From positions 128,001 through 192,000 of the forward strand of contig CP000069.1 in NCBI GenBank assembly GCA_000002445.1: a DNA stretch of 64,000 bases. The letters are read 5' to 3'. The stretch is from Trypanosoma brucei. Lineage: Eukaryota. Of this stretch, positions 1-64,000 are shown one piece after another (within the stretch, counting starts at the first letter, position 1; the number at the start of each line of letters is the position of its first letter). The notes beneath the pieces are model-generated. The model did no database searches. It saw only the letters and a list, made by a program, of their open reading frames with translations, and was not told the origin of the DNA. Position numbers and translations under genes: made by a program.

Positions 1-1819
1 AAGTGTTGGAGAGATACACAGCAAGCACATAAAGTTGCTGCGCAAGGACAGGCAGTAAGTGTATTACGTTTCTCCTAAACAATTTCATGCGGGGTCGAAG
101 TGTCATAGGACTGATGAACACTAAATCTTTTCGGTCCAGAAGCCCTCCAGGCATGATACCAAATACTGCAGATACATCCCTGTTATCCTGTACTTGCTCA
201 AGGGATTGCGTCACATTCTCTGAAGATACTGTTAGGGGATGGAAAAATATTCTATTGTCAATATTCTCCGCTTCCTTGCCATGAACCTCGGCACCAAGGA
301 ACCACTTCCTGCTCGCACGTAATGCAATTTTATTATCTGCGAGAAGCAAAAAGAGGCCACTCAATGGCGCACCCACATGTACATTGGCACTCGAGCACTC
401 TGATACACCCCACGTTAGATGTCCTTCCCACAAAGGCGCTGGTCGGAAGCCATCCATTATACTCTTCATATATACCATACTGCCACCTTGATTGCATTCA
501 CACATGGCACCCTGTAATGCAACGGCCTCATTGCACTCACCACCAAAGTCACCAACCACAAGGTCATCAATCACGTAGCGACGCTGCTTGTACAGAGATT
601 CCCTGAATGATGTACGGTTCGTCAGCTGTGGGGCGTTATTCAGAGCTTCGAAGAGAACTTCTCCCGCAAGCCACCCATACACCATCATCTCACCTGCGTT
701 GTCGTCCTCAAGGTAGTGATCGGGTTTCTTAAAAAAGTTCCAGTCATTGTTTGTCCTGAGGTAGTTGTCCATGTCATGCTGGAAGCGCTGAATCAGTGAG
801 AACCGAGTATCGTTAGCGAGCGGCACTGTTCCAGTTGTGATTAGCTGTCCAGGAGTGAATGTACGATTAGCTAACGCCAATGCCTCACGCCACATCTTGA
901 TCAAAAAATTTTGCTGTAGTGAAGTAGAAAGAAGATACGCATTGGCAGTGCGGTTGTCCTGTGCTACCTTCTTGATGAACCACTTTGCTGTATTACCCAG
1001 GGATGAAAACAGCAATATAGCCTGTGGGCGCGTAGCAACAAATTGTCTCCACCTGGTGTTCAAATCATCCTCAGAGATATTTTGATTCTCACTCTCCTTC
1101 ACAACGAACATTCCACACAGCTCGCGACCCATCATTTCCAATATCTGCACAGTAAACTCATACGGTCCCATACTGGCGGTGCTGCTCTTCACGTGCATCA
1201 TACCTATTCGTGGGACACGGAGGTAAACAACAGCATAACGAATGAGGGCGAGGAGTTCAGCATTGGGTTCGACACTTATGAAATAAAGGTGAGGGTTCCA
1301 ACCACGGACCTCACTGGAGTACGCAACGGGAGCGAGGGCAACAAGATCATGTTCCTTCAGTTTATCACTGACCCACGAGACGTGATTAGTACCCAGCGGC
1401 CCGAATACAACTAATAACTTGTCTTCACTTTGATTCATTCCCTGCTGAAATATGTCCTCGATTGTCGCATTGGGTGATGGGGGACGGATGACAGATATTG
1501 TCGCATTAGAGCCCGTCTTCCAGCTGTGGGCACTCAGTGATGCGTCAAAACCGGCATTAAGATCGTTAACTTCATCGTCAGAATATTCCGGATTATACAT
1601 CATGGATAGCACTTTTACCGTCACATTACTCGCTTCCGCGCACACAGGTGGCATCCACATGAGTAGCAAAGGCAACAAGTGTAGCAGTGACATAGCAGTA
1701 ATGACAGGTGAGTGCTTGTACTTGCTGTAACGCCTTGCAGGGCTCCTTGCGGTAAGGTTCCGCCTGCAGTTTCCATGAGGGTACACACATCCTCTTCCAC
1801 CACCTTCCTGCCAGCACAT
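1..1819 (-). CDS. GRESAG4: receptor-type adenylate cyclase (GRESAG4-like), 5'-partial: N-terminal ~600 codons; the rest of the gene lies beyond the window start
   Basis: nt 1-1817 are near-identical to nt 11388-13204, the N-terminal half of the complete cyclase ORF 9385-13227. ATG (revcomp cat) is at 1817-1819. The same antisense ORF pattern is present as in the complete copies. The ORF track does not report it because it runs off the edge, so intactness of the frame was only spot-checked. Confidence 0.55.
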   Translation of the reverse strand, partial: MCWQEGGGRGCVYPHGNCRRNLTARSPARRYSKYKHSPVITAMSLLHLLPLLLMWMPPVCAEASNVTVKVLSMMYNPEYSDDEVNDLNAGFDASLSAHSWKTGSNATISVIRPPSPNATIEDIFQQGMNQSEDKLLVVFGPLGTNHVSWVSDKLKEHDLVALAPVAYSSEVRGWNPHLYFISVEPNAELLALIRYAVVYLRVPRIGMMHVKSSTASMGPYEFTVQILEMMGRELCGMFVVKESENQNISEDDLNTRWRQFVATRPQAILLFSSLGNTAKWFIKKVAQDNRTANAYLLSTSLQQNFLIKMWREALALANRTFTPGQLITTGTVPLANDTRFSLIQRFQHDMDNYLRTNNDWNFFKKPDHYLEDDNAGEMMVYGWLAGEVLFEALNNAPQLTNRTSFRESLYKQRRYVIDDLVVGDFGGECNEAVALQGAMCECNQGGSMVYMKSIMDGFRPAPLWEGHLTWGVSECSSANVHVGAPLSGLFLLLADNKIALRASRKWFLGAEVHGKEAENIDNRIFFHPLTVSSENVTQSLEQVQDNRDVSAVFGIMPGGLLDRKDLVFISPMTLRPRMKLFRRNVIHLLPVLAQQLYVLAVYLSNT

Positions 1820-2111
1820 ATTTTCGGGAATGTGTGACACTTTTCGTGTGTGAAATCTTATGTCCTAAGGAAGAATATCAAAAGAGGGAAAATAGAAATC
1901 AGTAAGATTACACTTCCAGACAGTTGGATGCTATAACAAGTTCCCGACAAAACCAAAACAATGCTTAAAAAGCAATGAAGGCACGTCAAGGTAGCGAGAG
2001 GCGACTCGTTTATGATGTCACTGTAAATTGCGAGCAAATGATAGAAAGGGACAACCGACACGCTGGTAGGTAATGGTGTCACACAAACAAACACGTATAT
2101 GTATTTCATGT
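1820..2111 (-). repeat. U5: conserved ~300-bp 5' flank found upstream of every full-length cyclase copy (also 13207-13553, 22619-22978, 34046-34347)
   Basis: Near-identical sequence in four copies; contains the same 83-93-aa spurious ORF each time. Confidence 0.8.
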
Positions 2112-4735
2112 GCGTTGCTGCTTCTTTCCCGCAAGGAAGTATTTAAGTGTGATGTGGGGCAAGAGTTTGGATTGTTTCTTATTTCGGTGCCGCAGTCACT
2201 TGTTTGTTGTTTTGTTTCCGCCAGCGTCTACCTCGGCTAATGCGTCTCGGCTCTTAATAATTTCTGTTGTGCCCTTCGCCTTTTGTGTGGCTGCCTGGCT
2301 GGCTGTTCCTCTCATATACTTCTTAAAGGCGCTTTCCAGACAGGAAAAGTTTCCCCTTGGGCACGAATGTCGCGTAGCACATGCAGTGGAAGAAGGGCGT
2401 AAGAACATGCGCGACGGAAGAACCGAATCTCATCCAGTTCCGCTTTCTCTTTTTTTTCTCCTTTGTACCCTACTTTACTTGCAAACGCCGCAATCATGTG
2501 GAAACACTTGGTCCCCTCTTATGACATCAATCATCTGCCTTTTGGGATGCATTGTCACTCCTCCCTTTTCCTTCATTCATCTTCGTGTTGTTGCGTCGTC
2601 ACTCACTCATCCGGTTAGACACACCCTCCACATCCATTCGCACCATTTTCCTCATATTCCGAGTCTCATGCAGCAGAGAGCATGTATTTATCCATTTTAT
2701 TTCTTTCCTTGGGTCCACCCAACAAGTTTCGTATTTGGACCGTAACACAAATTTCATTTCCTGGTCGCAACCCAAACGCCGTTCGCGATCAGACGAGTTT
2801 CAATTCCGGGTAATGGGCCCCTTTCCACTTTGAAATGATTGAACCCTCTTTTTCGCACTTCCAATGGTTGCTGCCACCGTCACCACACCTTCTCCACGTA
2901 GCGTTGGAAAGAAGTAAGAAATAATAAAAACGCATCTGAGCAACGCAGCAGCGATCAGCCAGTGGACCTCATCAGAGTTTGTGCCTCCAATCTCATTCCC
3001 AAACCAAAAAATTAATCGGGCCCGCATGCGGCACGAGGCGTCCGGCGACTACGGGGGTTTACAAAAGAAGGAAAGTGATGTAACAAAAGGAGTTACATAA
3101 ACATCGCGACCGCACGCACTCCGGCCATACAGGGCTGGAAAATTAATAAAACAACCCGCTCAGGGATAACAATTGCCCTTGAGGGAAAAAGGTTGGATGC
3201 CTGCAGCCGCACGAGTTCCGCTGCGATTCAGGTGAGTTTATCCTTTCCCCCTGAGGGTCGACAGTGTTTCCCTCCATTTGTTCCCTTCCCAAATAATATC
3301 TTCAGCACGTAGCAGTATTTTTGATATTCCAAAGCGGCTGCCAGTGCGTACACTCCTGCATGGGGGGAAAAGCCCCAAGTGAGGGCGGCAGATATGCGCA
3401 AGTAACAATCAGAGCCCATGCACGCAAACACACATGATGTAAAGGGAAGCATGTAACAGGTATGCCAAATGCTCAGTTGAGGTTACACACTGCAGCGACG
3501 TAGCCGCTCCCTCCCGCCACAACTCGCCGTAGCTCCTCATCGCACAGTTAAAACGTCAAGGGTTCAGTCTAGAATTACCACAAAATACGGATAAATGAGG
3601 TTTGTCCCTATAAAGGAGCGGCATTTCTGCACTCCCCTCGAGTGTCCAAACAGTGTTGTAAATAACGGAAGGATATTATAGGCTCAGCAATATTAACAGA
3701 GTGAACGTGTTACAAAACTCCCTCACAATACAATAATTAGTATAAGCTGCAATAACTGCGACGGTGAGGGAACTTTGTTATACTGCGAGGCAACGCGGGT
3801 TTCAGTACATAACTAAGCTCATGCATCGACATCACACTCTGGAGGGAATGGAGGCAATCACATACCTTAAATCCTTACGGCAACACAAATGAGTGAAGGG
3901 AAAGAAAGCATGCAACTGGTGAAACAACATGTAACATCAGCAATGCAGAGGGTGATAAGGGTTGTATATCCGAAGAGAGAGATACAACAGCCCACATAAC
4001 ACCCAACACATACAAACACACATGCAACATAACACTCATTATGAAAAAATATTTAAAGACACCGCTAGCATTAAGTGGATTCAAAAAGAAAAACGTGACG
4101 CAGACACACACGGAAACACAGTTTTGTACCCAAAAGGTTGCGGGATTGGGCGTGAGAGGTGGAATTAAAAAAAAATAAAATAAAATAGTCATGCACTCGC
4201 ACGCTTAAGGACAGACGTGTTGAAAAAGAAATGTTTCACCTTATTTTTCTTAAAGCCTCAAATGGCAAGGACACAAATAAAAAAGAGAGCCCTTAGGGAA
4301 AGTACATAGCTAATCCCGTTTTGTGATTACTCACAGAACAAAAACGTTTTGGTTAAATTAGAAGAAATGTTGAGCCGTCCTGTCTTCCATAAGTGTCGGA
4401 TTTGGAACAGTAAGAAACCAACCGGCGCTGACACGGCAAAACACATGCATGTGTTAATTCAGTGTCTTGAAAGACAACGCATGTGTAATCTAACAGAGGG
4501 CATGTTCCCTCTTAAGATTAGTATGTGCTTTAATGCAGAGGCAGCAGCCACCAAAAATAGAATGTAAAAAATGTAATAATAAATAGATGGCAAAAGATAA
4601 AAATAGATACAAAAGACAAACCCTACCGAGACTACGTTAAAATTCACTAACAACTACTACAATCGGTATGCTAATTAACTTTTCCGCCGAGTAAAACTAA
4701 GAGATTTGTACGCTTTATGACGTGCAACACTACCA
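2112..4735 (-). repeat. S spacer copy 1 (~2.6 kb intergenic segment between the 3' end of a degenerate cyclase and the U5 flank of the next full-length cyclase); other copies at 31444-34045, 42810-45407 and a truncated copy at 54421-55706
   Basis: Direct sequence comparison: the same blocks (e.g. MLPFTSCVFACMGSD-encoding stretch, CCFFPARKYLSVMWG-encoding stretch) recur in all copies in the same order. Confidence 0.8.
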
Positions 4736-6460
4736 CTAATGTAACGACGGAAGCGGACACCCAAAGTGGCCTTCTCTGAAATGTGAACCAACGAATGGAA
4801 CAATTATGATTGAGCCCTCTTCAGTACTCACAGAAGCTTCACTGCTCCCACTTTGAGCGCTACGGTTAGCGACACGCCCAACCTTAACTGCAATGCGACG
4901 CACCACTTCCTCACAGTAGGCGTCATCCCACTCGAATGCAGCTTCACGGGGAAGAGGCACACGCCAATGCTCACAAAGCGACGCCAGAAGATTCCCCCGT
5001 TGCGCTGCTTTAAAAGTTCGGAAAACAGACTGCAGTGAGTTCAATATCGATTGTGCTGATTCACTCAGCTCAGCACGTGAAGAACTGTGGTCGCTTGTGG
5101 AGGTTGTCGTGCCATCCTCGTCTTCAAAGAATTCGCGATCCAGCCGTAATGCAGCAAAGTTGCGGCCAGGCACGGCATTCAACTGGTACATTTCCACAGG
5201 ATCATTCACGCCGCGAAGTGCAACATCACCAAGTGCAGTGACATCAATTTGCTCACGCTCCTCAGCTGACAGTGACATGTAAACCTCATGCGTCATCAGC
5301 ACCTGACCACCATTTGCTACACTCTCTGTCCTTTCTGCCATGTTTGGAGTCCGCCCATAGTAGTCATATCCCTTCGTCACTTCATCGTGTCGGATGTCGC
5401 ACAACCCGGTGTGGATTCCAACACGTACACGCAGGCCATTCCACAAACGACTGTACACTTTAAGGTCCAACCGCGCAGTTGGCGGTGTGTACTTCTCGTC
5501 CTCCTCCGCACGCTGCTGCTCCAACTGCTGGTAAGAATCATCAACTGCATTTGTTCCCCAGTCATGATGCAAGAAACACAGCTGTAATTCCTGTGCGAGT
5601 TGGACGGCAGCGAAAGGACTCTTACTCGCTATCATGAACGAATCCCCAACAGTTTTGACTTCGTAGCACTTATACCTCGCAATCAGTGAACGAATCAAAT
5701 AGTGATGTGCCGCAACGGCATCGGGCATCAGTTCAGGGTGTGCAGCCCACAACGCAGTGCTGCTCTCAATGTCAGTAAATATTAGTGTCACGGGGTCAGT
5801 TTGTTCCTTGGGTGCAAGATTGTTATCACGGGCATTCCGGTGTGTTGCTAATATAACAACCACAAGAACCGTAACAAGCGGCACCAACATTACGACGAAG
5901 CCAACTGCAATAGCGGCAATTTGCTCAGTCATCTGTTGGATCCATCTCGGTTCATCATAGGTCACTGACGGTGTTGCAGACGACAGCGCAGAGGACACAA
6001 AAGGGTTTAGAACATGTGACATCGACCATACAAAAATATGCATCGCACCACAGTTGACAACAGTGCTTCGCCTCAAGTCAAGTTTCGTTCGTACACTTGT
6101 CTCCAAACGACCCATACATTGCAGGACACTTCCCATTGCGTATGCGATGGCAGACCCAAGTAGTGACAACGGTTTCCACTTCGACTCATTCTGCACGATC
6201 TTGCGGAACTCACGTACTGTTTTGGACTCCGTGATCTTATCCCTCCGATGTGACAGATTCGTTGCGAATAGCAAGGGGTTAGAAAATGGCTTTTCATGGA
6301 AGGCATTCACGAGTTCGCCGTGGATTGGTGCATCATCGAAGAATAGGACAAAGACGTGCGCATTACGGTGTTTGTTAGGGTGAAAGAGGATTATGGGGAT
6401 ATTATATGGGATAAGACCTACAACCAATACCTGACATGCAGTTGACAGCTTGTCTCTCAA
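4736..6460 (-). CDS. open TM + class III adenylate cyclase catalytic domain frame of P1 (574 codons from a TTG; first in-frame ATG at 6134-6136 would give a 466-aa ectodomain-less cyclase)
   Basis: Contains a TM helix (IAAIAVGFVVMLVPLVTVLVVVIL) and cyclase motifs FTDIESSTALW, KTVGDSFMIA, VGIHTG, DYYGRTPNMAERTES. The ORF-track start codon is TTG (revcomp caa at 6458-6460), not ATG. Confidence 0.55.
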   Translation of the reverse strand: MRDKLSTACQVLVVGLIPYNIPIILFHPNKHRNAHVFVLFFDDAPIHGELVNAFHEKPFSNPLLFATNLSHRRDKITESKTVREFRKIVQNESKWKPLSLLGSAIAYAMGSVLQCMGRLETSVRTKLDLRRSTVVNCGAMHIFVWSMSHVLNPFVSSALSSATPSVTYDEPRWIQQMTEQIAAIAVGFVVMLVPLVTVLVVVILATHRNARDNNLAPKEQTDPVTLIFTDIESSTALWAAHPELMPDAVAAHHYLIRSLIARYKCYEVKTVGDSFMIASKSPFAAVQLAQELQLCFLHHDWGTNAVDDSYQQLEQQRAEEDEKYTPPTARLDLKVYSRLWNGLRVRVGIHTGLCDIRHDEVTKGYDYYGRTPNMAERTESVANGGQVLMTHEVYMSLSAEEREQIDVTALGDVALRGVNDPVEMYQLNAVPGRNFAALRLDREFFEDEDGTTTSTSDHSSSRAELSESAQSILNSLQSVFRTFKAAQRGNLLASLCEHWRVPLPREAAFEWDDAYCEEVVRRIAVKVGRVANRSAQSGSSEASVSTEEGSIIIVPFVGSHFREGHFGCPLPSLH

Positions 6461-8230
6461 ATTAGGACCTTCACCACTCGCAACAAAGAAGCTTAGTGAT
6501 GTGTTAAAGTTGTCAAGTGTTTTTGCAACATATTCCTAATTCCTCTCGTATCACCACCACGACACACAATGACATGCATTCTTCCTGCACCATTTTGTAT
6601 AATATGCTCAACTATCATAAATAACTGCTGCTCATTTGTTGGTAACAGGTGGATCACATTCCTTCTGGGGTTACTCGGTTGTGATGTGAGTATTATAGGA
6701 TCGATGAATGCCATACCCTTCGTCCGCAGTAACGAATTATCCACGACACCAAGCACAGCAGTTACAACTCGTTTCTCAACATCATTATACAGAGTTGCAC
6801 AAGTTTCGTAAGATTTCGAGGATAGTCAGTGTAAAAAGAAACCATCAGAGTGACCCAGTTGACCTTTGCCAACAACATGAGGGACACCATCGTATACCAT
6901 CTATGCAGCACGCAGTGCCTTTGGGTCATCGGTTATATTAAACATGACCCCACTCAATGGGCCATACAACTGTGGCAGGTCTCGATAACAGCGAGATGAA
7001 CCAAGGGTTAATATAGCTTCCTTCATAGGGTGTAGATGGAGATCCTTTTCCACCTTCTTCATGCACATCACACTCCCACCTTGGTTACGTAAACACGATA
7101 CACCCCGCTCTCCCGCCATATTACGGCACTCACCACCAAAGTCACCAACCACAATATTATCAATTGGATAACGACGTTTATTGTACAGTGATTTCATAAA
7201 TACACCCCTGCTAGTTAGCTATTCGTGACAACTCAGTGCCTGTTTCAATACCTCTTCAGCAACCCATCTGTTCAATGTCAGCTCAGCTTCAGCGTCTTGC
7301 TCGGTGAAGTTATTTTCGTTAATATCCCACCTTGTGCGCTTATAGTTATTACCATTAACCTTTAACAACATAGTCATATCATCCCTGAAACGCCTGACAG
7401 CTTTGTATGTGTCACCCTTCGTAATTAGGTCAGCCCCAGTTATTATTATTTTATCAGCCACAAACTCGTCTCTACCCAATTTATATGCCCACTTGTTCTT
7501 GATGGCGTGTTGGAGTGCAGAGGGTGTATGAATAAATATTCGCCTCTTGTCCTGTGGTCATATAATCATTTCATGGGGAATCTCTTCATATCAGGGATTG
7601 GAGAACCAAATACAATCATTCCCTGAGGTCCAGTATCGGCAACCTTATTCCACTCCGCACTGAAGCTACTGTTATCCGATTCCTTACCAATTTGACTCTT
7701 CAATGCAAAAAAATAACAACTAAACAACTTGCGATTCATCCGTGTTGCCAACTACGCAGCAAGCTTATACTCATCATCACCATAAGAAACATCTTTCAAA
7801 TACATGAAATCCAGTCGGTGTGACCGTAACTGAGTGATAGCATAACGGAAAAGAGCAAGCATCTCAACGGCGAGTGATGCTTCCAGGAGTCATAAATTGG
7901 GATTCCAACTGTGTACCCTACTGAATCCTGTGAAGGGTAAGAAATCAACTACACATTCTTTTCATTGAAATATTTGGTTAAGTTGAGAGTATTTTTGTCA
8001 CCCACAGGTTCCAGTATAATGGCAAGCTCATCACCGTAATTGGTTGTACAGATGGCGTATCCAAAGTCATCCATAGACGGAACATGTGCAACTGCCACAG
8101 ACACACGGAAGCGACTTCCCGTTGGTAATAGATGCGTTGAAACCTGCAATAATAGGATCACATACCTTTGCTGAAATCTTGTCACTGTATAACATGTTGT
8201 ATACCCTTACCCATATTAATCCATTTGCAA
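4736..8230 (-). pseudogene. P1: divergent GRESAG4-like adenylate cyclase, N-terminal extracellular region broken by at least 5 frameshifts/stops but colinear with the full-length gene; C-terminal TM+cyclase half intact
   Basis: Short minus-strand ORFs 7949-8185, 7219-7479, 6901-7197, 6493-6756 are each homologous, in order, to consecutive parts of the full-length cyclase ectodomain (e.g. YPIDNIVVGDFGGEC vs YVIDDLVVGDFGGEC; RRNVIHLLP shared). The frames differ between pieces. Confidence 0.75.
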
Positions 8231-9384
8231 GCTATACTTCAGCCAGCAGCTGTAGTAACATAGAAAAACACCACGTAAGTGACTACGCCATCTCTAGCAT
8301 GTAATTCACGCATGGAGGTAACCGTGATACTAGTAACTCAACGTAATTCAACTTTCAAACTACAGGACAAAAACGGCATAATAACAAAGTATTGGTACAA
8401 GATTAATAGACTGCATATGTATGTGTATATGTAAAAGCGTGGGAAAGGGAACTACTGTAGTGGATAACATTACACAAACCATAACAGCGAGAAAGTAGTT
8501 CAACACACATTCCCCCATACACCCACATATCATTCATGTATCCGATACAAAAACATAAAACATCACTAGGCATAAGGGTAAATGTGTAGATAGAACATTA
8601 CAGTATCATAAACTGGATTGCCATTAACAAAAACACAGCACACTAACAGTCACAGTTAACACTCAAACTGTAAATTTTAACTCACAACATCACGGCAGAC
8701 ATTGCTCAGTTTCATATTCCTTGACTGTCTAGGAGTAAAAGAGAGTGTGCGAGAGAATATGAGGAAAGTTTCAGCGACCATAGAGAAATATAAAGGAAGT
8801 TATACACATGTATCAGATATTGCAAATAGTTAGATGCAGCAAGGTGATTAAGAGATACCTTACAAGCCAGCATCTCCGAATGAAAAAAAAAGATTAGGGT
8901 AGACGCGAGGGATAAGCACAGGAGGTCACTTTTACTTCGCTATAGCCTCCGCTTCATGGGCATCACCTTATTATCAAACATATTTTTAAATGCAAGGACA
9001 CAGCTCCTAACAACACATTAGAGGTGGAGCGCCTCACATGACTACCGCCCACACGGACGGCAATATAAATTCAAATAAGATATTATTTAGAAGAAGTTGA
9101 GCATCAATGGCGGCGTGGGTGAACACATCCCTCACTACGTTAAACAGAAAGTTAACGACCCCCGAATATTGTAATCAAAAAATGGTGTGCCCATTTCAGA
9201 AGTAAAATGCATCCCGTACACAAGGATATTTAAAGCATCCAGCATATGAAGAAAATATTGCATGCGCAAAAAGTTGGGACGCAAAATGATAAAAATCGTT
9301 TATACAAGCCTGCTATGAAAACACAAAATGAATTATGTAAACATTATTATCCATTTACAACAACAAAACATACATACATCAATG
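8231..9384 (-). repeat. T spacer (3' flank of full-length cyclase up to the 5' end of the degenerate paralog); other copies 26798-27949 and 38155-39319
   Basis: Three near-identical copies, always between an F stop codon and a P copy. Confidence 0.75.
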
Positions 9385-12300
9385 TCATGAAGGATATTGG
9401 CTGGCACTCTCAACACTTTCCAGGTCAATCAAGTGCAGAGTGCAGCGTCGTCCCTCAACATAGGAAAAGTTTGAAGATGAAGCAACCGTTGCAACAGTAG
9501 CTCCTCCAGGTGAAAAGAGACTTCCACCCCTTTCCAATGATGTCACACTGCTGGAAGTATTCCTCGTTCCAAAATCCATAACACAACCCACCTTTGCAGC
9601 AATCCGACGGGTAACACAGCGACAACTGGCTTCATTCCAAGCATCCACCCCTGGGGGCTTCTTAACATGCCAACGCTCACAAAATGTTGCAAGCATCTTC
9701 TGTCGCTGGATAACTGGAAATGCGCCAATGAGAGCATCAATGCAACCAGCAACCTGTTGAGCGGTGGCAGTTAAACCACACTCATTAAAGCTCGACTCAC
9801 TAGCGCTACTACCTGTTCCAACATCTTCTTCATCCTCGATTTCACGTTCCAGCCGTAATGCAGCAAAGTTGCGGCCAGGCACGGCATTCAACTGGTACAT
9901 TTCCACAGGATCGGGCACACCACGTAGCGGCACATCACCAAGTGCAGTGACATCAATTTGCTCACGCTCCTCAGCTGAAAGTGACAGGTATGTTGAGCCT
10001 GTCATCAGCACCTGACCACCATTTGCTACACTCTCTGTCCTTGCTGCCATGTTTGGGGTCCGCCCATAGTAGTCATATCCCTTCGTCACTTCATCGTGTC
10101 GGATGTCGCACAACCCGGTGTGGATTCCAACACGTACACGCAGGCCATTCCACAAACGACTGTACACTTTAAGGTCCAACCGCGCAGTTGGCGGTGTGTA
10201 CTTCTCGTCCTCCTCCGCACGCTGCTGCTCAAACTGCTGGTAAGAATCATCAACTGCATTTGTTCCCCAGTCATGTTGCAAGAAACACAGCTGTAATTCC
10301 TGTGCGAGTTGGACGGCAGCGAAAGGACTCTTACTCGCTATCATGAACGAATCCCCAACAGTTTTGACTTCGTAGCACTTATACCTCCCAATCAGTGAAC
10401 GAATCAAATAGTGATGTGTCGCAACGGCATCGGGCATCAGCTCAGGGTGTGCAGCCCACAACGCAGTGCTGCTCTCAATGTCAGTAAATATTAGTGTCAC
10501 AGGGTCCGTTGGCTCCTTGGGCGCAAGATTGTTATCACGAGCATTCCGCAGGGTGATGCGTAGGAGCACACCAAGGGCAATAAAAGGTATCAAGCCGGCT
10601 ATACACCCGATACCTATGCCGGCTATCTGTGACCCTGTGAGACGACTCCCTCCTGAAATGATATACCCCATAGACGGTGTCATGCCGCGTTGCAATATGG
10701 GCACACTTGAATTCAGCACACGCGCCATCGACCATACAGAAATGTTTGTGGCTCCAAAGTTTGAGGCACACTCATTTGCCGAAACACTCGTACCAGAAAC
10801 ACATTCCACATCATTGAAGGGTCCAAATCGCATGTCATCCACTTTGATGTTGGACTCCGTGTAAATGCGGTCTGCCAGCAGCTCTGCATTCACTTTCTTC
10901 ATATTCGGGAGAATCACTTGAAGCAGCCGAGTGGTAACAAAACCTAAGAACGTTAGTGGATCCCAATGCGATTCATTCACAATGCGATGGAAACTCGCAA
11001 CCACATCTGATTTCGTGTCCTTCTCCGCCCAGTGTGGAAAACTCGTCGCGAATAGGAGCCGCTCTGAGCTAGCAATAGACTCTTTACTCGCATTAAACGC
11101 AGCTACAAACTCATCGTAGTACATTGCAAGGTCATTGAATGGAATGAATACACGTGCCCTGCGGTGTGCCTGAAGGTGCCGCGCAACTGCAGCAACGTCA
11201 GTGAGAGTGAGTCCAATAGTAAACACATCTCCATCACCCGAGAGATATGACGCTATCGGGTCACCATCACCAAGTGTCTTGCTGGAATCAAGCGGCACAC
11301 CAAACGTGTCCAATGACTTGTGCAGCAGGCTACTGATCTCCCCTGCTTGCTCACTACGTATGAGTGCATTTACTCCTCTGGAAGAAGTGTTGGAGAGATA
11401 CACAGCAAGCACATAAAGTTGCTGCGCAAGGACAGGCAGTAAGTGTATTACGTTTCTCCTAAACAATTTCATGCGGGGCCGAAGTGTCATAGGACTGATG
11501 AACACTAAATCTTTTCGATCCAGAAGCCCTCCAGGCATGATACCAAATACTGCAGATACATCCCTGTTATCCTGTACTTGCTCAAGGGATTGCGTCACAT
11601 TCTCTGAAGATACTGTTAGGGGATGGAAAAATATTCTATTGTCAATATTCTCCGCTTCCTTGCCATGAACCTCGGCACCAAGGAACCACTTCCTGCTCGC
11701 ACGTAATGCAATTTTATTATCTGCGAGAAGCAAAAAGAGGCCACTCAATGGCGCACCCACATGTACATTGGCACTCGAGCACTCTGATACACCCCACGTT
11801 AGATGTCCTTCCCACAAAGGCGCTGGTCGGAAGCCATCCATTATACTCTTCATATATACCATACTGCCACCTTGATTGCAATTACACATGGCACCCTGTA
11901 ATGCAACGGCCTCATTGCACTCACCACCAAAGTCACCAACCACAAGGTCATCAATCACGTAGCGACGCTGCTCGTACAGAGATTCCATGAATGACGTACG
12001 GTTCGTCAGCTGTGGAGCGTTATTCAGAGCCTGGAAGAGAACTTCTCCTGCAAGCCACCCATACACCATCATCTCACCTGCGTTGTCGTCCTCAAGGTAG
12101 TGATCGGGTTTCGCAAAGCCCTTCCAGTCACTTTTTGTATCCAGGTAGTTGTCCATGTCATGCTGGAAGTGCTGAATCAGTGAGAACCGAATGTCGCTGG
12201 CGAGCGGCACTGTTCCAGTTGTGATCAGCTGTCCAGGAGTAAATGTACGATTAGCTAACGCCAATGCCTCACGCCACATGTTGATAAGAGGACCCTGCTG

Positions 12301-13206
12301 TAGTGAAGTAGAAAGAAGATACGCATTGGCAGTGCGGTTGTCCTGTGCTACCTTCTTGATGAACCACGTGATGCTGCCATCCACCAGGGATGAAAACAGC
12401 AATATAGCCTGTGGGCGCGTAGCAACAAATTGTCTCCACCTGGTGTTCAAATCATCCTCAGAGATATTTTGATTCTCACTATCCTTCACAACGAACATTC
12501 CACACAACTCGCGACCCATCATTTCCAATATCTGCAGAGTAAACTCATACGGTCCCATACTGGCGGTGCTGCTCTTCACGTGCATCATACCTATTCGTGG
12601 GACACGGAGGTAAACAACAGCATAACGAATGAGGGCGAGGAGTTCAGCATTGGGTTCGACACTTATGAAATAAAGGTGAGGGTTCCAACCACGGACCTCA
12701 CTGGAGTGCGCAACGGGAGCGAGGGCAACAAGATCATTTTCCCTTAGTTTATTTCGGACATTTGCGACACGGTCACTACCCAGGGGCCCGAACACAACTA
12801 ATAACTTGTCTTTGCTTTGATCCATTCCCTCCTGAATCATGCCATCAACTGTCGCATTGGGTGATGAGGGACGGATGACAGATATTGTCGCATTAGAGCC
12901 CGTCTTCCAGCTGTGGGCACTCAGTGATGCGTCAAAGCCGGCATTCAGGGCGTTAATTTCACCTTCGGTATAAGCTGGATTATGCATCATGGATAGCACT
13001 TTTACCGTCACATTACCGTTTTCTGCGCACACAGGTGGCATCCACATGAGTAGCAAAGGCAACAAGTGTAGCAGTGATACAGCAGTAATGACAGGTGAGT
13101 GCTTGTACTTGCTGTAACGCCTTGCAGGGCTCCTTGCGGTAAGGTTCCGCCTGCAGTTTCCATGAGGGTACACACATCCTCTTCCACCACCTTCCTGCCA
13201 GCACAT
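9385..13206 (-). CDS. GRESAG4: receptor-type adenylate cyclase GRESAG4-like, full length (F1)
   Basis: 1273-aa frame from ATG (revcomp cat 13204-13206). The ORF-track start at 13227 is a GTG. It has a hydrophobic signal core (VITAVSLLHLLPLLLMWMPPVCA), a long extracellular region, one TM (IAGIGIGCIAGLIPFIALGVLL), then a class III cyclase domain with FTDIESSTALW / KTVGDSFMIASKSPF / RVGIHTG / DYYGRTPNMAARTES. Confidence 0.9.
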   Translation of the reverse strand: MCWQEGGGRGCVYPHGNCRRNLTARSPARRYSKYKHSPVITAVSLLHLLPLLLMWMPPVCAENGNVTVKVLSMMHNPAYTEGEINALNAGFDASLSAHSWKTGSNATISVIRPSSPNATVDGMIQEGMDQSKDKLLVVFGPLGSDRVANVRNKLRENDLVALAPVAHSSEVRGWNPHLYFISVEPNAELLALIRYAVVYLRVPRIGMMHVKSSTASMGPYEFTLQILEMMGRELCGMFVVKDSENQNISEDDLNTRWRQFVATRPQAILLFSSLVDGSITWFIKKVAQDNRTANAYLLSTSLQQGPLINMWREALALANRTFTPGQLITTGTVPLASDIRFSLIQHFQHDMDNYLDTKSDWKGFAKPDHYLEDDNAGEMMVYGWLAGEVLFQALNNAPQLTNRTSFMESLYEQRRYVIDDLVVGDFGGECNEAVALQGAMCNCNQGGSMVYMKSIMDGFRPAPLWEGHLTWGVSECSSANVHVGAPLSGLFLLLADNKIALRASRKWFLGAEVHGKEAENIDNRIFFHPLTVSSENVTQSLEQVQDNRDVSAVFGIMPGGLLDRKDLVFISPMTLRPRMKLFRRNVIHLLPVLAQQLYVLAVYLSNTSSRGVNALIRSEQAGEISSLLHKSLDTFGVPLDSSKTLGDGDPIASYLSGDGDVFTIGLTLTDVAAVARHLQAHRRARVFIPFNDLAMYYDEFVAAFNASKESIASSERLLFATSFPHWAEKDTKSDVVASFHRIVNESHWDPLTFLGFVTTRLLQVILPNMKKVNAELLADRIYTESNIKVDDMRFGPFNDVECVSGTSVSANECASNFGATNISVWSMARVLNSSVPILQRGMTPSMGYIISGGSRLTGSQIAGIGIGCIAGLIPFIALGVLLRITLRNARDNNLAPKEPTDPVTLIFTDIESSTALWAAHPELMPDAVATHHYLIRSLIGRYKCYEVKTVGDSFMIASKSPFAAVQLAQELQLCFLQHDWGTNAVDDSYQQFEQQRAEEDEKYTPPTARLDLKVYSRLWNGLRVRVGIHTGLCDIRHDEVTKGYDYYGRTPNMAARTESVANGGQVLMTGSTYLSLSAEEREQIDVTALGDVPLRGVPDPVEMYQLNAVPGRNFAALRLEREIEDEEDVGTGSSASESSFNECGLTATAQQVAGCIDALIGAFPVIQRQKMLATFCERWHVKKPPGVDAWNEASCRCVTRRIAAKVGCVMDFGTRNTSSSVTSLERGGSLFSPGGATVATVASSSNFSYVEGRRCTLHLIDLESVESASQYPS

Positions 13207-13553
13207 ATTTTCGGGAATGTGTGACACTTTTCGTGTGTGAAATCTTATGTCCTAAGGAAGAATATCAAAAGAGGGAAAATAGAAATCAGTAAGATTACAC
13301 TTCCAGACAGTTGGATACTATAACAAGTTCCCGACAAAACCAAAACAATGCTTAAAAAGCAATGAAGGCACGTCAAGGTAGCGAGAGGCGACTCGTTTAT
13401 GATGTCACTGTAAATTGCGAGCAAATGATAGAAAGGGACAACCGACACGCTGGTAGCTAATGGTGTCACACAAACAAACACGTATACGTATTTCATGTGT
13501 GTCGTTGTTTTCCTTGCTACTGACATTTCATTACGAAATATGGATCTGTCTTC
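13207..13553 (-). repeat. U5 5' flank of F1 (inner end of left inverted arm)
   Basis: Homology to 22634-22978 in inverted orientation ends at about 13553. Confidence 0.7.
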
Positions 13554-16500
13554 GATGTGGCTTTCGTTTGAGTTGAGGGCAGAACGATAGTCGTAAGTGC
13601 CCTGGTGGTGTATTCACTACATTCATGCATTCAGATACCTATTATCCCCTTTGTACCTACCATGGTGATGGGGTTTGAGACTCTCCGTTGCAAGCACATA
13701 TTTCATGGGAGTAAAGAATTTCTTGCTTACCTAATGGACATCTCTGTCACATTGCTAAAAACATAAGGCGCAACTCGTCATATCGTGGCGGCAGAGCCAT
13801 GGAATGATCAGGCGTTTGCAGGGTAGATGAGTCATAACTGTCTGTGGCGGAGGCATCCTACAGCGATCTGCAGGTACGAAATGTGTTGGATCGTACCCGA
13901 TTCCGTGGGTCTAACAGTGCCGCAGCTGTTTGTGTGAGATGGAGCCTGGTTCCATTCTTTGGGTGCCATTTTACGTTAGCAGTGTAAAGCAGCAGAATAT
14001 CTGTACTGGCATACGGCATCCCCACAACTCATACGTCGGTCAACTAACTTCACGAAACATCCTGACCAATGCGGCAAAACCGTATAAGTAACCGTCGCCG
14101 TCTCCCAAACCCACTTCTGCAGAGCAGGCTAACTTACAGTCTGAGACGACGGGATCCGTCCATTATATCCTCGCTGACTACCACGGTGTTGGCACCCAGA
14201 GAGCGCAACCGTAACACTTATTTTCGCTACACGCAATCTCCTTACGTCTCTCTTCACCTGCAACAACTGATCCATCGTTGCGAAAGCGCAGCAGAACGAG
14301 GCGCATGCGGTGGTCGCAGCGTATGTTCATCGGTGCAGATTACCGGAAAAGGGAAAGCGCTGCCTTCACATGCATAACGTACCTCACTGGATGCTGATCA
14401 GCTGTGTCGTCTGTTCGCACATGCCTGTGACACACAAGCAAAAAAAAAAAAAAAACACAGCAACAACGCACATACGCATAGGTTGTGGTTCTCTGCATGT
14501 TTCGCATATAATTCTCAACAGCAGATGAATACAACGTTGTCACCAAGAACCGTCTTTTTTTCGTTTTTTCTGTCGCGAGAAGGGAAGCTCATCATCACGT
14601 GTCCGCTATCCATTACACATAGCATGGTTTAAATCGCCACTGGAGTGCTGTGACGAGTCCCGTTCTTGTGCGGCAAAAGTGTGATAACAATGCTGTACAC
14701 TGTGACTCTTGGCATGGCTAGTGAATTGGCCAATATCGTATCCCTAGTGCAACATCAACCCTCCCACATCGCCAAATATAAAATCGGTCGTCGTGTGCAG
14801 CGACATACACGCTGTTGAATTCGTAAACATGTGTCAGACTACCAAGGCTGACACAAAACATTTTACAGGAAACCTGTGGGAAGCAAAGTCTCCAACCTAG
14901 AAGCATCCCGCAGAGTATATGAGCCTTGCTGTGGCTTCAAACAGAAGAAACCCAACAATTGTGAAGGAGCTGCAACGCTACACTCGCGAGGTATCACTCA
15001 ATATGGCAACTCCGTCACATCACTCATCTCATTCTTTTTCAGCTCATTTCTTTGCTGCTGTCACTCTCAGCGCTTTGGAATATCAGCAGTAGATCTCTGA
15101 AACCCCTAAGGCGCTTGTGGCGAAACACTAACCTCGCTATCCAGTAATGGTTAAAAGGGGGGTTTGTAAGCAAGATCACAAGTCCATATAACCCCAGAAA
15201 GAAAAAAAATGATACCATAAAGATATTTCCACGAAAAAAAAAATTTGGTAATATTGGTAGCGTTGAATGGCATGAAGAACACTGGAAGTAGAAACGTGTC
15301 ATTCCCTCCTGGGGTAAATACAAAACCGGTAAGTCTCTTCCTTTCATCAGTAAGGAATAAGGAGCACTGTTCTAGCTGTGGCAACGGGAAGAAACAAAAA
15401 TGTCAGGTAAATAGACTCATGTATCGATGCAGCATGGGCTATCAAAAATCGAAGCGTGGAACTGCTCTATCCGAGAAAACATAGTGATACAAATCATCAG
15501 ATACAACACCAGAAAATAGAGAGGACAAAAAACGGTATGATGTAAGACTCAACATTAGCGTGTACAATGCGGTGACGGTGTACAAGCAACAACCATTAAT
15601 CTGAGACTAACCCGGGCTTCCCTCCGAAAAGGAAAAAGAACCGAAACCTAAAGTAACGAAAAATGCTCTATTTGACAGTTAAAAGCAGTATCCACGCAGT
15701 GTATGGCATCAAAAAAAAAACAATAAAACTTTAGAACAATCCAAATGAAATATCAGGGGGGGAAACGGGAACACCATCATATCGACCAAGCACATATCCT
15801 ACTGTGGTTCAGTATCAAAAGGAGGTTAATTTCCCAACCGGATATAAGAGTAAACGGAAACAATATGAGGGGCAAGAAAGTGCCTTCAGACCTGTCAGCC
15901 CAATACCACAGTTCAATCGATAGGCGACCGCAAATATCACAAAATTCAAAGCGCACCACGACACACAGGCACCTTAAACAATTATAACTAAGAAGTGATA
16001 CCTGATACCCCCTTTATTTCCATCGTCAGAGAGAGTGAATGAGCATAGGAAGGTCGTGTGATGTAAACGTATGCATGATGTAACGCCATGTTTGAAATAC
16101 TATCAATACTCCAGAGGGATCATTACGGAATGGAGTTACGGGACAAGCAGCCAAACGATGGTACTGCACGCAAGAGCAGTTATCACACACACGGAGAGAG
16201 ATGTAGGCGCTCATGCATAAGCACACTATACAGAAGCCAAAGGCCGAAACACACACAAATCCTATTTGACCATTGTGTTTTACTGTACCTTTTAAAAAGT
16301 TTATCGACCTTGTGGTGGTGAGCTGAGGGTATCGGAATAAGGTGCTCCTTTACCTTTTAGTGGAAAAACAAATTTCGTATCAATAGTGGCCGCATACACG
16401 TTTGGGGACAATATCTCTTTACAGTAACTGCTTCCACAATGTTAGCCTTTATTGTCGGCAACAAAACATTCAATGTATAAGCGCAACAACAAAATAATGT

Positions 16501-19500
16501 GTCCCTATGACACTATTAGTTCCTTCTTAAGATATCCCTTGTTCGGTATAAGTCATTTAAAATAGTGCCTACACATTGAGACAAACTGCAGCTACGGTCA
16601 CCAGCCCCCGAGTCACATCTGAAACCATCGGTTGCAAATATTTGTGCTCAGCGAGGAAAGGCCAGTGCCACAGAACCTACAGCACAGTCGTACCTTGTCT
16701 CAAACGCACACACTCAGCATATTCACTTTTCAATTGGTTTCTTCTCTTTATCCTCATATTTTAAGAGCAACAATAACAACAAAGAAGCACACTTGCGTTA
16801 AAACCATAGAGGAATTTGGCAGTGCAGAAAGCATTGTTTCACTAAGTGTAGAAACCACAGGAACTCGAAGTATCGGAATTAAACATTACCACACAGTCCT
16901 GTTAACCACATAGCATCTCCAACAATAGTCCTCTCACTGTTAGTTAGCCGGCATGTCCTGCATTAGTTCCTATCCGCTTTTTCCTTTCTTTTTCCATTTT
17001 TGGTCTCTCTCCCAGTGGTGCATCATACATTAAAATTATGTGCGCTGTTGAGTGTATGGTACTTACCTTCAGTCAAAGAAAAAAAAAAAGCGATATGACT
17101 TCCTAAGTCAGTAAGTGAGATGCGTATCTGTTTTGTGCTTCTTCCTTTCTTCACTTTTATACATGCCGGTAGCTGCTTGTCGCGAAGAAAAAGAGAGGCA
17201 GTAATTTATTGGGATGTCTCTCGGAGTAAAAAAATAATTATAGGCATATGAAGGAGGTAATTAAATTGGGAATATTGCCAACGAGGTAGCAAAGAAAAAC
17301 GAGCCTCCAACAACAAAACGGCAGGTGCCATCGAGCGACACAAATGGCATCTCAGTAACATCCCGTGAGTGACATTGGGTATTGCCCATCTGTTACCTAT
17401 CCAATCCACGAAAGGTGATTACTCACTAACTCTCCGTAACTTGTACTCAATTCCCTTACGAGGAGAGAGCAGTGGAGTATCACCTCATGTTACAGGTAGT
17501 GTCACGGGAAATTTTTTATGGGCATCGCAAGGCATCGCAATTCGTAGCCTCACCAACATTCTGGTACGGATACCTATATTTGATGAGATTATCTTGAGTA
17601 GTTACTTTCCTCAAAATGGGTGTACAACACGCTGCCTCCATGAGTAACACAATTACTAGCGCTAGATCTGCCGCCAGTAAATCACTGCCAAGTTCTAAAT
17701 TAATATCATTCTTGCTTCATTCACAATCATGGCAGGGACTGGATGTAAATTTTACCATGATGTTTTGTAGCGCTTAGTGCCTCGTAGCGAAAATATGGCT
17801 CCAATTGCACACACAGACAGTACCTTTATACCAGCACTAAACGTCTTTACGTACATCGTCCGTCCCTAACCAAATGCTCAAAAAATAATTTGAACCAAGG
17901 CTGGCCGATCAGAAGTTTTTAGACAAACTGGGTCATTCACTTTCTAATCATTATTTACAACCTTATTACATTGTCCGTTGGTTTTTGCACCCTTCGGCAG
18001 CACCCCCAAAGTGAGTTAGAGCGTATCGATGGCGCAAGCAGATAGTTGTTACCGTCATTGTCATATTTTCTCTCTTTTGTCTTGATCGAGACAAACGAGT
18101 ATTGTTTACGTTCCGCAAATACCCTGCAGCACACGACACGAATAGCCGATCCGCTACCGCACCAAAGGTGATGAGCAATGTTTTATAGTTACGATGGGAA
18201 GCCATCTTTTTGACATACTGGGAAAATAATAGACTGGCATCTTATGAGCCGGATAAAAATGGCTCGCTAGCTAAGACAGCACTCCACGTTGAACGCATAC
18301 ATCCCTCACGCGGGTGTGTGTGCCGATGGCGAGCTCCACATTGCTACGAAAATAACGGTATGGTCACGAATATTCCTTTATCATGTCCAGAGCAGAGGAA
18401 AGTTGACACTCAGAGCTATTCGAGGCGGGCACCAAACAAAATCCAGCGTCCATGCCTAACCTCCCCTAAAACAGCGCAAATCAACCACAGTAACCGCACA
18501 CAGTACCACCGGTACATTCAATGGAAGGAGCGCTCTTTGATATTACCTCCGCGCACTCGCCCCAGCCGACGCTGCCAGTGAGCGGCCGTACCATCGATGC
18601 CGTGGCGTTCCGCCTTCACATGGACACTCAACGAAGGGGAAATTTTGCACACTCTTCGGTGCTCACACCCGCACGCCGGAGGCGGACAAGCCGGAAAGAA
18701 AAACACTTGAGAAAGCCGAGGCCGACGGAACATTCCAGTTGGTAAGGCCGATTCTGAGGGGGCACCAACTCGCGCGCCTCCCGACAAAATGCATGGAGCG
18801 ACCTTCCCTTACCAAACAGAAGCAGCGCGATCACGAAGACAAAATGAAAAAGCAATTCCGCAACCCAGGCATAAGGTCCAAAGAAACTTCCCCGCATTTA
18901 CTACAATGACAGACCCAAAAGGCACTACGCAAAGAATGTGGGGCGGAAAATACCGTGAGGGGCAGATCATCGCTTCACGGGCTGTGGGCGCATTTTTCAC
19001 GTAGGTTCTTGAAACTGGAAGACTTAGATCTGATCGCGGAACTGTGAAACCTTTTCCCGACCGAACGGACGACTCCAAACAGAGAGAGAGAGAGCAAAGG
19101 ACAACTTTTAACTGAAGCTGCAATGTCTAAAGTTGCAATCGGACTAAGTCGAGGCACCGGAGATAGAGCTGAGAGAGGTTCGAATAATTGTGGCAGGATG
19201 GTGACCGTGGCGCCGAGGCACAAGAGCCAAATGCTGGTAAAAGGGTGTTAAGCGAGGGAAACTTTGGTGAGGCTGTGCTACACGTGCCGCAGGGTCGCAT
19301 CGCCGTTCATACGAGATGGTGTCACTTAACTCTGTGGCTGCGTGAATTGTGAAACAGCAATGTTACATGCACATGCGCCTATCAAGAATACGCAGCAGTG
19401 GTTTACATGTGGTGGGTCGATGCGTTAAACTCCCTGAGTATTCTCCTCATTTTATACAAGCGAAACTGAATGAACCCGCGTAGGGGATACCATGCCGACC

Positions 19501-22389
19501 TCTGATGAAGGGGCGCCTGAGTTTGATGGTAAATCGTCTGATCGGGGCCACGCTACGGGGAAACGAACTGAGCGCACTTGTTACAACCCCAAAGGTTGAA
19601 TATAAATCCTGATATTGAGTATAGATGACCCTTTCTTTAAACGGTCGTAACATCCAATGAAAGGATTACCCACGCTCGTAGTCGATTTTGTCTTTCAAAA
19701 AATGAAATGTAAACTTCAAAGGGAAGTTCGCCCTCATTGTCAGGCTCTGCCAGGGATCAGCCTGTGGTTCAAAACATTTGACCATGACCTTCTGGTGTGT
19801 GACAATTCGTGCTCCGTCTACTGAAACTTTGTGAACTGAGGGGGTGGAATTTTTTCTTGGTGCGTTTCAGGAACAATATGTATTGCATTGACTTTGGTTA
19901 GTGCATGCTTATTCTTCGGAACATGAATTAGTATTATTGTTATGTTTTGTTGAAAGATGACAAATGGATGAAGATATTCTAGTGCCGTAATTGCTTGTTA
20001 AATTTCAGTGTGAGTATGATGTAAATGAAATATGGGCACAATTTCCCCTCTGAGACATTGTAGAATACCACAGGGATGGTAGTCACATCGAAGTCATTGC
20101 TGTTCGCCTTAAGTGCATGTACAGCATTAGGTACCGCCAGCTTACTAGTCTGTGTAACAGGGGGCTCTCATTGTCGTCCTTGAACTTATGCATGCTAGTG
20201 TTGAAGGAACTTTGTGACATAACGTCTTTGTATGTGTGCGATAACATTAATTGAAGATAGCACGGATACCCGAGATGTCAATGTCGATACGAAACAAGAA
20301 ATGCGAGATCAACTTTCTTTACTGTGAATGACAGGTTGCCACTATGGGGAACACAGCGCAAGTGGTAAGCGAACCATTGAGTCTGTGTATGTGAAATGAT
20401 AGACACTTTAACAGCAGTCGCAGTTTTCTTATATTGGAGTGAGTGAACGACATAGTGTGATAAGGAAGTAATCGACATGAAAAATATAAGAAGGAAACAG
20501 TCCTGACCTGTTTGCAGCAGTACTTGCTTCTGTTAACGCAGCTGTAGGTTTTTGATGGGAATGGTTTGTGTAAAAAACCTTTCTGTTTCTATGTTCATTG
20601 TCTATCCTCTACAATGTTGAATATTGCTATCTTCTTTTAGTTATTAGGTTCTAAGGTGGTAGTGAGTGGTAATATATGGATACACTGAATTGCTGGTACC
20701 TACTGGTTCGGTGCAGTATATACAGTCATACGTTTGTCACTAGTCCACCATCACGGTTGATACATTTTGCACAATAAAACAAAGAAACACATTGGCGTTG
20801 ATATGTTTGCTTGTTTATTCAAACTTTGCGAATATATTTAAGGCTTTGTATGTGCTTATCCCTTCCATATTTATCAGCTGCTATTGTTTTCCCCATCTGA
20901 CCATGAGTCCGTCGGATATATCACTAATTACTGTGAGTTGGCGCAATCAGTATTTCTCAGGGTTAGTTCCCTCACATCTGGCACCGTCTGTATGACACAT
21001 ATTTGTTTATCCGTGCGTTCACCCTCTTGACCATAATTTACACATGAAAAGAGTCCATTGAAGTACTCTTCGTGAGCCCTGTATTGATTTCTGTGCTGTC
21101 AGTGTATTTATGAAGTGTGATGACTTCATTGACAGTTCATTTTCTCTGCACTGTAATGAATGTGTGAGTCTTCTCTGATGTAACTCCGTTATAAGAAGCA
21201 ATTGCTCTCAAGAACATTACCTGACAATCTCACTCCATGCAGTGACTATTGTGTATCATTGCTGAATTTGGTTTAATTTCGTTCTCTCGTTAGAAATAAA
21301 CTCACAGGGAGGGAGAAGATAAATTAAAAGGTAAATTACACAGCTAAAATGGCGTTTCACTGGAACGATATGATTCACTAGCATTGAATATTATGTTTGG
21401 AAATAGGAAGGCAATCCATACGATAAGGGAGTATCCCTACACAAACACATTTCGCTGCAGCACACGGGGCTTCAAGCTATATCTTTTTCTTCTTGTGGTC
21501 AATCCACGCAATTGTGTGCAGCAGATGTGATCTTTCACCTCCAACACCGGAAGCGAATGCACATGATCTGTATGATTATGCGGTATCTAACTCATTTAAG
21601 GTTGGAGAAAATGGGAGACACTGCTACCTGTGTCGAACAGAATAGCAGGTGCCAGCACTATGGACAGCTCATGAAACTTTAAAGATAAAGAGACTTCAAT
21701 AGCCTACAATATATTGTGGTATACAAGATGCCAACGCTAATGCTTCACATTGTGTGCATGCCTGTACTCCACTGCAAGTGTGCGATGTGTCCAAGTGTTC
21801 TTGTCCCTCTGCTCAAGGGAACTGACGTTAAACATGTGAATAACCACTGATTATGTTTATTTCTTAGCGGTCATTGAGCCGATATTGTTATCTGTAGTTG
21901 TGTTCCATCCCTTCTTTGCCATTGTTGTTACCTTCTAAACAATAGCGCTATTTGTGTCACGGTAATGATAACAGCAATTTCGTAATTGCTGATTTAGTTT
22001 GTTTCTACTCATATACTATTCGATGTTAAGATAACATTGCGAGTAATGTGTTAGTGTCAAACACAGAAGCTACCAACCTATTCAAATATTCAAACGCAGA
22101 TACGTGTGTCCATCTGAAATAGTGTTTGTTCGTCATCTAAATGGAGCGCACACTCATTTGTTTTCGTTTATTTTTATTATTTCTTCGTTCATATCGTGTA
22201 CTATAGCGTAAGAGTGTGCACAAATGTGTCACCATTAGTTTGCTGACATTTCGCCCGTAATCCCTTCTTATGGCATAGGTGTCACATGTTTTATTCGCGT
22301 CTTTCACATTGTGAGCCCTTTTTAATTCACAAACGATGAATTGCACATCGGTGGAAAAGGCTGGTAAAGCGTGGTATATGTACAAATAT
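13554..22389. other. 8.8-kb unique, ORF-poor central spacer between the two oppositely oriented cyclase arrays (divergent strand-switch-like region)
   Basis: No ORF above 140 aa on either strand, and none with recognisable protein features. It is flanked by F1 (minus) and F2 (plus) pointing away from it. It contains simple repeats (AG)7 at 19081-19094 and A16 at 14442-14457. Confidence 0.5.
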
Positions 22390-22618
22390 TGTCCCATATT
22401 ACACGTAATAACAAATGATAAGTGAGCGCATGTCTTGTGACAATCATGTGGTGGCTGCTGCAGATGGGGAGCCAACAGCAGAGAATCAAATGAAAGCAAG
22501 TGTCCTCTACAAAATGGAGGACAGATGAAAAGGGTTATGTGGTTAAGGGGATTCAACAAAATAAACTAAAAGGGTCAACTATACATGAGCAAATGCAGCC
22601 ACACAAACACACATGGAG
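22390..22618 (+). repeat. B boundary repeat (second copy 45420-45658, direct orientation) flanking the plus-strand array
   Basis: About 230 bp near-identical at both ends of the plus-strand array, including the MLNPLNHITLFICPPFCRG-encoding stretch. Confidence 0.7.
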
Positions 22619-22978
22619 CAAGCGATAACTACATCAATGCCGGATCCATATTTCGTAATGAAATGTCAGTAGCAAAGAAAACAACGACACACATGAAATA
22701 CATATACGTGTTTGTGTGACACCATTACCTACCAGCGTGTCGGTTGTCCCTTTCTATCATTTGCTCGCAATTTACAGTGACATCATAAACGAGTCGCCTC
22801 TTGCTACCTTGACGTGCCTTCATTGCTTTTTAAGCATTGTTTTGGTTTTGTCGGGAACTTGTTATAGTATCCAACTGTCTGGAAGTGTAATCTTACTGAT
22901 TTCTATTTTACCTCTTTTGATATTCTTCCTTAGGACATAAGATTTCACACACGAAAAGTGTCACACATTACCGAAAAT
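22619..22978 (+). repeat. U5 5' flank of F2
   Basis: Matches 13207-13553 in reverse complement and 34046-34347 directly. Confidence 0.75.
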
Positions 22979-25900
22979 ATGAGCTGGCAGGAAGGTGGTG
23001 GAAGAGGATGTGTGTACCCTCATGGAAACTGCAGGCGGAACCTTACCGCAAGGAGCCCTGCAAGGCGTTACAGCAAGTACAAGCACTCACCTGTCATTAC
23101 TGCTGTATCACTGCTACACTTGTTGCCTTTGCTACTCATGTGGATGCCACCTGTGTGCGCGGAAGCGAGTACTGTGACGGTAAATGTGCTATCCATGATG
23201 CATAATCCAGCTTATACCGAAGGTGAAATTAACGCCATTAATGCCGGCTTTGACGCATCACTGAGTGCCCACAGCCGGAAGACGGGCTCTAATGCGACAA
23301 TATCTGTCATCCGTCACCCATCACCCAATGCGACAGTTGAGGAGATATTTCAGCATGGAATGAAACAAAGTGAAGGGAAGTTATTAGTTGTATTCGGGCC
23401 CCTGGGTAGTGACCGTGTCGCAAATGTCCGTGATAAACTGAAGGAACATGATCTTGTTGCCCTCGCTCCCGTTGCGCACTCCAGTGAGGTCCGTGGTTGG
23501 AACCCTCACCTCTATTTCATAAGTGTCGAACCCAATGCTGAACTCCTCGCCCTCATTCGTTATGCTGTTGTTTACCTCCGTGTCCCACGAATAGGTATGA
23601 TGCACGTGAAGAGCAGCACCGCCAGTATGGGACCGTATGAGTTTACTGTGCAGATATTGGAAATGATGGGTCGCGAGCTGTGTGGAATGTTCGTTGTGAA
23701 GGATAGTGAGAATCAAAATATCTCTGAGGATGATTTGAACGTCAGGTGGAGACAATTTGTTGCTACGCGCCCACAGGCTATATTGCTGTTTTCATCCCTG
23801 GGTAATACAGCAAAGTGGTTCATCAAGAAGGTAGCACAGGACAACCGCACTGCCAATGCGTATCTTCTTTCTACTTCACTACAGCAAAATTTTTTGATCA
23901 AGATGTGGCGTGAGGCATTGGCGTTAGCTAATCGTACATTCACTCCTGGACAGCTAATCACAACTGGAACAGTGCCGCTCGCCAGCGACATTCGGTTCTC
24001 ACTGATTCAGCACTTCCAGCATGACATGGACATCTACCTCAGGACAAACAATGACTGGAAGGGCTTTGCGAAACCCGATCACTACCTTGAGGACGACGGT
24101 TTAGGTGAGATGATGGTGTATGGGTGGCTTGCGGGAGAAGTTCTCTTCGAAGCTCTGAATAACGCTCCACAGCTGACGAACCGTAAATCATTCAGGGAAT
24201 CTCTGTACAAGCAGCGTCGCTACGTGATTGATGACCTTGTGGTTGGTGACTTTGGTGGTGAGTGCAATGAGGCCGTTGCATTACAGGGTGCCATGTGTGA
24301 ATGCAATCAAGGTGGCAGTATGGTATATATGAAGAGTATAATGGATGGCTTCCGACCAGCGCCTTTGTGGGAAGGACATCTAACGTGGGGTGTATCAGAG
24401 TGCTCGAGTGCCAATGTACATGTGGGTGCGCCATTGAGTGGCCTCTTTTTGCTTCTCGCAGATAATGAAATTGCATTACGTGCGAGCAGGAAGTGGTTTC
24501 TTGGTGCCGAGGTTCATGGCAAGGAAGCGGAGAATATTGACAATAGAATATTTTTCCATCCCCTAACAGTATCTTCAGAGAATGTGACGCAATCCCTTGA
24601 GCAAGTACAGGACAACAGGGATGTATCTGCAGTATTTGGTATCATGCCTGGAGGGCTTCTGGATCGAAAAGATTTAGTGTTCATCAGTCCTATGACACTT
24701 CGACCCCGCATGAAATTGTTTAGGAGAAACGTAATACACTTACTGCCTGTCCTTGCGCAGCAACTTTATGTGCTTGCTGTGTATCTCTCCAACACTTCTT
24801 CCAGAGGAGTAAATGCACTCATACGTAGTGAGCAAGCAGGGGAGATCAGTAGCCTGCTGTACAAGTCATTGGACACGTTTGGTGTGCCGCTTGATTCCAG
24901 CAAGACACTTGGTGATGGTGACCCGATATCGTCATATCTCTCGGGTGATGGAGATGTGTTTACTATTGGACTCACTCTCACTGACGTTGCTGCAGTTGCG
25001 CGGCACCTTCAGGCACACCGCAGGGCACGTGTATTCATTCCATTCAATGACCTTGCAATGTACTACGATGAGTTTGTAGCTGCGTTTAATGCGAGTAAAG
25101 AGTCTATTGCTAGCTCAGAGCGGCTCCTATTCGCGACGAGTTTTCCACACTGGGCGGAGAAGGACACGAAATCAGATGTGGTTGCGAGTTTCCATCGCAT
25201 TGTGAATGAATCGCATTGGGATCCACTAACGTTCTTAGGTTTTGTTACCACTCGGCTGCTTCAAGTGATTCTCCCGAATATGAAGAAAGTGAATGCAGAG
25301 CTGCTGGCAGACCGCATTTACACGGAGTCCAACATCAAAGTGGATGACATGCGATTTGGACCCTTCAATGATGTGGAATGTGTTTCTGGTACGAGTGTTT
25401 CGGCAAATGAGTGTGCCTCAAACTTTGGAGCCACAAACATTTCTGTATGGTCGATGGCGCGTGTGCTGAATTCAAGTGTGCCCATATTGCAACGCGGCAT
25501 GACACCGTCTATGGGGTTTTCCATTGCAGGAGGGAGTCGTCTCACAGGGTCACAGATAGCCGGCATAGGTATCGGGTGTATAGCCGGCTTGATACCTTTT
25601 ATTGCCCTTGGTGTGCTCCTACGCATCACCCTGCGGAATGCTCGTGATAACAATCTTGCGCCCAAGGAGCCAACGGACCCTGTGACACTAATATTTACTG
25701 ACATTGAGAGCAGCACTGCGTTGTGGGCTGCACACCCTGAGCTGATGCCCGATGCCGTTGCGACACATCACTATTTGATTCGTTCACTGATTGCGAGGTA
25801 TAAGTGCTACGAAGTCAAAACTGTAGGGGATTCGTTCATGATAGCGAGTAAGAGTCCTTTCGCTGCCGTCCAACTCGCACAGGAATTACAGCTGTGTTTC

Positions 25901-26797
25901 TTGCAACATGACTGGGGAACAAATGCAGTTGATGATTCTTACCAGCAGTTTGAGCAGCAGCGTGCGGAGGAGGACGAGAAGTACACACCGCCAACTGCGC
26001 GGTTGGACCTTAAAGTGTACAGTCGTTTGTGGAATGGCCTGCGTGTACGTGTTGGAATCCACACCGGGTTGTGCGATATCCGACACGATGAAGTGACGAA
26101 GGGATATGACTACTATGGGCGGACTCCAAACATGGCAGCAAGGACAGAGAGTGTAGCAAATGGTGGTCAGGTGCTGATAACAGGCTCAACATACCTGTCA
26201 CTGTCAGCTGAGGAGCGTGAGCAAATTGATGTCACTGCACTTGGTGGTGTGCCGCTACGTGGTGTGCCCGATCCTGTGGAAATGTACCAGTTGAATGCCG
26301 TGCCTGGCCGCAACTTTGCTGCATTACGGCTGGAACGTGAAATCGAGGATGAAGAAGATGTTGGAACAGGTAGTAGCGCTAGTGAGTCGAGCTTTAATGA
26401 GTGTGGTTTAACTGCCACCGCCCAACAGGTTGCTGGTTGCATTGATGCTCTCATTGGCGCATTTCCAGTTATCCAGCGACAGAAGATGCTTGCAACATTT
26501 TGTGAGCGTTGGCATGTTAAGAAGCCCCCAGGGGTGGATGCTTGGAATGAAGCCAGTTGTCGCTGTGTTACCCGTCGGATTGCTGCAAAGGTGGGCCGTG
26601 TTATGGATTTTGGAACGAGGAGCTCCTCCAGCAGTGTGACATCATTGGAAAGGGGTGGAAGTCTCTTTTCACCTGGAGGAGCTACTGTTGCAACGGTTGC
26701 TTCATCTTCAAACTTTTCCTATGTTGAGGGGCGACGCTGCACTCTGCACTTGATTGACCTGGAAAGTGTTGAGAGTGCCAGCCAATATCCTTCATGA
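22979..26797 (+). CDS. GRESAG4: receptor-type adenylate cyclase GRESAG4-like, full length (F2)
   Basis: 1272-aa frame from ATG 22979 (the ORF-track start 22958 is a GTG). Same domain order and cyclase motifs as F1. About 97-99% identical to F1/F3 outside a few mosaic patches. Confidence 0.9.
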   Translation: MSWQEGGGRGCVYPHGNCRRNLTARSPARRYSKYKHSPVITAVSLLHLLPLLLMWMPPVCAEASTVTVNVLSMMHNPAYTEGEINAINAGFDASLSAHSRKTGSNATISVIRHPSPNATVEEIFQHGMKQSEGKLLVVFGPLGSDRVANVRDKLKEHDLVALAPVAHSSEVRGWNPHLYFISVEPNAELLALIRYAVVYLRVPRIGMMHVKSSTASMGPYEFTVQILEMMGRELCGMFVVKDSENQNISEDDLNVRWRQFVATRPQAILLFSSLGNTAKWFIKKVAQDNRTANAYLLSTSLQQNFLIKMWREALALANRTFTPGQLITTGTVPLASDIRFSLIQHFQHDMDIYLRTNNDWKGFAKPDHYLEDDGLGEMMVYGWLAGEVLFEALNNAPQLTNRKSFRESLYKQRRYVIDDLVVGDFGGECNEAVALQGAMCECNQGGSMVYMKSIMDGFRPAPLWEGHLTWGVSECSSANVHVGAPLSGLFLLLADNEIALRASRKWFLGAEVHGKEAENIDNRIFFHPLTVSSENVTQSLEQVQDNRDVSAVFGIMPGGLLDRKDLVFISPMTLRPRMKLFRRNVIHLLPVLAQQLYVLAVYLSNTSSRGVNALIRSEQAGEISSLLYKSLDTFGVPLDSSKTLGDGDPISSYLSGDGDVFTIGLTLTDVAAVARHLQAHRRARVFIPFNDLAMYYDEFVAAFNASKESIASSERLLFATSFPHWAEKDTKSDVVASFHRIVNESHWDPLTFLGFVTTRLLQVILPNMKKVNAELLADRIYTESNIKVDDMRFGPFNDVECVSGTSVSANECASNFGATNISVWSMARVLNSSVPILQRGMTPSMGFSIAGGSRLTGSQIAGIGIGCIAGLIPFIALGVLLRITLRNARDNNLAPKEPTDPVTLIFTDIESSTALWAAHPELMPDAVATHHYLIRSLIARYKCYEVKTVGDSFMIASKSPFAAVQLAQELQLCFLQHDWGTNAVDDSYQQFEQQRAEEDEKYTPPTARLDLKVYSRLWNGLRVRVGIHTGLCDIRHDEVTKGYDYYGRTPNMAARTESVANGGQVLITGSTYLSLSAEEREQIDVTALGGVPLRGVPDPVEMYQLNAVPGRNFAALRLEREIEDEEDVGTGSSASESSFNECGLTATAQQVAGCIDALIGAFPVIQRQKMLATFCERWHVKKPPGVDAWNEASCRCVTRRIAAKVGRVMDFGTRSSSSSVTSLERGGSLFSPGGATVATVASSSNFSYVEGRRCTLHLIDLESVESASQYPS

Positions 26798-27949
26798 CAT
26801 TGATGTATGTTTTGTTGTTGTAAATGGATAATAATGTTTATATAATTTAAATTATTTTTAGATTAGTCTTGTATAAGGCATTTTTAACTCTTTGCTCCCC
26901 AACTTTTTGCGCATGCAATATTTCCCTCATATGTTGGGTGTTTAAATATTTTTATGCACAGGGATGCATTTTATTTCTGAAATGGGCACACCATTTTTTG
27001 ATTGTAATATATGAAAGTCGTTAATTTTCTGTTTAACGTAGTGAGGGATGTGTGCATCCACGCCACCATTAATGCTTAAATTTTCGTAAATAATATCTTA
27101 TTTAAATTTAAATTGCCGTCCGTGTGGGCCGTTGTCAAGTGAGGCGCTCCACCTCTAATGTGTTGTTAGGAGCTGTGTCCCTGCATTTAAAAATGTGTTT
27201 GATAATAAGGTGATGCCCATGAAGCGGAGGCTATAGCGAAGTAAAAGTGACCTCCTGTGCTTATCCCTCGCGTCTACCCTAATCTTTTTTTTTCATTCGG
27301 AGATGCTGGCTTGTAAGAGGTATCTCTTAATCACCTTGCTGCATGTAACTATTTGCAATATCTGATACATGTGTATAACTTCCTTTATATTTCTCTATGG
27401 TTGCTGAAACTTTCCTCATATTCTCTCGCACACTCTCTTTTACTCCTAGACAGTCAAGGAATATGAAACTGAGCAATGTCTGCCGTGATGTTGTGAGTTA
27501 AAATTTACAGTTTGAGTGTTAACTGTGACTGTTAGTGTGCTGTGTTTTTGTTAATGGCAATCCAGTTTATGATACTGTAATGTTCTATCTACACATTTAC
27601 CCTTATGCCTAGTGATGTTATATTTTTTTGTATCGGATACATGAATGATATGTGGGTGTATGGGGGAATGTGTGTTGAACTACTTTCTCGCTGTTATGGT
27701 TTGTGTAATGTTATCCACTACAGTAGTTCCCTTTCCCACGCTCTTACATATACATATGCAGTCTATTAATCTTGTACCAATACTTTGTTATTATGCCCTT
27801 TTTGTCCTGTAGTTTGAAAGTTGAATTACGTTGAGTTACTAGTATCACGGTTACCTCCATGCGTGAATTACATGCTAGAGATGGCGTAGTCACTTACGTA
27901 GTGTTTTTCTATGTTACTACAGCTGCTGGCTGAAGTATAGCTTGCAAAT
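26798..27949 (+). repeat. T spacer copy 2
   Basis: Near-identical to 38155-39319 and to the reverse complement of 8231-9384. Confidence 0.75.
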
Positions 27950-30900
27950 GGATTATTATGGGTAAGGGTATACAACATGTTATACAGTGACAAGATTTCA
28001 GCAAAGGTATTTGATCCTATTACTGCAGGCTTCAACGCATCTATTACCAACGGGAAGTCGCTTCCGTGTGTCAGTGTGGCAGTTGCATATGTTCCGTCTC
28101 TGGATGACTTTGGATACGCCATCTGTACAACCAATTACGGTGATGAGCTTGCTATTATACTGGAATCTGTGGGTGACAAAAATACTCTCAACTTAACCAA
28201 ATATTTCAATGAAAAGAATGTGTAGTTGATTTCTTACCTTTCACAGGATTCAGTAGGGTACACAGTTGGAATCCCAATTTATACCTCCTGGAAGCACCAC
28301 TCGCCGTTGAGATGCTTGCTCTTTTCCGTTATGCTATCACTCAGTTACGGTCACACCGACTGGATTTCATGTATTTGAAAGATGTTTCTTATGGTGATGA
28401 TGAGTATAAGCTTGCTGCGTAGTTGGCAACACGGATGAATCGCAAGTTGTTTAGTTGTTATTTTTTTTTTTTTTGCATTGAAGAGTCAACTTGATAAGGA
28501 ATCGGATAACAGGAGCTTCAGTGCGGAGTGTAATAAGGTTGCCGATACTGGACCTCAGGGAATGATTGTATTTGGTTCTCCAATCCCTGATATGAAGAGA
28601 TTCCCCATGAAATGATTATATGACCACAGGACAAGAGGCGAATATTTATTCATACACCCTCTGCACTCCAACACGCCATCAAGAACAAGTGGGCATATAA
28701 ATTGGGTAGAGACGAGTTTGTGGCTGCTAAGATAATAATAACTGGGGCTGACCTAATTACGAAGGGTGACACATACAAAGCTGTCAGGCGTTTCAGAGAT
28801 GATATGACTATGTTGTTAAAGGTTAATGGTAATAACTATAAGCGCACAAGGTGGGATATTAACGAAAATAACTTCACCGAGCAAGACGCTGAAGCTGAGC
28901 TGACATTGAACAGATGGGTTGCTGGAGAGGTATTGAAACAGGCACTGAGTTGTCACGAATAGCTAACTAGCAGGGGTGTATTTATGAAATCACTGTACAA
29001 TAAACGTCGTTATCCAATTGATAATATTGTGGTTGGTGACTTTGGTGGTGAGTGCCGTAATAAGGCGGGAGAGCGGGGTGTATCGTGTTTACGTAACCAA
29101 GGTGGGAGTGTGATGTGCATGAAGAAGGTGGAAAAGGATCTCCATCTACACCCTATGAAGGAAGCTATATTAACCCTTGGTTCATCTCGCTGTTATCGAG
29201 ACCTGCCACAGTTGTATGGCCCATTGAGTGGGGTCATGTTTAATATAACCGATGACCCAAAGGCACTGCGTACTGCATAGATGGTATACGATGGTGTCCC
29301 TCATGTTGTTGGCAAAGGTCAACTGGGTCTCTGATAGTTTCTTTTTACACTGACTATCCTCGAAATTTTACGAAGCTTCTGCAACTCTGTATAATGATGT
29401 TGAGAAACGAGTTGTAACTGCTGTGCTTGGTGTCGTGGATAATTCGTTACTACGGACGAAGGGTATGGCATTCATCGATCCTATAATACTCACATCACAA
29501 CCGAGTAACCCCAGAAGGAATGTGATCCACCTGTTACCAACAAATGAGCAGCAGTTATTTATGATAGTTGAGCATATTATACAAAATGGTGCAGGAAGGA
29601 TGCATTTCATTGTGTGTCGTGGTGGTGATACGAGAGGAATTAGGAATATGTTGCAAAAACACTTGACAACTTTAACACATCACTAAGCTTCTTTGTTGCG
29701 AGTGGTGAAGGTCCTATTTTGAGAGACAAGCTGTCAACTGCATGTGAGGTATTGGTTGTAGGTCTTATCCCATATAATATCCCCATAATCCTCTCTCACC
29801 CTAACAAACACCGTAATGCGCACGTCTTCGTCCTGTTCTTCGATGATGCACCAATCCACGGCGAACTCATGAATGCCTTCCATGAAGAGCCATTTTCTAG
29901 CCGCTTGCTATTCGCAACGAATCTGTCACATCGGAGGGATAAGATCACGGAGTCCAAAACAGTACGTGAGTTCCGCAAGATCGTGCAGAATGAGTCGAAG
30001 TGGAAGCCGTTGTCACTACTTGGGTCTGCCATCGCATACGCAATGGGAAGTGTCCTGCAATGTATGGGTCGTTTGGAGACAAGTGTACGAACGAAACTTG
30101 ACTTGAGGCGAAGCACTGTTGTCAACTGTGGTGCGATGCATATTTTTGTATGGTCGATGTCACATGTTCTAAACCCTTTTGTGTCCTCTGCGCTGTCGTC
30201 TGCCACACTGTCAGTGACCTATGATGAACCGAGATGGATCCAACAGATAACTGAGCAAATTGCCGCTATTGCAGTTATCTTCGTCGTAATCTTGGTGCCG
30301 CTTGTTACGGTTCTTGTGGTTGTTATATTAGCAACACACCGGAATGCTCGTGATAACAATCTTGCGCCCAAGGAACCAACTGACCCCGTGACACTAATAT
30401 TTACTGACATTGAGAGCAGCACTGCGTTGTGGGCTGCACACCCTGAACTGACGCCCGATGCCGTTGCAACACATCACTATTTGATTCGTTTACTGATTGG
30501 GAGGTATAAGTGCTACGAAGTCAAAACTGTAGGGGATTCGTTCATGATAGCGAGTAAGAGTCCTTTCGCTGCCGTCCAACTCGCACAGGAACTGCAGCTG
30601 CGTTTCTTGCATCATGACTGGGGAACAAATGCACTTGATGAGTCCTACCAGCAGTTTGAGCAGCAGCGTGCGGAGGAGGACGAGAAGTACACACCGCCAA
30701 CTGCGCGGTTGGACCCTAAAGTGTACAGTCGTTTGTGGAATGGCCTGCGTGTACGTGTTGGAATCCACACCGGGTTATGCGACATCCGACACGATGAAGT
30801 GACGAAGGGATATGACTACTATGGGCGGACCCCAAACATGGCAGCAAGGACGGAGAGTGTAGCAAATGGTGGTCAGGTGCTGATAACAGGCTCAACATAC

Positions 30901-31443
30901 CTGTCACTGTCGGCTGAGGAGCGTGAGCAAATTGATGTCACTGCACTTGGTGATGTTGCACTTCGTGGCGTGAATGATCATGTGGAAATGTACCAGTTGA
31001 ATGCCGTGCCTGGCCGCAACTTTGCTGCATTACGGCTGGATCGCGAACTCTTTGATGAAGACGAGGATGGCACGACAACCTCCACCAGCGACCACAGTTC
31101 TTCACGTGCCGAGCTGAGTGAATCAGCTTAGATATTGAACTCACTGCAGTCTGTTTTCCGAACTTTTAAAGCAGCGCAACGGGGGAATCTTCTGGCGTCG
31201 CTTTGTGAGCGTTGGCGTGTGCCTCTTCCCCGTGAAGCCGCATTCGAGTGGGATGACGCCTACTGTGAGGAAGTGGTGCGTCGCATTGCAGTTAAGGTTG
31301 GGCGTGTCGCTAACCGTAGCGCTCAAAGTGGAAGCAGTGAAGCTTCTGTGAGTACTGAAGAGGGCTCAATCATAATTGTTCCATTCGTTGGTTCACATTT
31401 CAGAGAAGGCCACTTTGGGTGTCCGCTTCCGTCGTTACACTAG
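27950..31443 (+). pseudogene. P2: degenerate divergent adenylate cyclase paralog; catalytic frame additionally cut by an in-frame TAG at 31129-31131
   Basis: Same ordered fragment ORFs as P1/P3/P4 (27977-28225, 28702-28962, 28984-29280, 29423-29686), then the 470-aa frame 29719-31131. A 3-nt indel relative to P3 (gcacaatcga to gcttaga) creates the TAG. The tail frame 31135-31443 continues in register. Confidence 0.75.
29719..31131 (+). CDS. TM + cyclase catalytic domain frame of P2 (470 codons, C-terminal tail lost to premature stop)
   Basis: Motifs FTDIESSTALW, KTVGDSFMIA, GIHTG, DYYGRTPNMAARTES. Carries the F-like patch QVLITGSTYLSLS where the other P copies have THEVYMS. Confidence 0.5.
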   Translation: MRDKLSTACEVLVVGLIPYNIPIILSHPNKHRNAHVFVLFFDDAPIHGELMNAFHEEPFSSRLLFATNLSHRRDKITESKTVREFRKIVQNESKWKPLSLLGSAIAYAMGSVLQCMGRLETSVRTKLDLRRSTVVNCGAMHIFVWSMSHVLNPFVSSALSSATLSVTYDEPRWIQQITEQIAAIAVIFVVILVPLVTVLVVVILATHRNARDNNLAPKEPTDPVTLIFTDIESSTALWAAHPELTPDAVATHHYLIRLLIGRYKCYEVKTVGDSFMIASKSPFAAVQLAQELQLRFLHHDWGTNALDESYQQFEQQRAEEDEKYTPPTARLDPKVYSRLWNGLRVRVGIHTGLCDIRHDEVTKGYDYYGRTPNMAARTESVANGGQVLITGSTYLSLSAEEREQIDVTALGDVALRGVNDHVEMYQLNAVPGRNFAALRLDRELFDEDEDGTTTSTSDHSSSRAELSESA

Positions 31444-34045
31444 TGGTACTGTTGCACGTCATAAAGCGTACAAATCTCTTAGTTTTACTCGGCGGAAAAG
31501 TTAATTAGCATACCGATTGTAGTAGTTGTTAGTGAATTTTAACGTAGTCTCGGTAGGGTTTGTCTTTTGTATCTATTTTTATCTTTTGCCATCTATTTAT
31601 TATTACATTTTTTACATTCTATTTTTGGTGGCTGCTGCCTCTGCATTAAAGCACATACTAATCTTAAGAGGGAACATGCCCTCTGTTAGATTACACGTGC
31701 GTTGTCTTTCAAGACACTGAATTAACACATGCATGTGTTTTGCCGTGTCAGCGCCGGTTGGTTTCTTACTGTTCCAAATCCGACCCTTATGGAAGACAGG
31801 ACGGCTCAACATTTCTTCTAATTTAACCAAAACGTTTTTGTTCTGTGAGTAATCACAAAACGGGATTAGCTATGTACTTTCCCTAAGGGCTCTCTTTTTT
31901 ATTTGTGTCCTTGCCATTTGAGGCTTTAAGAAAAGTAAGGTGAAACATTTCTTTTTCAACACGTCTGTCCTTAAGCGTGCGAGTGCATGACTATTTTTTT
32001 TAAACATTCCACCTCTCACGCCCAATCCCGCAGCCTTTTGGGTACAAAACTGTGTTTCCGTGTGTGTCTGCGTCACGTTTTTCTTTTTGAATCCACTTAA
32101 TGCTAGCGGTGTCTTTAAATATTTTTTCATAATGAGTGTTATGTTGCATGTGTGTTTGTATGTGTTGGGTGTTATGTGGGCTGTTGTATCTCTCTTCGGA
32201 TATACAACCCTTATCACCCTCTGCATTGCTGATGTTACATGTTGTTTCACCAGTTGCATGCTTTCTTTCCCTTCACTCATTTGTGTTGCCGTAAGGATTT
32301 AAGGTATGTGATTGCCTCCATTCCCTCCAGAGTGTGATGTCGATGCATGGGCTTAGTTATGCACTGAAACCCGCGTTGCCTCGCAGTATAACAAAGTTCC
32401 TTCACCATCACAGTTATTGCAGCTTATACTAATTATAGTATTGTGAGGGAGTTTTGTAACACGTTCACTCTGTTAATATTGCTGAGCCTATAATATCCTT
32501 CTGTTATTTACAACACTGTTTGGACACCCGAGGGGAGTGCAGAAATGCCGCTCCTTTATAGGGACAAACCTCATTTATCCGTATTTTGTGGTAATTCAAG
32601 ACTGAACCCTTGACGTTTTAACTGTGTGATGAGGAGCTACGACGAGTTGTGGCGGGAGGGAGCGTCTACGTCGCTGCAGTGTGTAACCTCAACTGAGCAT
32701 TTGGCATAACCTCTACATGCTTCCCTTTACATCATGTGTGTTTGCGTGCATGGGCTCTGATTGTTACTTGCGCATATCTGCCGCCCTCACTTGGGGCTTT
32801 TCCCCCCATGCAGGAGTGTACGCACTGGCAGCCGCTTTGGAGTATCAAAAATACTGCTACGTGCTGAAGATATTATTTGGGAAGGGAACAAATGGAGGGA
32901 AAGACTGTCGACCTTCAGGGGGAAAGGATAAACTCACCTGAATCGCAGCGGAACTCGTGCGGCTGCAGGCATCCAACCTTTTTCCCTCAAGGGCAATTGT
33001 TATCCCTGAGCGGGTTGTTTTATTAATTTTCCAGCCCTGTATGGCCGGAGTGCGTGTGGTCGCGATGTTTATGTAACTCCTTTTGTTACATCACTTTCCT
33101 TCTTTTGTAAACCCCCGTAGTCGCCGGACGCCTCGTGCCGCATGCGGGCCCGATTAATTTTTTGGTTTGGGAATGAGATTGGAGGTACAAACTCTGATGA
33201 GGCCCACTGGCTGATCGCTGCTGCGTTGCTTAGATGCGTTTTTATTATTCCTTACTTCTTTCCAACGCTACGTGGAGAAGGTGTGGTGACGGTGGCAGCA
33301 ACTGTTGGAAGTGCGAAAAAGAGGGCTCAATCATTTCAAAGTGGAAAGGGGCCCATTACCCGGAATTGAAAACTCATCTGATCGCGAACGGCGTTTGGGT
33401 TGCGACCAGGAAATGAAATTTGTGTTACGGTCCAAATACGAAACTTGTTGGGTGGACCCAAGGAAAGAAATAAAATGGATAAATACATGCTCTCTGCTGC
33501 ATGAGACCCGGAATATGAGGAAAATGGTGCGAATGGATGTGGAGGGTGTGTCTAACCGGATGAGTGAGTGACGACGCAACAACACGAAGATGAATGAAGG
33601 AAAAGGGAGGAGTGACAATGCATCCCAAAAGGCAGATGATTGATGTCATAAGAGGGGACCAAGTGTTTCCGCATGATTGCGGCGTCTGCAAGTAAAGTAG
33701 GGTACAAAGGAGAAAAAAAAAGAGAAAGCGGAACTGGATGAGATTCGGTTCTTCCGTCGCGCATGTTCTTACGCCCTTCTTCCACTGCATGTGCTATGCG
33801 ACATTCGTGCCCGAGGGGAAACTTTTCCTGTCTGCAAAGCGCCTTTAAGAAGTATATGAGAGGAACAACCAGCCAAGCAGCCACACAAAAGGCGAAGGAC
33901 ACAACAGAAATTATTAAGAGCCGAGACGCATTAGCCGAGGTAAACGCTGGCGGAAACAAAACAACAAACAAGTGACTGCGGCACTGAAATAAGAAACAAT
34001 CCAAACTCTTGCCCCACATCACACTTAAATACTTCCTTGCAGGAA
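31444..34045 (+). repeat. S spacer copy 2
   Basis: Reverse complement of 2112-4735; same internal blocks. Confidence 0.8.
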
Positions 34046-34347
34046 AGAAGCAGCAACGCACATGAAATACATATACGTGTTTGTGTGACACCATTACCTA
34101 CCAGCGTGTCGGTTGTCCCTTTCTATCATTTGCTCGCAATTTACAGTGACATCATAAACGAGTCGCCTCTTGCTACCTTGACGTGCCTTCATTGCTTTTT
34201 AAGCATTGTTTTGGTTTTGTCGGGAACTTGTTATAGCATCCAACTGTCTGGAAGTGTAATCTTACTGATTTCTATTTTCCCTCTTTTGATATTCTTCCTT
34301 AGGACATAAGATTTCACACACGAAAAGTGTCACACATTACCGAAAAT
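34046..34347 (+). repeat. U5 5' flank of F3
   Basis: Same flank as the other U5 copies. Confidence 0.75.
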
Positions 34348-37300
34348 ATGAGTTGGCAGGAAGGTGGTGGAAGAGGATGTGTGTGCCCTCATGGAAACTG
34401 CAGGCGGAACCTTACCGCAAGGAGCCCTGCAAGGCGTTACAGCATGTACAAGCACTCACCTGTCATTACTGCTGTATCACTGCTACACTTGTTGCCTTTG
34501 CTACTCATGTGGATGCCACCTGTGTGCGCAGAAAACGGTAATGTGACGGTAAAAGTGCTATCCATGATGTACAGCCTCGGTTTCACCACTCCTGAAGTTA
34601 ACGCCATTAATGCCGGCTTTGACGCATCACTGAGTGCCCACAGCTGGAAGACGGGCTCCGGTGCGACAATATCTGTCATCCGTCCCCCATCACCCAATGC
34701 GACAATCGAGGACATATTTCAGCAGGGGGTGAAACAAAGCAAAGACGAGTTATTAGTTGTATTCGGGCCCCTGGGTACTAATCACGTCTCGTGGGTCAGT
34801 GATAAACTAAAGGAACATGATCTTGTTGCCCTAGCTCCCGTTGCGTACTCCAGTGAGGTCCGTGGTTGGAACCCTCACCTTTATTTCATAAGTGTCGAAC
34901 CCAATGCTGAACTCCTCGCCCTCATTCGTTATGCTGTTGTTTACCTCCGTGTCCCACGAATAGGTATGATGCACGTGAAGAGCAGCACCGCCAGTATGGG
35001 ACCGTATGAGTTTACTGTGCAGATATTGGAAATGATGGGTCGCCATTTATGTGGAGTGTTCGTTGTGAAGGAGAGTGAGAATCAAAATATCTCTGAGGAT
35101 GATTTGAACACCAGGTGGAGACAATTTGTTGCTACGCGCCCACAGGCTATATTGTTGTTTTCATCCCTGGGTAATACAGCAAAGTGGTTCATCAAGAAGG
35201 TAGCACAGGACAACCGCACTGCCAATGCGTATCTTCTTTCTACTTCACTACAGCAAAATTTTTTGATCAACATGTGGCGTGAGGCATTGGTGTTAGCTAA
35301 TCGTACATTCACTCCTGGACAGCTAATCACAACTGGAACAGTGCCGCTCGCTAACGATACTCGGTTCTCACTGATTCAGCGCTTCCAGCGTGATGTGAAC
35401 AACTACCTGGATACAAACACTGACTGGAAGGGCTTTGCGAAACCCGATCACTACCTTGAGGACGACAACGCAGGTGAGATGATGGTGTATGGGTGGCTTG
35501 CAGGAGAAGTTCTCTTCCAGGCTCTGAATAACGCTCCACAGCTGACGAACCGTACGTCATTCATGGAATCTCTGTACAAGCAGCGTCGCTACGTGATTGA
35601 TGACCTTGTGGTTGGTGACTTTGGTGGTGAGTGCAATGAGGCCGTTGCATTACAGGGTGCCATGTGTAAATGCAATCAAGGTGGCAGTATGGTATATATG
35701 AAGAGTATAATGGATGGCTTCCGACCAGCGCCTTTGTGGGAGGGACATCTAACGTGGGGTGTATCAGAGTGCTCGAGTGCCAATGTGCATGTGGGTGCGC
35801 CATTGAGTGGCCTCTTTTTGCTTCTCGCAGATAATAAAATTGCATTACGTGCGAGCAGGAAGTGGTTCCTTGGTGCCGAGGTTCATGGCAAGGAAGCGGA
35901 GAATATTGACAATAGAATATTTTTCCATCCCCTAACAGTATCTTCAGAGAATGTGACGCAATCCCTTGAGCAAGTACAGGACAACAGGGATGTATCTGCA
36001 GTATTTGGTATCATGCCTGGAGGGCTTCTGGATCGAAAAGATTTAGTGTTCATCAGTCCTATGACACTTCGACCCCGCATGAAATTGTTTAGGAGAAACG
36101 TAATACACTTACTGCCTGTCCTTGCGCAGCAACTTTATGTGCTTGCTGTGTATCTCTCCAACACTTCTTCCAGAGGAGTAAATGCACTCATACGTAGTGA
36201 GCAAGCAGGGGAGATCAGTAGCCTGCTGTACAAGTCATTGGTTACGTTCGGTGTGCCGCTTGATTCCAGCAAGACACTTGGTGATGGTGACCCGATATCG
36301 TCATATCTCTCGGGTAATGGAGATGTGTTTACTATTGGACTCACTCTCACTGACGTTGCTGCGGTTGCGCGGCACCTTCAGACCCACCGCAGGGCGCGTG
36401 TATTCATTCCATTCAATGACCTTGCAATGTACTACGATGAGTTTGTAGCTGCGTTTAATGCGAGTAAAGAGTCTATTGCTAGCTCAGAGCGGCTCCTATT
36501 CGCGACGAGTTTTCCACACTGGGCAAAGAAGAACACGAAATCAGATGTGGTTGCAAGTTTCCATCGCATTGTGAATGAATCGCATTGGGATCCACTAACG
36601 TTCTTAGGTTTTGTTACCACTCGGCTGCTTCAAGTGATTCTCCCGAATATGAGGAAGGTGAATGCAGAGCTGCTGGCAGACCGCATTTACACGGAGTCCA
36701 ACATCAAAGTGGATGACATGCGATTTGGACCCTTCAGTGATGTGGAATGTGTTTCTGGTACGAGTGTTTCGGCAAATGAGTGTGCCTCAAACTTTGGAGC
36801 CACAAACATTTCTGTATGGTCGATGGCGCGTGTGCTGAATTCAAGTGTGCCCATATTGCAACGCGGCATGACACCGTCTATGGATTATATCATTTCAGGA
36901 GGGAGTCGTCTCACAGGGTCACAGATAGCCGGCATAGGTATTGGGTGTATAGCCGGCTTGATACCTTTTATTGCCCTTGGTGTGCTCCTACGCATCACCC
37001 TGCGGAATGCTCGTGATAACAATCTTGCACCCAAGGAACCAACTGACCCCGTGACACTAATATTTACTGACATTGAGAGCAGCACTGCGTTGTGGGCTGC
37101 ACACCCTGAGCTGATGCCCGATGCCGTTGCGACACATCACTATTTGATTCGTTCACTGATTGGGAGGTATAAGTGCTACGAAGTCAAAACTGTAGGGGAT
37201 TCGTTCATGATAGCGAGTAAGAGTCCTTTCGCTGCCGTCCAACTCGCACAGGAACTACAGCTGTGTTTCTTGCAGCATGACTGGGGAACAAATGCAGTTG

Positions 37301-38154
37301 ATGATTCTTACCAGCAGTTTGAGCAGCAGCGTGCGGAGGAGGACGAGATGTACACACCGCCAACTGCGCGGTTGGACCCTAAAGTGTACAGTCGTTTGTG
37401 GAATGGCCTGCGTGTACGTGTTGGAATCCACACCGGGTTATGCGACATCCGACACGATGAAGTGACGAAGGGATATGACTACTATGGGCGGACTCCAAAC
37501 ATGGCAGCAAGGACGGAGAGTGTAGCAAATGGTGGTCAGGTGCTGATAACAGGCTCAACATACCTGTCACTGTCGGCTGAGGAGCGTGAGCAAATTGATG
37601 TCACTGCACTTGGTGGTGTGCCGCTACGTGGTGTGCCCGATCCTGTGGAAATGTACCAGTTGAATGCCGTGCCTGGTCGCAACTTTGCTGCATTACGGCT
37701 GGAACGTGAAATCGAGGATGAAGAAGATGTTGGAACAGGTAGTAGCGCTAGTGAGTCGAGCTTTAATGAGTGTGGTTTAACTGCCACCGCTCAACAGGTT
37801 GCTGGTTGTATTGATGCCCTCATTGGCGCATTTCCAGTTATCCAGCGACAGAAGATGCTTGCAACATTTTGTGAGCGTTGGCATGTTAAGAAGCCCCCAG
37901 GGGTGGATGCTTGGAATGAAGCCAGTTGTCGCTGTGTTACCCGTCGGATTGCTGCAAAGGTGGGTTGTGTTATGGATTTTGGAACGAGGAGCTCCTCCAG
38001 CAGTGTGACATCATTGGAAAGGGGTGGAAGTCTCTTTTCACCTGGAGGAGCTACTGTTGCAACGGTTGCTTCATCTTCAAACTTTTCCTATGTTGAGGGA
38101 AAACGTGGCGCCACTGATTTGATTGACCTGGAAAGTGTTGGTAGTACCTGTTAA
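34348..38154 (+). CDS. GRESAG4: receptor-type adenylate cyclase GRESAG4-like, full length (F3)
   Basis: 1268-aa frame from ATG 34348 (the ORF-track start 34327 is a GTG). Same architecture and motifs. The C-terminal tail differs from F1/F2 (ends ...YVEGKRGATDLIDLESVGSTC, earlier stop). Confidence 0.9.
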   Translation: MSWQEGGGRGCVCPHGNCRRNLTARSPARRYSMYKHSPVITAVSLLHLLPLLLMWMPPVCAENGNVTVKVLSMMYSLGFTTPEVNAINAGFDASLSAHSWKTGSGATISVIRPPSPNATIEDIFQQGVKQSKDELLVVFGPLGTNHVSWVSDKLKEHDLVALAPVAYSSEVRGWNPHLYFISVEPNAELLALIRYAVVYLRVPRIGMMHVKSSTASMGPYEFTVQILEMMGRHLCGVFVVKESENQNISEDDLNTRWRQFVATRPQAILLFSSLGNTAKWFIKKVAQDNRTANAYLLSTSLQQNFLINMWREALVLANRTFTPGQLITTGTVPLANDTRFSLIQRFQRDVNNYLDTNTDWKGFAKPDHYLEDDNAGEMMVYGWLAGEVLFQALNNAPQLTNRTSFMESLYKQRRYVIDDLVVGDFGGECNEAVALQGAMCKCNQGGSMVYMKSIMDGFRPAPLWEGHLTWGVSECSSANVHVGAPLSGLFLLLADNKIALRASRKWFLGAEVHGKEAENIDNRIFFHPLTVSSENVTQSLEQVQDNRDVSAVFGIMPGGLLDRKDLVFISPMTLRPRMKLFRRNVIHLLPVLAQQLYVLAVYLSNTSSRGVNALIRSEQAGEISSLLYKSLVTFGVPLDSSKTLGDGDPISSYLSGNGDVFTIGLTLTDVAAVARHLQTHRRARVFIPFNDLAMYYDEFVAAFNASKESIASSERLLFATSFPHWAKKNTKSDVVASFHRIVNESHWDPLTFLGFVTTRLLQVILPNMRKVNAELLADRIYTESNIKVDDMRFGPFSDVECVSGTSVSANECASNFGATNISVWSMARVLNSSVPILQRGMTPSMDYIISGGSRLTGSQIAGIGIGCIAGLIPFIALGVLLRITLRNARDNNLAPKEPTDPVTLIFTDIESSTALWAAHPELMPDAVATHHYLIRSLIGRYKCYEVKTVGDSFMIASKSPFAAVQLAQELQLCFLQHDWGTNAVDDSYQQFEQQRAEEDEMYTPPTARLDPKVYSRLWNGLRVRVGIHTGLCDIRHDEVTKGYDYYGRTPNMAARTESVANGGQVLITGSTYLSLSAEEREQIDVTALGGVPLRGVPDPVEMYQLNAVPGRNFAALRLEREIEDEEDVGTGSSASESSFNECGLTATAQQVAGCIDALIGAFPVIQRQKMLATFCERWHVKKPPGVDAWNEASCRCVTRRIAAKVGCVMDFGTRSSSSSVTSLERGGSLFSPGGATVATVASSSNFSYVEGKRGATDLIDLESVGSTC

Positions 38155-39319
38155 TATCCTTCATGACATTGATGTATGTTTTGTTGTAAATGGATAATAA
38201 TGTTTATATAATATGTGCAAACTTTTTTTAGATACACTTCATATAGTGTTCTTCTAATACTTTGCTCCCCAACTTTTTGCGCATGCAATATTTCCCTCAT
38301 ATGTTGGGTGTTTAAATATTTTTATGCACAGGGATGCATTTTATTTCTGAAATGGGCACACCATTTTTTGATTGTAATATATGAAAGTCGTTAATTTTCT
38401 GTTTAACGTAGTGAGGGATGTGTGCATCCACGCCACCATTAATGCTTAAATTTTCGTAAATAATATCTTATTTAAATTTAAATTGCCGTCCGTGTGGGCC
38501 GTTGTCAAGTGAGGCGCTCCACCTCTAATGTGTTGTTAGGAGCTGTGTCCTTGCATTTAAAAATGTGTTTGATAATAAGGTGATGCCCATGAAGCGGAGG
38601 CTATAGCGAAGTAAAAGTGACCGCCGGTGCTTATTCCTCGCGTCTACCCTAATCTTTTTTTTTCATTCGGAGATGCTGGCTTGTAAGGTATCTCTTAATC
38701 ACCTTGCTGCATGTAACTATTTGCAATATCTGATACATGTGTATAACTTCCTTTATATTTCTCTATGGTTGCTGAAACTTTCCTCATATTCTCTCGCACA
38801 CTCTCTTTTACTCCTAGACAGTCAAGGAATATGAAACTGAGCAATGTCTGCCGTGATGTTGTGAGTTAAAATTTACAGTTTGAGTGTTAACTGTGACTGT
38901 TAGTGTGCTGTGTTTTTGTTAATGGCAATCCAGTTTATGATACTGTAATGTTCTATCTACACATTTACCCTTATGCCTAGTGATGTTATATGTTTTTGTA
39001 TCGGATACATGAATGATATGTGGGTGTATGGGGGAATGTGTGTTGAACTACTTTCTCGCTGTTATGGTTTGTGTAATGTTATCCACTACAGTAGTTCCCT
39101 TTCCCACGCTCTTACATATACATATGCAGTCTATTAATCTTGTACCAATACTTTGTTATTATGCCCTTTTTGTCCTGTAGTTTGAAAGTTGAATTACGTT
39201 GAGTTACTAGTATCACGGTTACCTCCATGCGTGAATTACATGCTAGAGATGGCGTAGTCACTTACGTAGTGTTTTTCTATGTTACTACAGCTGCTGGCTG
39301 AAGTATAGCTTGCAAATGG
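38155..39319 (+). repeat. T spacer copy 3
   Basis: Near-identical to 26798-27949. Confidence 0.75.
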
Positions 39320-42300
39320 ATTATTATGGGTAAGGGTATGCAACATGTTATACAGTGACAAGATCTCAGCAAAGGTATGTGATCCTATTATTGCAGGTTT
39401 CAACGCATCTATTACCAACGGGAAGTCGCTTCCGTGTGTCAGTGTGGCAGTTGCATATGTTCCGTCTCTGGATGACTTTGGATACGCCATCTGTACAACC
39501 AATTACGGTGATGAGTTTGCTATTATACTGGAATCTGTGGGTGACAAAAATACTCTCAACTTAACCAAATATTTCAATGAAAAGAATGCGTAGTTGATTT
39601 CTTACCTTTCACAGGATTCAGTAGGGTACACAGTTGGAATCCCAATTTATACCTCCTGGAAGCACCACTCGCCGTTGAGATGCTTGCTCTTTTCCGTTAT
39701 GCTATCACTCAGTTACGGTCACACCGACTGGATTTCATGTATTTGAAAGATGTTTCTTATGGTGATGATGAGTATAAGCTTGCTGCGTAGTTGGCAACAC
39801 GGATGAATCGCAAGTTGTTTAGTTGTTATTTTTTTGCATTGAAGAGTCAACTTGATAAGGAATCGGATAACAGGAGCTTCAGTGCGGAGTGTAATAAGGT
39901 TGCCGATACTGGACCTCAGGGAATGATTGTATTTGGTTCTCCAATCCCTGATATGAAGAGATTCCCCATGAAATGATTATATGACCACAGGACAAGAGGC
40001 GAATATTTATTCATACACCCTCTGCACTCCAACACGCCATCAAGAACAAGTGGGCATATAAATTGGGTAGAGACGAGTTTGTGGCTGCTAAGATAATAAT
40101 AACTGGGGCTGACCTAATTACGAAGGGTGACACATACAAAGCTGTCAGGCGTTTCAGAGATGATATGACTATGTTGTTAAAGGTTAATGGTAATAACTAT
40201 AAGCGCACAAGGTGGGATATTAACGAAAATAACTTCACCGAGCAAGACGCTGAAGCTGAGCTGACATTGAACAGATGGGTTGCTGGAGAGGTATTGAAAC
40301 AGGCACTGAGTTGTCACGAATAGCTAACTAGCAGGGGTGTATTTATGAAATCACTGTACAATAAACGTCGTTATCCAATTGATAATATTGTGGTTGGTGA
40401 CTTTGGTGGTGAGTGCCGTAATAAGGCGGGAGAGCGGGGTGTATCGTGTTTACGTAACCAAGGTGGGAGTGTGATGTGCGTGAAGAAGGTGGAAAAGGAT
40501 CTCCATCTGCACCCTATGAAGGAAGCTATATTAACCCTTGGTTCATCTCGCTGTTATCGAGACCTGCCACAGTTGTAGGGCCCATTGAGTGGGGTCATGT
40601 TTAATATAACCGATGACCCAAAGGCACTGCGTACTGCATAGATGGTATACGATGGTGTCCCTCATGTTGTTGGCAAAGGTCAGCTGGGTCACTCTGATAG
40701 TTTCTTTTTACACTGACTATCCTCGAAATCTTACGAAACTTGTGCAACTCTGTATAATGATGTTGAGAAACGAGTTGTAACTGCTGTGCTTGGTGTCGTG
40801 GATAATTCGTTACTACGGACGAAGGGTATGGCATTCATCGATCCTATAATACTCACATCACAACCGAGTAACCCCAGAAGGAATGTGATCCACCTGTTAC
40901 CAACAAATGAGCAGCAGTTATTTATGATAGTTGAGCATATTATACAAAATGGTGCAGGAAGGATGCATTTCATTGTGTGTCGTGGTGGTGATACGAGAGG
41001 AATTAGGAATATGTTGCAAAAACACTTGACAACTTTAACACATCACTAAGCTTCTTTGTTGCGAGTGGTGAAGGTCCTATTTTGAGAGACAAGCTGTCAA
41101 CTGCATGTGAGGTATTGGTTGTAGGTCTTATCCCATATAATATCCCCATAATCCTCTTTCACCCTAACAAACACCGTAATGCGCACGTCTTCGTCCTGTT
41201 CTTCGATGATGCACCAATCCACGGCGAACTCGTGAGTGCCTTCCATGAAGAGCCATTTTCTAACCGCTTGCTATTCGCAACGAATCTGTCACATCGGAGG
41301 GATAAGATCACGGAGTCCAAAACAGTACGTGAGTTCCGCAAGATCGTGCAGAATGAGTCGAAGTGGAAGCCGTTGTCACTACTTGGGTCTGCCATCGCAT
41401 ACGCAATGGGAAGTGTCCTGCAATGTATGGGTCGTTTGGAGACAAGTGTACGAACGAAACTTGACTTGAGGCGAAGCACTGTTGTCAACTGTGGTGCGAT
41501 GCATATTTTTGTATGGTCGATGTCACATGTTCTAAACCCTTTTGTGTCCTCTGCGCTGTCGTCTGCCACACTGTCAGTGACCTATGATGAACCGAGATGG
41601 ATCCAACAGATAACTGAGCAAATTGCCGCTATTGCAGTTGGCTTCGTCGTAATCTTGGTGCCGCTTGTTACGGTTCTTGTGGTTGTTATATTAGCAACAC
41701 ACCGGAATGCTCGTGATAACAATCTTGCACCCAAGGAACAAACTGACCCCGTGACACTAATATTTACTGACATTGAGAGCAGCACTGCGTTGTGGGCTGC
41801 ACACCCTGAACTGATGCCTGTTGCCGTTGCAACACATCACTATTTGATTCGTTCACTGATTGGGAGGTATAAGTGCTACGAAGTCAAAACTGTAGGGGAT
41901 TCGTTCATGATAGCGAGTAAGAGTCCTTTCGCTGCCGTCCAACTCGCACAGGAACTACAGCTGTGTTTCTTGCAGCATGACTGGGGAACAAATGCAGTTG
42001 ATGATTCCTACTGGGAATTTGAGCAGCAGCGTGCGGAGGAGGACGAGAAGTACACACCGCCAACTGCGCGGTTGGACCTCAAAGTGTACAGTCGTTTGTG
42101 GAATGGCCTGCGTGTACGTGTTGGAATTCACACCGGGTTGTGCGATATCCGACACGATGAAGTGACGAAGGGATATGACTACTATGGGCGGACTCCAAAC
42201 ATGGCAGCAAGGACGGAGAGTGTAGCAAATGGTGGTCAGGTGCTGATAACGCATGAGGTTTACATGTCATTTTCAGCTGAGGAGCGTGAGCAAATTGATG

Positions 42301-42809
42301 TCACTGCACTTGGTGATGTTGCACTTCGTGGCGTGAATGATCATGTGGAAATGTACCAGTTGAATGCCGTGCCTGGTCGCAACTTTGCTGCATTACGGCT
42401 GGAACGTGAACTCTTTGATGAAGACGAGGATGGCACGACAACCTCCACCAGCGACCACAGTTCTTCACGTGCGGAGCTGAGTGAATCAGCACAATCGATA
42501 TTGAACTCACTGCAGTCTGTTTTCCGAACTTTTAAAGCAGCGCAACGGGGGAGTCTTCTGGCGTCGCTTTGTGAGCGTTGGCGTGTGCCTCTTCCCCGTG
42601 AAGCTGCATTCGAGTGGGATGACGCCTACTGTGAGGAAGTGGTGCGTCGCATTGCAGTTAAGGTTGGGCGTGTCGCTGACCGTAGCGCTCAAAGTGGAAG
42701 CAGTGAAGCTTCTGTGAGTACTGAAGAGGGCTCAATCATAATTGTTCCATTCGTTGGTTCACATTTCAGAGAAGGCCACTTTGGGTGTTCGCTTCCGTCG
42801 TTACATTAG
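39320..42809 (+). pseudogene. P3: degenerate divergent adenylate cyclase paralog, N-terminal half fragmented, C-terminal TM+cyclase half open
   Basis: Fragment ORFs 39345-39593, 39791-39976, 40063-40323, 40345-40578, 40786-41049 in different frames, each homologous in order to the F ectodomain, then the 575-codon frame 41082-42809. Confidence 0.75.
41082..42809 (+). CDS. TM + cyclase catalytic domain frame of P3 (575 codons from a non-ATG start; first in-frame ATG about 109 codons in)
   Basis: TM IAAIAVGFVVILVPLVTVLVVVIL plus cyclase motifs. The tail is QRGSLLASLCERWRVPLPREAAFEWDDAYCEEVVRRIAVKVG, homologous to but divergent from the F tail. Confidence 0.55.
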   Translation: MRDKLSTACEVLVVGLIPYNIPIILFHPNKHRNAHVFVLFFDDAPIHGELVSAFHEEPFSNRLLFATNLSHRRDKITESKTVREFRKIVQNESKWKPLSLLGSAIAYAMGSVLQCMGRLETSVRTKLDLRRSTVVNCGAMHIFVWSMSHVLNPFVSSALSSATLSVTYDEPRWIQQITEQIAAIAVGFVVILVPLVTVLVVVILATHRNARDNNLAPKEQTDPVTLIFTDIESSTALWAAHPELMPVAVATHHYLIRSLIGRYKCYEVKTVGDSFMIASKSPFAAVQLAQELQLCFLQHDWGTNAVDDSYWEFEQQRAEEDEKYTPPTARLDLKVYSRLWNGLRVRVGIHTGLCDIRHDEVTKGYDYYGRTPNMAARTESVANGGQVLITHEVYMSFSAEEREQIDVTALGDVALRGVNDHVEMYQLNAVPGRNFAALRLERELFDEDEDGTTTSTSDHSSSRAELSESAQSILNSLQSVFRTFKAAQRGSLLASLCERWRVPLPREAAFEWDDAYCEEVVRRIAVKVGRVADRSAQSGSSEASVSTEEGSIIIVPFVGSHFREGHFGCSLPSLH

Positions 42810-45407
42810 TGGTAGTGTTGCACGTCATAAAGCGTACAAATCTCTTAGTTTTACTCGGCGGAAAAGTTAATTAGCATACCGATTGTAGTAGTTGTTAGTG
42901 AATTTTAACGTAGTCTCGGTAGGGTTTGTCTTTTGTATCTATTTTTATCTTTTGCCATCTATTTATTATTACATTTTTTACATTCTATTTTTGGTGGCTG
43001 CTGCCTCTGCATTAAAGCACATACTAATCTTAAGAGGGAACATGCCCTCTGTTAGATTACACATGCGTTGTCTTTCAAGACACTGAATTAACACATGCAT
43101 GTGTTTTGCCGTGTCAGCGCCGGTTGGTTTCTTACTGTTCCAAATCCGACACTTATGGAAGACAGGACGGCTCAACATTTCTTCTAATTTAACCAAAACG
43201 TTTTTGTTCTGTGAGTAATCACAAAATGGGATTAGCTATGTACTTTCCCTAAGGGCTCTCTTTTTTATTTGTGTCCTTGCCATTTGAGGCTTTAAGAAAA
43301 GTAAGGTGAAACATTTCTTTTTCAACACGTCTGTCCTTAAGCGTGCGAGTGCATGACTATTTTTTTTAAACATTCCACCTCTCACGCCCAATCCCGCAGC
43401 CTTTCGGGTACAAAACTGTGTTTCCGTGTGTGTCTGCGTCACGTTTTTCTTTTTGAATCCACTTAATGCTAGCGGTGTCTTTAAATATTTTTTCATAATG
43501 AGTGTTATGTTGCATGTGTGTATGTATGTGTTGGGTGTTATGTGGGCTGTTGTATCTCTCTCTTCGGATATACAACCCTTATCACCCTCTGCATTGATGT
43601 TACATGTTGTTTCACCAGTTGCATGCTTTTTTCCCCTTCACTCATTTGTGTTGCCGTAAGGATTTAAGGTATGCGATTGCCTCCATTCCCTCCAGAGTGT
43701 GATGTCGATGCATGGGCTTAGTTATGCACTGAAACCCGCGTTGCCTCGCAGTATAACAAAGTTCCTTCACCATCACAGTTATTGCAGCTTATACTAATTA
43801 TAGTATTGTGAGGGAGTTTTGTAACACGTTCACTCTGTTAATATTGCTGAGCCTATAATATCCTTCTGTTATTTACAACACTGTTTGGACACCCGAGGGG
43901 AGTGCAGAAATGCCGCTCCTTTATAGGGACAAACCTCATTTATCCGTATTTTGTGGTAATTCAAGACTGAACCCTTGACGTTTTAACTGTGTGATGAGGA
44001 GCTACGACGAGTTGTGGCGGGAGGGAGCGTCTACGTCGCTGCAGTGTGTAACCTCAACTGAGCATTTGGCATAACCTCTACATGCTTCCCTTTACATCAT
44101 GTGTGTTTGCGTGCATGGGCTCTGATTGTTACTTGCGCATATCTGCCGCCCTCACTTGGGGCTTTTCCCCCCATGCAGGAGTGTACGCACTGGCAGCCGC
44201 TTTGGAGTATCAAAAATACTGCTACGTGCTGAAGATATTATTTGGGAAGGGAACAAATGGAGGGAAAGACTGTCGACCTTCAGGGGGAAAGGATAAACTC
44301 ACCTGAATCGCAGCGGAACTCGTGCGGCTGCAGGCATCCAACCTTTTTCCCTCAAGGGCAATTGTTATCCCTGAGCGGGTTGTTTTATTAATTTTCCAGC
44401 CCTGTATGGCCGGAGTGCGTGTGGTCGCGATGTTTATGTAACTCCTTTTGTTACATCACTTTCCTTCTTTTGTAAACCCCCGTAGTCGCCGGACGCCTCG
44501 TGCCGCATGCGGGCCCGATTAATTTTTTGGTTTGGGAATGAGATTGGAGGTACAAACTCTGATGAGGTCCACTGGCTGATCGCTGCTGCGTTGCTTAGAT
44601 GCGTTTTTATTATTCCTTACTTCTTTCCAACGCTACGTGGAGAAGGTGTGGTGACGGTGGCAGCAACTGTTGGAAGTGCGAAAAAGAGGGCTCAATCATT
44701 TCAAAGTGGAAAGGGGCCCATTACCCGGAATTGAAAACTCATCTGATCGCGAACGGCGTTTGGGTTGCGACCAGGAAATGAAATTTGTGTTACGGTCCAA
44801 ATACGAAACTTGTTGGGTGGACCCAAGGAAAGAAATAAAATGGATAAATACATGCTCTCTGCTGCATGAGACCCGGAATATGAGGAAAATGGTGCGAATG
44901 GATGTGGAGGGTGTGTCTAACCGGATGAGTGAGTGACGACGCAACAACACGAAGATGAATGAAGGAAAAGGGAGGAGTGACAATGCATCCCAAAAGGCAG
45001 ATGATTGATGTCATAAGAGGGGACCAAGTGTTTCCGCATGATTGCGGCGTCTGCAAGTAAAGTAGGGTACAAAGGAGAAAAAAAAAGAGAAAGCGGAACT
45101 GGATGAGATTCGGTTCTTCCGTCGCGCATGTTCTTACGCCCTTCTTCCACTGCATGTGCTATGCGACATTCGTGCCCGAGGGGAAACTTTTCCCGTCTGC
45201 AAAGCGCCTTTAAGAAGTATATGAGAGGAACAACCAGCCAAGCAGCCACACAAAAGGCGAAGGACACAACAGAAATTATTAAGAGCCGAGACGCATTAGC
45301 CGAGGTAGACGCTGGCGGAAGCAAAACAACAAACAAGTGACTGCGGCACTGAAATAAGAAACAATCCAAACTCTTGCCCCACATCACACTTAAATACTTC
45401 CTTGCGA
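42810..45407 (+). repeat. S spacer copy 3 (terminal copy; departs from the consensus at 45407 and runs into the B repeat)
   Basis: Identical to 31444-34045 up to ...acttccttgc, after which the U5/F unit is absent and the B repeat follows. Confidence 0.75.
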
Positions 45408-45419
45408 AAAAGAAGAAAA

Positions 45420-45658
45420 GAGGGAAAAACAATGCGCGTAATAACAAATGATAAGTGAGCGCATGTCTTGTGACAATCATGTGGTGGCTGCTGCAGATGG
45501 GGAGCCAACAGCAGAGAACCAAATGAAAGCAAGTATCCTCTACAAAATGGAGGACAGATGAAAAGGGTTATGTGGTTAAGGGGATTCAACAAAATAAACT
45601 AAAAGGGTCAACTATACATGAGCAAATGCAGCCACACAAACACACATGGAGCATGCGA
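45420..45658 (+). repeat. B boundary repeat, second copy
   Basis: Matches 22390-22618. Confidence 0.7.
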
Positions 45659-46110
45659 TGTGAAGTTAACTGTTTGGTTGTGCCTGGTTGAGGCGTACAA
45701 ACAATTTTTTTTGTTTTTCTGAATTTTTGTTCTCTGCTTTTTCTTGCTTGTCTGCGGGTGGAAGCGTAGTGTAGGGGCTGAGAAGCAGCTAAGCCAACAG
45801 CCCCGGTGCGAGATGTGACGCAGAGAAACTGGTAGCACGCCGTTTCATCGTCAGTTATAGAGTAATCCAGGGGAGAAAAAAGCGAAACGCGCCAAGAGCA
45901 CCGCCGAGAAGCAAAGAAAAAAGAAGGAAGGGGAAAACATTCCGCAGGGGTCGATTTCCATTCTTTCGTTTCCTCCCTCATTTCCTCGCTTCTGTCTGAG
46001 TAACCAAAACACGTGGGAGGAAGTTTGCACACCTGTGCGTTTCCTTTCTATCTGTTTTTCTCTTAAAAGAAAAAAAAAACAGGAATACACCTCTTATCCA
46101 AACTCGTTCT

Positions 46111-46133
46111 CCATTCCATTCCATTCCATTCCA
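46111..46133. repeat. (CCATT)4 microsatellite in the convergent intergenic region
   Basis: ccattccattccattccattcca read directly. Confidence 0.8.
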
Positions 46134-46485
46134 GTGCCATGCGCACAAGCGCCCGTGAGAAAAGCGGGGTGCGGAACTCGGTGGACAAAGAAGTTAGCAA
46201 CGAAACAAAAGGGGGAAAATAGCGTGCAAAGGGAGAAAGTAAAAAAAAATTATGTGCAAACGAAGGGGGAGGAGAAACAGAAAACAATATCGTTGGTGTT
46301 ATGACTCACATCGCAATAAACGATGTCCGCACAACGTCACATCCTTTCCTTACAAATCCACTCAAGGAAAAGGAGTGGGGGGGGGGAAAGAAAGGAAAAC
46401 ATGGTTGCGCCAAGACAAAGCGTGGAAGGATGCATATATTTCCCACCTTCCCTGAGCAACTCATCCTTTCGTAGCCTTCATTCCA

Positions 46486-47343
46486 TTACATAATCGAGCA
46501 TCCCGCATTTTTTCCTCCAGCGCCTTCCCCATACTCAAGATCATCTCTATAACTTTTATCTGCGTTCCTTTCAACCGAACCCACGGCAGCAGTTGGCTTT
46601 ATTTTGTGCCGCTTGAGGAGATGCCCTTCAAATGCGTCAGTTGCGGGGAACTGCTCGCGGCACACCGGGCAACGGAATAGCACGGGGTTGGGGACACACA
46701 CAAAGAGAGAATCGGGATGCTCCGCGGCAAAGTGGTCGTAGAGCAACCCGCTGGCAGTGAAGCCCTTGCGGCACACCGGGCAGCAAAGAAGTCTTCCGGC
46801 CGCATCAGGCGCCTCAACTATTACCGGGGAGGTTTGCTTCAATTTCTTCTGCAACTCCTCCCGTAACTGCCGCGCCTCCTCGACCTCAGTGCGCAGAATC
46901 GACTGGTGCAACGTTTCGCGCGCGCGTTCCACTTCGGCCTTCAGTCGCCGCACCTCCGCTTCAAAATCAACAGGTTTATCCATTTTTGCTTCCTCCTTTC
47001 TTGCCGCCCCCTTTTTGGACTCATCTTTCTTTGGCGCGTTCGTTTTCCCCACACGTGTCTTCGATTCCGCTCCTTTCGACGCCTCGCCCCTCCGTGTTGC
47101 AACTCCTTTTCGTTCAGTTCGTGTTGGCGACGCATCCTTTGGATCATTTTTTCTCTGCCCATCGTTTCCCCCTAATTTGGGACTTCTTGCCTCTCCTTCC
47201 CCTGGTCCGTCTTGCCTTTGGTTCTCCGCTTCCACCCTTGGCGCTCTCCGCTCCCGTGCCGGCTTGATGCCTTCCCTCGTCTGAGAAGTGCCCTTTTCAG
47301 CATCTTGGAGGGAAATAATCGGCGATACGGCTTGAATCGTCAT
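46486..47343 (-). CDS. C2H2 zinc-finger protein (two C-x2-C-x12-H-x4-H fingers; Lys/Arg/Glu-rich N-terminal region with predicted coiled coil)
   Basis: 285-aa ORF with a genuine ATG (revcomp cat 47341-47343). Fingers CPVCRKGFTASGLLYDHFAAEH and CPVCREQFPATDAFEGHLLKRH. The heptad-like stretch EAEVRRLKAEVERARETLHQSILRTEVEEARQLREELQKKLKQ. Confidence 0.7.
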   Translation of the reverse strand: MTIQAVSPIISLQDAEKGTSQTREGIKPARERRAPRVEAENQRQDGPGEGEARSPKLGGNDGQRKNDPKDASPTRTERKGVATRRGEASKGAESKTRVGKTNAPKKDESKKGAARKEEAKMDKPVDFEAEVRRLKAEVERARETLHQSILRTEVEEARQLREELQKKLKQTSPVIVEAPDAAGRLLCCPVCRKGFTASGLLYDHFAAEHPDSLFVCVPNPVLFRCPVCREQFPATDAFEGHLLKRHKIKPTAAVGSVERNADKSYRDDLEYGEGAGGKNAGCSIM

Positions 47344-47684
47344 TTGTTTCGGGAAAGACGAGCAGCAAGAGTTAGACTAAGGAAACCTGATCAGGGGGGT
47401 TTCCTGACAGCGCACTTGTAAAGGAGAACAGTTAAGAATATGGATGTAAAAAGAGAGGGAAATGGGCACGAGAAGGTGGGAGCACATGGATGCAGCGGGG
47501 AAGCGAATTTAAAGATGTAAGAGAAACAATACTGTTCCTGGCGCACGCGAAATACGTATATACGCGTGCTTGTGCGTGTGTGTGTTGATGTGTATATTTC
47601 CGTGCTCAGTTCACGTCAGGCCTTTGGTATCGAAGAACACATTACGAAAGCAAGCCACTGGCGAAACCTGACGATACCATCAGT

Positions 47685-48896
47685 TCACGAAGCCACTACA
47701 TGCGTCACGAAGAAGTCTGACTTGTGCGAGGCATTGAAAAGGACGACGGCGTTCATTACAGGAAACGGAGAGGGTGGTTTCCGTGTGCCCTGAGGGTGCA
47801 GTGGAGGTTGACACTGCGCCAGCAATCTTTTCCCCTTTTGAACGAACTCCATTGGGACAAGTTGTTTATTGTTGCTGTACCTGTCCAGCATCCGCGCGTA
47901 ATCTTCCTCACTGACCCCATGAATAACAACGAAGTTGTTCCGTAGCGGTGTATCGCACTGCTTTCTGTCTATAGCATGGAAGCGACAACATGTCTCAACA
48001 ACGATTGTCACGCTGTCGTCGGTTGCGAGAGAGAGAACGCGTCCGACCATGATGTCTTCATTTTCCATTCGAAAAAGGGTAAGGTTCCTCCGCAGGCGCC
48101 AACTGTACGGTTTCCTAATGAGCGGCCATATCGGCTCGTACGCCACCAACATTTTGGCCATGTCCTTTGAAAGCGTGTATGGTAAGCCGGATGCAACGTA
48201 GTAAGGATCCCCGAGAAAGTTAAGTCAGATATTTCCCCAATAAACGTTCTGACACGGTAACTTGTGCAAGTCAACAAGGTATTGATGCGCATGAACAAAC
48301 GCGTCATCATCACCTTTTGCCACCTAGTTCACACGGGGTAGTAGTCGGACAGCGAGATCATACCACAGGAACACTTTGCGGCTCATAGTGACTTCCGCTT
48401 TTATACCCCGTGTACCGCCATCCCCAATTTTCTTGTTCCGTCCAGGAACACCCTCATTAATTGGAAGCGTAACCATATCCTGCCAACGCAACGCCTCCTC
48501 CTTTAGTTCCGCCGTGTACGTGTGACCGTTACGATGGGGTCGATCAGTGAGGTACAATACAAGCATCTCCCCCGTGAAGTTGTTGCTCTTCTTTGCTACA
48601 ACGTCATGGATCCAGCAAGACGTGTGAAGAATGCGCCGCCTCCGCCTCACACTCGTGTCAGGTGACAGAATACCAAGTGCAACAAGATAGTTCCGCTCCC
48701 TCCATGTTTCCACCACATCAGACGCCACGAACTGCAGGGTTTCCTCTTCGTCATCGGGGAGGACGGGGGAGGAGGGAAAACGTAATGTTTTCCTATGACA
48801 AAACTGTTTTCCCGATGTCCACGGCACACTAACAACATCGCGGTGTAAGGAAACACACGCAGCGATAAGCATCACTAGGTAGAGGGGAAGTAGCAT
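47685..48896 (-). pseudogene. UDP-Gal/UDP-GlcNAc-dependent glycosyltransferase (trypanosome GT67 / beta-1,3-GT-like) with a single continuous reading frame interrupted only by two in-frame stops (TAG 48324-48326, TGA 48225-48227)
   Basis: The ORF-track pieces 48324-48914 and 47685-48161 are in the same frame (both codon sets start at positions divisible by 3). Hand translation across the gap gives ...GIKAEVTMSRKVFLWYDLAVRLLPRVN*VAKGDDDAFVHAHQYLVDLHKLPCQVYWGNI*LNFLGDPYYVASGLPYTLSKDMAKMLVAYEP...ENEDIMVGRVL. From N to C the frame has a signal-anchor (MLLPLYLVMLIAAC), an RRRRILHTSCW (RxxxW) motif, KGDDD, Y-x-x-SG-x-x-Y-x-LS-x-D and ED-x-x-VG motifs in canonical beta3-GT order. The N-terminal piece begins at a GTG in the track; the first in-frame ATG is at 48894-48896. 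Confidence 0.7.
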
Positions 48897-51706
48897 CGTT
48901 ACCACACGACGCACATTAGTTCATTTTATTCCTCTCATTTCTTCGTGGCCAGCGAAGGAAAAAAAAAAAACGACAACGCCATGGAAAAACAGTAATGAGT
49001 CCATGCCAAAAACGTCGCGCCTCCCCAGGAGAACACGAGAGGACGTCCCGTGCCACGCACGCGCACGAAAAAACAAACAAACAAACGGTAATATGCACTC
49101 TTGTAGGGAAGTGAAATGAATATGCTCCCACACTTCTGCTAGAATCAGAATGACTATACCTACCGCTCCAACTCCGGCCGTATGGGTGAAGATGGCTCGG
49201 TTAACATACTCACGTGGATGGTTCACCAAACTTTCAGTCCCCCCCCCCCAGCAGCACAATTCGAAGTGTGTAGCAACCATTGCTATTGTAAGCGCGAATG
49301 TCTTTCATGCTGAACTGTTGACAGGCGGCATTCCATCCAGTTGTCAATATTCCCCCGTTAAATGGCCATAAAAAGGCATAATGCGCGACCCCTCCCAGTA
49401 ACTATCATGTGATCCCACCCGCCAGCGGGGCCCGCGAGCACATAGGGACCACCACTGGATTATTACATGTATCATTTCCCCACTGGACGCAGTGGAATCG
49501 GCGCCGGATGCCATGTCCATGCCCTAAAGGGAGTTTCCTCCTGAACATGAATTGTTCGACGGATGGAATGCTGAAAGAGTTTGGGGGGAATACCTTGTTT
49601 GAGAGTCTGTAGTACATGAGGGTGTGGCAGATGGTTTCGTCCCATTTTTCACTGTTTTTGGAGAAGGTGGATGTTCGATGCGCATATCGCCGGTGGATAG
49701 CACTCCGCTGTGTGGCATTGAACTGCACCACTTTAAAATGCGGTACGTGATGCGATCCGCCTGCTGTGTTGATAAATGCAGTCGCAAAGTCAAGGGTATG
49801 CTCAGTGGTTGTTCAATACGGCCGGATCTTGGAAAAGGAACTCAGAGCAACCACACACCATATAAGGACCCCTTTTTGCACCTACGCCGCTGCCATCTCA
49901 TCGCTGAGACGCTGGAGGTGGAGAATTAGCGGGCCGCAGCGCTGGAGTGCCCGCTCTCGAGCGGCATCGTGGCAGCGGACCACAAAATTACTACGATGTT
50001 ACTCTCATTTCTGTGAGAACACAATGTAGACGTAACACGCTCCCCCAGCCCACCAACTACGACACTCTCAAGTCTTGGGGCAATCTCCACAAAATGCGTA
50101 GCGAAAGCAGCGGAGAGCAGTCACCGCTTTTTGATTCTTCAAAACAGATGCATGGACTGAAGAAAAGCTGCACCAAAGTCCTGTTCTGCGCGCAACTTAC
50201 GTGGTGGAAGGCATAAATTGGCACAACAAACGCACGGAAAGTAGTATGAGCACTTCGTTTTTTCTGACTGTGCCGAATGAGGAGACATCGCATGGTGCAA
50301 ACACCGGAGAGAATAAACGGGGAAAATGTTAAGACAGCACAACAGTGACCGAGCACAGTGTTCAGAGTAAACCGTCCCGTTCGTACGTTCTGAAATTCCC
50401 GCACAAAGCGCCGTCACTGTTGCTGCTGCATATCGTAGTTGTAGTTATAAAAAATACCAAACCTGACATGCGGCGAAGTGCTCCCACATAGCCCACCAAA
50501 GCTCCTGTTTCTTCTGGCACTTCGTTCCGAAGTTGCCCTATCAGCGTACTCCGCTGAAAAATATTGTCCGTAACACAATTTTCCGAAAGGAACTGCGACA
50601 GCATATGCCGCCGAGAACACCGACAACCAGGACTACGAATGGCATTTTGCTGCGCCTGGGAAACGCGTTCTACAGCGGGAACAGCAACGTGCCGCGACGC
50701 TGCTGACTTCAAACCGTCTGGTGAACGTAACCCCTTTGAACTAACAGGCACATATCGACGCAGGTAAAGCGCTGACAACATCCGAGCATCCGATCTATTG
50801 ACATTCTATCTCTTTGCTTAAGTTACAATCAACGAGGTGGACAGTTTACAACAATAACAATGAACTATCCTTTCAACTCATGTATAGTGCTTGGTCAATT
50901 GCCTTCACTTGGTCCTTTCCACGATCTGTACCGGACCCAGCAACACACAACGGTACAAGCGGATATTTTCAATCCGTAAAGACAGTGACACTACCAGTAA
51001 TACGTGTCAGCAATATACCTGTCTTTGCACCCGCGTTACATTCCACAGTTCAAACCGTCCCAGTTTGCTGTTGTTTTCCATATATCACAGCGCCCTGCAG
51101 CAGGGCAGTGAAGAGAACGACCATCCGTGCGAAGCCGCATGCCGTCATGCTTATCTCAGTGCCCATTGTTAGTATTACTTGCTTGTCAGTCTATGGGTCG
51201 CGCGTGAAAGAAAACAGGTTAGGAAGAGTAAGCACAAAACAAGGTGAACAAGGAAGATGATCACATCGCAATTGACCTGCATTGTAGAAACACCGCCCCG
51301 TTAAAATACGCGGAGAGTGATGAAGATATTGATCTGCTACACGAAATAGAACGCTACAAGGGAAAAGCAAAAACAGAGGAAAACACGATGCGCGGAAGCG
51401 GCCTCATTCACACGTCCAATGGAGCTCTGAACAGGGTGCGCAATTCCGCAATACCCCTGAGGGAGGGGAAATAAATAGGAATAGAGGAACAAATGGTTTT
51501 ATAACTGACACTTAATAGGCTCTCACTTAGCATCTTAGAGGAAATGGATGTTCATAAAATCGCTCACATAAAAAAAAGATAAAACGAAAATAAAACGATT
51601 AGTGGAAGTTGTTCTACTAGTTGCGTGTTATGGGCCAAACGAGTATCTACCCGTATCTTGTTATGGCTTATATGAGTAACACTGCACAGCCGGTAGGCCG
51701 CACAAG

Positions 51707-52657
51707 TCAGCACACAATTGCGAGGGAAAAAAAGACGATGAGTAGACACAATTCACCACCTACACAGATCGTAATGTGCGACAAGGAAGTCAATGTCGTC
51801 TCCGCCTCTCCTTTTGGTTTGGGAGTTGCCGAAGGTTGATCTTGAGAATTTGTAGACTCCTCATCTGAATGCAAACTTTCGTTGATTACTGCTAGCTCCT
51901 CATTGGCAGTGGAGTTTCCATTACCTGGAACGGGATGCGATGGCTGTGGAACTGTAACTTCGCAGAGGGCAGCGAAATAAGTTAGTGACTTGTATCCAGG
52001 TGCCTTACCCCCGGGCTTGTTGCCAGAAACTTCGCCGCCATCAAACCAACCGAACCACTTCGTCACGTTAGTGTACCAACCCATCACGTGCAATTGGCCA
52101 TCCTGAGGATAACTTTGCGCAAAAAACGACGGATAACCACCCAATGCGCCTGAACCACTTTTATAAGTGTACGATCCCCGCCAGAATGCAACGCCGTTGC
52201 CCTCTATTCCCGATGCTTCAAACAGACCACTGTTCCATCGGTAGACGCAATTAAGGGAAGTATCGTAGTCTCCTGCTGTGCAACGAATTCCCGCGTCCTG
52301 TGCCGCACTTGCACTGTAAGTGGCATCCCCTCCAAGGTAACTGTAGATAAATGGGCCATCAGCTACACCCAAGTGGTAGGCAGTGAGGCGTTCGTTAGTT
52401 GCCTGCGAGTGGTCAGTGGCCAGCGTCCCGCCGGCTTCACGGCAGATATGCACTGAGTTACTGTAGTCTACAAGGTAATCACCTCCATGCCAAAACTTTC
52501 GGTTGGGGAAAAGAATATACTCCTTGACATAGGCAGTTGGGTACACCTTACCAAATGCGAAGAGATGTGATGAACCTGAAAGACATTGCAGCAGGGCAGT
52601 GAAGAGAACGACCATCCGTGCGAAGCCGCATGCCGTCATGCTTATCTCAGTGCCCAT
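51707..52657 (-). CDS. secreted/surface glycoprotein, 316 aa: N-terminal signal peptide, ~230-aa Trp/Tyr/Gly-rich globular region with 4 Cys (weak C-type-lectin-like spacing), acidic Ser/Thr-rich stalk, C-terminal hydrophobic segment with no cytoplasmic tail (GPI-signal-like); tandem copy 1
   Basis: True ATG (revcomp cat 52655-52657). Signal peptide MGTEISMTACGFARMVVLFTALLQCLSG. N-glycosylation sequons NVTK, NGNST, NEST. C-terminus ...TSLSHITICVGGELCLLIVFFSLAIVC. Confidence 0.7.
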   Translation of the reverse strand: MGTEISMTACGFARMVVLFTALLQCLSGSSHLFAFGKVYPTAYVKEYILFPNRKFWHGGDYLVDYSNSVHICREAGGTLATDHSQATNERLTAYHLGVADGPFIYSYLGGDATYSASAAQDAGIRCTAGDYDTSLNCVYRWNSGLFEASGIEGNGVAFWRGSYTYKSGSGALGGYPSFFAQSYPQDGQLHVMGWYTNVTKWFGWFDGGEVSGNKPGGKAPGYKSLTYFAALCEVTVPQPSHPVPGNGNSTANEELAVINESLHSDEESTNSQDQPSATPKPKGEAETTLTSLSHITICVGGELCLLIVFFSLAIVC

Positions 52658-53197
52658 TGTTAGTATTACTTGCTTGTCAGTCTATGGGCCGCGCGTGAAA
52701 GAAAACAGGTTAGGAAGAGTAAGCACAAAACAAGGTGAACAAGGAAGATGATCACATCGCAATTGACCTGCATTGTAGAAACACCGCCCCGTTAAAATAC
52801 GCGGAGAGTGATGAAGATATTGATCTGCTACACGAAATAGAACGCTACAAGGGAAAAGCAAAAACAGAGGAAAACACGATGCGCGGAAGCGGCCTCATTC
52901 ACACGTCCAATGGAGCTCTGAACAGGGTGCGCAATTCCGCAATACCCCTGAGGGAGGGGAAATAAATAGGAATAGAGGAACAAATGGTTTTATAACTGAC
53001 ACTTAATAGGCTCTCACTTAGCATCTTAGAGGAAATGGATGTTCATAAAATCGCTCACATAAAAAAAAGATAAAACGAAAATAAAACGATTAGTGGAAGT
53101 TGTTCTACTAGTTGCGTGTTATGGGCCAAACGAGTATCTACCCGTATCTTGTTATGGCTTATATGAGTAACACTGCACAGCCGGTAGGCCGCACAAG

Positions 53198-54148
53198 TCA
53201 GCACACAATTGCGAGGGAAAAAAAGACGATGAGTAGACACAATTCACCACCTACACAGATCGTAATGTGCGACAAGGAAGTCAATGTCGTCTCCGCCTCT
53301 CCTTTTGGTTTGGGAGTTGCCGAAGGTTGATCTTGAGAATTTGTAGACTCCTCATCTGAATGCAAACTTTCGTTGATTACTGCTAGCTCCTCATTGGCAG
53401 TGGAGTTTCCATTACCTGGAACGGGATGCGATGGCTGTGGAACTGTAACTTCGCAGAGGGCAGCGAAATAAGTTAGTGACTTGTATCCAGGTGCCTTACC
53501 CCCGGGCTTGTTGCCAGAAACTTCGCCGCCATCAAACCAACCGAACCACTTCGTCACGTTAGTGTACCAACCCATCACGTGCAATTGGCCATCCTGAGGA
53601 TAACTTTGCGCAAAAAACGACGGATAACCACCCAATGCGCCTGAACCACTTTTATAAGTGTACGATCCCCGCCAGAATGCAACGCCGTTGCCCTCTATTC
53701 CCGATGCTTCAAACAGACCACTGTTCCATCGGTAGACGCAATTAAGGGAAGTATCGTAGTCTCCTGCTGTGCAACGAATTCCCGCGTCCTGTGCCGCACT
53801 TGCACTGTAAGTGGCATCCCCTCCAAGGTAACTGTAGATAAATGGGCCATCAGCTACACCCAAGTGGTAGGCAGTGAGGCGTTCGTTAGTTGCCTGCGAG
53901 TGGTCAGTGGCCAGCGTCCCGCCGGCTTCACGGCAGATATGCACTGAGTTACTGTAGTCTACAAGGTAATCACCTCCATGCCAAAACTTTCGGTTGGGGA
54001 AGAGAATATACTCCTTGACATAGGCAGTTGGGTACACCTTACCAAATGCGAAGAGATGTGATGAACCTGAAAGACATTGCAGCAGGGCAGTGAAGAGAAC
54101 GACCATCCGTGCGAAGCCGCATGCCGTCATGCTTATCTCAGTGCCCAT
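53198..54148 (-). CDS. secreted/surface glycoprotein, tandem copy 2 (identical to copy 1)
   Basis: Identical 316-aa translation; same repeat unit. Confidence 0.7.
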   Translation of the reverse strand: MGTEISMTACGFARMVVLFTALLQCLSGSSHLFAFGKVYPTAYVKEYILFPNRKFWHGGDYLVDYSNSVHICREAGGTLATDHSQATNERLTAYHLGVADGPFIYSYLGGDATYSASAAQDAGIRCTAGDYDTSLNCVYRWNSGLFEASGIEGNGVAFWRGSYTYKSGSGALGGYPSFFAQSYPQDGQLHVMGWYTNVTKWFGWFDGGEVSGNKPGGKAPGYKSLTYFAALCEVTVPQPSHPVPGNGNSTANEELAVINESLHSDEESTNSQDQPSATPKPKGEAETTLTSLSHITICVGGELCLLIVFFSLAIVC

Positions 54149-54420
54149 TGTTAGTATTACTTGCTTGTCAGTCTATGGGCCGCGCGTGAAAGAAAACAGG
54201 TTAGGAAGAGTAAGCACAAAACAAGGTGAACAAGGAAGATGATCACATCGCAATTGACCTGCATTGTAGAAACACCGCCCCGTTAAAATACGCGGAGAGT
54301 GATGAAGATATTGATCTGCTACACGAAATAGAACGCTACAAGGGAAAACATAGTTGGAAGGTGAGAGTGGCAGTAAATACTAAGAGCATGGAGAAAAAAC
54401 ACATAAAAAAATATAATGTA

Positions 54421-55706
54421 AAGGGAAGCATGTAGAGGTTATGCCAAATGTTCAGTTGAGGTTACACACTGCAGCGACGTAGACGCTCCCTCCCGCCACA
54501 ACTCGTCGTAGCTCCTCATCGCACAGTTAAAACGTCAAGGGTTCAGTCTTGAATTACCACAAAATACGGATAAATGAGGTTTGTCCCTATAAAGGAGCGG
54601 CATTTCTGCACTCCCCTCGAGTGTCCAAACAGTGTTGTAAATAACAGAAGGATATTATAGGCTCAGCAATATTAACAGAGTGAACGTGTTACAAAACTCC
54701 CTCACAATACTATAATTAGTATAAGCTGCAATAACTGTGACTGTGAAGGAACTTTGTTATACTGCGAGGCAACGCGGGTTTCAGCACATAACTAAGCTCA
54801 TGCATCGACATCACACTCTGGAGGGAATGGAGGCAATCACATACCTTAAATCCTTACGGCAACACAAATGAGTGAAGGGAAAGAAAGCATGCAACTGGTG
54901 AAACAACATGTAACATCAGCAATGCAGAGGGTGATAAGGGTTGTATATCCGAAGAGAGAGATACAACAGCCCACATAACACCCAACACATACAAACACAC
55001 ATGCAACATAACACTCATTATGAAAAAATATTTAAAGACATCGCTAGCATTAAGTGGATTCAAAAAGAAAAACGTGACGCAGACACACACGGAAACACAG
55101 TTTTGTACCCGAAAGGCTGCGGGATTGGGCGTGAGAGGTGGAATGTTTAAAAAAAATAGTCATGCACTCGCACGCTTAAGGACAGACGTGTTGAAAAAGA
55201 AATGTTTCACCTTATTTTTCTTAAAGCCTCAAATGGCAAGGACAAAAATAAAAAAGAGAGCCCTTAGGGAAAGTACATAGCTAATCCCATTTTGTGATTA
55301 CTCACAGAACAAAAACGTTTTGGTTAAATTAGAAGAAATGTTGAGCCGTCCTGTCTTCCATAAGGGTCGGATTTGGAACAGTAAGAAACCAACCGGCGCT
55401 GACACGGCAAAACACATGCATGTGTTAATTCAGTGTCTTGAAAGACAACGCATGTGTAATCTAACAGAGGGCATGTTCCCTCTTAAGATTAGTATGTGCT
55501 TTAATGCAGAGGCAGCAGCCACCAAAAATAGAATGTAAAAAATGTAATAATAAATAGATGGCAAAAGATAAAAATAGATACAAAAGACAAACCCTACCGA
55601 GACTACGTTAAAATTCACTAACAACTACTACAATCGGTATGCTAATTAACTTTTCCGCCGAGTAAAACTAAGAGATTTGTACGCTTTATGACGTGCAACA
55701 GTACCA
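54421..55706 (-). repeat. S spacer, truncated fourth copy (distal ~1.3 kb only), fused at 54421 to the surface-protein tandem repeat
   Basis: Matches 3440-4735 (aagggaagcatgta... onward). The sequence below 54421 belongs to the 1491-bp repeat flank instead of the rest of S. Confidence 0.75.
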
Positions 55707-57434
55707 CTAATGTAACGACGGAAGCGAACACCCAAAGTGGCCTTCTCTGAAATGTGAACCAACGAATGGAACAATTATGATTGAGCCCTCTTCAGTACTC
55801 ACAGAAGCTTCACTGCTTCCACTTTGAGCGCTACGGTCAGCGACACGCCCAACCTTAACTGCAATGCGACGCACCACTTCCTCACAGTAGGCGTCATCCC
55901 ACTCGAATGCAGCTTCACGGGGAAGAGGCACACGCCAACGCTCACAAAGCGACGCCAGAAGATTCCCCCGTTGCGCTGCTTTAAAAGTTCGGAAAACAGA
56001 CTGCAGTGAGTTCAATATCGATTGTGCTGATTCACTCAGCTCCGCACGTGAAGAACTGTGGTCGCTGGTGGAGGTTGTCGTGCCATCCTCGTCTTCATCA
56101 AAGAATTCGCGATCCAGCCGTAATGCAGCAAAGTTGCGGCCAGGCACGGCATTCAACTGGTACATTTCCACATGATCATTCACGCCACGAAGTGCAACAT
56201 CACCAAGTGCAGTGACATCAATTTGCTCACGCTCCTCAGCTGACAGTGACATGTAAACCTCATGCGTTATCAGCACCTGACCACCATTTGCTACACTCTC
56301 TGTCCTTGCTGCCATGTTTGGAGTGCGCCCATAGTAGTCATATCCCTTCGTCACTTCATCGTGTCGGATGTCGCACAACCCGGTGTGGATTCCAACACGT
56401 ACACGCAGGCCATTCCACAAACGACTGTACACTTTAGGGTCCAACCGCGCAGTTGGCGGTGTGTACTTCTCGTCCTCCTCCGCACGCTGCTGCTCAAATT
56501 CCCAGTAGGACTCATCAATCGCATTTGTTCCCCAGTCATGCTGCAAGAAACACAGCTGTAGTTCCTGTGCGAGTTGGACGGCAGCGAAAGGACTCTTACT
56601 CGCTATCATGAACGAATCCCCTACAGTCTTGACTTCGTAGCACTTATACCTCCCAATCAGTGAACGAATCAAATAGTGATGTGTTGCAACGGCAACAGGC
56701 ATCAGATCAGGGTGTGCAGCCCACAACGCAGTGCTGCTCTCAATGTCAGTAGATATTAGTGTCACGGGGTCAGTTGGTTCCTTGGGTGCAAGATTGTTAT
56801 CACGAGCATTCCGGTGTGTTGCTAATATAACAACCACAAGAACCGTAACAAGCGGCACCAACATTACGACGAAGCCAACTGCAATAGCGGCAATTTGCTC
56901 AGTTATCTGTTGGATCCATCTCGGTTCATCATAGGTCACTGACAGTGTGGCAGACGACAGCGCAGAGGACACAAAAGGGTTTAGAACATGTGACATCGAC
57001 CATACAAAAATATGCATCGCACCACAGTTGACAACAGTGCTTCGCCTCAAGTCAAGTTTCGTTCGTACACTTGTCTCCAAACGACCCATACATTGCAGGA
57101 CACTTCCCATTGCGTAAGCGATGGCAGACCCACGTAGTGACAATGGCTTCCACTTCGACTCATTCTGCACGATCTTGCGGAACTCACGTACTGTTTTGGA
57201 CTCCGTGATCTTATCCCTCCGATGTGACAGATTCGTTGCGAATAGCAAGGGGTTAGAAAATGGCTCTTCATGGAAGGCATTCACGAGTTCGCCGTGGATT
57301 GGTGCATCATCGAAGAACAGGACGAAGACGTGCGCATTACGGTGCTTGTTAGGGTGAAAGAGGATTATGGAGATATTATATGGGATAAGACCTACAACCA
57401 ATACCTCACATGCAGTTGACAGCTTGTCTCTCAA
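55707..57434 (-). CDS. TM + cyclase catalytic domain frame of P4 (575 codons from a non-ATG start)
   Basis: Cyclase motifs present. Has the unusual substitution ISTDIESS where other copies have IFTDIESS. Confidence 0.5.
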   Translation of the reverse strand: MRDKLSTACEVLVVGLIPYNISIILFHPNKHRNAHVFVLFFDDAPIHGELVNAFHEEPFSNPLLFATNLSHRRDKITESKTVREFRKIVQNESKWKPLSLRGSAIAYAMGSVLQCMGRLETSVRTKLDLRRSTVVNCGAMHIFVWSMSHVLNPFVSSALSSATLSVTYDEPRWIQQITEQIAAIAVGFVVMLVPLVTVLVVVILATHRNARDNNLAPKEPTDPVTLISTDIESSTALWAAHPDLMPVAVATHHYLIRSLIGRYKCYEVKTVGDSFMIASKSPFAAVQLAQELQLCFLQHDWGTNAIDESYWEFEQQRAEEDEKYTPPTARLDPKVYSRLWNGLRVRVGIHTGLCDIRHDEVTKGYDYYGRTPNMAARTESVANGGQVLITHEVYMSLSAEEREQIDVTALGDVALRGVNDHVEMYQLNAVPGRNFAALRLDREFFDEDEDGTTTSTSDHSSSRAELSESAQSILNSLQSVFRTFKAAQRGNLLASLCERWRVPLPREAAFEWDDAYCEEVVRRIAVKVGRVADRSAQSGSSEASVSTEEGSIIIVPFVGSHFREGHFGCSLPSLH

Positions 57435-59200
57435 AATAGGACCTTCACCACTCGCAACAAAGAAGCTTAGTGATGTGTTAAAGTTGTCAAGTGTTTTTGC
57501 AACATATTCCTAATTCCTCTCGTATCACCACCACGACACACAATGAAATGCATCCTTCCTGCACCATTTTGTATAATATGCTCAACTATCATAAATAACT
57601 GCTGCTCATTTGTTGGTAACAGGTGGATCACATTCCTTCTGGGGTTACTCGGTTGTGATGTGAGTATTATAGGATCGATGAATGCCATACCCTTCGTCCG
57701 TAGTAACGAATTATCCACGACACCAAGCACAGCAGTTACAACTCGTTTCTCAACATCATTATACAGAGTTGCAGAAGCTTCGTAAAATTTCGAGGATAGT
57801 CAGTGTAAAAAGAAACTATCAGAGACCCAGTTGACCTTTGCCAACAACATGAGGGACACCATCGTATACCATCTATGCAGTACGCAGTGCCTTTGGGTCA
57901 TCGGTTATATTAAACATGACCCCACTCAATGGGCCCTACAACTGTGGCAGGTCTCGATAACAGCGAGATGAACCAAGGGTTAATATAGCTTCCTTCATAG
58001 GGTGCAGATGGAGATCCTTTTCCACCTTCTTCACGCACATCACACTCCCACCTTGGTTACGTAAACACGATACACCCCGCTCTCCCGCCTTATTACGGCA
58101 CTCACCACCAAAGTCACCAACCACAATATTATCAATTGGATAACGACGTTTATTGTACAGTGATTTCATAAATACACCCCTGCTAGTTAGCTATTCGTGA
58201 CAACTCAGTGCCTGTTTCAATACCTCCCCAGCAACCCATCTGTTCAATGTCAGCTCAGCTTCAGCGTCTTGCTCGGTGAAGTTATTTTCGTTAATATCCC
58301 ACCTTGTGCGCTTATAGTTATTACCATTAACCTTTAACAACATAGTCATATCATCTCTGAAACGCCTGACAGCTTTGTATGTGTCACCCTTCGTAATTAG
58401 GTCAGCCCCAGTTATTATTATCTTAGCAGCCACAAACTCGTCTCTACCCAATTTATATGCCCACTTGTTCTTGATGGCGTGTTGGAGTGCAGAGGGTGTA
58501 TGAATAAATATTCGCCTCTTGTCCTGTGGTCATATAATCATTTCATGGGGAATCTCTTCATATCAGGGATTGGAGAACCAAATACAATCATTCCCTGAGG
58601 TCCAGTATCGGCAACCTTATTACACTCCGCACTGAAGCTCCTGTTATCCGATTCCTTATCAAGTTGACTCTTCAATGCAAAAAAAAAAAAATAACAACTA
58701 AACAACTTGCGATTCATCCGTGTTGCCAACTACGCAGCAAGCTTATACTCATCATCACCATAAGAAACATCTTTCAAATACATGAAATCCAGTCGGTGTG
58801 ACCGTAACTGAGTGATAGCATAACGGAAAAGAGCAAGCATCTCAACGGCGAGTGGTGCTTCCAGGAGGTATAAATTGGGATTCCAACTGTGTACCCTACT
58901 GAATCCTGTGAAAGGTAAGAAATCAACTACGCATTCTTTTCATTGAAATATTTGGTTAAGTTGAGAGTATTTTTGTCACCCACAGATTCCAGTATAATAG
59001 CAAACTCATCACCGTAATTGGTTGTACAGATGGCGTATCCAAAGTCATCCAGAGACGGAACATATGCAACTGCCACACTGACACACGGAAGCGACTTCCC
59101 GTTGGTAATAGATGCGTTGAAACCTGCAATAATAGGATCACATACCTTTGCTGAGATCTTGTCACTGTATAACATGTTGCATACCCTTACCCATAATAAT
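55707..59200 (-). pseudogene. P4: degenerate divergent adenylate cyclase paralog (N-terminal half fragmented, C-terminal half open); copy homology ends abruptly at 59297
   Basis: Same ordered fragment ORFs as the other P copies (58927-59175, 58538-58729, 58191-58451, 57936-58169, 57467-57730) plus the 575-codon frame 55707-57434. Confidence 0.75.
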
Positions 59201-59297
59201 CCATTTGCAAGCTATACTTCAGCCAGCAGCTGTAGTAACATAGAAAAACACTACGTAAGTGACTACGCCATCTCTAGCATGTAATTCACGCATGGGG

Positions 59298-60780
59298 TGA
59301 CTGTAGGCGTGAGTCGCACGATGAACGGCGCGTGTCGATTCCCTGAATCCATTTCTTGGTAAAATTTAGGGGCTGCATTTGGATGCAGTGCGATCACACG
59401 AAGTAGCTGCGTTTCCCGTTGAACCAAAGCACATAACTTACATCGACAATCCTTTGTAGCAGTGCGGAGGCCCGCGCTCGGCCATGCCGACCCGCTGAAG
59501 TCGATCTTCGTCGGGGGGGGGGGAGGGGAACGGTTTTTTATTTGCCCTCCACGCTCAACTTTGACAACGTCAAAGGGCGTAGTTGGAGGTGTCGGGACAC
59601 GCCTGGCTTCGCAGAGCGCTTGTTTGCCTTCCAATTGGATACTGAGGACATCCTTGGTGGTGGGGAAGTGCCTCAACTAAGGGCGGAGTGAACGGTTTCT
59701 TGACATTGCTTTTTTCTCATTTTCACGGGGATGCCGCGCCATTCAATCCGTTTGGAGAACCATGTAGATCCTTTCCTCGTGGGGACGCCAACCGGGCAGG
59801 GCGCACGTGCCGGTGCCTCAGTCGCCTTCCTCTGCGGGTTGGCTAATTTAGTAGATGCCCCTTGGGGTTTTGGGAGGTGGTGCTGCGGTGCCACTGGGCG
59901 TGGTGACGCCTTGATCACCCTTGAGGATTGGGAGGGGCAAGTGGTGTGGCGATGGCCGCTTACCCGCGCCGTGGCTGACATTCTTTTAGCTTTCGGGGTT
60001 GCGTTAGCTGCCGCGCGGTGCCAAAAAAGTGCTAAGGGGAGGGATAATGTGGCCTTCAACCTCGCTCGGGGCGTTGGGCGCGTACAGCGCGTTTGGAAGA
60101 AGTGGCTTCCGCCGTCTGGGGTGCCGGTGGCGTGTGCCTCGTGCGGTTGGTTTTTCTCTTCAGGAGATGGGACTGATCAATGCTTGGGGGTTAGAACTTC
60201 TGTCTCCTTGTGTTCGCTTGTGGGGAGCTAGTGGGGCGCAGGCCGCCCGCTAGCAGGAGGTAGCAAAGGTGCGTGGAAGTTCCGGCCACTTTAAAGGATA
60301 TGAAACTGAAGGGGAGATATCGCCTCCAAGGCACCCTAGGGAGTCGCGGTTTAGCAGCACTGTCCCTTGGGGGCTGCTGCCGCATGATCGTGTTGCCGGA
60401 GCCCGCTATTTCGTATCTTCGGGCGCCAGCTGGGGGGGGGGGGGGGCGGCGGGTTTCTCCACTTGGAGACCCCCACCGTGCTCGGGCGCCGTCATTTAAT
60501 CGGCGGTCCCTCGGGAAAGAAAGGGACCTGTATGGGCATTCCGGGTGGGGGGATTTTTTTTTTGTGTGCGCAGGCGCGCTTCAATTGCGTAGTATCAATA
60601 GAAGGATTGAACATCCCCCCTGAAACGAAGTATCAATCGCGTGCTGACACTCGATTCTGTGTTCGTGATACCGGTGTTTGTGCTGAGCGTTGCTTGTACT
60701 GCTTGACTGTGTGGGCCGCACACTGCGGTATGCTTGAGAGGGAAAGAAAAAGAAAGGATATCCTCCACGACGGTTAGAGA
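59298..60780. other. GC-rich island with long G homopolymer runs (G11 at 59513-59523, G15 at 60432-60446, G6+T10 at 60547-60563) and overlapping low-complexity ORFs on both strands; probably non-coding
   Basis: Composition and homopolymers read directly. ORFs 59673-60059(-) and 59731-60231(+) overlap each other, are Ala/Gly/Arg/Pro-rich, and lack recognisable motifs. Confidence 0.5.
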
Positions 60781-62611
60781 CTATATGTCAAGGATAAAAG
60801 GAAAAGGGGCAGATATAAAGAGGTATTCAGTTATGCAGTGTGTGTATGTGTGGATCTGTGGTTGCGGGATACTCCACACTTCTTTTGTTTTTTTTATTAC
60901 GAGTGAACACGTTGCTGTGCACGGTGAACGTCCCTCCCACGACCGAAGGATTTTTTAATTCTGATAATGCGGATATCCGTAAAGTTCCGTCCTTTTCTTT
61001 GTGTTACAAGGGGTCGTGTGTCTTTCACTCATGCAGTTTGATTTTATTTTCGTCGACTCCTGGAATTATCTGTGTTATTTATTTTAATTCCGTTCGTGTG
61101 ATTCCGATATACCTCTTTTGGTTGTTTCCTATTAGGTGGTCGGCTACAATGTTAACTTTTCGCTGATGTTTGTGAGTCTTCTGTGCACTTTTCCTATTGG
61201 CCTTTGCAAATGGGTGTTGATCTTCATAGTGCATAGACGGTTTGCGAGGATGTTGGGACCATGCAATCACTTTGGCGGTGCGTCCGTTCTTTTTCTTTTT
61301 GGAGAAAAATATTGCGTACATTTATTCACTTAATTTTGTCGGTGGCCTCTGCTATGTTTTTTGATTGTGCTTGTTTTTCTAGGAGAATCCGCACCTTCTT
61401 TAATTTTGAGGTTGTATAAGCAGTTGTTTTGTAGTATAAGTAAGGAGACATATGCTACAATGTTTTTGTAAACATTATGTTCGGGTACATACGAAATATT
61501 TTACTGCTTCCTTTTTCCGCTGAACTTGGGGTGAAGTTCCTACGTTTTTATTCTGTTTCATTAAGGTAACCCAAGTTCCTTTTCTTTCGTTGCCTTCTCC
61601 CTCTGGACACAACACGGGCGGTCGAATATGACTGCTTATATCAAGGCATCGCGACGGCGTTAGAAAACAAAGGTGACGTGTGTAATAACTTTCGCTTGGC
61701 CGGAGGGTCATGTTTCTGCCTCTTTGTTTTTTGCGTCGTGAAATGGTGACCTGGTTTTTGTGTACCGAGCATGTACTTTTTCATATTATCATATTCCACG
61801 AAGATTTCAAGTATTGTCACATACTTTGCCCGTGGTAGGTGCTACCCAGGCCATGCTTCCAGAGGTAATAATGATAGTTTCAGCGAAGTGTGTTGTCGAT
61901 GATGTTATCGGCGGTTTTGCATAATCGTTTGTCGTGTTTTATCTGTTGTGGCAACCTCGTTAATATACAGTTAGACGTTAATTTACATATTTTGCGGTTC
62001 GGTCATAAGCCATAAGTTTTCTAGAAGTGGGTGTGTTTGTTACCCCTTTTACACTCACTGTTAGAAGATGTTTTACGTGTCTACTACTCGGCTATTGTAT
62101 TTGGCCGCAATATATTCGGGGAGACGGCTTTGATATGGATCTGACTCGTCATGTGTGTATCTGCATGCGTGCATAAAGTGTAGAGGAGGAAAGTGCAGGT
62201 GCAACATCATTACCTCGCGTTAATAGAAGACGAAGTGAGTATGTGATTTCAGCGGGCGCCAAGTTGATCTTCGGCTCTGCCGGTGACGAGGATAGCTGCA
62301 GGGGCCTTGAAGGAGAACTTAACACAGTCGTGGTAAGTAAGTACGAGAGCAAAGTATGTACAAAACTAGGTTGCCACAGGGGAGAAAGGTGTACACCGCT
62401 GGAGATGGTGTTGGCATGTGCATATGTGCATGTACTGAAGCATTGTCCATATTGTCGGCAATTAAATAATTCTTCCCTCCGACAGATTTAAACACCAAGT
62501 GAAGTATACAGTTTTTCACTGCTGCAACTACACATACGAATTTAGTTTTTTTCTTCGAAGGGACTAACCATACAAGCATTCGAATTTTCAGTAAGAGCGC
62601 AAACTTGTGAA

Positions 62612-62636
62612 TAGGGTTAGGGTTAGGGTTAGGGTA
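62612..62636 (+). repeat. interstitial telomere-like repeat (TTAGGG)x3.5
   Basis: tagggttagggttagggttagggta read directly. It sits 25 nt upstream of the peptidase ATG, downstream of a polypyrimidine tract (62533-62548). Confidence 0.9.
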
Positions 62637-62661
62637 CACATAAAAAATAAGTAAATACTCC

Positions 62662-64000
62662 GATGCAGGTTGATTGGGGTGCAGTTCATAAATTCATTAC
62701 TGACGAATGGGACAAGACCCTCGTCCCCACCATTTCTGCATACATCGAGGTTCCGAACCAAAGCCCCCACTACGACCAGGAATGGGCAACCAATGGGTTA
62801 ATGCAAAAGGCTATGGATATCATTATTGAGTGGGTCAAAAAACAGCCCATCAAGGGTATGAAATACGAGCTTTTCGAGGAGAAAGGATTAACGCCTTTCC
62901 TCATTGTGGAGATTGAAGGAACTGAGCCATGTGCCAACACACTAATGATGTACGGCCATATGGACAAACAACCCCCTCTTCTTCCGTGGGAGGAGGGACT
63001 CCACCCATATAAGCCAGTGTATCGGGATGGCAGATTATATGGTCGTGGAGGAGCTGACGATGGTTATGCCGTGTTTTCAGCTCTGACCGCAATGGCGGCT
63101 GTGCAAAAGCAAGGCATTCCACACGGGAAAGTCGTTGTTATCATTGAGGCCAGTGAGGAATCTGGGAGTATGCACCTCCCTTTTTACCTCGAGAAATGCA
63201 GGGACCGCATCGGCAACGTCGATCTTCTTATTTGTTTGGACAGTGGGGCGATGAGCTACGATCAACTTTGGCTGACGACAGCTCTACGAGGAGTATGTGG
63301 TGGCATGCTTACAGTGGAAACAATGAAGGAAGGCATGCACAGTGGCCTATCCGGTGGCGTTGTTCCCGATTCCTTTCGTATTGCCCGTATGCTCCTCGAA
63401 CGTATTGAAGATACAAATACCGGTGAAGTAAAAATTATCGAAGCAAACTGTGACATCCCTCAGCATGTTGTGGAGAGTATGCAGTCAATAAGGGCAATTG
63501 CATACAAGGAGCAGTTTCCCCTTCTGTCCGGCGTGTCTACTGAAGTTGATGACACTGTGGAGCTAGCCCTGAGGAATTCTTGGAAACCGTGCTTGACAGT
63601 GGTGGGTGATAACCTCCCTGATGCGGCAACGGCTGGGAATGTCAATCGTGCCAAGACCGTGCTGCGGCTCTCCCTCCGTGTCCCCCCTATTGTGGACGCG
63701 ACGAAGGCCACACTAGCGATGAAAAGAATACTCGAGGCTGATTCCCCATATAACGCCAAAGTAACTTTCACTCCGGATGATGCAGGTGACGGCTGTGCGA
63801 CACCACGGCTAAAGCCATGGCTTGTGGAGGCGCTCAATAAGGGTAGTGAGATGGCTTTTGGTAAGGGGTTCGCATCACAGGGCATGGGTGGGTCCATTCC
63901 TTTTATTGCAATGTTGCTGAAAAAATTTCCGGATGCGCAATTTGTGGTCACCGGCGTTTTGGGACCGAAGAGCAACGCACACGGGCCGAACGAGTTTCTA
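62662..64000 (+). CDS. M20-family metallopeptidase (CNDP/Dug1-like dipeptidase type), 3'-partial: 446 codons, no stop before window end
   Basis: Open frame from ATG 62662 to the window end, hand-translated. It has the M20 motifs YGHMD (metal-binding His/Asp), YGRGGADDGY (GRGxxDDKG-like) and EASEESGS (catalytic/metal Glu pair), plus HGPNEF near the end. It is not in the ORF track because it is incomplete. Confidence 0.8.

What the first reader, a model, noticed from the sequence alone, without database searches (positions are those of the whole stretch)
54350..54440. Recombination junction: a truncated S spacer of the cyclase array is fused directly to the surface-protein tandem repeat
In three copies the S spacer continues for another ~1.3 kb into U5 and a full-length cyclase. 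In the fourth copy S homology stops dead at 54421 (aagggaagcatgta...) and within ~70 bp the sequence becomes the third unit of the 1491-bp repeat (homology ends near 54348). So a P-T/S module (P4) has been joined to an unrelated gene array at a sharp breakpoint. P4 also loses homology to the other copies abruptly at its other end (59297). P4 therefore looks like an excised or transposed module inserted between the GC-rich island and the surface-protein array.
Basis: seen in the sequence. Interest (0 to 1): 0.5.

Follow-up and report, generated by a model that had tools for sequence, protein, structure and literature searches.

The report
Edge of a duplicated cyclase pseudogene
This is the real, old and fixed edge of a 4.9-kb extra copy of a dead adenylate-cyclase gene on Trypanosoma brucei chromosome 6, lying just upstream of the IGP34 genes and kept similar to its array copies by gene conversion; it is an ordinary feature of this genome's gene-family regions.

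Summary
The window is T. brucei brucei TREU927 chromosome 6: a GRESAG4 adenylate-cyclase array, Tb927.6.350 and IGP34 genes.

**Observation: confirmed.**
- A fourth, partial copy (P4, 54413-59298, minus strand) matches the three array units at 97.4-98.7%.
- It loses all homology at both ends.
- The 1491-bp IGP34 repeat ends exactly at 54348.
- 64 unique, pyrimidine-rich bases lie between the two edges.

**Not an assembly artefact.** Gap-free sequence of T. b. gambiense DAL972 and T. b. equiperdum IVM-t1 is colinear across both junctions.

**What P4 is.**
- It is a whole cyclase pseudogene plus 1.29 kb of 3' flank.
- Its 5' edge falls 2 nt before the ancestral start codon.
- Its 3' edge fades over about 16-30 nt of imperfect T/G-rich similarity.
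- It has no target-site duplication, terminal repeats or poly(A), and every array unit still holds its copy. It was therefore copied, not excised.
- P4 of TREU927 is nearer to TREU927 array copies than to its own orthologues, with significant identical tracts. Ectopic gene conversion is ongoing.

**The IGP34 repeat edge is a separate event.** Copy number is 2 in TREU927 and 1 in the other two assemblies, while the junction stays the same.

Which copy was the donor is unresolved. Interest is low.

The parts
54349..54412 (-). 64-nt unique filler between the two repeat edges. It is 73% pyrimidine and 48% T on the minus strand. It is probably part of the polypyrimidine tract and splice-acceptor region of the first IGP34 gene (inferred).
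   Evidence: It is unique in the window. Its pyrimidine content is in the top 2.5% of 64-nt windows, and AG dinucleotides lie 233, 189, 172 and 169 nt before the IGP34 ATG. It is conserved in T. b. gambiense and T. b. equiperdum.
54413..59298 (-). P4: the 4886-bp fourth copy of the P module, consisting of a GRESAG4 cyclase pseudogene plus its 3' flank.
   Evidence: It is 97.4, 98.3 and 98.7% identical to copies A, B and C.
55707..59293 (-). Pseudo-cyclase within P4. The ancestral ATG is at 59293-59291. The N-terminal ~640 codons are riddled with stops and frameshifts. A C-terminal open frame (55707-57434, 575 aa) carries the catalytic domain.
   Evidence: tblastn against the full-length cyclase gives 3-4 frame-shifted HSPs with stops in every copy. 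Pfam finds Guanylate_cyc at 8.8e-43. The distance from the ATG to the VxVxxMxYS motif is 103 nt here and 105 nt in the intact cyclase.
54413..55706 (-). S1: 1294 nt of 3' flank shared with the array copies. In the array it continues as S2; here it stops.
54078..54348 (-). 271-bp head of the IGP34 repeat unit: 200-nt 5' flank plus the first 71 nt of the CDS. It is present three times (54078-54348, 52587-52857, 51096-51366).
53198..54148 (-). IGP34 gene 1 (316 aa). An identical gene 2 lies at 51707-52657.
   Evidence: Pfam DUF5075 at 4e-73. It is 100% identical to XP_845161 and XP_845162 of TREU927. The published IGP34 qPCR primers match both copies exactly.
59299..62662 (.). Unique flank upstream of P4 (the 'GC-rich island'). 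It is C-rich on the minus strand and lies between the oppositely oriented P4 and M20 peptidase genes. It contains (TTAGGG)3 at 62617-62634.
   Evidence: It shows no homology to array spacer T, no cyclase remnant and no Rfam or tRNA hit.
39221..44100 (+). Array copy C of the module, the closest relative of P4 in TREU927. Copies B (27853-32735, plus strand) and A (3434-8319, minus strand) are equivalent.
44101..45415 (+). S2: the 1.3-kb continuation of the spacer that exists only in the array copies (also at 32736-34040 and 2121-3433).

Best explanation
P4 is a dispersed, inverted, gene-sized duplicate of the GRESAG4 pseudogene that sits in every unit of the neighbouring cyclase array. It runs from the start codon to 1.29 kb past the stop codon.

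**Shown**
- Both edges are sharp, and the flanks are unrelated to the array.
- The junctions predate the split of T. b. brucei, T. b. gambiense and T. b. equiperdum.
- The copy was already a pseudogene, or shares its lesions with the array copies through conversion.
- It still exchanges sequence with the array copies by ectopic gene conversion. This is why identity is 97-99% inside the module and absent outside it.

**Inferred**
- The tract was laid down by recombination between paralogous cyclase genes.
- At the 5' end, homology simply ends at the ATG.
- At the 3' end, copying ran on into the donor's 3' flank and was resolved in a short, imperfect T/G-rich microhomology just upstream of IGP34. 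This resembles the RAD51-dependent one-sided MMEJ gene conversion described in T. brucei.

The nearby end of the IGP34 tandem unit is a separate boundary, arising from unequal exchange between 271-bp repeats. Which locus was the donor is not resolved.
For: - **Edges and identities:**
- **No homology beyond the edges:**
- **Same junctions elsewhere:** present in gap-free DAL972 and IVM-t1 sequence.
- **Paralogues closer than orthologues:** P4 of TREU927 is 98.3-98.9% identical to TREU927 copies B and C, but only 97.1-97.6% to its orthologues.
- **Conversion tract:** P4 is identical to copy C across 38 consecutive polymorphic sites (959 bp), starting 14 bp from the 5' edge; permutation p=0.0025. 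Mosaic site patterns include an equiperdum array copy.
- **Shared lesions:** stops and frameshifts occur in all six copies.
- **Start codon:** the ATG lies 2 nt inside the edge and has cyclase-like spacing to the first conserved motif.
- **3'-side similarity:** 10/16 to 17/30 matches just outside the edge, p=0.003 to 0.0001, with none comparable on the 5' side over the first 11-20 nt.
- **Known mechanism:** T. brucei repairs breaks by HR and MMEJ, using 5-20 bp microhomologies that tolerate mismatches, and shows one-sided MMEJ gene conversion (PMC3045614).
- **Known family behaviour:** gene conversion in GRESAG4 arrays has been documented (PMC1855330).
- **IGP copy number varies while the junction is constant:**
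Against: - No empty site was found, so insertion, donor direction and mechanism are all inferred.
- A conversion that starts by homologous recombination should leave some diverged homology upstream of the 5' edge. Only 'CC' is shared there, although similarity over the outer 30 nt is marginal (p=0.006-0.04).
- The 3' microhomology lies in T-rich, low-complexity sequence, and it is weaker in the T. b. gambiense copy when aligned without gaps.
- Part of the paralogue-versus-orthologue contrast could reflect the generally high divergence of non-coding DNA here. The unique flank is also only 96.7-97.5% identical between subspecies.
- The two comparison assemblies had their contigs ordered against TREU927, although the junctions lie inside contigs.
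Confidence: 0.6

Rival explanations
1. P4 is the remnant of a larger inverted copy of the array unit, comparable to copy A on the other side of the array. Microhomology-mediated deletions trimmed it on both sides, so both edges would be deletion junctions rather than insertion or conversion junctions.
For: The locus is broadly palindromic. Copy A is inverted relative to B and C with a 9-kb spacer, and P4 is inverted relative to C with a 10.3-kb spacer. MMEJ deletions are the common end-joining outcome in T. brucei. The array's own tandem junction lies in a short microhomology.
Against: No remnant of S2, of spacer T or of a full-length cyclase exists in either flank. A deletion edge landing 2 nt from the start codon would be a coincidence.
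Confidence: 0.15
2. P4 is the original P-type cyclase locus. The copies inside the array units derive from it: a copy was inserted between spacer T and S2 of an ancestral cyclase-only unit, and the unit was then amplified.
For: In the array the module is bracketed by a 7/8 direct repeat: CATGCGTG at its start and CATGTGTG just after its end. All three units carry the module, as expected if insertion preceded amplification.
Against: The 7/8 repeat was noticed post hoc and is short. The array context has a better polypyrimidine tract plus AG about 50 nt upstream of the ATG than the P4 context does, which suggests the array is the native setting. No cyclase unit with T joined directly to S2 was available for comparison.
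Confidence: 0.2
3. Mobile-element-mediated transposition, or a chimeric assembly.
For: Sharp edges on both sides.
Against: There is no target-site duplication, terminal inverted repeat or poly(A) tail, and no spliced-leader remnant was seen when reading the 5' flank by eye. No transposase or reverse-transcriptase domain was found in the ORFs scanned. The module is retained in all array units. The same junctions appear in two other assemblies.
Confidence: 0.03

Closest known systems
One-sided MMEJ-based ectopic gene conversion in T. brucei (Glover, Jun & Horn 2011, PMC3045614)
   Same: A segment is copied from an ectopic paralogous template. One end is set by homology and the other is resolved in a 5-20 bp microhomology that tolerates mismatches. 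The same organism lacks detectable NHEJ.
   Different: The experimental tracts were 28-1084 bp, whereas this one is 4.9 kb. Here the homology-side junction shows no residual diverged homology upstream. RAD51 dependence and an initiating break cannot be tested from sequence.
Concerted evolution and gene conversion in T. brucei tandem gene arrays, including GRESAG4 arrays (Jackson 2007, PMC1855330)
   Same: Paralogous cyclase copies are homogenised by gene conversion, give mosaic phylogenetic signal, and lose homology in their flanks.
   Different: P4 is not in the tandem array. It is an inverted orphan copy 10 kb away, in the neighbouring and oppositely transcribed gene cluster, and it is a pseudogene.
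VSG cassette duplication (duplicative transposition of silent VSG genes; from general knowledge, not tested here)
   Same: A gene-sized cassette with defined upstream and downstream limits is copied into another locus, and pseudogenes can act as donors.
   Different: There are no 70-bp repeats and no conserved 3' element at the edges. The event is an ancient fixed one, not a programmed switch, and there is no expression-site context.
Segmental duplication by replication template switching (FoSTeS/MMBIR; from general knowledge)
   Same: It produces a nearby inverted partial duplicate with junctions of little or no homology.
   Different: There is no direct evidence for a replication-based origin, and the 5' edge coinciding with the start codon is not predicted by this mechanism.

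Membership tests
GRESAG4/ESAG4 receptor-type adenylate cyclase (as a pseudogene) | Class III cyclase catalytic domain plus a periplasmic-binding-protein-like ectodomain | tested here: met
   Pfam finds Guanylate_cyc at 8.8e-43 and Peripla_BP_A-cyclase at 5.5e-31 in the 575-aa frame. tblastn collinearity with the 1275-aa cyclase runs from about aa 51-166 to aa 1239.
GRESAG4/ESAG4 receptor-type adenylate cyclase (as a pseudogene) | An intact full-length reading frame | tested here: not met
   There are three to four frame changes and multiple in-frame stops in the N-terminal ~640 codons of all six copies. No protein with the exact 575-aa sequence is on record, and no close homologue turned up; the best hit was 51-65% identical.
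IGP34 invariant glycoprotein subfamily (the neighbouring repeat) | IGP C-type-lectin-like domain and identity to the published IGP34 genes | tested here: met
   DUF5075 at 4.2e-73. The IGP34 qRT-PCR primers from PMC4497807 match both copies with no mismatch.
Transposable-element insertion (DNA transposon, or ingi/RIME-type retroposon or retrocopy) | Target-site duplication flanking the insert | tested here: not met
   The 40-nt outer flanks share no k-mer of 5 nt or longer.
Transposable-element insertion (DNA transposon, or ingi/RIME-type retroposon or retrocopy) | Terminal inverted repeats, or a 3' poly(A) tail with a 5' spliced-leader remnant | tested here: not met
   There is no inverted k-mer of 6 nt or longer at the ends. 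The 3' edge is followed by a T-run on the coding strand, not an A-run. The 5' flank shows no spliced-leader sequence; this was read by eye and compared with the spliced leader recalled from memory.
Segmental duplicate homogenised by ectopic gene conversion | Paralogues within a genome are more alike than orthologues between genomes, with mosaic tracts longer than chance | tested here: met
   Within-genome identity is 98.3-98.9% against 97.1-97.6% between orthologues. The longest identical tract spans 38 polymorphic sites, p=0.0025; other pairs give p=0.0005-0.03. Block patterns are shown.
One-sided MMEJ gene conversion | Imperfect 5-20 bp microhomology between donor and recipient at one junction | tested here: met
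   At the 3' edge, matches are 10/16 (p=0.003) in TREU927 and 11/16 and 17/30 (p=0.0003 and 0.0001) in T. b. equiperdum. The sequence is T-rich, so this is suggestive rather than proof.
One-sided MMEJ gene conversion | Homologous recombination at the other junction, and RAD51 dependence | not testable with these tools
   The 5' edge coincides with the start codon, but there is no residual homology upstream of it. Testing RAD51 dependence needs genetics.
Assembly chimera | The junction is absent from independent assemblies or reads | tested here: not met
   DAL972 (L001 174-10761) and IVM-t1 (L002 1-11294) align colinearly across 53388-64000 and 52587-63940 with no Ns. The contigs were de novo but were ordered against TREU927. 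Raw reads were not available.

The most novel reading that the evidence does not exclude
The P-type pseudogene copies (P4 plus the three array copies) could form a conversion reservoir for the cyclase family, somewhat like the VSG pseudogene archive. In this reading a cassette with fixed limits (the start codon and a T/G-rich patch) exchanges sequence among its own copies. It also exchanges sequence with the full-length cyclases, through the 720-bp catalytic-domain patch that is 93-97% identical in nucleotides. A further possibility is that the retained 3' flank now supplies RNA-processing signals for the stumpy-induced IGP34 gene downstream.
Probability: 0.07. Interest if true: 0.5.

Novelty: new member of a known kind. 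Interest (0 to 1): 0.15.

Why it matters
It matters little beyond this locus. It gives a base-pair-resolved natural example of how T. brucei shuffles gene-sized pieces of a multigene family between neighbouring, oppositely transcribed gene clusters. It also shows that a dead, orphan copy can stay in sequence exchange with its array for longer than the Trypanozoon subspecies have been separate.

For annotation:
- The sharp edges are biology, not misassembly.
- The neighbouring repeat encodes IGP34, not a demonstrated surface protein.
- High identity between these copies must not be used to date the duplication.

Tried and rejected
1. **Exact-protein look-ups.** Look-ups of the window's IGP34 and C2H2 proteins, and of two ORFs spanning the junctions, found nothing on record in the indexed assemblies. 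No read-level contigs across the junctions were obtained.
2. **Outgroup empty-site test via the M20 peptidase.** The T. vivax and T. theileri M20 loci share no neighbour with the T. brucei chromosome 6 locus on either side, so they are uninformative. My initial idea of a synteny break exactly at M20 is not supported.
3. **Search for an intact P-type cyclase.** It gave no help on donor direction.
4. **Sensitive search for decayed homology beyond the edges.** None was found.
5. **Gapped 9/11 microhomology at the 5' edge.** I first read one from the alignment, but it does not hold without a gap (4-5/11, p>0.1), so it was dropped.
6. **Simple inversion model.** If P4 were the first unit of an ancestral array split by an inversion at the S1/S2 boundary, an orphan S2 should lie upstream of unit B. 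None exists.
7. **Rfam, tRNA and tandem-repeat scans.** All were empty.
8. **12-mer shared by the filler and the IGP 3' flank.** It is low-complexity and not colinear.

Full report
**Identity of the window**

- The 285-aa C2H2 ORF (46486-47343, minus strand) is exactly Tb927.6.350 of T. brucei brucei TREU927.
- The two 316-aa ORFs (53198-54148 and 51707-52657, minus strand) are exactly XP_845161 and XP_845162 of the 1,618,915-bp chromosome 6 record.
- Those two ORFs carry the IGP C-type-lectin domain (DUF5075, 4e-73). The published IGP34 qRT-PCR primers match both copies perfectly (PMC4497807).
- That paper reports IGP40 and IGP48 as ER-localised and could not localise IGP34. 'Surface protein' is therefore not established.
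- The 1275-1280-aa ORFs are receptor-type adenylate cyclases (GRESAG4), with two periplasmic-binding-like domains and a class III catalytic domain.

**Architecture (self-BLAST)**

- An 11.37-kb unit is present twice in tandem on the plus strand: B at 22671-34050 and C at 34041-45415.
- It is present once inverted: A at 1-13570.
- Each unit holds a full-length cyclase (G), a 1.05-kb spacer (T), a second very divergent cyclase (P) and a 2.6-kb spacer (S).
- tblastn shows that P is a nearly full-length cyclase pseudogene. It has 3-4 frame changes and many stops in the first ~640 codons, plus an open C-terminal frame of about 575-600 codons.
- A fourth, partial copy is P4 at 54413-59298 on the minus strand. 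It is 97.4, 98.3 and 98.7% identical to A, B and C.
- P4 comprises the P pseudogene plus the first 1294 nt of S.
- By gene orientation, P4, both IGP34 genes and Tb927.6.350 are all on the minus strand.
- An M20 peptidase starts at 62663 on the plus strand. P4 is thus the first gene-like element of the minus-strand cluster.

**Checking the observation**

- Alignments confirm the sharp edges.
- The IGP repeat (51096-54348, period 1491, 99.9% identical) ends exactly at 54348.
- Uninterrupted identity of P4 to the array starts at 54416 (BLAST edge 54413) and ends at 59295 (BLAST edge 59298).
- The 64 nt between the repeat edges (54349-54412) are unique in the window.
- A word-7 BLAST finds nothing shared between the P4 flanks and array spacers T or S2.
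- There is no cyclase remnant in 59299-62662.
- Small corrections: S leads on to another cyclase only in copies A and B, because after C the array ends at 45415. The 'third unit' of the IGP repeat is, on the coding strand, the 5' flank plus the first 71 nt of the first IGP34 gene.

**Artefact test**

- Loci from T. b. gambiense DAL972 (L001, FN554969.1) and T. b. equiperdum IVM-t1 (L002, CM010677.1) were recovered through IGP34 cluster members.
- Both align colinearly, without Ns, across both P4 junctions: L001 174-10761 to window 64000-53388, and L002 1-11294 to window 63940-52587.
- They are 2-3% diverged from TREU927 at the sequence level.
- Both carry the same junction sequences.
- IVM-t1 contigs were assembled de novo from MiSeq plus low-coverage PacBio, and only contig order used TREU927 (PMC6395869).
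- The junctions are therefore real and older than the split of these subspecies.
- Both other assemblies have only one IGP34 unit plus the 271-bp stub, against two units in TREU927, while the junction is unchanged.
- The repeat edge at 54348 is thus a separate boundary. It is best explained by unequal exchange between the 271-bp repeats. Its position 64 nt from the P4 edge is proximity, not a direct fusion.

**Anatomy of the edges**

- *5' edge, coding strand.* The shared sequence starts CC|ATGCGTGAA…. The frame from this ATG reads MRELHARDGVVTYVVFFYVTTAAG*, which has a hydrophobic stretch of the kind seen in signal peptides (by eye).
- The first conserved cyclase motif (VRVCNMLYS in P, VKVLSMMYS in G) begins 103 nt after this ATG in P and 105 nt after the start codon in G.
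- The module therefore starts 2 nt before the ancestral start codon.
- Ungapped similarity just outside this edge is not significant over the first 11-20 nt in TREU927: 4/11 and 7/20.
- *3' edge.* Similarity decays rather than stopping. It is 10/16 (p=0.003) in TREU927 and 11/16 and 17/30 (p=0.0003 and 0.0001) in equiperdum, within a T/G-rich patch.
- The filler is 73% pyrimidine on the coding strand, in the top 2.5% of local windows.
- AG dinucleotides lie 233, 189, 172 and 169 nt upstream of the IGP34 ATG. This fits the trans-splicing signal of IGP34 gene 1, which is an inference.
- There is no target-site duplication, no terminal inverted repeat and no poly(A) tail. A spliced-leader remnant was also not seen, judged by eye against the leader sequence recalled from memory.

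**Ongoing exchange between copies**

- Over the whole module, P4 of TREU927 is closer to TREU927 copies C and B (98.9% and 98.3%) than to its positional orthologues in gambiense and equiperdum (97.6% and 97.1%).
- The gambiense P4 is closest to TREU927 copy A, at 98.2%.
- In a GENECONV-style permutation test, P4 and C are identical across 38 consecutive polymorphic sites (959 bp), starting 14 bp from the 5' edge (p=0.0025). Several other pairs also have significant tracts.
- Site patterns are visibly mosaic, including against an equiperdum array copy.
- This is ectopic gene conversion, as already documented for GRESAG4 arrays (PMC1855330).
- It explains the contrast of near-identity inside the module and no identity outside it. 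It also means that identity cannot be used to date the duplication.
- Caveat: the unique non-coding flank is also 2.5-3.3% diverged between subspecies. The mosaic tracts, not the average identities, are the stronger evidence.

**Mechanism**

- T. brucei repairs breaks by homologous recombination and MMEJ. MMEJ uses 5-20 bp microhomologies with mismatches tolerated, and NHEJ has not been detected.
- It also shows RAD51-dependent 'one-sided' gene conversion, with homology at one end and microhomology at the other (PMC3045614).
- The P4 edges fit this pattern. The 5' edge lies where homology between cyclase paralogues would naturally end, at the start codon. The 3' edge lies in an imperfect microhomology patch.
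- This is an inference. The tract is longer than the experimental ones, and no diverged homology is visible upstream of the ATG.
- Donor direction is unresolved:
  - The array context has a better polypyrimidine tract plus AG about 50 nt upstream of the ATG, which favours array to P4.
  - The module in the array is bracketed by a 7/8 direct repeat, CATGCGTG and CATGTGTG, which weakly favours P4 to array.
- Excision is excluded, because all units keep the module.
- A larger inverted copy eroded by deletions cannot be excluded, but it has left no remnants.

**What did not work**

- Exact-sequence look-ups for junction-spanning ORFs returned nothing.
- The outgroup M20 loci (T. vivax, T. theileri) share no neighbours with this locus on either side, so they gave no empty-site test.
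- The search for an intact P-type cyclase gave only homologues at 51-65% identity.

**Verdict**

The feature is a real, ancient recombination junction at the edge of a duplicated GRESAG4 pseudogene cassette. It is not an excised or mobile element, and it is not fused to the IGP34 repeat in any mechanistic sense. It is an ordinary example of segmental duplication plus gene conversion in a trypanosome multigene-family region, so interest is low.

Noticed in passing
window 62617-62634 (+), 28 nt upstream of the M20 peptidase ATG at 62663: An interstitial telomere repeat, (TTAGGG)3, sits directly upstream of the M20 gene. It is conserved in T. b. gambiense (3 units), and in T. b. equiperdum and two Logan read assemblies (2 units each). 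It could mark an old chromosome-end healing or fusion point, or it could be a short chance or regulatory element.
   Followed up: partly
window 59299-60650: The 'GC-rich island' is C-rich on the minus strand, with C11 (~59520) and C16 (~60440) homopolymers. The only long ORF scanned (59731-60231) has no Pfam domain, and there is no Rfam family or tRNA. It lies between the oppositely oriented P4 and M20 genes, so it may be a divergent strand-switch or transcription-start region.
   Followed up: partly
window 56080-56813; also 5129-5839, 30340-31061 and 41703-42424, versus 9815-10548, 25634-26367 and 37003-37736: A ~720-bp catalytic-domain patch is 93-97% identical in nucleotides between the P pseudogenes and the full-length cyclases. 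The rest of the C-terminal half is only ~27-55% identical in protein. Patch identity differs by strain: gambiense P4 is 97.4% identical to G_C of TREU927, against 93.3% for TREU927 P4. This points to gene conversion between pseudogene and functional cyclases.
   Followed up: partly
window 51096-51366 and 51096-54348; L001 9801-11601; L002 9539-11294: IGP34 copy number differs: two genes plus a 271-bp stub in TREU927, and one gene plus the stub in the gambiense and equiperdum assemblies. The stub (5' flank plus the first 71 nt of the CDS) ends abruptly at 51096, which is another sharp breakpoint. Tandem-repeat collapse in the other assemblies is not excluded.
   Followed up: partly
window 22404-22626 and 45437-45659; junction at 34041-34050: A 223-bp element (98.7% identical) brackets the plus-strand cyclase array just outside both ends. 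The tandem B/C junction lies in a short GCA(A/G)(A/G)AAAGAA-like microhomology.
   Followed up: no
window 13571-22618: A 9-kb stretch between the inverted cyclase copies A and B has no stop-free frame longer than 142 codons. Genes diverge from it on both sides, so it is probably another strand-switch region.
   Followed up: no
L002 4602-9487 (T. b. equiperdum P4): The equiperdum copy has many extra frame changes in the otherwise open catalytic-domain frame, with five consecutive short HSPs in different frames. This looks like homopolymer indel error in the hybrid PacBio/MiSeq assembly rather than biology.
   Followed up: no
L003 (T. vivax) and L004 (T. theileri) versus L005 (T. b. equiperdum): The chromosome 6 M20 peptidase of T. 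brucei shares no flanking genes, on either side within 10 kb, with the M20 loci of T. vivax and T. theileri. Either a paralogue is being compared or this M20 itself lies in a lineage-specific region.
   Followed up: partly

What the first reader, a model, noticed from the sequence alone, without database searches (positions are those of the whole stretch)
62612..62636. Interstitial telomere-type (TTAGGG)3.5 tract in the 5' leader region of a housekeeping peptidase gene
A perfect 25-nt TAGGG(TTAGGG)3TA tract lies 25 nt upstream of the M20 peptidase ATG, after the polypyrimidine tract expected for its trans-splice site. It would therefore sit in or next to the mature 5' UTR. Chromosome-internal telomere hexamer runs are uncommon. 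Together with the adjacent GC/poly-G island and the abrupt end of the cyclase-module homology at 59297, it may mark an old chromosome-healing or fusion scar. In kinetoplastids it could also be a binding site for telomere-repeat-binding factors.
Basis: partly seen in the sequence, partly recalled or inferred. Interest (0 to 1): 0.6.

Follow-up and report, generated by a model that had tools for sequence, protein, structure and literature searches.

The report
Telomere-repeat microsatellite in an mRNA leader
A short, perfect run of the telomere repeat TTAGGG really does sit inside the mature 5' leader of a Trypanosoma brucei peptidase mRNA and varies between strains by one unit, but it looks like a small unstable repeat in a promoter-like region, not a chromosome-fusion scar.

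Summary
TAGGG(TTAGGG)3TA lies at window 62612-62636 on the + strand, 26 nt before the ATG at 62663. It is the only telomere-type dimer or longer in the 64 kb.

The window is Trypanosoma brucei, left part of chromosome 6. The tract is present in three other genome assemblies and five transcript-like Logan contigs, so it is not an assembly artefact.

One Logan contig joins the 3' end of the spliced leader to window 62561. This places the tract inside the mature 102-nt 5' UTR.

The tract varies in length: 4 GGG runs in some strains and 3 in others, uncoupled from nearby coding SNPs. Only the 4-run allele is predicted to fold into a TERRA-type RNA G-quadruplex.

The gene is the first real gene after a divergent strand-switch region. 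That region is GT-rich and carries poly-G runs, as described for T. brucei transcription start regions, so the "GC/poly-G island" needs no scar explanation.

The healing or fusion-scar idea finds no support. The tract is short, perfect and unidirectional, it points away from the nearest chromosome end, and it lies 3.3 kb from the cyclase-module boundary.

It fits best as a short interstitial telomeric repeat. Whether it has a function was not tested.

The parts
62612..62636 (+). Short interstitial telomeric repeat TAGGG(TTAGGG)3TA, equal to 4.0 units of TAGGGT. This is the 4-GGG-run allele.
   Evidence: The 3-run allele is seen in L001, L002, L003, L005, L006 and L008; the 4-run allele in L004 and L009.
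62614..62634 (+). Canonical G-quadruplex motif GGG(TTAGGG)3, the 22Ag/TERRA type.
   Evidence: Regex scan. ViennaRNA with G-quadruplex folding lowers the MFE from -30.4 to -43.6 kcal/mol with a three-layer G4. The 3-run allele gives no G4.
62546..62560 (+). Polypyrimidine tract TTTTTTTCTTC followed by GAAG, with the trans-splice acceptor AG at 62559-62560.
   Evidence: Sequence. The spliced-leader junction in L003 and the contig starts of L005 and L008.
62561..62662 (+). Mature 5' UTR of the M20 peptidase mRNA (102 nt). The tract starts 51 nt into it. There is no upstream ATG.
   Evidence: No substitutions against T. b. gambiense or T. b. equiperdum; the only difference is the one-unit indel.
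62663..64000 (+). M20/M25/M40 peptidase CDS (first 445 of 475 aa; it runs off the window). This is the chromosome 6 paralogue, identical to the TREU927 / T. equiperdum OVI protein P0121.
   Evidence: Pfam PF01546 at 2.5e-19. Homologues, cluster members, identity check.
59305..62545 (+). Divergent strand-switch region and putative Pol II transcription start region. It is unique in the window and is 59% G+T on the + strand. It has a G11 run at 59513-59523 and a G15 run at 60432-60446.
   Evidence: Gene strands, composition, uniqueness. ORF 59731-60231 matches only a 'hypothetical protein, unlikely'. The only three canonical G4 motifs in the window all lie between 59513 and 62634 on the + strand.
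54405..59304 (-). 4.9-kb adenylate-cyclase pseudogene module, one of four copies in the window. This copy is truncated at 59304 relative to the others.
   Evidence: Self-BLAST. The other copies continue in homology past this end (8326-9482 matches 27846-26700).

Best explanation
This is a short interstitial telomeric sequence: a hexanucleotide microsatellite of 3 or 4 TAGGGT units. It lies inside the trans-spliced 5' UTR of the first real gene (an M20 dipeptidase paralogue on T. brucei chromosome 6) downstream of a GT-rich, poly-G-bearing divergent transcription start region.

Shown here: the tract is real, internal, transcribed into the mature mRNA, perfect, and variable by exactly one unit between strains independently of linked coding SNPs. 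So it currently behaves like an unstable microsatellite.

Inferred origin: either a few repeats added by telomerase while a double-strand break was repaired (the vertebrate short-ITS route), or slippage in a G/T-skewed region. It is not a relic of an old chromosome end.

Inferred consequence: in the 4-run allele the RNA, and the non-template DNA strand, can fold into a three-layer TERRA-type G-quadruplex 26 nt before the AUG. That would mildly impede ribosome scanning. The 3-run allele cannot form it. Because both alleles persist, any effect is probably small or neutral.
For: - Tract and rarity.
- Independent assemblies and the 3- versus 4-run alleles.
- Allele uncoupled from coding SNPs: 4-run with P0121 and P0122, 3-run with P0121 and P0001.
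- Spliced-leader junction at 62561.
- G4 predicted only for the 4-run allele.
- Divergent strand switch, GT-richness and G runs. These match the GT-rich promoter elements with long G and T stretches in PMC5579346.
- All three canonical G4 motifs of the 64 kb cluster on the coding strand here, in line with the reported G4 enrichment at T. brucei transcription start sites (PMC13316426).
- In vertebrates, short ITSs are inserted in one step at breaks and commonly vary in repeat number (PMC7215372).
Against: - No empty (tract-less) allele or orthologous empty site was found, so the insertion mechanism is not shown.
- The 5' UTR has no substitutions against two subspecies, while the upstream non-coding region differs by 1.8-2.4%. 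That could hint at constraint, but the CDS is equally invariant, so the result is inconclusive.
- The G4 is a thermodynamic prediction only. No translation, structure-probing or protein-binding data were examined.
- The genome-wide frequency of such tracts in T. brucei could not be counted with these tools.
Confidence: 0.6

Rival explanations
1. Relic of an ancient telomere: a chromosome-healing or fusion scar that joined a cyclase/IGP-bearing end fragment to the M20 gene.
For: - The locus lies in the dynamic left part of chromosome 6. The gene starts about 14.7 kb from the start of the T. b. gambiense chromosome record and about 115 kb into the T. b. equiperdum record.
- It is surrounded by genes related to expression-site genes (GRESAG4 cyclases, LRR protein).
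- This M20 copy is a relocated paralogue. The T. vivax gene is syntenic with the chromosome 10 copy instead.
- A duplication module is truncated at 59304.
Against: - The tract is only 25 nt, perfect and unidirectional, with no head-to-head array, no degenerate repeats and no subtelomeric repeats beside it.
- TTAGGG is on the strand that runs towards the core, opposite to what a telomere capping the core fragment would leave.
- The splice acceptor and 51 nt of UTR lie on the far side of the tract, so a fusion would have had to supply them by luck.
- The M20 duplication predates the T. brucei / T. congolense split. A relic that old should have decayed.
- The GC/poly-G island is explained as a transcription start region.
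- The module boundary is 3.3 kb away.
- The locus is collinear across the T. brucei group.
Confidence: 0.05
2. A functional cis element recognised as telomere repeat. Either duplex TTAGGG is bound by TbTRF (or RAP1) at the edge of the transcription start region, or UUAGGG in the mRNA is bound by the TbTRF Myb domain. Either way, telomere proteins would be linked to expression of this gene.
For: - TbTRF binds ds(TTAGGG)12 and ss(UUAGGG)12 through its Myb domain, and the authors raise chromosome-internal TTAGGG as possible sites (PMC8191777).
- The tract is in the mature mRNA.
- The UTR has no substitutions across subspecies.
Against: - Binding was shown only for 12 repeats, not 3-4.
- Published TRF ChIP-seq reported internal enrichment only at RNA polymerase III-associated termination regions lacking TTAGGG-like motifs (PMC8559703).
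- The copy number is not fixed (3 versus 4 units).
- The chromosome 10 paralogue and the T. vivax gene have no such tract.
- No second copy exists in about 100 kb of other sequence examined.
Confidence: 0.1
3. A DNA-level component of the transcription start region. The tract would be one of several coding-strand G4 or GT-rich elements that exclude nucleosomes, favour H2A.Z deposition or R-loops, and give direction to Pol II initiation.
For: - All three canonical G4 motifs in the 64 kb are on the + strand between 59513 and 62634.
- The region holds 8 of the 12 most G+T-rich 500-nt windows in the window.
- GT-rich elements drive directional transcription and H2A.Z deposition (PMC5579346).
- G4 ChIP-seq is enriched at T. 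brucei transcription start sites (PMC13316426).
Against: - The tract lies downstream of the splice acceptor, at the extreme 3' edge of the region and inside the first mRNA.
- Losing one unit removes the canonical G4 in several strains with no sign of consequence.
- The clustering statistic is post hoc and rests on three motifs.
Confidence: 0.2

Closest known systems
Vertebrate short interstitial telomeric sequences (short ITSs; Nergadze/Giulotto model, PMC7215372)
   Same: A few exact, unidirectional TTAGGG units at an internal, unique-sequence site, with repeat-number (VNTR) polymorphism between individuals or strains.
   Different: This is a kinetoplastid. No orthologous empty site is available, so one-step insertion at a break is not demonstrated. 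The tract lies in a mature mRNA leader.
RNA G-quadruplexes in 5' UTRs that repress translation (NRAS-type), and the TERRA / 22Ag quadruplex
   Same: Four GGG runs with UUA loops on the sense strand of the 5' UTR, 26 nt before the AUG. The core sequence is identical to the telomeric 22Ag/TERRA quadruplex.
   Different: Folding and any effect on translation are untested here. Some strains naturally carry a 3-run allele that lacks the canonical motif. The comparison with NRAS rests on my own knowledge, not on a tool result.
GT-rich / G-run elements of T. brucei Pol II transcription start regions (PMC5579346) and G4 enrichment at transcription start sites (PMC13316426)
   Same: Coding-strand G/T skew, long G runs and G4 motifs at a divergent strand-switch region, directly upstream of the first gene of a polycistron.
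   Different: The telomere-repeat sequence itself is not a described promoter element, and it lies after the splice acceptor.
Plant telo-boxes and yeast Tbf1/Rap1 promoter sites (internal telomere motifs used as cis-regulators)
   Same: A telomere-type motif close to the 5' end of a gene.
   Different: Those motifs recur upstream of many co-regulated genes and have known binding proteins. Here only one instance is known, with no recurrence in the paralogue or in orthologues. The comparison rests on my own knowledge.

Membership tests
Short interstitial telomeric sequence (short ITS) | Tandem exact or near-exact TTAGGG units, a few units long and unidirectional | tested here: met
   4.0 units at 100% matches. 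No CCCTAA dimer anywhere in the window.
Short interstitial telomeric sequence (short ITS) | Internal chromosomal position within unique sequence | tested here: met
   62.6 kb of non-telomeric sequence lies upstream in the window. The gene is at about 115 kb in a 2.25-Mb T. b. equiperdum record. The flanks are unique in the window.
Short interstitial telomeric sequence (short ITS) | Repeat-number (VNTR) polymorphism | tested here: met
   3 versus 4 GGG runs across four assemblies and five Logan contigs.
Short interstitial telomeric sequence (short ITS) | One-step insertion at a break site, shown by an orthologous empty locus | not testable with these tools
   No chromosome 6-type orthologue was found outside the T. 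brucei group, and every T. brucei sequence found carries the tract.
Fusion or healing-scar ITS (ancestral telomere relic) | Head-to-head or long degenerate arrays, with subtelomeric sequence adjacent | tested here: not met
   A single perfect 25-nt unidirectional tract with unique flanks.
Fusion or healing-scar ITS (ancestral telomere relic) | G-strand orientation consistent with a telomere that capped the retained fragment | tested here: not met
   TTAGGG is on the gene's strand and runs towards the core, while the nearest chromosome end is upstream of the gene (record coordinates). It fits only the less likely case of a telomere on the distal fragment.
Fusion or healing-scar ITS (ancestral telomere relic) | Synteny break at the tract in related genomes | tested here: inconclusive
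   The locus is collinear across the tract in T. b. gambiense, T. b. equiperdum and T. equiperdum OVI. Outgroups lack this paralogue. Paralogue homology is confined to the CDS.
5' UTR RNA G-quadruplex regulator | At least four G3 runs with loops of 7 nt or less, on the sense strand within the mature 5' UTR | tested here: met
   62614-62634 lies within the UTR 62561-62662. This is not met by the 3-run allele.
5' UTR RNA G-quadruplex regulator | Demonstrated folding and an effect on translation | not testable with these tools
   Only a ViennaRNA G-quadruplex prediction is available: 13 kcal/mol of stabilisation.
TRF-bound internal telomere motif or telo-box-like cis element | Occupancy by a telomere-repeat-binding protein | not testable with these tools
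   The literature gives no internal TRF peak at a TTAGGG motif (PMC8559703). TbTRF binding has been shown only for 12 repeats (PMC8191777).
TRF-bound internal telomere motif or telo-box-like cis element | Recurrence of the motif at related genes or in orthologues | tested here: not met
   Absent upstream of the chromosome 10 paralogue and the T. vivax gene, and from the 58-nt leader of a third, unidentified trypanosome contig. No other copy in the window or the loci.

The most novel reading that the evidence does not exclude
The tract is a natural one-unit on/off switch. Strains with four UUAGGG-type G runs would make an mRNA leader that folds into a TERRA-like quadruplex and is recognised by the TbTRF Myb domain. 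This would tie translation or localisation of a dipeptidase mRNA to the telomere-protein pool. Strains with three runs would escape this control.
Probability: 0.07. Interest if true: 0.6.

Novelty: new member of a known kind. Interest (0 to 1): 0.3.

Why it matters
If the tract is only a short ITS, the result adds a kinetoplastid example to a class studied mainly in vertebrates. It would also give a ready-made polymorphic marker near the left end of the chromosome 6 core.

Its practical value is as a natural experiment. The same mRNA exists with and without a canonical TERRA-type quadruplex 26 nt before its AUG. This would allow a direct test of whether RNA G-quadruplexes or TbTRF's UUAGGG-RNA binding affect translation in an organism that regulates genes almost entirely after transcription.

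It also warns that probes or TALEs designed against telomere repeats have at least one internal, transcribed target.

Tried and rejected
1. Expansion from an ancestral single TAGGGT unit. The chromosome 10 paralogue has AAACTTATAGGGT in its leader, but the local alignment of the two leaders scores no better than shuffles (16 against a mean of 15.8; 253 of 500 shuffles reach it). Rejected as chance.
2. Duplication boundaries. BLAST of the chromosome 6 locus against the chromosome 10 and T. vivax loci finds homology only within the CDS. It therefore cannot be asked whether the tract marks the edge of the duplicated segment.
3. Known RNA families. Rfam found nothing in 57000-64000 at E of 1 or less.
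4. The 166-aa ORF in the GC island. It has no Pfam hit, and its only match is a T. b. gambiense 'hypothetical protein, unlikely'. I treat it as spurious.
5. Genome-wide count of internal tracts. No T. brucei genome is searchable by DNA with these tools, and the supplement of PMC12267983 is not held. I relied on that paper's text.
6. Gene identifier and source of the runs. Literature searches for the gene ID and for ERR7929157 found nothing. I could not retrieve Siegel et al. 2009 to cite G runs at start sites and used Wedel et al. 2017 instead.
7. L002. The 290 nt at its 5' end do not match the window or any locus and are non-coding. It remains unexplained: either a chimeric assembly or a second locus.

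Full report
**Observation.** The window reads ...cttgtgaaTAGGGTTAGGGTTAGGGTTAGGGTAcacataaaaaataagtaaatactccgATG. The tract occupies 62612-62636 on the + strand, and the ATG of the peptidase ORF is at 62663, leaving 26 nt between them. Tandem Repeats Finder calls period 6, 4.0 copies, 100% matches. A TTAGGGTTAGGG search with up to one mismatch on both strands finds only the three overlapping hits here; 100 dinucleotide shuffles averaged 0.16 hits and none reached 3. A regex scan confirms that no other TTAGGG or CCCTAA dimer exists in the window.

**Source and reality of the tract.** The ORF is an M20/M25/M40 peptidase (Pfam PF01546).
- Its 445 window-encoded residues are identical to the protein of T. 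b. brucei TREU927 and T. equiperdum OVI (P0121). They differ at one residue each from the T. b. equiperdum (P0001) and T. b. gambiense (P0122) proteins.
- The gene lies on chromosome 6. It starts about 14.7 kb from the start of the T. b. gambiense record and about 115 kb into a 2.25-Mb T. b. equiperdum record, on the forward strand in both.
- Aligning the upstream regions shows the tract in every sequence that reaches it. There are 4 GGG runs in the window, T. equiperdum OVI and T. b. gambiense. There are 3 GGG runs in T. b. equiperdum and in five Logan contigs from runs ERR7929156, -157, -159, -161 and -163.
- So the tract is not an assembly artefact, and it is a length polymorphism of exactly one hexamer.
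- The allele is uncoupled from the coding SNPs. The 4-run form occurs with P0121 and P0122; the 3-run form occurs with P0121 and P0001. This points to recurrent slippage or recombination.

**The tract is in the mature mRNA.** Contig L003 begins TCTGTACTATATTG and continues GGACTAACCATAC.... The first 14 nt are the 3' end of the T. brucei spliced leader, as in the SL-trapping primer ...ACAGTTTCTGTACTATATTG of PMC2916883. The rest is window 62561 onward.
- The acceptor is therefore the AG at 62559-60, directly after the pyrimidine run 62546-62556.
- L005 and L008 begin at the same junction, and L006 reads through it.
- The 5' UTR is 62561-62662 (102 nt) with no upstream ATG. The tract starts 51 nt into it.
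- I infer that the ERR79291xx contigs derive from RNA because they carry the leader or start at the junction; the nature of these runs could not be confirmed.

**Genomic setting.**
- ORFs from 46486 to 57434 are all on the - strand: a zinc-finger protein, two IGP-family genes and a cyclase fragment. From 59731 onward they are on the + strand.
- In T. b. gambiense the + strand genes continue after the peptidase with an LRR protein and a full-length cyclase.
- The 166-aa ORF at 59731-60231 matches only a 'hypothetical protein, unlikely'. The peptidase is therefore the first real gene of the rightward transcription unit.
- The intervening 59305-62560 is unique in the window. It is 59% G+T on the + strand, against a window mean of 50% (sd 5%), and holds 8 of the 12 most G+T-rich 500-nt windows. 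It also carries G11 and G15 runs.
- This matches the GT-rich, G- and T-homopolymer-bearing elements that drive directional Pol II initiation and H2A.Z deposition at T. brucei transcription start regions (PMC5579346).
- The only three canonical G4 motifs in the 64 kb, on either strand, are at 59513, 60432 and 62614, all on the + strand. This is in line with the reported G4 ChIP-seq enrichment at transcription start sites (PMC13316426).

**The scar hypothesis.** The 4.9-kb cyclase module 54405-59304 is repeated four times in the window. The other copies remain homologous beyond the shared end (8326-9482 matches 27846-26700). However:
- that boundary is 3.3 kb from the tract;
- the tract is short, perfect and unidirectional, with unique flanks;
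- its G-strand runs towards the chromosome core, whereas a telomere that had capped the core fragment would read CCCTAA on this strand (orientation);
- the splice acceptor and half the UTR lie on the far side of the tract;
- the T. brucei-group genomes are collinear across it at 97-99.9% identity.

The peptidase is a relocated paralogue. The T. vivax gene (77% identical) sits between a short-chain dehydrogenase and a methyltransferase, exactly as the T. brucei chromosome 10 copy does (72% identical). A neighbour-joining tree places the chromosome 6 copy outside the pair formed by chromosome 10 and T. congolense. The relocation is therefore old. A telomere relic of that age should be degenerate, and this tract is perfect. 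Homology between the paralogous loci is confined to the CDS, so the tract cannot be tied to a duplication edge. An apparent match of the chromosome 10 leader (AAACTTATAGGGT) is at chance level.

**Likely behaviour and mechanism.**
- With G-quadruplex-aware folding, the 4-run leader gains about 13 kcal/mol and its minimum-energy structure contains a three-layer quadruplex with UUA loops. The 3-run leader shows no quadruplex.
- The motif is the 22Ag/TERRA sequence. In Lister 427 that motif is reported to be almost entirely telomeric, VSG or BES, with few core instances (PMC12267983).
- TbTRF binds ds(TTAGGG)12 and ss(UUAGGG)12 (PMC8191777). Published TRF ChIP-seq found internal peaks only at RNA polymerase III-associated termination regions without TTAGGG-like motifs (PMC8559703).
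- The UTR shows no substitutions against two subspecies, while the upstream region differs by 1.8-2.4%. The CDS is just as invariant, so this is not clear evidence of constraint.

**Comparison with known classes.** The tract meets the descriptive criteria of vertebrate short ITSs: a few exact unidirectional units, an internal unique site and repeat-number polymorphism (PMC7215372). The defining test of one-step insertion at an empty orthologous site cannot be made, because no tract-less allele or orthologue was found. It also meets the sequence criterion for a 5' UTR RNA quadruplex in one allele only. It does not meet the criteria for a fusion-type ITS, and it does not recur as a regulatory telomere motif would.

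**Verdict.** This is a real, rare, transcribed and polymorphic short telomere-repeat tract at the edge of a transcription start region. It is most likely a short-ITS-type microsatellite with little or modest effect. The scar interpretation is not supported. The allele-specific quadruplex makes it a convenient test case but not a surprise. I rate interest at about 0.3 and class it as a new member of a known kind.

Noticed in passing
window 59513-59528, 60432-60453, 62614-62634 (+): The only three canonical G-quadruplex motifs in the whole 64 kb, on either strand, all lie on the coding strand of the one divergent strand-switch region upstream of the peptidase.
   Followed up: partly
L002:1-300 (Logan ERR7929163): This contig carries 290 nt of unrelated, non-coding sequence that starts with T14. 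It joins the peptidase leader 10 nt upstream of the tract (…GAGTGGTAACTTGTGAATAGGG). The sequence is absent from the window and from all fetched loci. It is either an assembly chimera or a second locus that shares the tract and its flank.
   Followed up: partly
window 62663-64000; L010, L011: The chromosome 6 M20 peptidase is a relocated paralogue that stays closer to the T. vivax protein (77%) than the syntenic chromosome 10 copy does (70%). The positional orthologue lineage (T. brucei chromosome 10 plus T. congolense) seems to have evolved faster after the duplication. No chromosome 6-type copy was found in T. congolense.
   Followed up: partly
window 3426-8325, 27847-32743, 39215-44108, 54405-59304: A 4.9-kb module holding a truncated adenylate-cyclase ORF (about 575 aa) is present four times at 97-98.6% identity, two direct and two inverted. 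Three of the copies sit next to full-length GRESAG4-type cyclases of about 1280 aa.
   Followed up: partly
window 51707-52657 and 53198-54148 (-): Tandem duplicate IGP-family (DUF5075, C-type lectin-like) genes of 316 aa each, with near-identical flanks (99.6-99.7% over 270-350 nt).
   Followed up: no
window 59731-60231 (+): A 166-aa ORF in the GC-rich part of the strand-switch region is annotated as a gene in T. equiperdum OVI and T. b. gambiense. It has no homologue beyond a 'hypothetical protein, unlikely' and is probably a spurious call caused by GC-rich sequence.
   Followed up: yes
window 62561-62662 compared with L001 and L009: The 5' UTR and the CDS are almost invariant between subspecies (0 to 0.37% mismatches), while the adjacent strand-switch region differs by 1.8-2.4%. 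Divergence drops sharply at the splice acceptor.
   Followed up: partly
window 46486-47343 (-): A 285-aa ORF with C2H2 / Di19-type zinc-finger matches lies close to a convergent strand switch (about 45.5-46.4 kb), next to a G10 run at 46377-46386.
   Followed up: no
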